A DNA stretch of 64,000 nt from Setoptus koraiensis (GCA_048013815.1 CM106585.1:6572001-6636000); one strand, 5' to 3'; numbered from the stretch's first letter, positions 1 through 64,000 are shown. A program made the numbers and translations. The notes: a model not told the origin generated them from the sequence alone.

Positions 1-559
1 GCGTGACACAAACGAATCCACAAGCAGGAGAGTATTTTATCAATCAATCATTTCAGTTATAATATTAATAGTCTTAGCAACGTGGCAAATATTATATCTA
101 AGAAGGTTTTTCAAAGCCCGCAAATTAATAGATTAAACCTATATTTACAACTAATCTATCAACCAATAAATATATCACACTACTAGAATTCACATGAATA
201 ACGCCTCATTACTATCTTTCTCGCTCTGATCTCGTATTGCTATTGGCATTGTACTTGGGCTTGTGATATGAAACGTTGTCAGTTGCCTACAATAATCTGG
301 ACCTCTTAACACCTAATATTGTTGTACTGTATGAACCGGTCTTTTTTTATATCTGCTTTGGTAACAGTGCTGCCATCCAGTTTCTAAAGCGCGCTATCTG
401 CTCTGTAAGTAAACTGCTCCGTGCACAGCCAACCGCCGGTGCACCACCATGCGGTGTCCATGTCGTAACTTGGTCAGTATTTTTTTGCAAGATATTTCTT
501 TCATTTACTGTCTAGATTATCATTGCTTCCTTGTTAGACAGAAATCACTTCCACCAATA

Positions 560-2254
560 ATGGCCTCGTTGAATAGAGCAATACCCTCCAAGATAAGATG
601 CATCAGCAGGATATGTGGTAATACGTTAAATGATCATCGGTTGATGATGTCAACGGCAAAACTTATAGAAACAGAAGAGAGTAGAAAGTTGAAAAATCTT
701 AGTAGAGCAGACTATAGTATAAAAGAGAGGATCCCTTTCAGTAATGCCCCCCCAACCAAGGCCCCTACTATGATAGAATCGCTGGATATTCAAATCAAAG
801 ATAGAAAGCATCACGTTAGTTTCACGGCCGATGAAGTGATTAAATGGATCAGATTCGGGCTATTGGATCCAAATATTGCAACTCAGTATTGTTTCTTTTT
901 GTCAAAATTCTGCAAGTCCTGCAGCGAGGAGGATCAAAAATATTTTGGTAGATTTATTATAAAAATTCTCCAATTAGTAGCGAATCGCAAATTGCCAAAT
1001 TCAGTCAAGGCAAAACTCTGCTCAGAGGCAGCCGCTGCAACTCCAGAGGTTTGTCACGAAGTTGTTACAAAAATCATTGATATCTTTGGGGAATCGGATT
1101 CTTGGTCACCAATCAGATATTCTGAAATTCTGATTGCATGTTATAAATTCTCGTTGATTGAAGATGCTGAAAAACTTTTGGACAAATATGGCTCAATTAT
1201 AGTCACAGAGAGTGCGGTTGACGCTCTCTTAGACATGATGAACAACCATAGTGTGCACGAATCGAAAGACAAGAAAGATCAGGCAACAAATGCAACCAAA
1301 GAGTCTTTAGTTAATCATTTCGTTAAGGTCATGAGTAATTTAGAGATCAAACAAAGTGCTATGATTTGTCGAGATAGGGACTCACGTTTGTCAGGACTGG
1401 AGAAGTGTGGAATATCGATCACTAGAGACGCCAACATCAAATATGGTGGAAAATGCACCAATTGTAACAACCATGTGCCGCTGCTGGAGAAACAAATTGC
1501 CCAAACAATTCATACTGCCATAAAAACGAATTGTTTTGACCAACAGTCATTTCTAAACAAAACATCAACGCCCCAAGAAATCGAGCGTTTTGAGAAATTC
1601 CTCGACAATCTTTATAAGAGAGACCGCAAACCTCTCGATCTAGTTATTGACGGCTTAAATATCGCGTTCAACAAAAACTACAGTTTTAAGGTAGATGAAA
1701 CTATTCAATCGGATGGCGTCAAAAAAATTGTGAGGGACACTTCGAACTCAGATGCACTTTCTCAAAGGTTAGTCAATACAATCATTAGGACTGAAGTGCT
1801 CAATAATTATCGCAGAATCCTCCTAATAGGTAGATTCTCTATGAAACATTGGCGTGGTTTAACTTTCTTCTTGAATAAGCACAACGTGGACGTATTTTTT
1901 CTAGACGCCAAGTCGAATGACGATTTATTCACACTGTATGCCGCCACAAAATATCCAAAAACGCTGTTCATGTCCAATGATCTGATGAGGCAACATATCC
2001 CCATCTTATTCAAAGAAAGCGATGAGGGGAAAAAAGACATGTCGCTTTGGTTGGAGACTCATCAAATTATGGTTACAACCAAGTTACAGGCCTTAAGACC
2101 TAAGCCTTATTGCAGGATCCCTTCAGTGCTGCCTGAAAAAAGAATCATGCACCTGCCCGTCTTTGACTTTGACAAATACAATGAATTTGTTATAAAGAAT
2201 ACAGTACACGAGCTGCCCGGATCAGTATTCACCTGGCTATGTTGTAAATACTAA
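560..2254 (+). CDS. PRORP: Protein-only mitochondrial RNase P catalytic subunit (PRORP/MRPP3), intronless, about 564 aa
   Basis: NYN nuclease motifs VIDGLN, SNDDLFTLYAA and MSNDLMRQH. Split zinc site CTNC ... IMHLP ... WLC at the C-terminus. Helical PPR-like N-terminal half. Start placed at ATG 560 (MASLNRAIPSKIR, basic presequence-like) rather than the track's 449. Confidence 0.9.
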   Translation: MASLNRAIPSKIRCISRICGNTLNDHRLMMSTAKLIETEESRKLKNLSRADYSIKERIPFSNAPPTKAPTMIESLDIQIKDRKHHVSFTADEVIKWIRFGLLDPNIATQYCFFLSKFCKSCSEEDQKYFGRFIIKILQLVANRKLPNSVKAKLCSEAAAATPEVCHEVVTKIIDIFGESDSWSPIRYSEILIACYKFSLIEDAEKLLDKYGSIIVTESAVDALLDMMNNHSVHESKDKKDQATNATKESLVNHFVKVMSNLEIKQSAMICRDRDSRLSGLEKCGISITRDANIKYGGKCTNCNNHVPLLEKQIAQTIHTAIKTNCFDQQSFLNKTSTPQEIERFEKFLDNLYKRDRKPLDLVIDGLNIAFNKNYSFKVDETIQSDGVKKIVRDTSNSDALSQRLVNTIIRTEVLNNYRRILLIGRFSMKHWRGLTFFLNKHNVDVFFLDAKSNDDLFTLYAATKYPKTLFMSNDLMRQHIPILFKESDEGKKDMSLWLETHQIMVTTKLQALRPKPYCRIPSVLPEKRIMHLPVFDFDKYNEFVIKNTVHELPGSVFTWLCCKY

Positions 2255-2468
2255 ATCCCATGATGATGTAATGTGGAATAAAAAGATGGATTTGATAATA
2301 AAGTGATATTTTTTTAATAATGATACCTTTCTTTTTATTGCATATTAACTATAAACTTTTTTGATGTTTAGCATTATATTATATATAACATGAGTTGTCA
2401 GCTGCTTCAGACAGATTATTGGGAGGCGATGATATGAAACTTACACATGAAAGACAAATATAATCCAA

Positions 2469-2984
2469 TCAAATGTCCTGCTTGCGCATTTTGTCTGCTT
2501 TTATTCGGCGCAAATGTGCAAGTTTACGTTTCTCAACATAATCATTGACAAAGGTATCATATGGAATATCTCCAGTCAGAAATGATTTGGCAATATTTTC
2601 ACTCTCTTCTTCAGCCTCTGTTGTGGCACTTAACATAACAGCCAATGTGGATTCTAGCGAGGTCCTTTGTGATATTTCAACTAATTTAGCTCCTTTCTCT
2701 TCTATTTCAGCCTTCAGCTGATTAGCTTCGTCGACAGCCGCGACTAGTTTACTTCTATCTGTTTCAAATGTCGGCTGTCTAGCTAGATTGAATTCTGCTA
2801 GGCTCTTCACTGAAGCTATCAACATTTCTCGCTCAGTTTCCAAGCTTTTTACTTTGTCTAAATTATTTACAAACTCGTCTATTTTTTCATCTGACGTTGC
2901 ATTGCATAACTCTTTGAGCTCCTCATTACTTAGTTTCTCTAATTCTTTTAAGGCAGCTGAAATGTCTGTCTGATAAAAAGCCAT
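2469..2984 (-). CDS. VPS37: ESCRT-I subunit Vps37 (Mod(r) domain), intronless, 171 aa
   Basis: LEKLSNEELKEL, SLAEFNLARQP and the C-terminal AEEESENIAKSFLTG...FVNDYVEKRKLAHLRRIKADKM match the Vps37/Mod(r) pattern. Length is typical. Confidence 0.88.
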   Translation of the reverse strand: MAFYQTDISAALKELEKLSNEELKELCNATSDEKIDEFVNNLDKVKSLETEREMLIASVKSLAEFNLARQPTFETDRSKLVAAVDEANQLKAEIEEKGAKLVEISQRTSLESTLAVMLSATTEAEEESENIAKSFLTGDIPYDTFVNDYVEKRKLAHLRRIKADKMRKQDI

Positions 2985-3587
2985 GATTGATTGTTATTCG
3001 TGTGGTTTTTACAAGTTTGTTTCTTTAAATATCGGGGCCCTGTTGACAATGGACAACAACAATAATTAGCTTTAGTGACAATATATTGTTAGCAACAATA
3101 ATCATACATGTAGATATGTAATAAAAACAACGATTCAATAATAATAATAACAACAAGGATGAATCGCAAGTAGCGTGCGCACATTAACACATGATATTGA
3201 TATGGTGAGTCTATCAGCGATGCATTGCAATTGATTTGCAATGGGTGTCGTTTGGCTGTAGTGCTCATCTAACCACTAGTAAGATATTTTTCGTAAAATA
3301 GTGCGTTATTCAGCTGTATCGACCGGCAGAATTAGAGTGCACTAATACAAGCAATACGACTACAATTATTCAAGCGCGTAATTCAAGCGATTTTGCAGAG
3401 AAAAATTTCGTAGGATATTGTGATGTAATTGTTGCAATTGATTTATTGAGCCTCATTGAAACCAAATCAATGACTCTCTAACAAGAAGAATGAGATTTGC
3501 TAAACAAAAACAAGAGCTGAAATAGACGCTCTACTAATCTAATGTGATTGCCCGTCGGGCTCCCCATTGCCAATCTCAGTACAGATC

Positions 3588-4421
<834 letters not shown>

Positions 4422-5141
4422 CTAGTCAGTAAAGTTAGGTCTGTTTTACTAGGTAAATAGTTTCTTTTATTGAAAGCCTCTGTTAATCACTTTTTCTGTT
4501 GATTTTATTTCAAGTGACTTGAATGTATATTTGTTAATAATTATATATGATATCTGTAACTCTGACGACGTTTGACGGTCGGGAAATAATGAGAGGACGT
4601 AGGATTGATCTCAGCTCGGATGCTTTTAGTGGCATGATGGAGTTATTCGTCGAGCGAGTGCAACTTGAACGTAACACTCGTGCATGAGCGAAAGGCTTTG
4701 TGACGCGCCTAAGGCTATTCAAATTTAGTACATCTGCACCACTTTCGATAATGCAGCGTTTACACGTATAGGCGGCGCTCGTTGTTGTCATTCATTTGAA
4801 CGTGCCACAGATGATTTCAATAAACAAAATATTTTTACACAATAGAATCGATGTCAAATGTGATGCAATAACATCATTCCAACAAACATTTCCTCATTAT
4901 ACCAATCAACCCAACAAATAAATAGGCCAAATAATTGATTATTATATTATCAGTGTATGGTAAGTAATTATTGTTTCTACTCTTATTTAGTAACGTGAAT
5001 CCAGCATATAACACGCCTTTTTTTCCAACTATTCACTTGATAATTGTTATGAAGACACAATGTTCTGAAAGAACATTTCTGGCCAATGTTCCCAATAATA
5101 CAGTATTGCACCGTCGACAAACAAGATTGAGAACCAAAACA

Positions 5142-6924
5142 ATGCGATTCGTTTGTATTGAGCGTGCCCTTTACTGGGCTCTATGGACGGGAGCCATACT
5201 CTATTCACTATACAAGTTTGCTAAGAAATGCCAACAACAACAGTATCTGCTGGAAAATCAGCAAGATCTCAAGGATGGAACATTGAATCCGAATCTCTAT
5301 GATGCATCTGACTTCGAGTGGCAGACTCTCAAGACTCTGTACCAAAATAACTGGTACATAGTGATGATACATTTTATAATATCCAACATATTTGTAGTCT
5401 ACAACAAACCAGAGGTGAGCAACTAACATTTACAGGCTAAGCTCGCATATTTTATTTTAGTCACACCTTCTCACATGTTATACCCTTCTTTTCCTATTTC
5501 TTGTTCGTTGTTTACAGCTCAAATTGATACTATGGATGATTACTACAGCCTATGCGATTTGCAAAGTCTTGAATTTGAGTGCTTTACTACTCGTTTCTGT
5601 CAATGTGATCATGTTGATTCTTATTGCGGTACTGGGCAAAAACGTTCTATGCTATGTACTATGTTTTGGTGTTGTAGTAGCAACCCAGACTACTGACATA
5701 GCAAACAAAATATTTGGTACTGGACTACCGGAGGCAGTGTTTGCCCAAAAGAAATATTTGCTAACTGTATCATTGTGCTATTTGAATGCACGTGGTCTAA
5801 GCGCAACACTAGACAATCTAACCGCTAGAGAAAAAGAACAATTACAATCTGGAAGGGGAGAATTCTTCGAAAAAGTACTAACAATATCCGCCTATTTACT
5901 ATATCTGCCGGGATTTTTCACTGGCCCAATATACATATACGATGACTTTGAGAAGACTGTCCGCTCCAGTGAGAGGCCAGACCAGGTCTTTATAAGTGGA
6001 AGATACCTTAAGATAATGTTGACAATATTCAAGTTTATAACCAACGTACTAATTTATGAGTGGATGTTGCATTGGCTTTACTCATCTGCGGTCGCCTATC
6101 AGCCATTACTGTTGACCCATTATGACGCTTGGCAACTATCGGGTTTTGGATTTTCATTGTGCATCCTATTCTTCATGAAATATCGATGTATTTACAGTTT
6201 CTTCAAATTGATTGCGAGCTTAGATGGCAATCCATCAATATCGCCCCCAATGCCACAATGTGTAGCCGTTATACATCGTAGCTCTCATTTATGGAGATAC
6301 TTTGACGTTGGCCTATACCGTTGGCTCATTAAGTGAGTACCATGTTCAAGTACCTCTCTACAAATCACATCTACCGATATTTTTTCTAGACACTGACATT
6401 GTTTGTTGCCTTCATCTCAAACCAGGTACATTTATAAACCCATCTCAAGGCCCAGCTATCGTTTAGCAAATAGGATTTTGGCAACATCAGTCTGTTTTGG
6501 ATGTGTAACTCTATGGCATCTGCCAATGACACAAGCTTTGATTCTTTGGATTGCGTTCAATCTGCTTTGTGTCAATTGCGAGATGATAGCCAATGTTGTT
6601 TCGTTGACTACCCACTGGAAGTGGCTCGAAAGTATGCTCAACAGACCGAGCTTATTAAGATTACACGCTCTACTCAGCGTACCTTTCTTTGCTATGGCTC
6701 TTCTGTCGAACATATTCTTCTTGTCAAACGAAGATGTCGGATCTCACCTAGTCAGTCGCCTGCTAAGCAAAACGTCATTCACTGCCTCATTAGCGCTGTT
6801 CCTTTATTTCGGAGCAAATGTCTCTATTGATTATCATAGCCACAAGCATTCGAAAGATGAATCCGTTGGTGTGTTTTATTGTCATGGCGACAAATCTCAA
6901 GCGAAGAAAGCCCATCGTCAGTAG
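5142..6924 (+). CDS. HHAT: Protein-cysteine N-palmitoyltransferase HHAT/Rasp-like (MBOAT), 3 exons, about 528 aa
   Basis: Exons 5142-5414, 5518-6332 and 6426-6924. GT-AG introns 5415-5517 (GTGAGC...pyrimidine tract TTTACAG) and 6333-6425 (GTGAGT...CAG) restore one frame. Motifs DASDFEW, YLLYLPGFFTGPI, HLWRYFDVGLYRWLIKYIYKP and active-site TLWH. Confidence 0.88.
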
Positions 6925-7270
6925 AAAGTTTCCAACCCAACGACCACTCATACACTGTACACTTATCTCATTTATATTAACATTCTCAAACGGATGATCT
7001 CAACACCAATATTTGGGTATTTTTGCCTGTGTGAGACACGTGCAGAAATTATATTATTACCGGCATACAACTACCGATAGAGTAACATTTAGACTTGATA
7101 CCGATTCACAGAAGATAGATCCAAGTTAGCCGACCAGAACATTCAGAGATCTCATGTACTGACGATTCATTCTTATCTTTAAGTGGTCTATTGTTGCAGT
7201 AATTATGTAATGAACATAACCATAAAGTAGGCTCACAAGGAGCCTTATAATTCATAATACATTCCAATCA

Positions 7271-8042
7271 TCAATCAGTTTTCAATTTAGGATATAGTTG
7301 TTTCTCGCAATCAACATAACTACAACGATTTGGATAGATTGAAAGTAACCGTGGATAGGTGTCTGCGACGCTTTTAGTGCAACTCAATGGTAATAAATTA
7401 TCCGGAATGTTATTTGACCGCTCATATTTGTAGTTGATATTAAAGGGCCTTAATGCCTAAATGTTCAACTAGTTCGTGAGCATCACAAGTATCGCCACAC
7501 ATTAACCATAGTGCGGGAGATTGCACTTGTGGGAATATTGCATTTTTACATGAATTAAATAGGGCCTGAATAAACTGTTCGCTTATGTTGTATTGAATTC
7601 TATCAACTGCAAATTTATTCTTGTATTTCGACCTGTCCAGTATCTGTATGAATTGTGCTTGGTTTGGGTTGCAAATTAATTGGCCAAACAGGCAAGCAAA
7701 ATTGACAAAACAAGACGGACAGGAACCCAATAGAGCCTTTGCCTGGGCCATTCCATCGATGAAATCGCTGATTTGTTGATTATTACAATAAAGCGGACTG
7801 TCTATCGAAACATTAAGTGATGGCACAAGAGCGTCTAATTGGTTTAGGAGGGAACCATTTTTAACTATTTGCGGGGGCCCGTCGCGGGTACAAGGAACTG
7901 GCAGGTCTCCTGTAGGCCCGGCAATTTTTCCACGAGTTTCGAAGCCCATGACACACCTGTCGGTGGCGGCGGCCTCACACAGTCGACTGCCCGCTACAAT
8001 AGCGGCTACGAAGCAGGTGATAATCAAATAGCGCCTATCCAT
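7271..8042 (-). CDS. NPC1 N-terminal sterol-binding-domain protein with signal peptide; frame 0 ends at 7440, and the rest of the domain continues in the +1 frame (7456-7271)
   Basis: Signal peptide MDRRYLIITCFVAAIVAGSRLCEA. NPC1-NTD motifs PLYC, LLGSCPSCFVNF, LICNPNQAQFI, ALFNSCKN and LMCGDTC. The +1 frame reads RPFNINY...LSCTKSV...RCSYVDC. Could be a frameshifted gene, a pseudogene or an assembly indel. Confidence 0.8.
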
Positions 8043-11000
8043 GATAGTATCTCGTAGTTAGTTCAGTTGTCGAGGTTGCTGTAGGTATCAGTTGTATAGT
8101 ATGGTGGCGGTAGTGGCGGTGGCAGCAATAATAGTAATCACAATGATCAATAGTAGCGAATTCAGTAGCAAAGTCAATAACTGCATCGGTAATAATATTA
8201 ATACAATGATCTATAATAATGGTAATTATACTAATTCTATTATCATACAATAAAAGAAAAATATGTTATTCTGAGTCGTCAGGGTGTCTCGAAATATTTT
8301 CTGCCATTTTTAGTATAAAACTATCAGTACATTGGCTCAGGAGAGAGTTTCTAGAGTTAAAAATCGATTCGAGTCTAGTGCCATACTATTTTCCAACATA
8401 CAGAAAGAGTATTGGTGAGAAAAAGAAAACGAGAAATTAATAAAACTATTTTCCGGATATTTGTCTCTTCAAGAGCCATCTGAAACCCTCTGAACGGGTA
8501 GATTGTTTATCGCTGAGGTTGATTAGATATGCTGAGAGATGGATACACGGATGTGACGTACATGCATGAAGAATAAATGAATTTCCAATTGCTCAGAGAA
8601 AGAAAGAGACAGTTTAGGTTGTGCTTCTTTTTCCTATTTCTCACTACTCGATAATTAAAACACATCGAGCTGGGATCAGGCACCAACAAACCCTAGCAAG
8701 CTTTCTAACGACCAATTAGGCCAACGGGCTCTAATATTCAGACTGGTATTGTGTGTTGCAGAGTCAAATCAGTTTGATCAACGTCACAGTCGTGTAATGA
8801 TCAAGTCTATTCAGTCGATATTATTATAGGTGGGTATTAAAACTAGCAGCTGCCAGTTGAGTAGATGGAAAACATATCACAATTTACTAACAACCTACAC
8901 ACGAATATGCTAACAAGGTAAAGAGACTGGCGGAATGAAGGAATAAAAACACATTTTGACTGTTGGACTTGTAAATATGGAGAGTTAGTTTCTCTATCAT
9001 CATCCTATATGGTTATGTAATATGATTTTATTAGATTAGGGAGCAACTATAATTATAATCATCATCATCATCATCATAATGATCATCAAGCACATGCAAT
9101 AGGCCAGTGATTTATATAGGATCATCAAATCAAATCAATTCGATTTGTTTCGAGCCATTTGATTTGGTTCAGTTTGGTTCGATTTGATACCCTCCAAAGC
9201 GATCAGTTTGACTAAGCAAGCTGGTCGGTATCTGTGATAGCCAAGATTAATTAGGGACCCACCATTTCAAGCTCAAGGTACTTGTTTTCTCAGGTAATTA
9301 TTTCTCTCCTCGCCTAGCATAAACAGGTGAAGTGAATTTATATCTAAATGTCTAAATGGAGAGATAAATCGACGATGCTGCTCATCATTTAATTGCTGGT
9401 TCTTAAAGCATTTGTTTCTATTCTGGCAGCCTGAATAGTATGAGTACGAGTATGAGTATGAGCATTAGTATCATGAAATGGACATATTATGCAACAACAA
9501 TATTATGCAAGTCAGACAAGCCAGATGCAAGATGAGAGAGAGAGAGAGAGAGAATGGTAGAGAATAAGAAGGAGAGAAATAAGGAAAAAATTTTCTTCTC
9601 ATGGGCGTGATGATTACGTGGCCGCATTAGTGGTGGCCGGCGGCTGCTACCACTTGCTACCTCTTGATCATCATCATCATCATCATAATAATCATCATCA
9701 TCATTACATAATTCTGCTCTTTTTGTGTTATTTTTTCTCTCAAATAAAGCTAAAGTGGATATTCATCTATATATTGGCATTCTCAACTATAATGGCGATA
9801 TTTGTATTACAAGTTGCTTGTAACGCTTGATATGTGAGAGATCAACAAAACACGATAGAGGCAACTAAACACAAAATAGATCAATGATGGTTATAGGCAA
9901 GAGAAAGTCGTTAGTTTATTTGTTGCAGATGATCGATTGATGTGGCATTGGGCAAGCAAGTTATCTCACCTTACAGGCAACTCTTATTATATCTCTTTCT
10001 TTATGTGATGTGATGTGCAAAAGTTGCAACGAATGGGCATGCATTACACAACTACACATACAAACAACTATTACTATAATTATCATTATTGTAAATGATC
10101 ATTACAGCTCACATCACAGCTACAGCCGGCTAACAAGAACGGTCATGCGAGTAACAACAACAACAGCAACAAGAAATTATTGTTATCTATTTGCATATTT
10201 GTTAATGTTGGCGCGCTGAGAATTGAGACAGGCCGAACTGAAACGATCCACTTTGTTGTACACTCACACAATGCACTGGCTCTGCCCAAATTATCACCTG
10301 TTGTAGCTAACAACAACAACAACAACAACTTGATCATTGTATCATTGCTGTCGGCCGGCCAAGCGCCTATATGCATGTGCCAGGCATAATGTATAATATG
10401 TAATATGTAATAATATAATAGGAACATTATTACAATTGTGCCAATATAACAGTTGCCAGCGGACAAGCTCGAAACGTGATCAGTTTGCTTGCAGCAATAA
10501 TTTAAAGTTAAGTAGGATCGTTGTTGCTGTTGTTGTTGTCGTTGTTGTTGTTGTTGCTGTTGTTTGTTACCTGGTTGCGACTGCCTATACAATGTATACA
10601 ATGTAATATATAATATGTAATGTGTAATACAGTGCGAGCGCTGGCAACTTCAAATAGAAACAAGAACAATTATTTAATTTTAAAGAGAATCATCATTATG
10701 ATTTGTTGCCCTCTCCGGCCACTGGCACCCCTTTTGGCGTGCACTTGTTGTTGCTGTTGCTGTTGCCGTTAAAGCAAACAAAGCTACTCGTTTTGATCGC
10801 TTTGGCCGCTTATCTCGGCCGCTCAATCTGAGCTGTGAGTCTGGCGATCTAGCCACTTGAGCCTCGGTGATTACATTGGCAATTTACAGCAAGCTCATTG
10901 CGACCCCATTCAATCTCGATCAAATCTAATTCGATGCGATGCGATTTGATTTGATTCCGTGCCATGATTGTGCGCCCACCCGACTCACAATCCGACGCAC

Positions 11001-12600
11001 ACAAAAACAACAACCAACAACCAACGAGACTCTGTTAGTAGTGAGCCTGGCGATCACTAAAACAAGCAAGATAATTGTAATAATAATAATGATAATCATT
11101 GTTAATATGTTGCAAAACAACATTGTCTAACTGACTCATCATCATCGTTTCTCATGCCATGACTCACAAGTCAGCTGGCGTGTTTGCATTTGGTTGCGCA
11201 ACTATAAAGCGTCGAAAAGGATCGGATTTTCGTATCGTTTTCTCATTATGTTCACATTATTTTCGTGTTATTTTCATATCATTTTCATGCTGTTTTCATA
11301 TCATCTTCACGCTGCGTTTGTATCGTTTTCACATGGTTGCTGCTCAGACACAAACAGGCTTGCAGAGTCGGCGAGACCGTCGTGATCATTTTATAAGTTT
11401 GCCGATGCAAGTCATGACCGTGATTTGTACGCCCAAACAACATTAGCATTTGTCTATTATTATTGCTGCCATCACTATCAACCACGACGCAAAATATGTT
11501 TCAATTTGGCTTAGCTTTATTATTATTATTATTATTTGCCATTGGCCTGTATATAGGGTCATTAAGATTATGATGATACTCGCTCGGGTCGTTGTTGTGT
11601 TGGCGCTCATTTATCATTTATCAGTATTCATGGTTGTTGTTGTTGCTGGCAGTTGCGATAATGATGATCGTGGAGCGGCACGCAATAACTCACAGTTTCA
11701 CTCTATAGGCCTCTCAAATTGAGAGTCTCGATCGACTGAATAGTCGCTGTATCAGCAGCCAACGACAGCAACAACAACAACAACAACAACAACGACGACG
11801 ACGACGACGACGACGACGATTCAGTTCGCTGCTATTTGCATAATGGAATGCGAATTATGAGCACAGTTGACAAGAGTCGATTAGTCGGATATGAGCAGCT
11901 GCTCGTCGCTGTTGCGTCGCTTCTTTCGCATCGAGCGCTCGCTTCTTTTCAATCAATCAAAACAATCAATGGCGCTCTCATCGGGCGCACTTGTCGGGCC
12001 GCCAACAGTCGGCGTGACGTCGGCCCGCCGGCCGACGCAAATGGCAGCCGGGCCCCAACCAAACACATTAGCATTTGCATGTTCATTTGTTGTTGTTTAT
12101 TATTGTCGCTTACACACGTTATTGATCATTATTATTGATTTGCATATTGGCGTCGCTGTCGCAGGTTGTTAGGTTAGCTTGCCGGCGCTGGCCGGCAATT
12201 GCCACAGAATGATTTATTATTTTCGATTGCTTTTTCACATGCTCGCATGTTTTGCATACACATTGTCGATTGTTTGCCATTACATTAAATACAATTACAG
12301 TTGGCCGGCCCGTCGGCGCCCAAACACTATGTACACATTTATTTGTTTGTATATCTATATATTCATATATATATATATATAACATTTATTTTTTACATGA
12401 TACAGGCGATAATGGGCGCGATATATCGGGCGCAATATCAATTTCAGTCAATCAATCAATTGGCACCAATGCGCCACCTATAAAGCTACTAGTCCAATTG
12501 TTGCTTGCCTATAATGGCGCTCCGAGCGCGCATTGTGATACAATGATTGCATGATAATATCATCGTTGTACATACAACAATATCGGGTAACTATAATATG

Positions 12601-14263
12601 TTACACGGGCGAGCAGCTCGACCGGGCCGACGAGGCGCCCGGCGAGCTGCTCAGCGAGTAGCGGGCCGCCTTGTTGGCGGAGTCCGTGGTGGCGGCGGCG
12701 GTGCCGCCAAGCTGCTGCTTTATGGCGGCGGCAGCTGGCGAACCGTTGGATAGTTTGGGCGACGACGCAGCCGACGACGACGACGACGACGACGACGACG
12801 CTGACTGGAACGCATTGCACGGTGCCGGCCCGCCCGACGGGCTACCAATCCGGCCCGCCGCCGACTTATGCAAATGAGTCAACGGCGAGCTTGCCGACTC
12901 ACGGCGCTGCTGCGGGCCCGCCCCCGCCAACGATGTCCCGTTTGCACTGCCCACTGACTGGTCCAATCCGTTCTTGTCCGCTGCGTTCGCTTGCGCACTT
13001 GCGCCGGCACCCGGCGCGGCCACCATTGGGGCGCCGCCGCCGGCGCCGCCACATCCGGTTCCGCCGTTGGCGGCGGCGGCGGCGCTGAACACTGCGGCCA
13101 GGTGCTGCGCGGCCAAACTGTGCTGCTGTTGCCCGGACGACATGCCCGCCCACGGGGGCAAACCCGACAGGCCGGCCAGTCCGGCGGGATCCGAGCCGCC
13201 GGCGGCCGCGAACGCGTGCGCCTGTTGCTGCGCGGACAAAAACTGGTGCGCCGCCTGCAAGTGCTGCAAATGATGGTGGTGGTGCTGCTGCTGCTGGCCC
13301 ATCATGTTCGGGTTGCCCGCAGCCATGGCCGCGGCCGCGCTCGCCATGACGGCCGCAAAGTCGGGCCTTGACATGTCTTCGCGCTGCTGCTGCTGGTGAT
13401 TGCGCGATTGAGCGGCAGCCGCGGCCGCCAGTGCGGCGTAGTGGGCCGCCAGCGCCTGCTGGCCCGCGCCGGCACCCATGGCACCTTGTGCGGCGCCCGG
13501 CGACAAGCCCGCCTTGGCCGGCTTGAAGTCTGCGTGACCGGGACTAGGGGGCGTGGTGGTCGGCGGTTGCTGGCGGCCGGGCAAGAATTGCTGTTGCTGC
13601 GGGTGATGCGGTTGCGGGTATTGCGGTGGCGGCTGATGATCGGGATTGTTGTTGTTGTTGTTGGTGTGATTGAGTAACATTGGATGGTTTGCGGTGTTCG
13701 GTGGTGCGTGTGGGTTCATTGGGTGCATGTGCGCAGGCCCGTTGTGCCGTAGCGATTGCGATGACTGGTGCGCGGGCGCGCCGGGCAGCGGCACCGCCGG
13801 GTTGTTGTGCGGTTGTGTGGGCGGGGGCGACATCGACGACGACGACGACGGGCCAAAGGGCGAGCCGTTGTTGTTGGCCGGTTGTTGCAAGTGGCCGCTG
13901 TTGTGATTGGCGAGCGTGGGCGTCGTTGTTGGACTAAGCGCGTTGTTGTTGTTGTTGTTGTTGCTGTTGTTGTGTCTGGCCAATTGCGATTGTTGCAAAT
14001 TGTTGTTGTTGTTGTTTGCGCCGTTGATGGGGTGACTGTGGCCCAGTCCGTTGATTAAATTAGTACCTAAATGATGATGATGATTGTGCATGCCGGAAGC
14101 GGCCTGATGATGATGATGATTGACGTTGCCGAGCGGGCCGTAGGGGGGCGCGGGTGCCTGCTGGTGCGACGCCGACACCTTGTTGACAAATTCCGACTGC
14201 AGCGACATCATCAATCTGGTGGCCTGTTGTCGCTCTGTTTCCTGTTCCTCGGCCGTCTGGCGC
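12601..14263 (-). CDS. C15: Tlx/C15 last exon (conserved Tlx tail plus Q/N/H/A/S-rich region)
   Basis: CTGCAG|G CGC CAG ACG GCC GAG GAA continues KWR into RQTAEE. Open for 554 codons to TAA at 12603-12601. Confidence 0.9.
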
Positions 14264-17200
14264 CTGCAGCGGGAGATAAAATATGGGGGCAAACAAATGC
14301 ATTGTGTGAGTATGGTTTTGTTACGTCAACAAGGTTGTATTATTTGTTACGTAATTGCGCGAGTTGGCCAAGTATGACAAGTTAATATGCGCAATGATGA
14401 CGACGGTTAATATCGGCACGCGATTCAGTTGTTGTTGTTGAGCTGTCAGTCGAGCGACGGCGACACGGCGAGCCATTTTATACGAGCACTTATTTTGCCG
14501 TTATCGCGTCGCATCGGGGCCCCCATTGTCGCGACTGTCAATTGCGCGCGCGTGCCGAGTGCAGCGGGCCCCAACGAGGGCAAAAGAGCGCCCCAACGTG
14601 GCCCAAAACGGGCCGTCACCCCTTTTGGGCCCGGCAAAAGTTGGCGTCGGAACGTGTGAGAAGCAATTACCGCGATAACATCTCTGGCTGCGTGGCCCCA
14701 TTTTTGGCTCGCCTCGTCGTCGCATATCGCCGCACCGTTATGCGCGACCTTGTTTTTGGCCGTGCGCCCCCGTGTCACACGGCCAACATTGTCTGATTTA
14801 AATCAGTGCGACACGTACGCCCGGTGTGACGCACTGACAGCTCTCACGCGAGCCCGCTGAGCCGCTGTCAGGCGGTCGGGCGAGTGCGGCCGCGGGCCGC
14901 ACTCGCCCGGGCTCGCACAGACGGTGCGATCTCGGTCTGGCGGCATCGAGCGGGATTTGGCGGATCTGACGGGATGGTCGCGGGATCTGGCGGCCGCGCA
15001 GCGCACGGAACCATATGGCACAGTTGCGAGCGCGGTGAGTTGCGCCGCGGTGACGGGGTGCCGTTTATAGGCGCTCGCTGTGAAAGATGGCGCTTGCTTC
15101 GAAAAGATGGCACTTGCTGTGAAAAGAGTGCACTCGCTTCGAAAAGGTGATTACAGGCCATGTTGACATTGCGCAACGACGGCAACGAGTAATGCGGCAT
15201 TAGTAGTAATGGTTGCGTAATAAATTTGCGCGCTCGAGGCAGCAACAACTTAAAAGTCGAGCTGACAAGTTAAAAACGACGGTTAAAAGGCGATGATTAA
15301 AAAACGACGATAATCGCACAATCGCCCAGAACGAATGCGCGAGAACGAGAGAGAGAGAATACGATAGAGCGACGAAAATAGGCTGCCGAAATGGGCCCGA
15401 AACCGGCGAAGTTGCCTGATTAATGAAATATCATTTTTGCATCGTGATCGTTGAATCGTCGCCGTTCGAGCGTCGCAACTATTAAAAGCGACTCATTCAT
15501 AAATTATCAATCATTAATAATTAATTACTGCTAATGGCGATGTCGGTGACCTTAGCCAGCGTGAGCACTTGCGCAAACAACAACTTGCTGTCGTTGTTGT
15601 CGTCGTTGTTGCTGTTGCTGTCGTTGTTGCTGTCGTTGTTGCTGTCGTTGTTGCTGTCGCTGTCGTTGTCGTCGCTGTCGGCGGCTGCGACGACAACAAC
15701 AAGCCGAAAATGTTCGGCTTTTGACACAACGCAAAACTTGAATCAACTTTAATAGCGGCTCTTAATTGCAAATGGCTGTTGCGCCGCCACTAACAAGCGC
15801 GCCGGCAACTACGACAACCACGCCAACTGCGGCATCTATGGCAATCGTGAATGGCAACTATAAATGGCGCTATTCGATGCATTATCTGAGATTATCTGGC
15901 TGATGAATAGTGGAAATACGGTGTTCATCTGGGCACTATAACTATGTAATAACTATATAATAACTATGTTATAACTATACAATAACTATACGATAACTAT
16001 ACAATAAATGCTAAGACTATAATAAATGAATAAATAATAAATGAAGAGCGCCTATAGATGCAGTGACAGCGGCTAATTGACGCCGAACAGCAGACGAGCA
16101 CATGTCACAATGATACGTCACAATGATCATATGTCACAAGGGCGGCACAATTAATTGACGAGCTCTCCATCTTTGTCTCATTTGGTGTATTTATGTTTAT
16201 TTTTATTTACAAGTCGCTCGCTGGGGCGACTTGTTCGCTCGGACGACTCAGGCGCGCTTGCGTTGCAATCGTTAGCGGCTCTGCCGGCTTCCACGACAAA
16301 CCCGCTAACGACACTTAATTTCGACCAACACCGACACCGACGCCGCCGTCGAGCGCCATCGACCGACTCACGCTGACGGGACCGAGCGGCGGGACGGGCC
16401 GGCGCGCCGGAGCGACGCGCCGGGCGACGGGACGGGACAGAGCGACGGGACAGGGCGCCCAATTGAGAGCCCGCTGCGCTAGCTAATTGAGCTAGTTGAG
16501 CTAGTTGAGCTTGTTGAGCTTGTTGAGCTTGTTGAGCTTGTTGAGCTTGTTGAGCCTGTTGAGCCAGTTGAGCTGGCTGAGCTGGCGAGACGCGATCGGC
16601 GCAACTCGGCGAGCGGCGCACGATTGAGAGATATTCAGCGGCGACAATTGCGATTGCGCTCGGATCGTTTGAGTTGAGCTGTCTCACGCTGGCCGTTGCG
16701 AGGCAAGCGTGTGATCGGCGGGCGATAAAACATGCCAGATTTGATAGGCCGAGATTTGATAGATCGAGAGCGGCTGAGAGAGCGGCTGAGAGAGCGGCTG
16801 AGAGAGTGGCGAAAAGCAGATAACAGCGCACGAAACGAGCCCGTCGACGGGCGCACTCGACGGCGGCAGCGCCGAATTAAAAGTTGAGACGGCGGCAGTT
16901 GCGCGCCTGTCGACGCTTCGAATGCCAGCTCGGGCTTCGAATGCCAACTCGGCGCTTCGGCAGGAGAACCCGGCGCGAACTCGAATGCGAGATTGCGGGA
17001 CTCGCTTTGATCGCCAGCCATAAACTGTCAAACGAATGCGCCGTGTCTCAATGAACTGGCCCGAGCGGCAAGTAGCTACTGCCGACGCTGACAACGACGA
17101 CACCGACAACGACGACAACGACGACACCGACAACGACGACAACGACGACACCGACAACGACACCGACAGCGGCGCGGTGACAATCGGAGCACAGTTACTC

Positions 17201-18146
17201 GCTGCGCCGAAAAGAAGCGCCGAAAAGGGCGGCCGCCATTTTGTCATCTCGGGCCTGGCAGCGCCACTAATGAGCGTCGATTATCGTCAATTAATAGTAA
17301 TAATCGTCAATAATGCGCCGTGATTTGGGCCGACCGCTCTTAATTAAGCGCCGGCTCAATTAAGGCGCTCACTTATTAACTCTATAAATATCGGCCATGT
17401 GAATATCGCTTGTGTGAATATCGCCTGTGTGAATATCGCTTGTGCGAATATCGCTTGTGTGAATATGCGCCGTGTGAATGTGCGCCACGCGAGTATTGGC
17501 CGTGTGAATATCAGCCTTGCAACTAGCATGATGCGAGTGTCGGTGAATATCGAGCTCGCGACAGGGGGCGGCCTTCGAGTGTCGGGCAAAGTTTCGGGCG
17601 GCGCGCAAAGTCGAGCAACGACGTCAACGGAACACGTGAGACAACCTCGACGCGAACCTAATGATCGGCCGCTAATTAAACGGCTCCCTTTTAAACGTAA
17701 CAGCGACCAGCAACAACAATCAAACAATTAAGCACTTGAGTAATTAGATTGCCCATTGGCTGGCGAGTGTTCGGGAGCCATGAGGGTACTTGCGCAGTCG
17801 CTCGTTCTTCGCTTGCCCGCGAACGTTCTTTGCTTGCCCGCGAACGTTCGCTCTCGTCGAACGTTCGCTCTCGTCGAACGTTCGCTCTCGTCGAACGTTC
17901 GCTCTCGTCGAACGTTCGCTCTCGTCGAACGTCCGAACGTTCGCTCGTTTGTTTGTTCGTGCCTTTCGCTTCGTTTGTCCGACTGTCCGTCCGTCCGTCA
18001 TGGTGGCGCAAGCATGATGGTAGACGCAACAGCGGCACTAATAGCGGGCCCATTATGCGCTATTAGTAGCGCACTTATTAGCGCATTACGGCCGCCGTCC
18101 ATTACACACGCCGTAGACACTCGCCAGGTAGCTACCTGTCGTTTTC

Positions 18147-18198
<52 letters not shown>

Positions 18199-21100
18199 CT
18201 GTTGCGCGTTAGTTGATTATTATTGCTGTTTATTACTAATTACGGCCATATCTGGCCAATGGCCGGCTGACCGGTGGCCAGTTGCGCGCAAAAAGCCGCC
18301 GATGGCCGGCTATTTATTAGCCTATCTATTAGGCACTGGCCAGTGGCGCTCGTCCGCCGCCCGCTGCCACTTGGCGCAATTGGCCTCTAATGCATCGACT
18401 GATGCGCATATAATGATAGTATCATTCTCGTATCTGTTGTATGCATAATGGGCATGCGAACGCACATATAAACAGATATACGCAAACAGATGAACGCAAA
18501 CAGATGAACGCAAACAGATGAACGCAAACGGATAAACGCAAACGGGCGCCAGCGCGCAAGTAGCCGATATAAACACCTCGGCAATTTGTAGCCAATCATG
18601 TGGGCCGCTCCAATTGATGGCGCACTCGTTTGTCTGTCCAGTGATGGATAATCCATCAGCGGGTGCGTTTAATTTAATTTCGTTTGGCCAACGGTTGGCG
18701 ATGCTTGTCGCAGCCAACGCAGCAGTTTATTAAATTATATCAAATCAAAGCGCGCGCGTCAATTCGCGCTCATCGAAAAGCGCTCATCAAATTAAATCAA
18801 AATTGAACGGCAGCAGCGCCGCCAGAGCCTCGGGCCTCACTTTCATGCAGGCTCATTATGTTGTCTATACATAATGTGCGACTCGTTCAAGTGCACACAT
18901 GATTTGTTGCAAATCATCTAATTATCCTATCTAACAACTTGATCGTCGTTGTTACGATTGCATTTGTTCACCTTGCCACTGGTTCAATTCGCGAGTCAAG
19001 GCCGCCCAAACGAGCCATTCTAAGAGCGTTTCCATGGGAACGCTCTGGCAACACTTCCCAGCCTCTTGTCTACCCAATGTGAGGGCGTGAGTGCTCAGTG
19101 GGCACCCGTTCGGCTGCCGTCCGCTGAACAGTCGGGCCGGATACCCCCGGCCCGAGCGTTCAGCGACATGGGCGACAATCAATACTGAGTGTGTTGCGAT
19201 CACAGCAGCGACATGGCAAGCCGACGCGATGTAACGGGGTCATTACGTTGCGAATCATTATATTAGAAATTGTCGTGTTAGAAATATTCATATGAGAAAT
19301 TGCAAAGTTGAGAAATTTTCACAGTGGAAGTTGCCAAGTTTGCAAATTTTTCTATCAGAAATCGAGGCAGTCAGAGAGCCCCAAACTGCCAAACAAGAGT
19401 CGGCGCTCGGCGAATATCCGGATAAACGCAACGCATTCACTCGACTAACGGTAGGCAACAATGCGCACGTTATAGGACTTGGTAGGCATTTAGTTTAATT
19501 GATAATGGTCTAGTTTAGTTTTCATTGCTATAGTACACAGTTGTTTGTTTGGGTGCGCTGGTCACCAGCGGTCGATCACCGACGGTCGATCACCGACGGT
19601 CGATCATCGACTGTCAGTGAACAATAACAAGGTAGCAGACGGTAGCTTTAAACAACGAGCGAGCTGTCACACGACGCTCAGGTGAACAACTGTCAAGCGT
19701 CTGGGCAAACAAGGCAACTGTCAAACGTTTAGGTAAACAACGCAACTGTCAAACGCTCGTCAGCTGTTCACCTGAACTGCTGGGCAAGTCGCTGGCGCAT
19801 AAAGTGCTCGGCGATGGCTTGCAATCTCATTTGGTGCTCTAATAGTTGCTGCTGATTAATATCTCTACCGCTGGCCGGCTGCACTGTCGAGAGATCATTT
19901 GCATGCGATGACGTAATTAATTCCTGCTGCTGCTGTTGCTGCTGACAATGATGGTGCCGCTGCTCGTGATTAACCGAATAATCAGCTGTTTGGCTTGAAT
20001 GCGTGTGATGTCCGTGGTGTGGCGGCACTTGTGGTTGGGCGCTAGCTGCACTTCCGGTGATGGCGGCCAATTGTTGAGCTGCCTGCAAAAAGGATCTGTT
20101 TTGATTGTTTATAATGTGATGTTGTTGCTGCTCCAAAATACTGTTGCTGTTGCCTGAACTGGTGCGCTGATTGTGATTAATTGATGACACAGGTGATATT
20201 GAATTGTTTGCATTTGTTGGTGTCACCGATGGCTTGCTCATTTGCATTTGGGTAGTTGCGTCATTTTGCGTCATCTCTGTTGCGTCTGTGTGTGCCTGTT
20301 GTGTCTGTTGTTGGAACAGTTGGTAACGATCGTATTGATGGCTGGCTGTTTGCACGTCATCGTCGCTGTCGTCTAGCTCGTCAGATTGATCGGCCAATAG
20401 ATGCTGCTCGTGTTGCTGTTGATGATGCTCGAACAGGTCGGATAAGTGGCCCTCACTCATGTTGTTCAAATTCAAACTACCGCCGCTACTGCTGTTTATC
20501 TGGTACGAGGTGCGCCTATAACACCGAGTGGTCACAAAAAACATAAGTCACGCACACACACACACACACACACATCACAAGTCACATAATTGCATAATAA
20601 TTATTAATTAACGGACACCATCAAACAGACAGGTGAGTCATGGATTGTTACGCAACAATTGTTTCGATTCGTTCGTGTAGTGTTAATATCGTGCGCGATA
20701 GCGCAAAATAGCCAATAGCCAATAGCAAACGAGGCGCCACAGAGCGACCATGTTGCGGCGTCGGCAGCGACATCGACATCAGCGTCGGCAGGCAACGGGT
20801 GAGCGGGCGGATGGATGAGCCGAGGGGCGGGTGAGCGGACGGACGGACCGACGGATGGGCGATCGGGAGTGATGGGGGCGGGGGAAGGGATAAAAACAGC
20901 AAAGAATTAGCTAACTACTACTGATAGACTGAAATACAAATAATACGCGCAAGACGCAAATGACAGCCACTAGATGGCCAGTTGTGCCGGCCGGCAGCGC
21001 TGATTGCAATCGTTACATAATGTGGCCAACATTGCCGATTGTGGCCATTACATAATGTGGTCGTTACACGGTTGCGTCATTTATGTCGCACGACCATTGC

Positions 21101-24100
21101 CGCTGCAGCTGCTGTGACAGTTTGCGGCTGTCTCGCGTTTCTTCTGGTCGGCTCGTCTGCGTTTGTCGGCTGTCATCGTTATGTCATCATTATTTACATT
21201 TATATTTTCTTGTTTATCGGCGCATCTCGCCAATTAGTGGCCACTCGACGTCGCCGCTGCGACAGAGGCGCAATTGCGATGACGCAATCGCTTCGCCCGA
21301 CGGCCGCCAATCGATCGGTGGACGAGTGCACGGACAAGCGTGCCAACTAGTGCGAATTAGACGAGCAACTGGTGCGGCCATTTGTGGGCCGCGATGCGCC
21401 CAGCGAACGCAAACAAGTCACTCAAGCTCGCCGGGCCAGCTCAACGAGATCGGGACGGCCGATGAAAGGCCGCCCGTCCGGCCGGTCGCTGTGTCGCGTT
21501 CGTTGGCTGCCGCTGCTTCGCGGCTAAATCCGCGGCCGCGGCCGCTCCGCTCAAAGAGAAGCGAGGCCAGATCGGCGGCGCGATAACGCGCCTCTTATCT
21601 TATCGCGCATGAGAGCCGTCGGAATTTGAGATCGGCGCGTTAATCGTCGGCGATGACGGCGCTCACAGGCGCTCGAGCGCCATTCAATGTGACACCTCTC
21701 GCACAAGCTCTGAGTGGGGCTCTGAGCGGGCCGGCTCACCTGGCGCTCACCGTGACTCCCGACGAATATCAGCGGATCTCGGCGAATCTCAGCGAATCTC
21801 GGCGAATTTCAGCGGATCTCAGCGACAAACGGTGCTCAAGCGAAAGTCCGACCGATCGCGGCGGCAAGCACGTGATTGGACGGAGATAATCGACGGCCGG
21901 CCGGTACAGCGGCCGATCGCAAGCGAGTCAATACAATTTAATTCGAGCCGAGTCAATACAATCAAATTGATTTCTCAATTCAATCAACACAGTCAATAGA
22001 TTTGATGAGCCATTACGAGCGCTAATTCATTAATTGAATGCCCAAATCAATTATTAGCGTCGGCGTCCAGTGGCCAGTTGATTGCCGCCAGTTAGTTGGT
22101 TAGTCGGTTAGTGGCCAACGATGGCCAACGATGCCAAATGATGCCAAATAATGGCTAAATGGCTAATAGCAACGACAACACTAATATGCAAATGGGCCTC
22201 TCATAAGTGCTCACGGGCAGTTTGATGAAATTTAATGAAGTGGCAGTAAAAAATTAATGGTTGTTGTCGTTGCTTTGGCCGCCGCGCTCAACCATTTCAT
22301 GATGATCGCCGTCGCCTCGTTTGATCGTCATCGCGCGTCACCGTCGGCGCCGCCGCATGCAAACTCGCCGTGAGACGCCACCGGCCCGCTCGTAAAGCGG
22401 CCGCAACCGCTCGCTCGCTCGATATTTAATGGCCCGTTGACCGCTCACTCGCCACCGACCATTTGATATTTGACCGACTGCTTGATATCTGGCCACTGGC
22501 CAGCGCAAAAGCCAGTTGATAGATGGAGGTCATGATGGCGCGCCGCAACACACAAACGGGCTACCTGAAACAGGAAGTTGTCGCGGCGCCAAATTTAAGC
22601 TGCGCGTTGTTGTTGTTGCAAATGGCCGCGATTGATTGTTGTTGTTGCAAATGGCCGCGATTGATTGTTGGTGTTGTTGTTGCAAATGGGCCACGATTGA
22701 ATGACAATTGAATGGTGCACGAACGGCCGGCGCACAGAGCTATAATTAACGATCATTATCACTATTTGGTGGCGCTGGTGGCGCCACTGTCAATCAAACG
22801 CTAAAAAGTGACGCCGCCCCGCGAAACAGGTGAGTGGCAACAGCCAGCGAAATCAAATCGACCCATTAAATCAACATTATTGTTGTGCGCTCAAGTGGCG
22901 GCCATTGTTTCAAATGGTCGCAATCAATTTAAATTATGCCCGGCTGCCGCTCGGTCGAGCCGGCCCGGCCTCTGGCCGGTCGAGCGGGCCCGGCCGCGCG
23001 CGCTCGGGCTGTGTGCGGAGTCTCGATTAAATCGGCCACGATTGAATCGCGGGCCTGTTAGTTTTGATGGGCGAGCAATTCGCCAATTGGCCACTTGTTT
23101 GTTTTATCAATCAATTGTTGTTTGATTTGAATGGGCCGCTGCCATTCAAACGCAAGCGGCAACCGGCCGCTGACCCGACGCCGACCGACGCCGCTATCGC
23201 CAGCAAACACTGACAGCTCACGTCATGTGTTTTGGCGCGCCGTGTTGGCCGGTCGTTGCGGTCGCTTGTTGTTGCAATGAATGGACGCTCATCTCGTTCA
23301 AATTATTATTGCTATTATTACAATATTGTTATTGTTGTTGCAAAGCCCTCGCCACTGTCAACCTGTTGCCTGTCGCGGCCAACTGACAGCTCACAGCTGA
23401 TCTCTGGCCACTGACAGCTCACAGCTGATCGCGGCCACTGAGCCTCAGTGACTGACAAGTGGGGCGCGCGCGCACAGCTGATCTCGGGCCGCTGACTCAC
23501 GGCGCACAGCTGATCGGCTGACAGTGGGCCGACTGGCGGCCATGTTAAACAATATCAGTCAACATCAGACAATATCAGACAATATTAACGAGTCGCTATT
23601 AGTCGCCGCAACTGTCAGTGTCAGCTGGCCGAGCCGACAAGTGCGTCGGCGCCGTTATGGGCACTCGCTTATCTGGATAAATCTCGACGCGCCGAGATGC
23701 GCCGAGATGCGCCGAGATATAGACACAAGAGCGGGCACCGTGGTGGCGCAAATGGTGTTGCGGCTATCGACACGCCGGCCGCGAACAATGGGCGCGAAAG
23801 CGACCGTCATTCATTATTGTTCTTGCGACTCACAAGTGGCTCGTCGGACGTTTGAGAAAATTGAGCGGCTTGAGAGGCTTGAGAAGTTGTCGGCCGGCCA
23901 ACGCAAGGCCCGCGAAGCCGCAACAACAACACCGACAAGCACGACACCGGGCACAGGTAGCAGGTAGCAGGCAGCTTGCGTGCAGTCGGCGGCGCTGGCA
24001 GCAGTTTGTGGGAAGAGCGGCAATCAAGCGGCCAGCCTAATTGCGGCTCACGTTACACAACAACAATGTCCTGTTGCCACATGACAGCCAGTTGTTGTTG

Positions 24101-25111
24101 TTATATTATTATGTAACAACACAAGTCAGCCTGTGGTGAGACAAGCTGACACAGGTAATAAGTGGGCAGATTATCTCACGTTTAAGTGAGATAATGCCAC
24201 TCACTTTAAGCGTTCACCTGTGCTCGCTGGCTGCCACTGTCCGGCCGGCAGTTACGCAACGCAACGCGACGCGTACAAAGCGCCAGCTGCAAATTGCAAA
24301 AATTAAGCGCAAATTAAGTTGTATCAATCAAGTTGGCCAAATCAGGTTGTTGTTGTGGTTGTTGCTGCTGCTGTTGTTGCGCTCACCTGTTGTTACATAA
24401 CACGACATGACAACGGTGAGAAAGTCGCTGGCAAGTGTCGGCGGCCACCGCAACAGGTGAAATAATTAGCTCATCGTTGGTGTGCGCTCAACAAACCAAC
24501 GGCTAACCGGCGACACAAACGAGCCAACCGACAACCGGTGCCCACAATTAGCGCACCACATACTGTACTATGACACTGTGATGGTCTAATACTATAACGA
24601 CATAATATAACATAATAATATGATACTATAATGATATAATAACATAATGCCAGAATAACACGATGATTTAATGCCAGAATGATGTAATAACGAGTATAAT
24701 GTGCACATTGTGGCACAAATATACAAAACGCAAATACAAATTCACACAAGCGAACGCATGAATATAAAACAAAATATAACACAGATATGCAAATGCACGC
24801 CGGCCGGCTAAACGGGCTTACAAGTGGTTTTTGGTTTCATCAATTAGCAACAAGTTAGTGGCACAATGAGCGGAGCCACTCACTTGCGTAACATGTTGGC
24901 CACTGCAGTGTGTTGTTGTTGTTGTTGTTGTTGTTGCTGTTGTTGTGGTTGTTGTAGGCCGATGTCAATGATGATCATGCAAATTACAATTAGCCGTCCA
25001 CCTATAATGCCAGCCATTACCGCTAATGACTATTGAATGGATGGGCAGCATTATTATTATTATTAATTTGCCACTCTGTTGCTGGCGATTGTTTGTTGTA
25101 CTCCCACTCCG

Positions 25112-25154
<43 letters not shown>

Positions 25155-28100
25155 AATAATTAATGTTAGTGCACATGTCAGACAGCTTGTCAGGTGAATG
25201 GCACAGGTAACGAGGAGCGATGTGTAGTAACAGGCGATTGTCACACAACATTTGCCGGACAATTAGCCGATGGTTGCGCTGAGTCGATCGAGCGATTTGA
25301 GCGCCGCCAACGAGTTGGTCATTGTCGAGCGCTAATTGGCCGGCGCTGGGAACCACAGCAACAACAGCAACAACAGCAACAACAGCAACAACAGCAACAA
25401 CAGCAACAACAGCAACAGCAACAGCAACAACGACAACAGCAACAACGACAACAGCAACAACGACAACAGCAACAACAACAGCAACAACAACGCTAATTGA
25501 AATGAATCGACGCTCAGTGGTTAGAGTCGAGCGTCGTTTGTGTTGCGTTTGTTAAAAACACAACCAATTTGCTGTAAGTGGGCACAGGTAAGTGGTCAAT
25601 AGTGCAAATATAGGCCAGCGGCGCCATTACCGGCGCCGCTATTAGGGTTACATGCGGCGCTTAATTTGAATATTTATTAGCTAACAGTCGGTAGTTGGCC
25701 GTATTTGGCCAACAACCGCGCCGGTGAATAACGGACTCGCTTAATTGATTAGCTGCGCTCGGCGTGTTGTTATTGGTCGCTAATTTCGCCATTCGTTTAG
25801 CGCTAATGACGCCAATACACCGCTCACCTTGCCGCGTCTGTCTGTCCGATTGTCTGTCCGTTTGTCTGTCTGTTTGTCTGTCTGTTTGTCTGTGTGGCTC
25901 AGTCAGTTATCGCTCCGCTCACCTGTCTATTCGCTGGCAAGCTGGCTGTTTCTTTGCGCGTCCGCTAGTCGGTTGATTGGCCCACGTAACGGTAAACTGG
26001 TGGCTATTTGTTGGCGACCAGTTTGCCAACAAATTGCCCTGAGCCACTTGGCTCGGCAATCGACTCACGCCGGCGCAGCGTATGCACGCATCGACGATGG
26101 CGCCCTCTCTCTCTCTCTCTCTCTCTTAGGGGCGCCCTCTCTCTTAGAGGCGCCCTTTTTCGCTTGGAGGCGCCCTATTTCGCTGAGGGCTCTGTGGCCC
26201 TGTGAGAGGCACCCGTTCGGCCTATAAACGTACGCTGGTGGCGACCGCGAGGGGGCCCCTGCGTCGTGCTGTTTGTTTGCGGGCTGCAGCGGTTTGCTGC
26301 AATCACGGCCCAAATCGGCCTATAAAGCGCGCCTCTGGCTGTCAGTGCGCCAGAGTTGTGAAATAGGCAATGTTACGCAACGTAACTACCAAACGTTATC
26401 GCACACATTGTGTGCGCCTAATGATGCTGCCATTTTCGCTACATTGAGCAGCGAAAATGTTGGCGAAAATCGGCGAAAATCGGCGAGAATCAGCGAGAAT
26501 CAGCGAGAATCAGCGAGAATCAGCGAGAATTGGGCCGAAAATGGCGCAAAAGTGCGCCCCATCTATCATCTGTTTGGCGCGCCTCGCGTAAGGTCGGCAA
26601 AATCAATTTTGCGTGCCGTTGCGTGCTCCAAAATCACGCCGCCAGATGTATGAATATATTATTTCGCTCATGTTATATCATGTTATATCATGTTATATCA
26701 TGTTATAGGCGCCGGTGTTGCAATGATTTAGGGCGCAATTGCGTAACGTGTTGCCCGTGTTATGCTGGCGTTGCAACGGCCCGGCCGGCCGGCCCAACGA
26801 TTCCCGTCGGTGCACCGGCCCCAATCATGTGCGGCCGCCGCCGGCGGCCGGGCCGGCGAGCACGCGAAGCGGCCAACATTTAGGCGAGTCATTTAGTCAA
26901 TTTGGCCGAATGTGTAATTGCCGAAATTAGTCGTGCCGACCGACACTGGCGGCCAGCACGCCCCTGGTCGCCAGTGGTTCATTTGCATACGTTTGCCATC
27001 ACTGTCACTATCAGCGTCATCGTCGCGAGCGCGCAGCCTATAATTTGCCGTTGTTGTTGCTGCTGTTGTTGCTGTTGCTGCTGTTGTTGTTGTTGCCGCA
27101 GTTGTTGATGTTGCTGTTGTTGTTGCCGCAGTTGTTGATGCTGTTGAGGTTGTTGTTGTGGCTGTTGTAACGACATGATACATGCGATACGTGCAAGCGC
27201 CAGTTTAGATTAGATTAGACGCAATTGGATCAATTGCGGCGAATTGGAGCGCGCCATTGGCCAGCCGTATGCATGCAAATGGGCCCAATCCAGGTAAACG
27301 CCAGGTAAACGTCGGCCAAGCACCGGCTAAACGTCGGGCAAGCGCCGGGCAACGGCGACAGCTTGCGCACGTAAACGGCGACGTGCCCGATTAAACGGCA
27401 CAAGCTAGTGCGCTGCTCGCCGGGCGGCCCGTGCGCGTCGCCTCAAATGGGCTAAATGAGCCGCTAATGAGTTGTGACGGCCCGGCTGACACTCCGTCCG
27501 GGAGCGGCCCGCGGGCGGGGGCGTGCGCCGCCGATCGCTCGGTAATGGCGGTCGCTTAGTGTGCGCCTATAAAGCACCTATGCACGCCCCGTGCGCCGCG
27601 CAACAACCTCACAATAACTGTGCAAAAACCTCACAACAACCGCGCAACAACCATACAACAACAGCGCAACAACCGCGCAACAGCCTCACAACAGCCTCAC
27701 AACAGCCTCACAACAGCCTCACAACAGCCTCACAACAACCTCACAACAACTGCGCAACAACCATACTACAACCACACAATAACTGTGCAACAACCTCACA
27801 ACAATCACGCCCGTTGTAAGACGGCAGCGACAACAGCGTGAGATGACGCTGTCATTGTCTTTGCTGCTCCATTTACTTTGTGCGTGCGTCTTAATTGATG
27901 TTGTCGTCGTTGTCGGTGTTGGCGAGCAGCGAAACAAGATGCAAATGACGCCAATGACGAACGGGCGGCCGCCTATATCGCTGCGCGGCGCGTACCCGAG
28001 CGCACACCTACGGCGGGCCGTCGGCCGAGGCGACATTTGGCTGGCGCCGGGCGCTGCGGAGCTCGCAATCGTCGGGTATCTTGGTTCTCACGATGGCGTT

Positions 28101-31067
28101 TCGAGGCGAGAACACGACTCACACTGGACATTTCGTCTGAGTCGTCCGAGGCTGGCTTCGCTGGGTATCGCGCGCCGGCGGATAATTGTCATTGCGAGTG
28201 CGTGCCAGCCACCATCACAAGAGCGGCGCAAGATTGGCCGCGGACCGCGAGTCGCCGGTCGCTGGTCACTTGTTTGTTCGCCGCTGTCGGCCCGTCGAAG
28301 CCGCGAACTTACCTGGCGAACTTACCTGGCGAATTCACCCGGCGAATTCACCCGGCGAACTTACCTGGCGGACTTACCTGGCGAAGCGCCAGTGACACAT
28401 TGTGTCCATTAGCAGCACGACGCTCCCGCGGACGAGCAAACGAGCAAATGAGGACACAAAAACAAAGCTGGGGGCGGGGACGGGTAACTCGGGCATGTCG
28501 TCTAAGTACTGTTATTTGCATGCTATTAATATATCGTTATTATATATCGTCATTATACGTCGTCGTTACACGTCGTCGTTATACACGCTCGTTGTTTATA
28601 CGTGACGGGCTCATTGAGCGCCGCTCACATGACGCATCGGGTCCGGCCCGATGAGTGTCGGCTAATTATTGGTTAGCGGTGGCGGTCACTTGAAAGTCGC
28701 CCCACAAACACACTGACGGCAAATGCGCCGATAAATATACGGATAAACGCACAGGTAAACACACTGACATTCGGGTATGAATACGCTGACATTCGGGTAT
28801 GAATAGGCTGACATTCGGGTATAAATACGCTGACAGTCGGGTATAAATACGCTGACAGTCGGGTATAAATACACTGACTTGGGGTATGAATGTACTGACA
28901 CTGGGGCGTAAATATACATGTAAACGCGACATGCACACCGTGCGTCTGTTTACAAACAAACGCTCCCGTCCGCGGACGAGTCGCTCGCGCGGCCCGACAG
29001 CCGGCCCGAGCCAGCGCCGACGCCGCAGATCGCCGCAGATCGCTGCAGATCGCCGCAGACCGCCGGCCACCGTCGGGCCGGCCAGACGCGGCCAGTTCGC
29101 GGCCAGTTCGCAAACAGCTGAAGGTTGACTTTTGGCGACACGCGCTCGTGTCGCGTTAATTTGTTATATTTGCCGTAAGTTTGCCTTTTGTAACTAATTC
29201 GCGCTATCATCAGTGCTCAAAGTGGCCAAGGTCTAGACACGCCAAAGTGGCAATTAGTTGTTCATGCTCCGCTTGCGTCCCGGCCGCCCGCTCCCGGCTC
29301 GGCGGCGCCCGCCGCCGACTCGCGGCGGTGCGCTTGTTGCGGGAGCTGGCCTGTTGCGAGAGTGGGACTGTCGTGAGGGCTGGCCTGCCGAGCGTCTGGC
29401 CGAGCTGCGGGCCGGACCGAGCAACCGGAACAAAGCCGGGCAAAAAGTTAGCTCAATGAAACGAGAATGAGTGAAAATGAACTTACCTCCATTTGGTGCG
29501 CCTGTTCTGGAACCTAATTTTGGTTGCGGTGCGTCGTCGATAGCGGCACCCACACGGCGGGCCGGTATCATTCATCATTGATGACGCAATTGTTTCAATT
29601 GTCATCGTTGTCGTCATCGTTGTCGTCATTGGTCGGCGTCCAGGGTGGTTGTTGGTTTTTTGGTAATTAGGTGCAAATGGCAAATAATTGCCGAGTGCAA
29701 GTGCCGAGAGAGAGAGAGAGACAAAGCGATGATTAGTGGCTGAGCGGTGACATGATGAGATGATCGCATTATTAGATCATATTATTATTACATAATCGGA
29801 TAATGAGCATGATGGGCACAATGAGCAACTTACCAGGTCTTCACTTGGGCGTCGGTCATTTTGAGATTCTTGGCCATGGAGACGCGCTCGGCCGAGGCGA
29901 GGTACTTTTGCTTGTGGAACCGTTTCTCTAGCTCGCAAATCTGTTGCCTAGTGAACGAGGTGCGCGGCTTCTTCCGCTTGGGCGGCGTCCTGTTCTGGTA
30001 CGGGTGCCCGATGCGCCGGGGCACCACGAGCGAGCCGGGCCCGGCGCCCGCGTGGAAGGCGTGCAGCGAGTGGAAGGGCACTGACAACATAATCAAAATG
30101 TTTAATTATCATATCGGGCTATTATCATATACAGGCTAAAGTGGGGCACGGGCTGAGTGCGGTATGAGTGGGGTATGAGTGGGGTATGAGTGGGGTGCGA
30201 GAGACACTTACGGTGGGCCAGGTTGAAGGGGTGACCCGCGAGCGGATGGGCGCCCATCGGGTTGAGATGATGGGGCGCCTGTTGGTGGTGGTGGTGGGCG
30301 TTGGCGGCCGCAACCGCCGCGGCCATATTGTTAAGCGCGTTGGCCATTGATGTGGGCGAATGGTAAGGTGACTGTTGTTGTTGCTGTTGTTGTTGTTGTT
30401 GTTCGTGCGATTGTTGTTGTTGCAAAGGTAGCTTGTTGTTGTTTGGTGGTGCTTGCATCAATTGATTGGCCTCAGACGATATAGGCGAGTGATTGATGTG
30501 GTTGTCGCGCTCTGTCGCGACGTTGTTGTCTGAATTGTTGGCGCTGCTTGCAGTCAGCTGATTGCTGCTAGTTGAGGCACTCTTGTGGATGGATCTGCTG
30601 TTGCTGTTGTTGTTGTTGCTGTTGTTGCTCTTGTGGTGCTTGGCTGATTGTTGTGTCGATGTCTTCAATGACATGGGGTGATGATGATGCGACAACAGAT
30701 TAGTGTTGATGTTTATGTTGTGATCGTGATGATTCAATATGTTGTAGACGCTAAATTTAAGCTGCTGTTCCGTCTTGGAATCGTCTAAATTGTTTAAGTT
30801 ACTTGCCTCTAGAGCGGCGGACTCGTCGTCGTCGCGCTGCTCGTCGTCGTCGTCGTCGTCGTCCGACTGGCCCTGATTTGACACTGAGCCCTCTATTGAT
30901 GAGCACATCGACGAGGCCCGCGAGCTAGATCGCGACGACGCGCCAGCGGGCGACAACGGATCGTCGGCCTGCCGGTTGTTGTTGCTGTTGTTGTTGTTGT
31001 TGCTGCTTGTGTCGTCTTGATCGTCCTCGTTCGACATGGGCGATGGCGAACGCGCTGCTGGCCTCAT
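12601..31067 (-). CDS. C15: Tlx/Hox11 (C15) NK-class homeobox transcription factor, 4 core exons, about 930 aa
   Basis: Exons 31067-30212, 30080-29834, 29513-29487 and 14263-12601, all GT-AG and in frame. [22 protein letters not shown], homeodomain with Thr47 ([13 protein letters not shown]), Tlx tail [22 protein letters not shown], and eh1-like FSVYNIL in exon 1. Confidence 0.92.
17398..17510. repeat. 15-bp minisatellite (GTGAATATCGCYTGT), about 6 decaying units
   Basis: Tandem units read directly, inside the Tlx large intron. Confidence 0.85.
17841..17932. repeat. 17-bp minisatellite CGAACGTTCGCTCTCGT, 5 copies plus a partial
   Basis: Five identical units, each containing the palindrome CGAACGTTCG. 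Confidence 0.95.
19768..20515 (-). CDS. Candidate alternative (cassette or terminal) coding exon of Tlx/C15
   Basis: TTATAG|G CGC ACC phase-2 acceptor. Stop-free 248-codon Q/H/S/N-rich frame ending TTC AG|GTGAAC (phase-2 donor at 19771) or reading on to TGA at 19770-19768. Confidence 0.6.
25354..25490. repeat. Compound CAA/CAG/GAC microsatellite
   Basis: ACAGCAACA-type units read directly. Source of spurious poly-Q and poly-T ORFs. Confidence 0.95.
28303..28385 (-). repeat. 13-bp tandem array carrying splice-donor consensus CAGGTAAGT (4 perfect, 2 variant units)
   Basis: Plus strand GCGAACTTACCTG x2, GCGAATTCACCCG x2, GCGAACTTACCTG, GCGGACTTACCTG. Confidence 0.95.
28765..28890. repeat. 22-bp minisatellite (ACGCTGACAKTCGGGTATRAAT-like), about 5 units
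   Basis: Tandem units read directly. Confidence 0.85.
29487..29513 (-). CDS. C15: Tlx/C15 27-nt microexon (recognition helix, [10 protein letters not shown])
   Basis: AAATTAG|G TTC CAG AAC AGG CGC ACC AAA TGG AG|GTAAGT, phase 2 at both ends. Confidence 0.93.
29834..30080 (-). CDS. C15: Tlx/C15 exon 2 (homeodomain helices 1-2 and start of helix 3)
   Basis: Acceptor TTGTCAG ends at 30081 and donor TG|GTAAGT starts at 29833. Encodes [63 protein letters not shown]. Confidence 0.95.
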
Positions 31068-31970
31068 TTCGAGCAAACACTGACTAATTACCAATCACTG
31101 ATTACTGATTACCGATTGACGACAACTGATCACTGATTGCTGATTGCTTATAATTGATCACTAATCACTAATTACTGGCTGCTAATTACTGATTGATGCC
31201 GCGCGATGTGTCGCAATATGTAAATATGTATGTGAGTATATTGCAAATATAGGCGATTTGTCGCTTTGCTGACTGGAGACTGCGATACTGTGCCAATTGC
31301 AACTGAGATGTGCGATATAGGCCAACTGTCGAGCTTGCCGATTAACTGTTGAGCGAAATGGCTCGTTAATTGAAATCTTGTTGTTGTTGTTGCTGTTGTT
31401 TATATTTGAAACAATTATGAGTAACAGCAATTATATCTTGTTGTTGTTGTTGTTGTTGCTGCTGTTGTTGTTGCTCGTCTCGTCTATGAACTCGGTGTGC
31501 GTGTGTGTGTGTGCGCAAACTTGACTGACCGAGTCAGTGTTGCGCGCTGTCACTGCTGGCAACTCTGACGCGCAGCAGTTCTTGGTGGGTCCGCGAGGGC
31601 GGCGCCGCTTGCTTGCCGAATGCGCCTTGTTGTGCCTCCATTGGCCATAGACAATTGCTTGGTAAATGTTTGTGTTGTGCGTTGCACTCGAGACCAACAC
31701 TTACACTGTGTCGCACTGCTTACAAGCCCACTGTTAGTTGCGCGGCCAGCGCTCCTGGTGGTGGTCGCGCAAAGCTTCGACGAGAGTGACGCCAGTCATT
31801 TTATAACTAGTTGCGGAGCTCACTTAGCGCACACAGACTGATGCGCAGACGGGCGCCAGTGTGCATGTAAATTGGTTTGTGCGCATTGTAAATTGTTGTT
31901 ATATTTATCTACTCAAGTGACTAATGTGTTTTATTTAATACGTATATATATATACACATTAAAGAGCGAT

Positions 31971-31980
31971 TGTGTGTGTG

Positions 31981-32033
<53 letters not shown>

Positions 32034-32046
32034 GTGTGTGTGTGTG
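31971..32046. repeat. (TG)n dinucleotide microsatellite
   Basis: Nearly pure TG tract with two TGCG interruptions. Confidence 0.97.
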
Positions 32047-32325
32047 TCTCGCTAATGGTGTGCCAGCGTTGCGAGCGTCGCCTAGCGTGCGTGCCGCCAA
32101 CTAGCAAAGTGAAAGATGCAAATTGCTACAAATGGCCAATCATCGTTATTGGCGCCACACGGTGCACACTATTAAAATAATTGACCGACGGCAAGTTGCC
32201 CGATGATAACGGTAATTGGCGCGTATGCGCTTTGGTCAATCGTCGACAGTGTCAGACGACGTCGATATAGCAAAGACTCGATAAAACAAATCGAATTATC
32301 ATCTTGAGGCGCCTATAAGACGATA

Positions 32326-32386
32326 ACGCTAATACGACGACGCTGTTACGTAACGATAGCGTTACGTAACAGCGTCGTATTAGCGT
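32326..32386. promoter_or_regulatory. Inverted repeat with two GTTACGTAAC PAR-bZIP-type sites, upstream of Tlx/C15
   Basis: The arms ACGCTAATACGAC(GAC)GCTGTTACGTAACG and CGTTACGTAACAGCGTCGTATTAGCGT are complementary apart from a 3-nt bulge. Regulatory function is inferred. Confidence 0.45.
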
Positions 32387-35300
32387 CGGCCGTCAGCTGT
32401 TCACGTTACGTTTATGGTTATGTATTACATAATATGTAACAACAAAGATGCGCTTACAGCGCTCGCCACGATCTAATAACCTCAAGTTATCAACTTGTCA
32501 AGCCACTTGTTTATGCGCTGCCCGTCCACTAGGGGCGTGTGTGGTGTGTGTTATTTTCGGCGGGCAACTTTATTATTTTTATGGTTGCTTACGTAAGTGC
32601 CATCATCAATCAGACGGCCACATTAGGGTGAAGTCATAGTGAATTGATGGCAAAGTCACAATGTAGTTGCAGTGTAGTTGCAGTGTAGTTACGGTGTAGC
32701 TATAGTGCAGTGGCAATTTTAAAACTTGACTCGCTCGCCTTCAACTGCTCGCGTTTGGGTTGCTCGCGTTTGGGTTGCGCGTGTTTGGGTTGGTGGCGTT
32801 CAACTTGGTCGCGTTGACTGGACACTAAAGAGCGCCGTTACGTAATGGGCACTAGCCGTGATGAGCGCCACTTGAACATTTAAAAGGCATGTAATGGGCT
32901 CCTATCGAATGCGCGGCGCCGCGCATTATGCAACATGGCACAATATGATCCATCAAACACAATATACACACAACACAATGGCTGTTGGCTCGTGTTTGTA
33001 TCGGACGCACGAGCCTTCTGACAAACACATCATCACTGGCTTGCGTCACTACTGTCACCGCTACAGCGGCCACTGTCGCTGCTGTTGCGCAACACAAACC
33101 ATTGGCCGGCCACTGGGGCTAATTCGCCAAAGTGACTCTCGCCAGCAAAGTAAATTGTCGTTGTTGCCGCCGACAGCCCAACAACAACAGCAGCCCAACA
33201 ACAACAACAACAACAACAACAGCAGCAGCAGCAACGACAACAACTGCAACCACGCACGTGACCCTCGTATTTAATGAGCCACGCATTGGCCGCCACCGAA
33301 CAGCTGACTGGTGAGCGCCGTTATGTAATGTCATTGTTGTCGTCGTTGTTGTTGTTGTCGCTGTTGCTGTTGTCCATGTTGTTGCTGCTGTCCATGTTGT
33401 TGCTGCTGTCGTTGTTGACATGTCGCGCAAAACAAAGCTGTGCCACTCCAAATGACCACTGGCCGAAATTAATCAGCTGGCTGACTTGTGAGTCACCTGA
33501 AGTGGCCAAACTAAAACTGGGCCCAATTTCAATTGAAATTTGAAACTTTTCCCCGCTCAGGCGCCCACTCGCTTGGCTCGTGCTCGGCTCAATTAACAAT
33601 TAAACAAACCGACACAGGTAAGCACAGGTAAGTGGCTGAGGGGCGCCCGCTGAGTGCGCACAATTAAAGTTAAAAGCCTCGAGAGAGAGAGAGCCAACAA
33701 TTAAGTAGCTAATTTAAATAGTTTTAACAACAACACAACAACTACTAACACTAGAGTGTTTTGTAAACGGTATTGACGCGCACCGCTGCGCGCCTATCGA
33801 GATAATTTAGATTATTTAAATTATCTGGATTATTTAAATTATTAAGACTATTAAAGTTATTCGGATTGATCGAAACGGGCGCACTTGTTACCATGGCATC
33901 GCGTGGTGACAAGCGCACAAGTCGCCCGGCGCGTCGCTGGCAGCGTCGCCGCTTCGAAAATGGGGCCCGCGGCGAGCGGGCCCCATTTTCGCGGTGCTGC
34001 GCAACTTTGCGCACGACTTTGCTGATCTGCGCCCCTTCAGAATCGCTTCGGGTTCCCGATTCGGACGTCGGTCAACTGGGCGCAAGTGCGCGCACTGTGC
34101 CCACAGTGCACAATGTGCGCGTGCCTCATTAGCGGGCGCAACGGGCGCACACCTGGCGCGTGATGAGGCCGACAGGTGCACAGGCCCCCAAAATCGCGCA
34201 GGCCCGAAAAATGCACAGGCCCCCAAAGTGGCACACGCCCCCAAAGTGGCACAGGCCCGGAAAATTGCGCAGGTCGCTGTCGTTGACATTTGTGCCGCAA
34301 CGAATCGCCGCTTGTTTGTCGAGCGACAAATCACAATCATCGCCAATCATATTATAATAACAATATTGAGTGCGCAACGAGCACACTCAAAATGTGTTCG
34401 CTTTTCGCCGGCCGCGCCGGGACCCGGGCTCAAGAGATTATCTCACGGCGCATGCAAATGGCGACCGCTGGAGCACCCGTCAATCAGCCTGTCGTTGTCG
34501 GCCATTGTGCGCCCTATTATTTGGCTCCAGTGCGCACACTTGTTTTGCGCTCACCTGTCGACAGGTGAGCGAGTTGTCGGCAGCCAATTGAGCTGGAATG
34601 GGCGAACTCGATTTGCGCCATTACGACAACTCAATTGCCGATTCGATTCAATTCGATTTGATTCAATTTGATTCGATTCAATTCGAATCGAATCGAATCG
34701 AATCGAATCGAATCGCGCCGACTAGCCGCTTCGAACTGGAGCCGAGTCCGCTCGAGAATGCGCCCGAATCTGTGCTCAGTTCGATATTCGAATGGATGCG
34801 CCGGAGCGCGCAGTTTGTCGGTTGCGAATCGGCCCGCGGCTTATAATTACGTTGACACCAGCGCCGCTCGGCCTAATCTCTCCATTATCTATTTATCTGG
34901 CGGTGCCGTACCCGCTCGGCATTTGTGTGTGCCGGTCGGCCGCCATTTCTGGCGAGCGGCGCGCCGTGTCCGCGGCCCGTCACAACAACAACGCTGGCGA
35001 TGCTAATCTCCTCGCTCTGTCGCCCTGTGTCGGCGCTGCCAAATCCGCGCCTCATGCCCGCGCCGCATGCCCGCGCCGTCGCGTCCCGGAGTCGCGTTTC
35101 GGAGTCGCGTCCGGGAGTCGCGTCCCGGGGTCGGCATGAGCGAAGGGCACAGCTTCGGCGGAGCGTCTTGGGCAACGATCGGGCTCGGCGGCCGTCCGCG
35201 TTTGGCGGCGCGCTGGCCGGCCCGTCGTGCCGTCAGCAGCTATTGCGATAAGCTGTTGCGATACCACGACTATTACGAGGCCAGTTGACAAAATCCGTCC

Positions 35301-36600
35301 ATTTCCATCTAAATGGACTAAGCATTTAGATTTGGATGCGCCCGACGAACGGCGGCACGGTCAATGGCGGGCCAACAGGTACATTGGCACTAATTCGGCC
35401 GCTGCCGGCCAAACGCGGCAAATCGAAATTGATTCCCGCCGCCTATCGCATTCTATCGCAAACAGGTACCTGATGTAATGTGATGCACATTACGTAAGAT
35501 GCACACTAACAACTGTAAGTCTGGCTGTTACGAGCGCACTGCCACTGCAACCCAGGGCGCATTATGTAATAATATCGGCCTTGGTCGGTCGCTCATTCAG
35601 GCGGCCGGCCGGCGAATCGGCGGCTCGCCGGCTCGCCGTCGGATATGGCGGTGATGGCGCAATCGTGTTATGTAATCACATTATGTATCGCACATTATGC
35701 GCCATGTAGTGTGATCGGTCGGCCGTCGTCGGACGACGTCTTCATCGCGATTTGCGACTCTCGATTTGCGACTCTCGCATTGCGACTCTCAAATGTTGGC
35801 CTGTCCGACCGATATGACACAACACCGATTATTATGATTATTGTGCGCATTGTGCTCATTGTGACAGCGGCGGCGGCGAGCAAGATATCAACAAACAACA
35901 ACAATAATCGCCAATTGGTCATCGGGCCAATTTGCCGGCCGCTGCCCTTGGCTCGGCCGGCACCAACCGCGGCACCAACAACAACTGCGGCACCGGCACC
36001 AACAACAACGACAACAACAACTGCGGCACCGGCGGCAGCACCGCCCCGGGGACACACTGGCCGCTGTCAACTATCAGCTGTCAAGCGTCAGCTGTCAACT
36101 ATCATCTGTCGGCCGTATCATCTGTCAGGCGTATCAGCTGTGAGCCGTGATCGCGCACACAGGTGAGCCGCAATTGAGCCGCAATTCAATAATGCGGCCA
36201 CATTGCACCGGCTGCACCACTGCACCGGCTGCACCATCGCCCTGGCCGCACCATCGCGATGCAATTCAATCGTGCACCGTCGTACGCAGCCGGCATTGCG
36301 TAACTATATTGCCAGTGCATGATAGCCGCATAATAGCCGCATAATAAGTAACAAGCAATAGGTAATAAGACATCGCCGATGACAGCCACTTGACCCTATA
36401 ATGATGACATCATTGCGCAATATTGTTGGGCGCATTGCTTGGGCCTGTTCTGTTGTGGCCGCTGCACCGATCAATGCCGATATTGCGCCGCGCGCCATGA
36501 CAAAGTTAATTTGTTCATGTGCGCAACAAGTGTTTATTTGCGTTGCGTCACTTGTCACACTGCCCACCACTGTACAAATTTAATACAAATTTATATAGTA

Positions 36601-36660
36601 CCATATCGCACAACATGCAGCCATATCGCACAACATGCAGCCATATCGCACAATATGCAG
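36601..36660. repeat. 20-bp minisatellite CCATATCGCACAAYATGCAG, 3 copies
   Basis: Three near-identical tandem units. Confidence 0.9.
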
Positions 36661-39600
36661 CCAGTTTGCGCGACTCTGCGCGACTCTGCGCAGCCAGTGG
36701 CGGCCGGGAAGCGTGACGGTCGTGATGTTGCGCAACGCCAGATATAAATAATTCCCATTATTGCTGTTATTGTCGATAATTGGCGCTTGCGAGGCCACGA
36801 CTGCAGCGCCACATACAGCACAAACGGCACACAAAGCGGGCCATTGTTCGTCGCGGGGCGACCCGAGTCGACCGGTCGGGCCGGCGCGGCGCGCCGAAAT
36901 TGATTGCGAGATTGGGCAGCGTCGAGCGACCGGTCGATTGTTGCGCAAGATCGGTGACGCTCGACTCGAGGCTCGAGCGGCTCGAGTGTCGAGCGACCAT
37001 TTTTATTTTTATTTTTATTTTGGTATCTGTGTTTTCATTTGTATTTTGGTATTTGTATTCTTATTTTGATTTGTATTTGTGTTTGTGTTTATACATGCGC
37101 TTGTGTCGCCACTTGTCGCTGCGCCGTTCGCGGTTTGCGGCGTCGTCGTCGTCGGCGGCGGCCGTGAGCCGCCGAGTGCGGACACAAACAACAGGTGAAT
37201 TCGGTCACTTGCGCTTCATTGTGTCGAGGCAACAGGTAAGCGCCGTTGCCGGGCAACAGCGGTGGTCTATTGGCCGGTAACAAGCCACAAACAAGATGAG
37301 ATTCATCACGCTAATGATGGCTGCGGTTGCTCGCTCATCATGACGAGCTGTCATTGATGTTGCGCAACAGCGACCACTTGCGCAGATCACACAAATAGAT
37401 AGACGCGCGCTGCTCAATTGTTGTCATCATTATCGTGATTGTTGTTTTTTAAGCGCCGACTTTTTCCACACCCGCCAACCTGTTTCGGGCCGGCCGCTCG
37501 CGAGTTTGCGGGCTTGTGGGCTTGCGGGCTTGCAAGCTGGTGAGCCTGTGAGCTGTTGAGTGTGCCCACCGGCCGGCTCGATGGCGCGGAACCGCCGGGC
37601 CAAGCGGACGGAGCGCGGAATGGCGCGGGACCGCCGGGCTAAGCGGACGGCGCCTTGTGCGCCGTCCGATCGGCGCACGAAAAGTGGAACGAACGCAAAA
37701 ATAAATACGAATGAGCTATCGTTGCGGCCAATTGCGATTTTATTTGCCCGACACCGAGCGGGCGCGCGGTGCGGTGCCGATCGCGGCAACAAATCACGGC
37801 CACTCAATCGCCAAGTGAATGGACTGTTTGTTTGAGCGCGCTGCCAGTTTGTTTGTTTGTTGCGCTCGTTGGCGGCCGTAATGATGATGATCGTTTAAGT
37901 CATCGTTATTCATCGCCGCCATTAGCGACACAACTCGGCCGAGGCTGCACAGGTAAATCAGGTAACACAGGTAAATCAGGCAACTCGGGTAACTCAAATG
38001 AGACAGCTAATAGAGCGAGCAAAGTTGGCGCTTGTTTGCCGGCAACGAGTCACTTTGCTCGCACTGCAACTTGTGCTCGCAGTCGCACAACTTGTCCAAA
38101 GTAGATATTTTGGCAGCTCGTTTAATAGCTCACTCACCTGGCTATTAGCCGGCTACCTGCTCAGGTGAATACAGGTAACAACAGGTAAACTTGTTCATTA
38201 TGTGTGCGTGTGTGTGCGCGGACAATCATCAGCGCGGTTGTGTCATTTGCATGATGATGATGATTGCTGTTTTGCCGGCCATTACATTTGTCGGCTGTAT
38301 CATACATATGTGAACATATCTGCGTATATGTGAATATCTGCTTATATGTGAATATCTGCCCATCTATGTGTGTCTCCATATCCGTGTATCGCGGGCCGCT
38401 GACATTATGCCGCACAAATCAGTTTGCTCGGGAGCCGCTAATGATGCTCCCGGCGCGGTCATTTCAATCGGCGCTCCGCCCGTCGCGTCGTGTGTAAACG
38501 TGTGTATGTATAAATATCAATGACTATCGCCACTAAAACGACCGGCCACTTAAATGATCATCGTCGGCCGCAACAACAACCTCGAGTCGCCCGATTCGAG
38601 CGATTATATTTGATTTTGGCGCCCTCCCCCTGCTGCACACCCGACCAACGCCGACGCTGGCCCTCGGTCGGGTGTGGCCGGCGGCCGGGCCGCCCCTCAC
38701 CTGAGGCCCTCGGCCGCGGCCATTCAATTGGCCGCCAGTGGCAACTAGATACTTTATTTATATTTATATTTACCTGTGTTTATCTGTATTTACCTGTATT
38801 TATCCGCTCTATGCGCGCCGCATGCACGTACGCCATATGTACGCCATATGCAGTATGTATGGCGAGATGAAAACACGAAATAAATGAAACTAATGCAAAA
38901 CTAATGAGTGAGAGAGATATCATTAAGTATGATGGATTTGTTGTCGCCGCTTAAATACTTGTTGCTGTTTAGCATTCGATTTGCACGCACACCCGCCGGC
39001 CCGGTCCGCCCGCCGGGCCGCCGCCTCGGCCCCGCTGACCACTGGTCATCGGCCAACCACTAATTATCTGCAGCGTCGGTCGTTTGTCGTCGTCGTTGTC
39101 GCTGTTTGTTGGCGTCGGTTGTTGGCGTCGGTTGCCGGCTCTGCCAATTGAACAATAGAACGCGCCAAGATGCGCCCTCAACGGACAGTCGCTTCGTTGT
39201 CACATCGGCTGTCACTTGTTGGTTGCGCCGTCACGACCGCACCGCGTGCGCAACTCCGCCCTCGTCCTCTTGCCCGAGCCGCTCGCCGCCCGCCGCACTG
39301 CGGCCCAAATTCATACCGACAATGAAAATTGCCCATTTGAAATCAGCAACAGTCCGATTGTTACAATCGTCCGCTGATTTCGACCACGCCTGCCCGGCCG
39401 GCCGGGCCGGCGCGTCGGGTGCCGCCAGCACGGAATCCAAAAAGCGGATCTAGATTGTTGCTGGCTCTTGTCAGCTCAATTGGCACTCTCTCAATTGTCG
39501 GGCCAATTGTTGTTGCGAGCCCCACAACAGCCGACAACAACTGGCGACAAGTGCTTACACGACCAAACAAGACAAACACTGGCCATTTAATGATCGGTTA

Positions 39601-40225
39601 CGTAAGTTTAGCAGCGTTATTGTCGCCGGCGCGGTGCAAATTGAATAAATGCAACAGCGCAGCCACGGCCACGCTGTTACGCGCTCACTTTTCCAACTCA
39701 ATTACCGTCGGCTTCAATTATGTCGTTGGCGTTGACTGTTGCATATCAAGAGTCACACTGTTTACACTGTCACTTGCGCCGGCAAACTGGCCACAAGTGT
39801 CAACTGTCACTCGCCGGCCAATCAGCTGACCGCTCACCTGGCGAGCGATACATTTGGCTGCTCACCCGTCAAAACTGGTGTCTGTCTGCATGAGACTCGA
39901 ATCAGCTGGGGCTGCCAGTCAGCTGCTTGCTGTCAGATTGGCGGGTGTCAGATGGGCGAAGGTCGGACATTGACAAGCGCGGGCGACACCGCACTTGACC
40001 ACTCACAAACGGACAATCATTCACCGGTCGCACAATTTGAGTGACGGTGGCGCCACCAGATGCGCACCGTCAAATCAAATTTAAAAGCAAATTTACCTGT
40101 TAACACAAAAACACTCTGACACGGACAATAGACAGTTATCGCTTGAGTCGTTTATTTTATCGTCATCGTTTAACAAGCATCTTTGCACTTGTTGTTGTTA
40201 TTGTAAATGTTGTTGATTTATTCCT

Positions 40226-40235
40226 TTGTTGTTGT

Positions 40236-40294
<59 letters not shown>

Positions 40295-40337
40295 TTGTTG
40301 TCGTCGTCGTTGTTGTTGTCGTTGTTGTTGTTGCTGT
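40226..40337. repeat. GTT/GCT compound microsatellite
   Basis: (GTTGCT)n core with GTT/GTC flanks. Confidence 0.95.
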
Positions 40338-40675
40338 TCTTTGCAGCACTCGCTGGCAGCGAGTCACTGGCCGATTGTGTCGGGCCGGCACGGACACACA
40401 ACTGTGATCAGGAGCGGCTCTGGTTCCTCTAGCGGGCCGTCGCAGCGGCGGCCCGTCTGTCCGCACACCCGACCGGTTGGTGTTGCAAGTGGCGCCACCA
40501 CCATTTGTTCTGCCCTCCTCCACAATGGGCACCCCGAGCGACGCTCGCCAGTGGCCGGCCGTTAATTGATTTACACGCTCCGCGCATCGCCCGTCAAAAC
40601 CGATTCTCGCGCCAATTGTCCCGCACGGGCGCTCGGTCTCAGGTGCCCGGTCAGCGCTCGGTCTCTGGCGCCCGG

Positions 40676-43600
40676 TCAGCGCTGGTTCATCTTGAAGCGC
40701 ACCAAAACAAACAGCAGCACCTTGAACAGCAACACGATGAGCACCAGGGCCAACAGGAAGCGCGTCAGGGTGCCCTCGTCTATTTCGCGCGCGTTCAGTA
40801 TGTAGGGCTGCACGTCTTGGCACGACTTGATGTCGACGCCGTACGTGTTGGCTCGCGACAACTGCTTCGCCAGTAACTCAAACATATCCTCACTAGGGGG
40901 CTGAATAGTAGTAGTAGTGGTTGTCATAGTATTAGGAGTAACGCTGCCAGCTAATGATAGCAGCTGATCGGTGGTAGGTGGCGCTATCGTCGTTGTGTGC
41001 GACGATAACAATAGTTGACTACTAGCTGTTGCATTTAGTTGCTGTTGTGTCATAGGTGTCGCCACCAGGTAATTGGTGGCGCTGTCGTTGACTATCACAG
41101 GTGAATTGTTGTTGTTGTTGTTGTCGCCGCTAAACACAATGTTTGTGGTGTCTTGTTGCGATTGTTGTTGTTGTTGTTGTTGTTGCTGTTGTCCGGAGGG
41201 CAAATAGGGCGATTCGGTGGCGAGCGCCATCTGACGGTTTTGGTCCATGTAAAAGTTCATCAACGATCTCAGCTGCTGGGGTATGCCCACTATCTGAATG
41301 GGCCGGTCGGGCGTTTGCATGAGGTCCGTCTCTTGGCAGGGGCACATGCCAAAGCCGTACCTAATGGACAGAATGGACTCAATGCCCAGCCGGTATATGG
41401 AGGCAAACGATAGTACCCGCAAGAAGGGCGGCAATTCGCTGACGCGGGTAGTGAAACCCGACAACAGTATCCAGGGTAGCGAGGCCGCTTGCGACACAAA
41501 TACCGCCGTCTTGACGTCGTTCATGAACGCGGCCCCAAACATGAGGCCCTGAGTTTGGGATATGAGCGAGCACAGTGTCATGACGAGCGTCATGGCCAGC
41601 ATGCGCCAATTGAGATAAGATACGGGCTGATTGGTCATGGGGTACAACAGGGTCATTGTGAGCAGGGGCATTGTTAGCTCCAGGGGTAGATCGGCCATTG
41701 TTTTGGCCATAACAAACCGGCCCGACGAGTACCAGCCATTTCCGGTTTCTTTCATCAGTATGTGCATGTTGAGCGGAAATGAGAGCGCCGTGAGCGCAAG
41801 TACGCACATGGAAAAGCTGTATAGTAACACGAAGAATAGCGACGTATTTTCGAAGGTCAATATGAGCTCGTTGTGTTGGTGTTGCATTCGTTGCACCGTC
41901 TCGTCGGAGCCCATTTGCCCGAAGTCGAATTCGCGCTCCACAAACGGGCACGCGTTTGCGCTGCCCGACTTGGCGCTATATATCACAGCCATTATGAACG
42001 GTATCACTAAATGAAACAAAATCCGCGTTCCGGTCAGCAGCGGGTCGCGCCACATCGACAGCCACGTGCGACAGGTGAGCAGGCGCACGTGCAACCAAAA
42101 GGTGCCCTGGTGATTGTTGTAGCGGCGCCATTTGAGTCGGCGCGACACGCGCAACTCACGGTGACCGGCGCTGGAGGCGCCCCCGCCCGACGAACACTTT
42201 ACTGACTTTTGTGAGGGGCCGCGGGCAGCCGACGATGCCGAGCTGGAGGGCGCCGCCGAGCTAATGCCGCTACTGCGGCTACTACGGTCAGAATGTTGAT
42301 CGTCCATCATTACCTCACTGCCATCTAGTGACACCGTTGTCGACTGCTGGCCCTGCCGCTGCTCGTTGTTGCAAGCACTACTGGCGCCGGCGGTCGCCTG
42401 GTGGCCAGTTCCGGCGCCCACGGATGTGGTGCTGTTGGCGGTGCTGCCGCCGCCGCCGCCACCCGTAACGTAGTAACGGGCCATAAAATTGTCTCGCTGC
42501 AACGCCGACAGCGCCTCTATAGGCTCCTGGCCGTACTCCTCCGAGGCCAGTTCTATTATGAATGAGGCCGGATTTGAGTGATTTATGGCTATGAGATTGT
42601 CGGGCAACAATTGTTTGCAACATTGGCCTATTGTGGGCGCCAGCATCAACGGGGGTCCCTCGTATATGCACTGGCCCATGTTTGACAGAATGTACACATG
42701 ATGAAACAAGTTGAATATCTTGCTCTCGGGCTGATGAATGGTCATGACAACGGCCAGCGGCAATATGAGGCCCTTTCTAGATAGATTAACCAAATCCTGT
42801 AACACGGACACCGTGTGAAAACAATTGAACGAATCCAAACCGGAAGTGGGCTCGTCCAAAATGAGTATGTCCGGATTGGAGAGGAGCTCTTGAGCTATGG
42901 ATACGCGCTTGTGTTGGCCGCCTGAGATCTTGTTCGTTCTCAGATGGAGGCAGCTCCTCAGGCGCAGCATGTCCACCACCTATCGCCCGTTGCGTCAACG
43001 AGAATTGCGTCAACGAGAATTGCGTCAACGAGAATTGCGTCAACGAGAATCGCGTCAACGAGAATCGCGTCAATGAGAAGGGTCAATTAGCCAAGACGGA
43101 ATAGATTCATTAGTGAGAATGTAATTAGCGAACAATGTTAGCGATAATAATATTTTGCCGCAAATGGGTCGCCTTGCTCACCCTGTCGACGTTGTTGTCG
43201 TGGTCGAAGTTTTGCGTCGTGTTCTTTATTCGCGAGGCAAAGGTCAGGTTCTCCATGACGGTCAGGTGCTCCAGCAGGTAATCTGCGCCGGGTTTCAATA
43301 AGATTAATTAGAATGAAATCATCGTATTATTTATCAGTTATAATCATATTATTTTAGTGTATGGTTGCGACTAGCGGACGGGGCGCGCAACAACGTCTGA
43401 CACAACACCGACGACTCACCTTGCTGGGGTATCATGCACAATTTGAGCCGCTGGCGGTCGCGCGAGCCCCCGCTCACCTCGATGCAACCGTTCAGTCCGC
43501 GCCCGCCCATGTTGTTGGTGAGACACTTGAGCAGGGTTGTCTTGCCGGCCCCGCTGGGCCCCAGAATGGCGGTCAGTTCGCCAGATCTGATGCAACCATT

Positions 43601-44081
43601 TAAATTTGAGAATATTGTTCGTCTGGCCTGGTAGCCGGCGCCAGTGGAGGAGGCGGGGGCGGCGGCGTTGGTGGCGGCACCTGTCGTGCCCGTAGTTAGT
43701 TGACTGTCGGTATGGGGGTATTGGGGCACTAAATTTGAGCTTAAATTATCTGATTTGCCGATCATGGCGCTGTTGTGCTGGTGGTGCACTTGTTGCTGCT
43801 GCTCTGGCTTGTTTAGACGGCCGCCGTCAACCACCAAAACGAGCGGATCTTGCATGGCCGAGCTTGCACTTGTCGGCGTTGTAGTTGCTGTTGTGGTTGA
43901 TGTTGTTGTTGATGCGGTTGTTGCGCGATGCAATTTGGTCGACACCAAGTGGGTCAATTTGTGCAAAGAATGCGCGCATCGCTCGGAGAATCTCTTTGGC
44001 ACCTTGTAGGTGAGACGGCGCCAAACGATTTCAAATTGTTGCTGATTGTCCGTTGCGTCGTCGCGATCTCGCTCATCGCGA

Positions 44082-44119
<38 letters not shown>

Positions 44120-44267
44120 TATTATGTCATCGGTGAACATTATGGCTCCGGCGTGCATGATTGAGGCGGTCGTTGTGTGCGACCGGCCCGAATCGTTGCT
44201 GCTCGAGCTGCGCCGGAAGCCGCCAGAGGTCAGGTTGAGACTGTCGGAGGAACCCGTCGAGGGACAT

Positions 44268-44302
<35 letters not shown>

Positions 44303-44658
44303 CTCGTTGTTTATTGTGATTACTGTGCTGCCGTGCCGACTAGCGGCCGTCAATTGCTGCAACTTGTTGCCCACTGTCGCCGGCATCGGGCCGGCCGACG
44401 GTGACGCAACTCGGGCCGCATCATTGCAGTCGAGTTTGTCGTTGTTGTTGTTGTTGATGCTCGTCACTGAGGCGCTTCGTTGTTTGAGCGCGATGCTGCG
44501 CCGCCGCTTGCACAACTTTGACTTTTGCAATGACCGGCACGAGCTCGCCAACGACCCCTGTCGGCCCAACAAAATATCACTTTTTGTTGGCATTGCGCGA
44601 TTGTTTACATCGGCGCCGTTGCTGCTGTTGTTGCTGATAATGTTGTTGTTGTTGTTGT

Positions 44659-44705
<47 letters not shown>

Positions 44706-44827
44706 TTGTCGCTGCTGTCTCTGCTGTCGCAGTTGTTGCTGTTATTGTTGTTGTTGGCGAGCGGCTTGGCCAGCATTTGTGGGCACTGTTGCCGTTGGCC
44801 GAGATTGTCGTTGTCCGTCCTAACCAT
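40676..44827 (-). CDS. ABC transporter subfamily G half-transporter, 3 exons, about 1,270 aa
   Basis: Exons 44827-43420, 43282-43182 and 42979-40676 (introns 43419-43283 and 43181-42980, GT-AG, frame consistent). Walker A GPSGAGKT, Q-loop MIPQQDYLLEHLTV, signature ISGGQHKRVSIA, Walker B ILILDEPTSGLD, H-loop TIHQP, then a C-terminal multi-pass membrane domain (NBD-TMD order). Confidence 0.93.
42991..43080. repeat. 15-bp minisatellite TGCGTCAACGAGAAT, 6 copies, in ABCG intron 2
   Basis: Six tandem units ending 11 nt from the 3' splice site. Confidence 0.95.
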
Positions 44828-45899
44828 TATTGATACACTCACTCGACTATCAATCGACCCTGTCGCAGTGTTGCGTAATGTGCCTGTGCGTCTGTAACTA
44901 ACTAATCAACTAATAAACTATTGTCGCACGAACATCAATTTTTGTTGTGTCTCACTATTGCGCAATATGAGCGTTTGTGGCGTATTCTCGCTAATTAACT
45001 GCTATCAAACTGCTGACAAACTGACAATATCTCTTCTTTGCAAATTAAGAAATCTCTTTGGTGCGTTAATATGGTTACCTAATATCGGTGTGTCGTAATA
45101 AACAAATATTACTATTATTAATTATGGTTGAACTGTGTCGTCTTAGACAGTCTACGGGTGTGTGTGTCGGCGACTCGTCTGGCCCGCTTCGCTGCAGGTA
45201 ACTATAAGTAAACTTGACTTTGCTCTCTGTCGCTGTCCTCAGCAAACATATTGCTGCTGGTCAGCAGTATTATTAGGTAATGTTATTAGGTAATAGGCAC
45301 AGGTCACTGGTGGTTGCTCGTAGACGACTTGCGCAACGAATGGCACACGATGGCACTACTCGTCTAGACAGCGGCCAGTTGGAGCGAGTCGTAGTGGTCA
45401 GTTTGGCTGGCGAGCGCGAGTGTGTGTGTGTGTGTGTGTGTTATAATAGAGAATAGAGAATAAAGAATCACCAAGTGTGTGTGTGTGTGTAATAGGCGAA
45501 AAGTTTCAAGTTTATCGGCCGACTATCGGTGGTTGCTGTTGGCTTGCCGTTGTCGCTGCTATCCGGCGTCGGGCTGTTATCGGTTGTTGTCTGTTGTTGT
45601 TGCTGGCGAGTTTATTGGGCACAACAAGACTCGTATGACAGTGAAAAATACCGACTAACAGCGCGTTTGTTGTGTGTTTGCTGTGTGTTGCGCAACTTTT
45701 CACCTGGACGCAGAGACTCTCTGCACTCGCTGGCCACTTCCTAACCGACGGCCAACAGTAACAGTGCAACGGCCAATCGAAACTGGACTTGTTGTTGCAG
45801 TGGTCAGTTCGAGACGCGGCGACAGTAAGAGTAACAACAGGTTGCCCGCCTTGACGCCCTCGCCAATCTTGTTGCCGGACACCAACTATGCCGCCTGCC

Positions 45900-46140
<241 letters not shown>

Positions 46141-48420
46141 CGTCTGTCCAGCCACCTACAACAGGTAGATTATCTCTGCTTGACCATACAATGTTGTTGT
46201 CGCTGTTGTTGAATATATTACTCACAACAGCAACGATACGCGAACTGCGTGCTACTTCGCTTACCTGTGCGCAGATCGAAGGCACCTGTCGCGCTATGTT
46301 GGCCGATATGTGTGTGTGTGTGTGTGTGTGTGTGTATCAACAGGTTTCTCCTGTCGACAGTGCGAGCCTCCCACTCCGCCTGTCAGATTGTGATGCTGTT
46401 ACTGTGTTGCGCAACACAGTCAGCGATTCACTGTCAATGGTTCCAGCGGTTACAGTGGACTCAATGGCATGCGCAACTTCCGCGATTAATGAGCGGCCGG
46501 CCAGCTATCGGGTAGCAGCTGTAATCAAGCGAGCTGCTAAGGTCAGTGCCAATTATCTGTTATCTGCTGGCTCGCTGTGTTAGTGGATATGGATATCTGA
46601 ACGTTTGTTGCGTAACACTAGCCGGCTATTTGGCTCACTGACTGACTGGCCGGCTGGCTGCTGGCTGCTGGCAAGTCGCAGCGTTTCAGCAAAGCTTGAC
46701 CAATCGACGATAAACACTGGCCGAGTTGCGCTGTGTTTTGATTAATTGGATGATTTGATTTGAATCGCAATTGATTTGTATTTGAATGTGAACGGATTTG
46801 AATATGAGTTGATCTCAATTTGAATCTGAATCGATTTGAATCTGAATCGATGCCTGGCCCAGTTAACTGGCGCTCAAACTCGGGCCTCGATCGGACGACG
46901 CGATCGCATTTTGCGCACACAAATCTGGTCGCTTTTGTTGATATTTATCCGTTTGTCCTCGTATCGTCGGCTTTAATTTCCGCTGACACTAGCACGCAGC
47001 ATGCAGCTTGACGCGTCCAATAATGAGTAACGTTATTCTAATTATTTTCTTGGCTTCGCTGGGCTTTTCTCGGACTGTTGTGCGTTCACTTGACACTTTG
47101 CGAGATATATTATTTGAATCTGACAATTGGGCTGCCACGATCGTTTGTCGCTATCGTCGCTATCGTCGATGTCGAGCTACAGCTGGTAAATCGCAGGTTG
47201 TGAGTTGAATTCAAGTGAATTTTGTGACAAATTGTAAGTTGAATTCAAGTGAATTTTGTGACAATTGTTTGCATAAATTGTTGGCTGGGCGAAATTGTTT
47301 TGTGCGTGGTTTGTGTGCTCACACAAACCGACGATTTTGTATCACATTAAGGGGCTCAATTTTATTTTATGAGTCTGGCGTGTCGCTGCCGATATTTATC
47401 CGTTTGTTTGTTGTCTGCTTGTCCGTTTGTTTATGCGTTCGTCTGTTTGCTGTCTGTTTATGCGTTCGTTTATCCCTCTCACTTGTTCGCTCATTCGCTT
47501 ATTGGCTTGTTCGCATATTCACCCATTCACTAGTTCACTCATTCACTTGTTGTAACTTATTAATAATAAGTTATTATACTCACAATCCAGCCGTAAGTGT
47601 AATTGCCGGCAACGTAATCAGACGTAGTCGTCCGGGCAAAATACCGTCGTCACCTGTTGCGCAACAAGCGAGCGATGGGCGCCAACAGTGCAAACACAAC
47701 AAGTAGCAATTGATTGTCGAGACAAGTTTGTTTGTGTGTGTGTGTGTGTGTTGTGACGCACACGCCAACAGGATGTGAGGATAATAAGGATAAATAACAG
47801 GCGATAGTCGATAACTGATCACTGATCAACGACGACAACTCCCAGACTATTCAGGGCTGTCTCGGCTAATTAATATATGTATTGATTATAGCTAATTAAT
47901 GAGCAAATGATTGGTCGGGATTGGTGGCTTGTGTGTTGCGCTGGCCGGTTGCTTGTTGTTGCTGTCGCTGTTGTTGTTGCTGTTGTTGTCGTTGTTGCTG
48001 TTGTTGTCGCTGTTGTCGTTGTTGTTGTTGCTGTCGTTGTTGCTGTTGTGGGGTATTGTTCGGTTACAATGTTCGGACTGTTACAATGGTCACAATTGTT
48101 GCATGCTTGTTGCCGCTTGTTGCTCGCTAAAACTGCATTGCGTAACGGTGTGTCGAGTGTGTGTTTGTTGTTGTTGCCGTTATGCAACTTGCGCAAGGTA
48201 AGACGGTGTCGCTGTTGTGGACACAACAAACAACAGTGATATTATGTTATATTGTTTATAAATGTGTGTGTGTGTCGAGCAGTTTAAATCGAGCGGCGAG
48301 AGTCGTTGCCACAACTGGCTGGCCCATTAAATAGTAACGACACTCTCGCTCGCTCGTCTCATCGTGTGTGTGTGTGTGGCTCATTCACTCGCCGGCGATC
48401 ATTGATCGCAGCGTCTATTT

Positions 48421-48615
48421 TCACAACAACAGCAACAACGACAGCAACAACAGCAGCAACAGCAACGACAGCAACAACAGCAGCAACAACGACAGCAACA
48501 ACAACAACAACAACAGCAACAACGACAGCAACAACAACAACGACAACAGCGACAACAACAGCAACAACGACAACAACAGCAACAACAGCAACAACAACAG
48601 CAACAACAGCAACGA
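48421..48615. repeat. AAC/AGC/GAC compound microsatellite
   Basis: Read directly. Confidence 0.95.
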
Positions 48616-49881
48616 CCGATCCCGTGTTGTAACGACAACAACGACGAACGTAAAAGTGGCGACAATAAAAGAAACGACAACGACAATTGGCGAGCGACAC
48701 GGCTGGCAATAGGGCAACAAATAAACTTGTGACAGCACACTCACATTGGCACTCACAAGGCTCGATTCGTGTTAGATGGCAGATTGAGACAGGCCGACTA
48801 TTTAAATTATCTCTCATGGTTCAATGGCCAAAAAACAATTATCAGGCTGCTGTTATTAGTTGCCAACTTGGCGCCATATTGTCGCCGGCAAGATGATTCA
48901 GCGCCCCTGTCGGTCAATGGCTCCGGCTTCTCGGCGAGAACTTCTCGTTCGGCTCGCTCATTTTGTGTTGGCGAGCCTTCGAGCGGGTCGCTTCGAGCGG
49001 GTCGCTTCGAGCGGGTCGCTTCGAAGGCTCGCCGTCTCGAACGCGCACAGGCGCAACAGTGTGCCTAATGGCAACAGTGTGCCCACTGGCGACTGTGTGC
49101 CCACTGGCGACTGTGTGCGTAATGGCGACTGTGCCCGGCGTTGCCCGGCTGCGCATCTCTCGAGCCCGCTCAAGGCTCTTTAAGTGTCAAGATTGTGCGA
49201 ATCGTTGATTGCGGCGCGGCGCGAACTCGCCCGCGAAGCCGCCGATTCGCGCGACAAGCCAATTCGCTCGACAAGCCGATTCGCGCGACAAGCCAAGGAC
49301 CGATCACTGGGCAGAGTTCGGGTCGCTGCGAGCGACTCGCAGCGACGCTGCTGCAAACAAGCCAACGAGCCAACGAGCCAACGAGCGACCAAAGCGAGGC
49401 AAACATTCGCGAACGGCATTCGCGTCGGGAATCGCGAGTCGACATGGCGTAAACTCGACGAATATCCGACGAGACGCACGGCAAGTTCAAGTGGAGCGAA
49501 CGCCCGAAATAGACTGTGCGGCGCACAAACAGCATGAGGGATAAAGTAATCGAGGAATAAAGTGATGGTGAGTTCAAGTGAGCTGTGAGCCCCACAATTA
49601 ATTATCTCAAGAGTGGCGACTGTAGTGCGGCGGGCGCCTCCAAATGACGACACTGCGCACCATTGCGTGCATTGACTGATTAATCACTTGTCAGTTACGT
49701 CACTGGGCTGTTTAGAGCGCACTGTGGCGACGTAAGCACACTACTGAAAGTCGCACGGAGGCGCACAGAATCGCCCCTCAAGTCGCTTGTTGTGCCGTCT
49801 GGCTAGCTTGTTGCTCACTGCATAACGCCACCGCAAAATGCCGTTATCAAGTGACGTCGTGGCAGTCGCTTTCGTCTAGCG

Positions 49882-49950
49882 GGCGAGTCGCTCACAATTT
49901 GCGAGTCGCTCACAATTTGCGAGTCGCTCACAATTTGCGAGTGGCTCACA
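49882..49950. repeat. 18-bp minisatellite GCGAGTCGCTCACAATTT, about 4 units
   Basis: Tandem units read directly. Confidence 0.9.
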
Positions 49951-50319
49951 ACAGGTGAACTGTGCAACGGTGCTAATGGACTCACCGTTTCCATTCGCAA
50001 TTGTTGAGCTCACCTGTCGTGCGCCGAGATAGTTGCGCAACTTGCAACATTGAAACTTTCAATGCTGTGTCAACATTGAACAGTTCAATCGATGGCGCTG
50101 AAACGGGTAACTGATGTTGGCCTCATAATATCAGGCTGATATCACTGACAACTGACAAGCGCAACTCGACGCTTCCTATTCCGACACACAGATCACAAAC
50201 AGGCGAGCACGTGCAATTTGCGCGTATATTTTTAATTTTATGCAACAATTTATCACGACACCGACTTTACATTCATCATCATCTAGATTGGGCTGTTGAT
50301 TCTGGCCCCTCGGACGCCT

Positions 50320-50395
50320 CATCACCAATGACTCATCACTAACGACTCATCACCAATGACTCATCACTAATGACCCGTCACTAATGAGTCGTCAT
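50320..50395. promoter_or_regulatory. 14-bp tandem array containing AP-1-type ATGACTCAT sites
   Basis: ATGACTCAT at 50328-50336 and 50356-50364, with degenerate copies in neighbouring units. Function is inferred. Confidence 0.4.
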
Positions 50396-52150
50396 CTAGA
50401 ACAACAACTAGAATTGACCATGTATTTTATATAATCCAATGTTCGAGCTATATATTCACCTCGGAGCCCGCCAATGGTCGAGCCGGGCGACGCCAAAACT
50501 CGCAAAATTGAGCGTTGAAACTGTCGCAAAATTGAGTGTCTCTCCTCTAAGGCTCACAGTCTTGTCAGCAAGGCGTATCAGTACGAAAAAGGGTAAGTTG
50601 CTGAGACGACCGTGTTTTGTGGCATGCTTGTGCCCGTACCCTAACACCCGACGGCTGCAGCGCAACCGCTGCGGACTGTGTGGGCGTGTTGCGCGGTGGG
50701 CTTGTGGCGCTGATCGAGCCGATAGTGTCACAGTTGATGGAAAGTGACAAGTTCAGCCTGGATGCCCCTCCAATAGTAATTGTTTTTGTTGTTGTCCGCT
50801 AGTGGGCCGCCAATTACCAGAGCTGTCAAGTCAATTACAACATGATTGCGCCGCTATAAAAGTGGCTAATTATCACAGTATTTATCGCGTCTGATCACGG
50901 ACGAGCGAGACGGAGATGGCAGTGGCAGTGGTTTGCATTTGCGACTGCACCAACACAAACAACTGACTGTGTAAACGACTAACGGTTTTGTTTAATTTAA
51001 TTAATTTCACAGGGCCGACAGTAACAGTGGCACGTTAGGCGCATGTAACACGTGCATGCCGAGAGTCAATTGTTTTAATATCAGTTATTCAATGGTATAA
51101 TGGCTGCAATAATAATGTAAACACGTGCCCAATATCACCTAATGGTACAATGCATAATGGGGCCGAGTGTCTGGCGCGCGCATTGTATCGGCGCCGATCG
51201 TCTAGACACTGTCTCAACTGATAGATTGTGTCGGTCAGTGGCGACTCGCCAGCCAAACCAGCCAGCCAACAATTACGTAATCGTGGCGCAAATCGGGCCA
51301 ATGTTGTAATTTTGAATCATGAGCTCGCATTGTGCAACCAGCATTACACAACTCAAGTAACATTACACAACTCAAGTTGCATTACAACTCAAGTTGCATC
51401 ACAACTAACGCTCGTGGCGCTCGTGGCGCTTGTAGCGACACAAGCGCCACGAGCGACGCCCTGGCGGCCGTTATTAATGGTCGTTGGACGGCGATATAGC
51501 GGCAACACAGCGCATTTATTTATAATGTAATTTATACGCAATAACACGCACACGCACACCGACACTTTGGTGGCGCTAATTTGATTAGCGGATCAAAGTT
51601 TGTTTGTTGCGCGCTTGTTCCGTTGCGCCATCTGTTACAGGAAGCACTTGCATCATAACAGTACAGTTACGTAAGTGACTCGCCACTTTCCCATATGACG
51701 CGCGACAATCATTGTATTCCGCTCTGGTGGCCATTTCGGCAAGCTCCTGTCGCTGTTGTCGCTGCTGTCGCTGTTGTCGCTGTTGCTGTAAGAGGCGCCG
51801 CCACGGGCAATCAATTGTTTGTATCAATTGCAAAATAATGCCAGTGAATTGACACAAACTGTTAAGTGGTATGTCATTTCTCAATGGCGCCCCTCGCGTG
51901 GCACATACTTGACATATTCATACACGAGTATACACTCAGTGGTCAGTGGTCTCAATGGCGCGGCCCTCGGGCGCGGGGGACCGGCCGTTGTTGCACAGTG
52001 TTTCGTTTGGCAATGACGTAACGTTCATATAGCCGCCATATTATAGTGAACGAGCGGGCCAACAACAACTCAATTGAGTTGGAGTGAGCAATCACATTGT
52101 GTCCAATCCAATCAACTTGATTGAATTCAGCCACCAAAGTCAACTGTGCC

Positions 52151-52220
52151 AAAATGCGCCAAAATGCGCCAGAATGCGCCGAAATGCGCCGAAATGTGCC
52201 AGAATGTGCCAAAACGTGCC
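52151..52220. repeat. 10-bp minisatellite (RAAATGYGCC-like)
   Basis: About 6 decaying tandem units. Confidence 0.85.
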
Positions 52221-53328
52221 CAACGAAACGGGGCTCCCCCCTTGGCAGCGTGGCCCGGGGCCAGTAAGTAAGTAAGCCGCCCCCACGAGCCTTTTAAGTC
52301 GATCGTGTGAGCACAATCGTAAGTGGGCCCCATTCACAATTGTCAGTCATGTCAGGTTGCGAGGCCGAGAAGAGGCCCCCGTGGAAATTGATCATCGCTA
52401 TTGTGTGGGCGTTTGGTGCTGCTTCGGGTGCGCGCACGTAGCCCGTGCACACATTGGGCAGCGTTAATATTGATAATAATAATTTAATAATTCATCATAA
52501 TGTACAATTGAATCATAAATTTGATAATTTAATATATTTAGCAATAATTACACAATTTAGAACACAAACAAAATGTACAATTTAATACAATTAACAATTT
52601 TTGGTGCTCTTGCACTCACAAGAGTGAGCGCGCGAGCGATAGAGTTGACGACCCACAGACTGTGAGTCACAGCGGACACTGACCACTCAGTAGTCTGACG
52701 CAATAGGCCCACAACACGTGACACTTGACTGGGCACTTAGTTGTACGAGCCTCGGCACAGGCGATCTTATGTAACAAACTCTCATGTGGGCAATCTCAAT
52801 CAATACTAATTAAGCTTAATTAATGCCCAGTGGTCAGTAACGGTTGCGCAAATCGCGCACAATTGTCGCAACAGCAGCAATACTCGACCGTCGCACAATG
52901 CGCCGTTTGTGGCCACTTGTTTGCGAGTGTCCGGCGGTGTTGTCCAATATTATCAATATATTGACTTCCTGTTTGGGGCCGCTGGTGGATCTAGCTCGGG
53001 CCGGCCGGTCTAGCTCTGGCCGCTTGGATGGGACCATCGTGTGTCAACCACGATGGTTTGTTTTTATTTGTCACGCCGCGCCATCTGGCGGCGCCCCCTC
53101 GCACAAACTGGTGGTTAACCCAAAAACTGGCAACCCAAAATAATCCTAACTAAGTATTCCCCGGGCGGCGCGCGCGTAGGTGTCAGTGCCAGTTGTTGCA
53201 CTGACCGACAAGAGATATGTGTTGCACTCAACCGGAAGCTGTGGACTAAACACCGATTATCCATTCTGGTCGTCGTCGCATGGGCTGTGTGTGTGGATAA
53301 TCGGCTTGCGTGTGTGTGTGTGTGCGTG

Positions 53329-54361
53329 TCACGTGGGGCCGTGCGTCCGCTGACCAGTGTGCGAGTGGGCCATTGAGAGGCCCTTGAGAGCGGTCGCATT
53401 AGCCGCTGGCGTTGGAGTTGTTGTGCCCGGTGATTTATGATCGGCTGCAAACGTTGTTTGCTTGTTGTTGTTGGTGTTGTTGTTGCTGTTGTTGCTACCA
53501 TTTGATTTACTAATGTGCCCATTATGATAGCGATCACAACAACAAATTTTGCCTTTGTCGCCGGCGCTGCTGTTATCACAATAGCCACTCGTGCGGCCAA
53601 TCTGCCTGTGCGTTGAGCCAAGACCAACAAATTGCAATTGTTTGCCGTTGCCAGTTGCCAGTTGCTGTTGTTGTTGCTGCTGTTGTTGTTGTCGTTGTTG
53701 TTGCTGTTGTCGTTGTTGTTGTTGCGACACTGACAGTTCGTCGCTATGCAATCCTCTCACTAGGGGGCTTGATTTATTCGTGCCTAGATCACTGCTCTGC
53801 TCACTAATGTCGTCGGAGTTGTTCGGATTATTGTTATTGTTGTTGGTGTTATTATTTTTGTTGCCGCTGCTGCTGTTGTTATCACCGGCCAAGGTGCAAC
53901 ATTGGGCATTGTTGTCGTTACTGTAAATCACAGCAGTGGTGCCGGCCTCGGGCCGGCACCTAATGGTGGAGCCCGGCTGACGGTGGCCGCTCGTGGGTGT
54001 TGCGGGCGCGGGGCAAAATGGATGGGACTGTTTGTTGTTGTTGTTGTTGTTGTTCGTAAGCGACGAACACGACGACGCCGGCGACGACGAGCCCGCCGAC
54101 GACAGCGACGAGTGGCTGCTCACCGACCACATCGAGTGGCTCTGGTGCAGCGAGCTACGCAACGAACCGGAAGAGGAACACGAATCGGGGCATGAGTCGC
54201 AATTGAAATAGCGACAATTTCGTTGGCGTTGTTGCTTGTTGGCTGCCACGTGCTTGCACGCACTTGTTGCCTGGAGATTGTGGCCGCCGCCGGCACAGTG
54301 GTAGCCGCTGTCGCAACTGCTTGCCTGACATTCGCGTGGTCGCTTGTTTTGCTGTTGTTGC

Positions 54362-54430
<69 letters not shown>

Positions 54431-57400
54431 AGTTGTTGTTGTTGTTGCTGCTGTTGCTGCTGTATCAGCGAACAGTGTTGGTCTCTGATGTCAACATGGG
54501 GCGCCGGTGCCTTGGCCTGCATTGCGTAGCCGCTGTTGAGCGACCCCAACGGCTGCTGGCTCACCTGAGACGACACAACCAAGGCGATGGAGTTGGAATC
54601 AACAAATGTCATATTGTCCATTGAGGCGCCCGTTGCATCGATTGCATCATCGTCCATCGAATGCAATCGCACACCATTCGCACCCGTCACTGGATCCGAT
54701 TGGTAGGTGGCGCCACCTGCCCCCGATGCAAGGCAGCCACTGTTGTTGTTGTTGTTGTTGTTGTTGTTGTAGTTACGCGCTTGTTGTGGGCCCGCGTCGT
54801 TCGAGAAGTGACCGCTCGCGGCGCCACAAGCGCCATTTGAGGCGCGACACAATGCAGCGCCCGCGGCGGCGGCACTTTCTAATGATGGCACGGCGTGATT
54901 CTTTGAGCAGTTCGGGGCGGCCTGGTCCGCCACTTCCGGTTTGGTGTCAAACGATAAGCGTTGGCATTGGCTGTTGAGAGTTATTGAGTTTTTATTGCTG
55001 CAATCGTGCTGTTTGTCGCCGCGGTTGTTGTTGCTGTTGTTGATGATGTTGTGGTTGTTGTTGTCGCTGTTGTTGCTGTTGTGGTTGTTGTTGTCGCTGT
55101 TGTTGCTGTTGTGGTTGCTGTTGTTGCTATTGTTGCTGTTGTGGTTGTTGTTGTTGCCACTGGCGGTGCTGTGACGCGATTCTTGGTCTTGGTTTTGACG
55201 GCGCTGACTGGTCGCATCCGAATCACTGTTAGGCTGCTGTTGTTGTGTTTGCTTCTGTTGTTGTTGTTGCTGTTGTTGTTGGTCGCCGGATGATGGCGGC
55301 TCATACGGAGGTGGATGTTGTTGCTGTTGATTATTTCGCTGGTTTTGCGACTGCCTGTGCTGATTCGGCTGCTGCTGGATCTGGTGCTGTTGTTGGTGCT
55401 GTTGTTGTTGCTGCTGCTGTTGGTGTTGTTGTTGTTGCAACAATTGATGTTGCTGCTGTTGTCGTCGTTTGTTCAATAGGGCAGTAAATGTTCTAGTGAA
55501 GCGCCTCTTGAAATTTTCACTCAAAAACGCATATAATATAGGATTAACGGCCGAGTTTGTATAGGACAAACATCCCGCCAATAATAGCAACACCAAACGC
55601 AACGGCGGATGAGAGCGCCTAGGCGGCAAAAAACTCACATATACCTGTCCAATCCAGTAGGGCAGCCAACAGAATGCGTAAACAGTTATGACGGCCAGCA
55701 CCAATTGAGTGACCTTCCTGTGTGACTTCTTTTTGCCCTTGCTTCTTTGGGTGCCTTTGGGGCCGAGGCCGCGCAATTTGCATAAAACTAAAAAGTAAAA
55801 CAACAATATAAGGCATAGCGGAACGGCGAAGCCCAACGTAAAAGAATACAAAGTAAACGCCTTTTCCCCGTTCATTGACTCGTATCTTTTTTCGTTGGTC
55901 GGATAATTTCGTCGTTGTTCGGGTCATTTCATTGTCGGTCGGGTAATTTCAGAACATGTCGTTTGTGTGATGCGCAACCAAGTTTTGTTAGATCGGGTTA
56001 GGTAGCCAGTTTTGATGTTGACATCGCCAGAGTTATAACCGTCCGACGGTGTGATTACGTAAGTGATGTTTGCGCAAGCCAGCATTCAATCACATACGCG
56101 CCCCGTGCAAACCAAGTGCCAACGAGCGCGCCCCAAAACAGCGCAGGGGGCCAACGGGAACAAACAAAGGGAACAGACAAAATTGTACCGTTAGCGGATG
56201 ATCGATGGGCTCGCTCTTATTGGTGTCGTGTTGGGCGATTTGCGGGCGCCCATTGCGGCCATATTTGTGTGCCGGCGCAGGTATGTCGGGCTCATTGCGG
56301 GCCGATATTGCGGGCCGATATTGCAGGCCGATATTGTTGTCAGATCGAACAACAGCATCGGCGGCGCGATAATACCGGCCCGACAATGCCGGCCCAACGA
56401 TGCCGGCCCGACAATGCCGGCCCGACAGCGCCGGCAGTGGCGCACAATAACGCCGAATGGAATAGCGGATGACGACAATACTCACTCGGGCCAGTAGATG
56501 TTGCAACTGTGCGTCGTCTTGTCGTCCGTGTTTGCGAATATGAACTGGTGAATTGATAATTGTTCGCGTGCCCATTTATCCGGGGTGATCCATCATGCAA
56601 TGGGCGCCATAATTGATTATGGGGGGTGAAAAGTCAGAGCGGCGGGCGTAATTAGCTTCAGTTTGCTGTTAGTTTGTTGGCACGCGACAATCAATCAGTC
56701 GCGTTTGCGTGAATCGTCAATGGCTGCGCAAGTCGCCAATATCGCAAATATATCGCCAATATCGCAAATATATCGCCAATATATGGGCGCAATAAACGGC
56801 CGCTAGGTGCACAATGGGTGCGCACCTAGCGGCACAGGTGACAATCGTCGGACAATTGTCAACAAACGGAACAAACGCCAGTTTGGCAAGCACTCACTTA
56901 AAGCGCAAATAAGCAGCCAAGCAGCAAGCAAAGTAGAGAGAGAGAGAGAGAGAGAGAGGGAAAAAAGAAAAAATAATAAAATACAATATTTGCGCCACCG
57001 CTGCCTGACAAAGTGGCCGCAACGGAAATGGCGGCGCTCGAGAGCGTGCCGAGTGGGGCTCGCCAGTTGGCGCTGTTGTTTTTACAGTTACAATACATGC
57101 TGGTACATCGCTGGTTATCATAACTGGCCCACTTTGCGACGCCCCCTATTGGGGCGCGCGTGTCGCTGAATTGATTGTGACTCTTTGTTTGTCGCAACGA
57201 CGGGCTAACGATACGATCGTGCCCGATATTTGCATATTCTTGCCCAAAACTCGCGTGGGCCCGTGCCAGTCGCGGCAGCGCCCCACTTGCGGCTTGGCAC
57301 AGGTGAATGGGATCGGGTGGGCAGACCCAAGAACAAAGGGGAGATAACTTATAAAAATTGCTGGCAACAAAAGCTGGCAAGAAGCCAACTAAGGGGCCCG

Positions 57401-60400
57401 ACAAGCGGCCCAGCGGAGATAATATCGGGGCGCATGGGGCAGCCGACAATGTGACAGTATCAGCAACATTATGCAACAAAAACAACAACAACGGCGCACA
57501 TAAATATTGTGTATAAATATTGGAACGCGGCGTAATCTTGGGGCCGTTATCGGCTGTGGGGCCGGTGGGCCGATTGCCGGTAGATGCGAGGGCGTTTGGT
57601 CAGCGCTTTGTGAGTCGCAAATTGTGACCGCATTGAATCCGCCAGCACAATCACTGGCAGCGCGAACTTGCGCCCCAATTCCGCTCGGTGGGCCCCAATG
57701 CGGGGCCCTAATGTGTCGCATTTTAGCAAAATGGCCACTCTATTTACTCATATCGCGCCCCCGTGTGACGCGTACGCGCTTGCCATTTAGGCAATCTGGG
57801 CCAGCGCGTATGAGCGCCTACAGACTGTGCAGCGCCGAGCACGTGCTAAAATACGCGCCAAAATACGTGCTGAACAGTACGTGCCAGTACGCCAGTGTAC
57901 TTACGATGGGCACCATGAGCAGGGCCGAGATGGCCCACACGGTCAAGCAGGTGAACTTGGCGATGAAGGGCGTCCTGAAGCGCGGCGACGATATTGGGTG
58001 ACACACCGCGATGTACCTGTCGGCGCTCATAACGGTGAGCAGCAGACTGGAGGTGAATTGATTTATCGACGTGGTGGTCATGTAAATCTGTTTGCGGCGC
58101 CACCGGGAAACATTGTTGATTGCGTTTGGTGCGTCGGTGGGTGGTTCGTTCGGATATTCGGTTATTCGGCCGGTCGGTCGTTCGTTCGGTTATTTGGCCA
58201 TTTTGTTGGCCGGTCGGTCGGATATTCGGTCATTCGGTCGGACATTCGGACATTCGGTTATTCGGTCGGTCGGATATTCGGGTTGGTTTGGGCGCCAATC
58301 GGCGTCACAGCGACGGGGAGAGCAGAGAATAACACGATTAGCGTGATGTGATTAATGGAGCCCAGACGGGCGCCGCTCGCTGCCGACCAACGCACCGGCC
58401 GACCGCTACTCACCTTGCACATAATCTTGCTGAAGGGCCAAAAGCCGTAGTTCATGGTGGTGATCAGAAATGGCAAGCCAATTAGGAAAAACTCGTCAGC
58501 GACGGCCAAATTTAATATGTACATATTGGTGACTGTTTGCATCTTTGTGCAACACAATATAATGGTAATCACCAGCGTGTTGCCAAACAGGCCCACGGTG
58601 CACACCACGCCGTACAAAATCTTGGCGAATTCGAGCACCCATTCGGGCGGCAACTCGCCCGTTTCCTCGTCCATGTTCGGGCCGGGCTCCGGGCTGCCGG
58701 CCGGGCTGCTCGGGCCCGCAATTGCATTAGTATTTTTGGCGTTATCGCCGCTCTTGTTCGTCTCACTGGTGCCGTTTGTGTAGTTGGCCAGAGTCGCTTG
58801 CACTTGACTGTCGGGCGCACTTGAGTCCGCGTTGCCCGTCTCAAGTGGCTGCTCGGCCGCCTCCGCCGACTCGCCACCCGGCCCCATGGTCGGCCCGTCC
58901 TCGTGGCGCCGGTGTCGGCCCGTCGGCACGCGTTCAGCTGCAGCATGACCGAGCGGCGGTTGGTTGTCGCTTCCACTTCCGGTTTGCTCGTCATCACTCG
59001 CCAATGGCCAGGGCCGCACAAATGGCACATGTGGTGGCACAGCTGTGGGCCGCCTGGCGGACAGATCGGCCGTCACCGTTGGTGTGTTTGTGGCCGAGCG
59101 CAAAGTTTCGGGTAACAGGTGACGGTAGTAGTACACGTAGTTGCCGCTTTGCATTGCCGAGTTGTCGCTGCTGTCGGTGCGGTTGTCGGTGCGGTTGTCG
59201 TTGCGGTTGTCGTTGCGGTTGTTGTTGTTGCTGGCGTTGAGGGGGCGCTGGCCAACTGGACGATGGGACACAAACAATAGATTGTCGTCAGCATTCACCT
59301 CGTTGGTCGCTCGCTGCTCGCGGGCCCCCTCAGCGAGCGCCCGCGCCCACAACGAGCGGCTCGAGCTGCCGTTACTCCTGCCGGGCAATACCTGCTGCTG
59401 CTGCTGCCGCCGTGACCACGACGATGTGGCCCACTGGTGGCCAAATCCGTCCTCGTCACCGGATGTGTGCAATCTGGCCATTGGAAGGTCTATTAAATTG
59501 AGCTGATGCATTTTAGCTCGCCTCGCCTGCGGATAATTGTCGTGCCACCGATGAGCGCCACTCTCAATCATTTGCTTATTTATCCGCTGGTGCGGCTGCA
59601 CTGCACTGTTTGTCGGGCTTGTTGTTGTTGTTGTTGTTGTTGTTGCTGCTGCTGCTACTGTGGTCGCTGTCTTGGCAGTATTGGTTGCGGAGGTGCTGGT
59701 GTCGCCGACAGTGGCGCCACCGTGCCACGGGGCTCTGAGGCTGTTGTTGATTGAATTAAGCGACACGAAGTCACTTAAAGCAGAAGAGGGCGGCGAAGAC
59801 CAGGGCGAGGACTTGATTGAAAATGGCTGGCGCCCATATGGGCCGAATGTGATTTGAGCTTGTGGTTGTAGCTGTTGTTGCAGCTGTGGTTGCAGTTGTA
59901 GCTGCAGTTGTTGTTGTTGTTGTTGTCGTTGTAGTTGTAGCTGTAGTTGTAGTTGTTGTTGTTGCTGCTGCTGTTGAGTGACGTAATCGGGACCGTCGGG
60001 CATGACAGTTGTACAAGTTGCTGTCGCTATCAATATCACCATATTATAAGACAAAACTACTATTGCCAGTTGTTGTTGCCTTGTCACATTCACAGGCCTA
60101 TTGGCCAGTGCGCTATTCACACTCATGTTTGTATTAGCATGTCTGCTGGCTACTTCCGCTTTGCCAGGCTCGCCACTAGAGGGCGGCGTGCGGTCAGCTG
60201 ACTTGCTGCTGTTGTTGTTGTTATCACTAATTATTGAATCTGGATGAATTTGGTTCAGATTGTTACTATTATTACATCTGTGTTGTCGTTGTTTTATTGT
60301 CAACTGTTTCTGTTCTGGAGTCGCTGGTGAATCTGTGAATATGCGACTCTCTAATGTTGTCGCCACTGACCATGCCCGCCGATTGTCCGACGGTGAGCGG

Positions 60401-60489
60401 TTTGGGGCCGGGGCCCCGGCGTTCGTCGGCGGAGGCCGCCGACGATGTTCGTGTTGCGGCATTTGGGCGCTAGTTGTCGACTTGTTCAT
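53329..60489 (-). CDS. AstC-R: Allatostatin-C / somatostatin-opioid-type class A GPCR, 4 exons, up to about 1,624 aa
   Basis: Exons 60489-58414, 58087-57905, 56544-56486 and 55885-53329. TM1 GLFGNTLVI, TM2 KMQTVTNMYILNLAVADEFFLIGLPF, TM3 SADRYIAVCHP, ECL2 SCNIYWPE, TM5 FTLYSFTLGFAVP, TM6 CWLPYW, TM7 YTNSAVNPILYAFLSENF. True start uncertain (ATG 60489 or 60126). Confidence 0.88.
58140..58282. repeat. TCGG/TTCG-based degenerate satellite in GPCR intron 1
   Basis: Repeated TTCGG/GTCGG/ATTCGG units fill much of the 326-nt intron. Confidence 0.8.
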
Positions 60490-62379
60490 GCAAATGCGCT
60501 GTTAGGTTGGGTCTATTCAGTGAACTTTTTGTTGTTGCTCTATTGTTGCTATTTTATTTTTTCTATAGGCGATAAAAGATAACAACCAGTTTGGGCTGCT
60601 GCTGTCGCTGTTGTCGCTGTTGTTGCTGTTGAGCACCACGTTGTTGGCCGCGAGCTGTTGTAACAAACACCGTTGTGGTCATCGCTGGCGGTGCCGCTGT
60701 CGATTATCTGTTGTTGTTCATTCGCGCCAAGCTGGCTGGCGCGCCCCTGGTGGCTGTGTAGAGCAGCACGAGTGGTGCGACCACCAACAATGTGCCGTTG
60801 CCTTGTTAGGCCAAAGTTGTGTCGTAATGTTGTCTCGCCGGCTAGCTAGCCAGAGTTAATGCACATTGCAATGCGTTCGCCCTGTTACTTGCGCACGTAC
60901 TTTTGTCTGTGTGTGTGTGTGTGTGTGTGTGCGTGTGCGTGCGCGTGTTACAATAAAAGCGCGTGTGCGTCCTCGTGTGCGTGTTGTCCGGACCGGAAGT
61001 CACTATTGAACTCAACTGCTATTGCTTTCACCTATTGTTTGGAGTTCAATGGAGCTGCTTTGCTTGCTGGCGCTTGTATTGTGTTGCTGTTGATGTTGTT
61101 GTCGCCCGTTGATCTTGCTACTGAGGGGCGAGGGGGGGCGCCATTGAGGAGTTGCCGTTGTGGAACAAGTTGCGCAATTGGCAACATTGGTGCATAGTTA
61201 AGTGATGAGAGTGGGGCGACACAAGAAGATTGGGGGTCGGGCGGGGGGGTGGCGGCAAGAAGTAGCGGTGAGGAAATTGAATTAAAATGAGTGAATTACG
61301 TGAATTCTCGTCTTGTTGTTGTTGTTGTTGTTTGCGTGTGCATGTGCGTGTACGTGTGTTGTGCGTGTGCGCGTGTTGTGCGTGTGCGCGTGCTGAGCGT
61401 GTGCCGCTCGTGTGCGTGTGTGTGTGTGTGTGTGTGCAAGAGCAAGTTTCAATTTGCGTGAATAGCGAGCAAGTTTTATTTAATCTTGACATTTGATCAT
61501 GAGGCGGCGGCACTTATACCCGTCGCATAGTGTCATTCATTGGCGTTGTTGCTGCACGCCAGCTCACCTGTGCGTTGCTCTACGCCAGCTCACCTGTACC
61601 TGTGTTGCTGCACCTGTGTGTTGTATGGACCTTACATAGATATTACATAATACACATAATACAATATTGTGTAATTTGTATTATTGCGTAATAATATTCA
61701 CCATGTCATACGGTGCGACGATGCCGCTGTCATTGTTGTTGAGTTATTCATAAAAATTACTGTTTAGTTAATACAAGTCAGCCTGTCGACGGCAGTTTGT
61801 CGCGCCGACAAGTCAGTCCGACTTGTCAGTTTGTCGCGTCCGAGGCGACTCAGGCCCGCGCTCGCTGCTGATTCGGGGGCCCCGACTGGTTGACGGTGAG
61901 GCTAGGCGAGCTCGCAAACTGTTTCGCTGTGTCCGACCGGTCGCCTCGCGGCGCCCAGGTGAACTGCTGTGTGAACTATCGGACTGCCGCGCTGTCGGAC
62001 CGTCGCGCTGTCGGACCGTCGCACTATCGGAATGTTGCACTGTCGAAACGATGCCAAAAGCCACTCGGCATCATGTTGGCGGGCTGACGATACAGTATGG
62101 CTACTGCTGCTGCTGCTGAACTGACGCACCAAATGGCGCACTGTTTGCGGGGCCCCTCGCTATCGAATGGATGATCGGAGTTGCTCGAGTGTGTAATTGC
62201 CAAATAATTGGGCATAATTCTCGTCGCTGGCGCACGAGCCAAGCTTACAAACTGTTATATTTTCGCTTGATTGAACTTTATAAAATGACAAGCACGGCGA
62301 CATAACTAGCTCTATTATCGCCTCGATGGGCCCGCCGTGTCTTGGCAAAACTTGCGCCCCACAACCGGCGCACGATGCG

Positions 62380-62480
62380 CATGAATATTTGCGCATGAAT
62401 ATTTGCGCATGAATATTTGCGCGAATATTTGCGCGGATATTTGCGCGGATATTTGCGCGGATATTTGCGCGGATATTTGC
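62380..62480. repeat. 12-bp minisatellite (GCGCRKRATATTT-like)
   Basis: About 8 tandem units. Explains the ANIRANIR ORF. Confidence 0.9.
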
Positions 62481-64000
62481 ATTCGCGTACGTGCGCAACA
62501 TTCAAATATCCGTCAGCTAATATCCGTCGATATTTCGCCGCCAATGCAACTGCATGCATATCCATCGCCATCGCCATGCTTCGGGGGCCCAATATGCATA
62601 TCGAGCCAATATACATATATCACGTCATCACAATATCGTCGTCATGTTGACGTATGTGCGCGTTGCCATGTTCGCGATGACGGCATCGCTCTCATGCTCG
62701 GCTGCTGCCAATTGTCGAGATGGCGCAACTTGATAGTCAACGGCGACAACGGCGCACATCGCGAAAACTGTGCCAAATCGCGCATCCTGTGCCGACTCTT
62801 CGATCTCTCTGCGCGGTGCCAGCACGATGCCGGCACGATGCCGGCAAGGCCATGTTGGCGAGACGATCGTTCGCGAACGGCGACATGCCCGCTCGGCGCG
62901 GTGTCGCATTGTTTGATTTGCGAGCTAGTTAGCGAGCTCGTTAGCGCTGGGCGACTCTAGCGACTTTCGCGACTCTCGCGACTCTCGCGACTAGCGACGC
63001 TAGCGACCTCGGCGACCGCATATCCATTGCAACGGCGGCTGCATATACAGCGCGACGGCGGCCGCCTATCCAGCGCGACGGCGACTGGATATCCATTGGA
63101 ACGGATGGCGAAAGTAATTGAATAACGGCGCCTGATTTATCAATGGATTTATCAATGAATTTATCGCCGCCCGACAATCGACAAGGCTTGTCACCGAGAG
63201 GCGCTGTCATTATTTTTCACAATAGCCCGTTGTATTTCATTTCGGCTCGTTCCGTTTCGTTTTTCATTCTTCTTTTCATTTGTCGTCGTTCGCCGAGAGC
63301 CACGTCGCGCGCCAAAGCGACTCGCTAGGCGATGCGAAATATCCGTCGGCGCCGGGCAAGTGTATCCAACGTCAAACTGGCGCACGTTGCCGCGAACGGG
63401 GCCCCTCGAAGCGGGCATAATCGCGCCCGCGAGACGAGATATTTGTGAAACTTGAGTGTTTGTCGCCGGCGACAAACACGACTCGGCCAGCTGTATAACT
63501 GGCGCCCGGCGATATAACTAAATCGCCCATAGCGATACACTTTTATCGGCGCATATCGGCGCATATCGGCGCGTATCTCCGCGTATCGCCGCATGTCGCT
63601 ATATGTCACATATCGCTGGGGCGATATATGGGGCGGCCAACTGTGGCGCCTCAATTGATTCGCCAGGGGCTGCGACGCCGATGAAATATATATGAGATAA
63701 TGTATTCGGCAGTATGTTTAACGCACTGGCGCTGGTATATTTAGCATCGGCATCCACCGGCGCCCAGCCCGGGTGTGGGCGCCCCGCGAGCCGGCGAGCC
63801 GGCGCGCCGTAAGTGCTTGTACGGCTGCCCGGCGCTGAATGGGCCCGCGAATCGCGAGTCGCAGCGTCGGGATAATGTCACAATGGCCGCCCGATCGGCG
63901 ATTGATTGTCGCCGATCACAGCCGCCGCCGCGCTGCAGCTGGATGCAGCATTGACCGGGCACAGAGCGGATTCCGCGCGCGGATTGCGACCCGCTTCCGC

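Follow-up and report, generated by a model that had tools for sequence, protein, structure and literature searches.

A 248-codon open frame lies within the last intron of a Tlx/C15 homeobox gene of Setoptus koraiensis, and the question raised by this locus is whether the frame is an extra exon of that gene, a separate gene nested in the intron, or intronic DNA that is open without having a function. We addressed this question in a window of 64,000 nucleotides (GCA_048013815.1, CM106585.1:6572001-6636000), and all positions given here are counted from the first letter of that window. Judged from the DNA, we see an even chance that the open frame is a lineage-specific, unannotated Tlx/C15 coding exon, used as a cassette and/or as an alternative (composite) last exon.

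The genomic setting bears on this question in two ways. The published Setoptus koraiensis assembly has an N50 of 24.53 Mb and two chromosomes, and its gene models come from ab initio and homology-based prediction, without RNA-seq (PMC11920263); the genome searched here comprises 48.76 Mb in two contigs. The same paper describes pooled Illumina reads of more than 100,000 wild mites (SRR32458739-41), with a heterozygosity of ~1.1%, and a MAKER/BRAKER annotation deposited in Figshare. Eriophyoid genomes are intron-poor and most of their genes are intronless, as stated in a passage of PMC11879100 that cites Greenhalgh et al. 2020. Thus, one would not by default expect elaborate alternative splicing in such a genome, and a gene consisting of a single open frame would be in keeping with it.

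The host gene and its last intron

The window has a sharp compositional break near position 12000. Positions 1-12000 (37-41% GC) hold compact, largely intronless housekeeping genes (PRORP, TIM, MBOAT and NPC1-N), while positions 12000-64000 (50-60% GC) are laden with microsatellites and hold Tlx, an ABCG-type transporter and a rhodopsin-type GPCR. The exons of this second block carry long Q/N/S/H runs. Neither Lbx nor another NK-cluster gene was found beside Tlx within the window. The Tlx gene is composed of the following exons:

30212-31067, minus strand: first coding exon with an eh1-like motif; donor C/GTAAGT, phase 1 (a slash marks a splice junction); start ATG approximate
29834-30080, minus strand: homeodomain exon, ending in ...AQVKTW; donor TG/GTAAGT; Pfam Homeodomain (PF00046), E = 9.4e-15
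29487-29513, minus strand: 27-nt microexon with phase-2 junctions on either side, encoding the FQNRRTKW-R of the recognition helix in the homeodomain; donor GAG/GTAAGT
12601-14263, minus strand: canonical last exon, cag/G CGC CAG ACG GCC GAG GAA (R-RQTAEE); stop at 12601

The host gene shares with Tlx, C15 (clawless) and TLX1-3 a homeodomain of the NK-like class, the Tlx-specific flank of this domain, an intron directly after FQNRRTKWR, and an RQTAEE tail that opens the last exon. The RQTAEE...ERQQA..RL tail is conserved in vertebrate TLX and in other phyla. In an alignment with "T-cell leukemia homeobox" proteins of ticks and dust mites, the Tlx-specific flank and the ...AQVKTW core were invariant; the alignment also took in many unnamed exon ORFs, and the core was invariant in these as well. 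Many of the aligned exon ORFs from animal Tlx genes stop directly after FQNRRTKWR, which argues that the position of the last intron is ancient.

By contrast, the placement of the recognition helix on a separate 27-nt microexon (G TTC CAG AAC AGG CGC ACC AAA TGG AG/gtaagt) distinguishes the host gene from known Tlx genes and is common to only a few Logan contigs of apparent relatives. The intron that splits the homeodomain between W48 and F49 is ~320 nt long here and has no equivalent in the aligned Tlx exon ORFs of ticks, dust mites and others, which run through this point. Three Logan proteins, recovered in a search with the homeodomain exon, end in ...KTW as the host exon does, and in the contigs that encode them the same microexon follows after another 70-170 nt; the W48/F49 intron thus measures 70-170 nt in contigs of SRR29668662 and SRR3100146-51. 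In one of these contigs, L002, the microexon is recovered with 95% identity over 43 nt (L002:515-557), and L003:1466-1501 likewise matches it. Thus, the W/F intron is common to some relatives.

The second difference from known Tlx genes concerns the last intron, which measures ~15 kb in a genome of only 48.7 Mb and which ends at a canonical acceptor with a strong pyrimidine tract before cAG. The candidate ORF is located ~9 kb into this intron and has no counterpart in the Tlx proteins searched. The initial annotation had noted that no exon of this type is known to have been described for C15/Tlx, and a limited, shallow literature search likewise found no paper describing one.

Geometry of the candidate exon

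The candidate exon and the elements around it are as follows:

19772-20515, minus strand: candidate exon, Q/S/H/N-rich and non-tandem; 744 nt, corresponding to 248 codons in the cassette reading
20514-19771, minus strand: the 248 open codons
19771-20547, minus strand: stop-to-stop open stretch of 259 codons, with an ATG at 20544
20516-20550, minus strand: putative 3' splice site, with a branch-like cttat ~30 nt upstream and a T-run
19763-19774, minus strand: putative phase-2 5' splice site CAG/GTGAAC, lying on AGG TGA in the read-through frame
19768-19770, minus strand: TGA stop that would be used if the donor were left unspliced (alternative last exon or independent gene)
19494-19499, minus strand: ATTAAA, the nearest poly(A)-signal-like hexamer, ~270 nt past the TGA

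The initial annotation had proposed that the candidate begins with AG/G CGC, exactly as the canonical last exon does, and joins the microexon in frame, and both the coordinates and the phases bear this out. The acceptor context reads ...ggtgttatAG/G CGC ACC TCG with the first exon base at 20515, the tatAG is the sole AG after the branch-like cttat motif, and an in-frame TGA at 20548-20550 shuts the candidate frame 11 codons upstream of this AG. The opening four bases, G CGC, are the same in the candidate and in the canonical last exon; as a consequence, homeodomain residues R57-R58 (Arg-Arg) would be retained in either splice form. At the other end, the sequence reads CAG TTC AG/GTGAAC with the last exon base at 19772 and the GT at 19771-19770, so that the phase-2 end at 19772 and the overlapping TGA at 19768-19770 are present as described. 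Because 744 equals 3 x 248, the cassette is symmetric in phase 2, and its two ends match the phases of the 27-nt microexon and of the canonical last exon on the same strand, in agreement with the cassette geometry proposed for 19772-20515.

All 248 codons are open and their sequence is non-tandem; Tandem Repeats Finder places no array within the candidate exon. Each of the remaining five frames has 10-16 stops across the same interval. A search of its own 48.7-Mb genome recovered the candidate as a single copy, and its amino-acid composition is similar to that of the other Tlx exons, as the claimed Q/H/S/N-rich likeness implies. Duplication of another Tlx exon was rejected as its origin, with BLASTP E-values of 5.9 against the last exon and 8.1 against the first exon.

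The putative donor is weaker than the donors of the host gene. It matches the U1 consensus from -3 to +4 and mismatches it at +5 and +6, where it lacks the G and the T of GTAAGT, the sequence present at each of the three canonical Tlx donors. The TGA that overlaps this donor had been taken as a sign of an alternative C-terminus. We do not uphold this argument because phase-2 GTRA donors always read into TRA; in other words, the stop comes automatically with the donor and carries no independent weight. The donors of the homeodomain exon and of the microexon likewise read through into TAA. The ATTAAA at 19494-19499 is not significant either, as hexamers of the AWTAAA type have a background of ~1/kb on the gene strand of the intron.

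Codon composition and boundaries of the open frame

A frame of this length could be open without being used. In this reading, the candidate would be a non-functional open frame in A/C-rich, CAR/AAY-rich intronic DNA, perhaps decaying or proto-genic, and the AG and the GT at its ends would be coincidental; we consider this possible, if on the doubtful side. It draws on the abundance of long open frames nearby, since the GC-rich, presumably non-coding parts of the window contain 11 other ORFs of 190-274 codons. Dinucleotide shuffling of the candidate gave 6/20000, and several of these 11 non-coding ORFs are equally improbable under shuffling. We therefore dropped ORF length and shuffle significance as an argument. 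The many long non-coding ORFs arise here because repeats keep frames open, and with ORF length unexceptional, any excess over chance rests on codon composition and boundaries.

To evaluate the codon composition of the candidate, we derived a codon model from the 6408 codons of 11 genuine GC-rich ORFs, of which the ABCG and GPCR ORFs are Pfam-confirmed. Under this model, the codon log-likelihood ratio (LLR) of the candidate is +0.197 bits/codon in its own frame and drops to -0.11 and -0.33 in the two shifted ones. Leave-one-out scores of real exons range from 0.01 to 0.25. Elsewhere in introns or intergenic DNA there are 59 ORFs with 120 or more codons, which have a mean of -0.23 +/- 0.21; the single one of these that reaches the candidate is a plain N/S trinucleotide repeat. 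Compared with its own dinucleotide shuffles, the candidate has a z of 7.1, and the non-coding ORFs have values from -1.4 to +3.8. The intron contains 171 open stretches with 50 or more codons; by score, the candidate ranks first of these and is the sole non-repeat among the leaders, the runners-up being simple repeats.

Simple N/S or Q repeats are able to mimic the codon model, which is a point in favor of a non-functional frame, and two further scores speak against this explanation. With the Q/N/S/H codons dropped, the candidate retains a score of +0.088 (real exons, -0.12 to 0.14), while the non-coding ORFs fall to a mean of -0.42 and only one of the 59 attains the candidate score. Under an independent AT-rich housekeeping codon model, the candidate scores +0.048 and exceeds all 59 non-coding ORFs, the maximum of which is -0.076. 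One or more real GPCR exons are probably hidden in the non-coding set, since a middle part is missing from the Pfam coverage of the GPCR; this makes these comparisons conservative.

Other measures are less favorable to an exon. The synonymous-only score of the candidate (0.028) is at the bottom of the real-exon range (0.014-0.16) and inside the non-coding range, and its GC3 of 0.52 equals local GC, whereas the canonical Tlx exons have a GC3 of 0.66-0.87. In addition, 39% of the candidate lies in 8-mers that recur within it, which would suit a non-functional frame. In favor of an exon, this repeated-8-mer content of 0.39 resembles the 0.3-0.5 of real low-complexity exons. The weak synonymous bias, the GC3 value, the weak donor and the frequency of long non-coding ORFs all count against a Tlx exon and are what a non-functional frame would lead one to expect. 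A caveat of another kind is that the features of the candidate were chosen post hoc, by a reader seeking exactly such a pattern.

The boundaries of the compositional signal were examined along the minus strand. The T content is 13-21% inside the candidate, 33-37% just upstream and 32% just downstream (180-nt flanks), and the frame-specific LLR per 180-nt sub-window is positive throughout the candidate and negative outside it. Thus, the codon composition is exon-like under two models and is confined to the proposed exon, and the limits of the T-poor compositional island are those of the proposed exon. The candidate also ends in CAG/GTGA; endings of the CAG/GTRA type occur in just 5 of the 546 ORFs with 100 or more codons (at most 1%). 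That the island stops at the proposed splice sites, that it does so with this ending, that it contains no internal tandem array and that the five other frames are all interrupted argue against a non-functional frame.

Coding-like composition would equally be expected of an independent, intronless orphan gene that lies within the Tlx intron in the same orientation as Tlx, has its own promoter and is not spliced to Tlx. The ORF is indeed complete, from an ATG at 20544 (258 aa) or 20460 (230 aa) to the TGA, and it would conform to the largely intronless gene structure of eriophyoids. Immediately upstream of the ORF, an AT-rich run on the minus strand (20584-20610) contains TAATTA-type, homeodomain-site-like motifs (taattaataattattatgcaattatg) and is followed by a (TG)n microsatellite (20551-20578, minus strand); together they may act as an enhancer or as a promoter element, or may have no role at all. 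The ATTAAA 270 nt downstream also fits a gene of its own. The boundary data point the other way: the first 10 codons after the upstream ATG are T-rich and resemble a pyrimidine tract, unlike the remaining ORF, and the compositional shift occurs at the AG and not at the ATG. Moreover, a nested gene would leave it to coincidence that the ends resemble splice sites in the right phase and that the start, G CGC, is that of the canonical last exon, exact-product look-ups of both starts (in records excluding the own genome and near relatives) returned no called gene, and the product has no signal peptide, domain or homologue. We consider a nested orphan gene unlikely.

An extra Tlx exon is the most economical account because it brings together the composition, the island boundaries, the phases, the CAG/GTGA end and the shared G CGC start.

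Homologues, predicted products and known systems

Searches with the candidate ORF identified no relatives, a result that a non-functional frame would also give; here and for the other Tlx exons, each exon was searched individually. Phmmer against 1.84 billion representatives gave 0 matches, a word search gave 393 candidates, none with E <= 10, and a JGI metagenome scan gave none. Pfam returned sub-threshold noise only, and an ESM Atlas search (recognition 1000, matches at most 0.80) was uninformative. A search with the canonical last exon for full-length orthologues had no result because low-complexity words dominated it. The Logan contigs of the nearest relatives are 1.5-3.5 kb long and end within 3 kb of the microexon; the 3 kb of last intron in L002 contain neither a long ORF nor similarity to the candidate. 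Between these nearest relatives and the host gene, only the homeodomain core is common, and the sequence just N-terminal to it is already unalignable. Since the relatives are too diverged, the contigs too short and the low-complexity flanks unalignable, the lack of a homologue carries no weight.

A single-sequence AlphaFold model of the ORF has a mean pLDDT of 52 and consists mostly of coil and helices of low confidence; a single helix, at 221-247, is modelled better. The predicted model fits a disordered regulatory tail and proves nothing.

If the candidate is an extra Tlx exon, its products can be envisaged as follows. The perfect microexon donor AG/GTAAGT (29487) would be spliced to tatAG/G at 20515, and the homeodomain would be completed with the same Arg-Arg (AG/G CGC) as that provided by the canonical last exon. 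Approximately 246 residues would then be added; these are Q/S/H/N-rich and predicted to be mostly disordered, and they include a patch of acidic residues and, at the C-terminus, a predicted amphipathic helix. If the weak donor CAG/GTGAAC (19772) were used, the exon would be a symmetric cassette between the homeodomain and the RQTAEE tail. If it were not used, translation would stop immediately at the TGA, giving a Tlx isoform that lacks the conserved tail, i.e. a composite internal/terminal exon. We infer the use of these splice sites from their sequence and phase, and a swapped or enlarged transcription-regulatory tail would be a plausible function. A more far-reaching version of this scheme is that a young, disordered exon of 248 residues was captured at the most ancient Tlx intron position, directly past the recognition helix, in a highly streamlined animal genome, copying the first codons of the canonical exon, and that its weak donor allows Tlx to be made with the tail, with an insert before the tail or without the tail. 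We put this version forward tentatively.

Alternative C-terminal isoforms of homeodomain factors that arise through cassette or composite terminal exons are well known, for instance Pbx1a/1b. In the secreted and membrane forms of IgM, a composite exon has a weak donor that competes with a poly(A) site, and in the classic composite-exon layout, a weak 5' splice site leads to an immediate stop when it is not used. The predicted Tlx isoforms would resemble these systems in that only the regulatory tail is exchanged or lengthened and the DNA-binding domain stays the same. However, the candidate is an orphan low-complexity exon with no conserved domain and an insignificant poly(A) signal. A second comparison is with orphan genes nested in introns and with low-complexity exons that are lineage-specific or arose de novo, and the candidate is similar to these in being without homologues, disordered and Q-rich, with one predicted helix and a weak synonymous bias. 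It differs in that its ends fit the splice phases of the host and its first codons copy the start of the canonical exon, neither of which a free-standing de novo gene would need.

If the extra Tlx exon is real, Tlx/C15, a deeply conserved factor in limb-tip and heart patterning, would have gained a large, species-restricted regulatory tail with its DNA-binding domain untouched. Alternative splicing would thus survive at a developmental gene in a genome that lost most of its introns, and a gene model built from ab initio and homology-based prediction alone would be corrected. If it is not real, the locus is a warning that repeat-rich, GC-rich mite introns hold many long ORFs. In either case, the result is a testable exon prediction and not a new kind of system.

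Several further features were noted in the surrounding DNA. The GC-rich non-coding DNA around Tlx (14330-29480, 31100-40600 and 44910-53300) is full of short tandem repeats, with 69 Tandem Repeats Finder rows in the Tlx intron alone, and the 11 ORFs of 190-274 codons with clearly non-coding composition are a trap for ORF-based genome reading. Between the microexon and the candidate, positions 28303-28385 consist of 6.4 tandem copies of a 13-nt unit (plus strand, GCGAACTTACCTG); on the gene strand, this array reads CAGGTAAGTTCGC and presents six perfect CAG/GTAAGT donor-like sites within the Tlx intron. Lastly, the rhodopsin-type GPCR is split (55923-58261, minus strand), with the upstream ORF covering positions 1-62 of Pfam 7tm_1 and the downstream ORF positions 151-260. 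This split coverage indicates that at least one exon for positions ~63-150 lies in the intervening 2.3 kb, and the ORF at 57821-58189 has the least negative codon score between the two GPCR ORFs.
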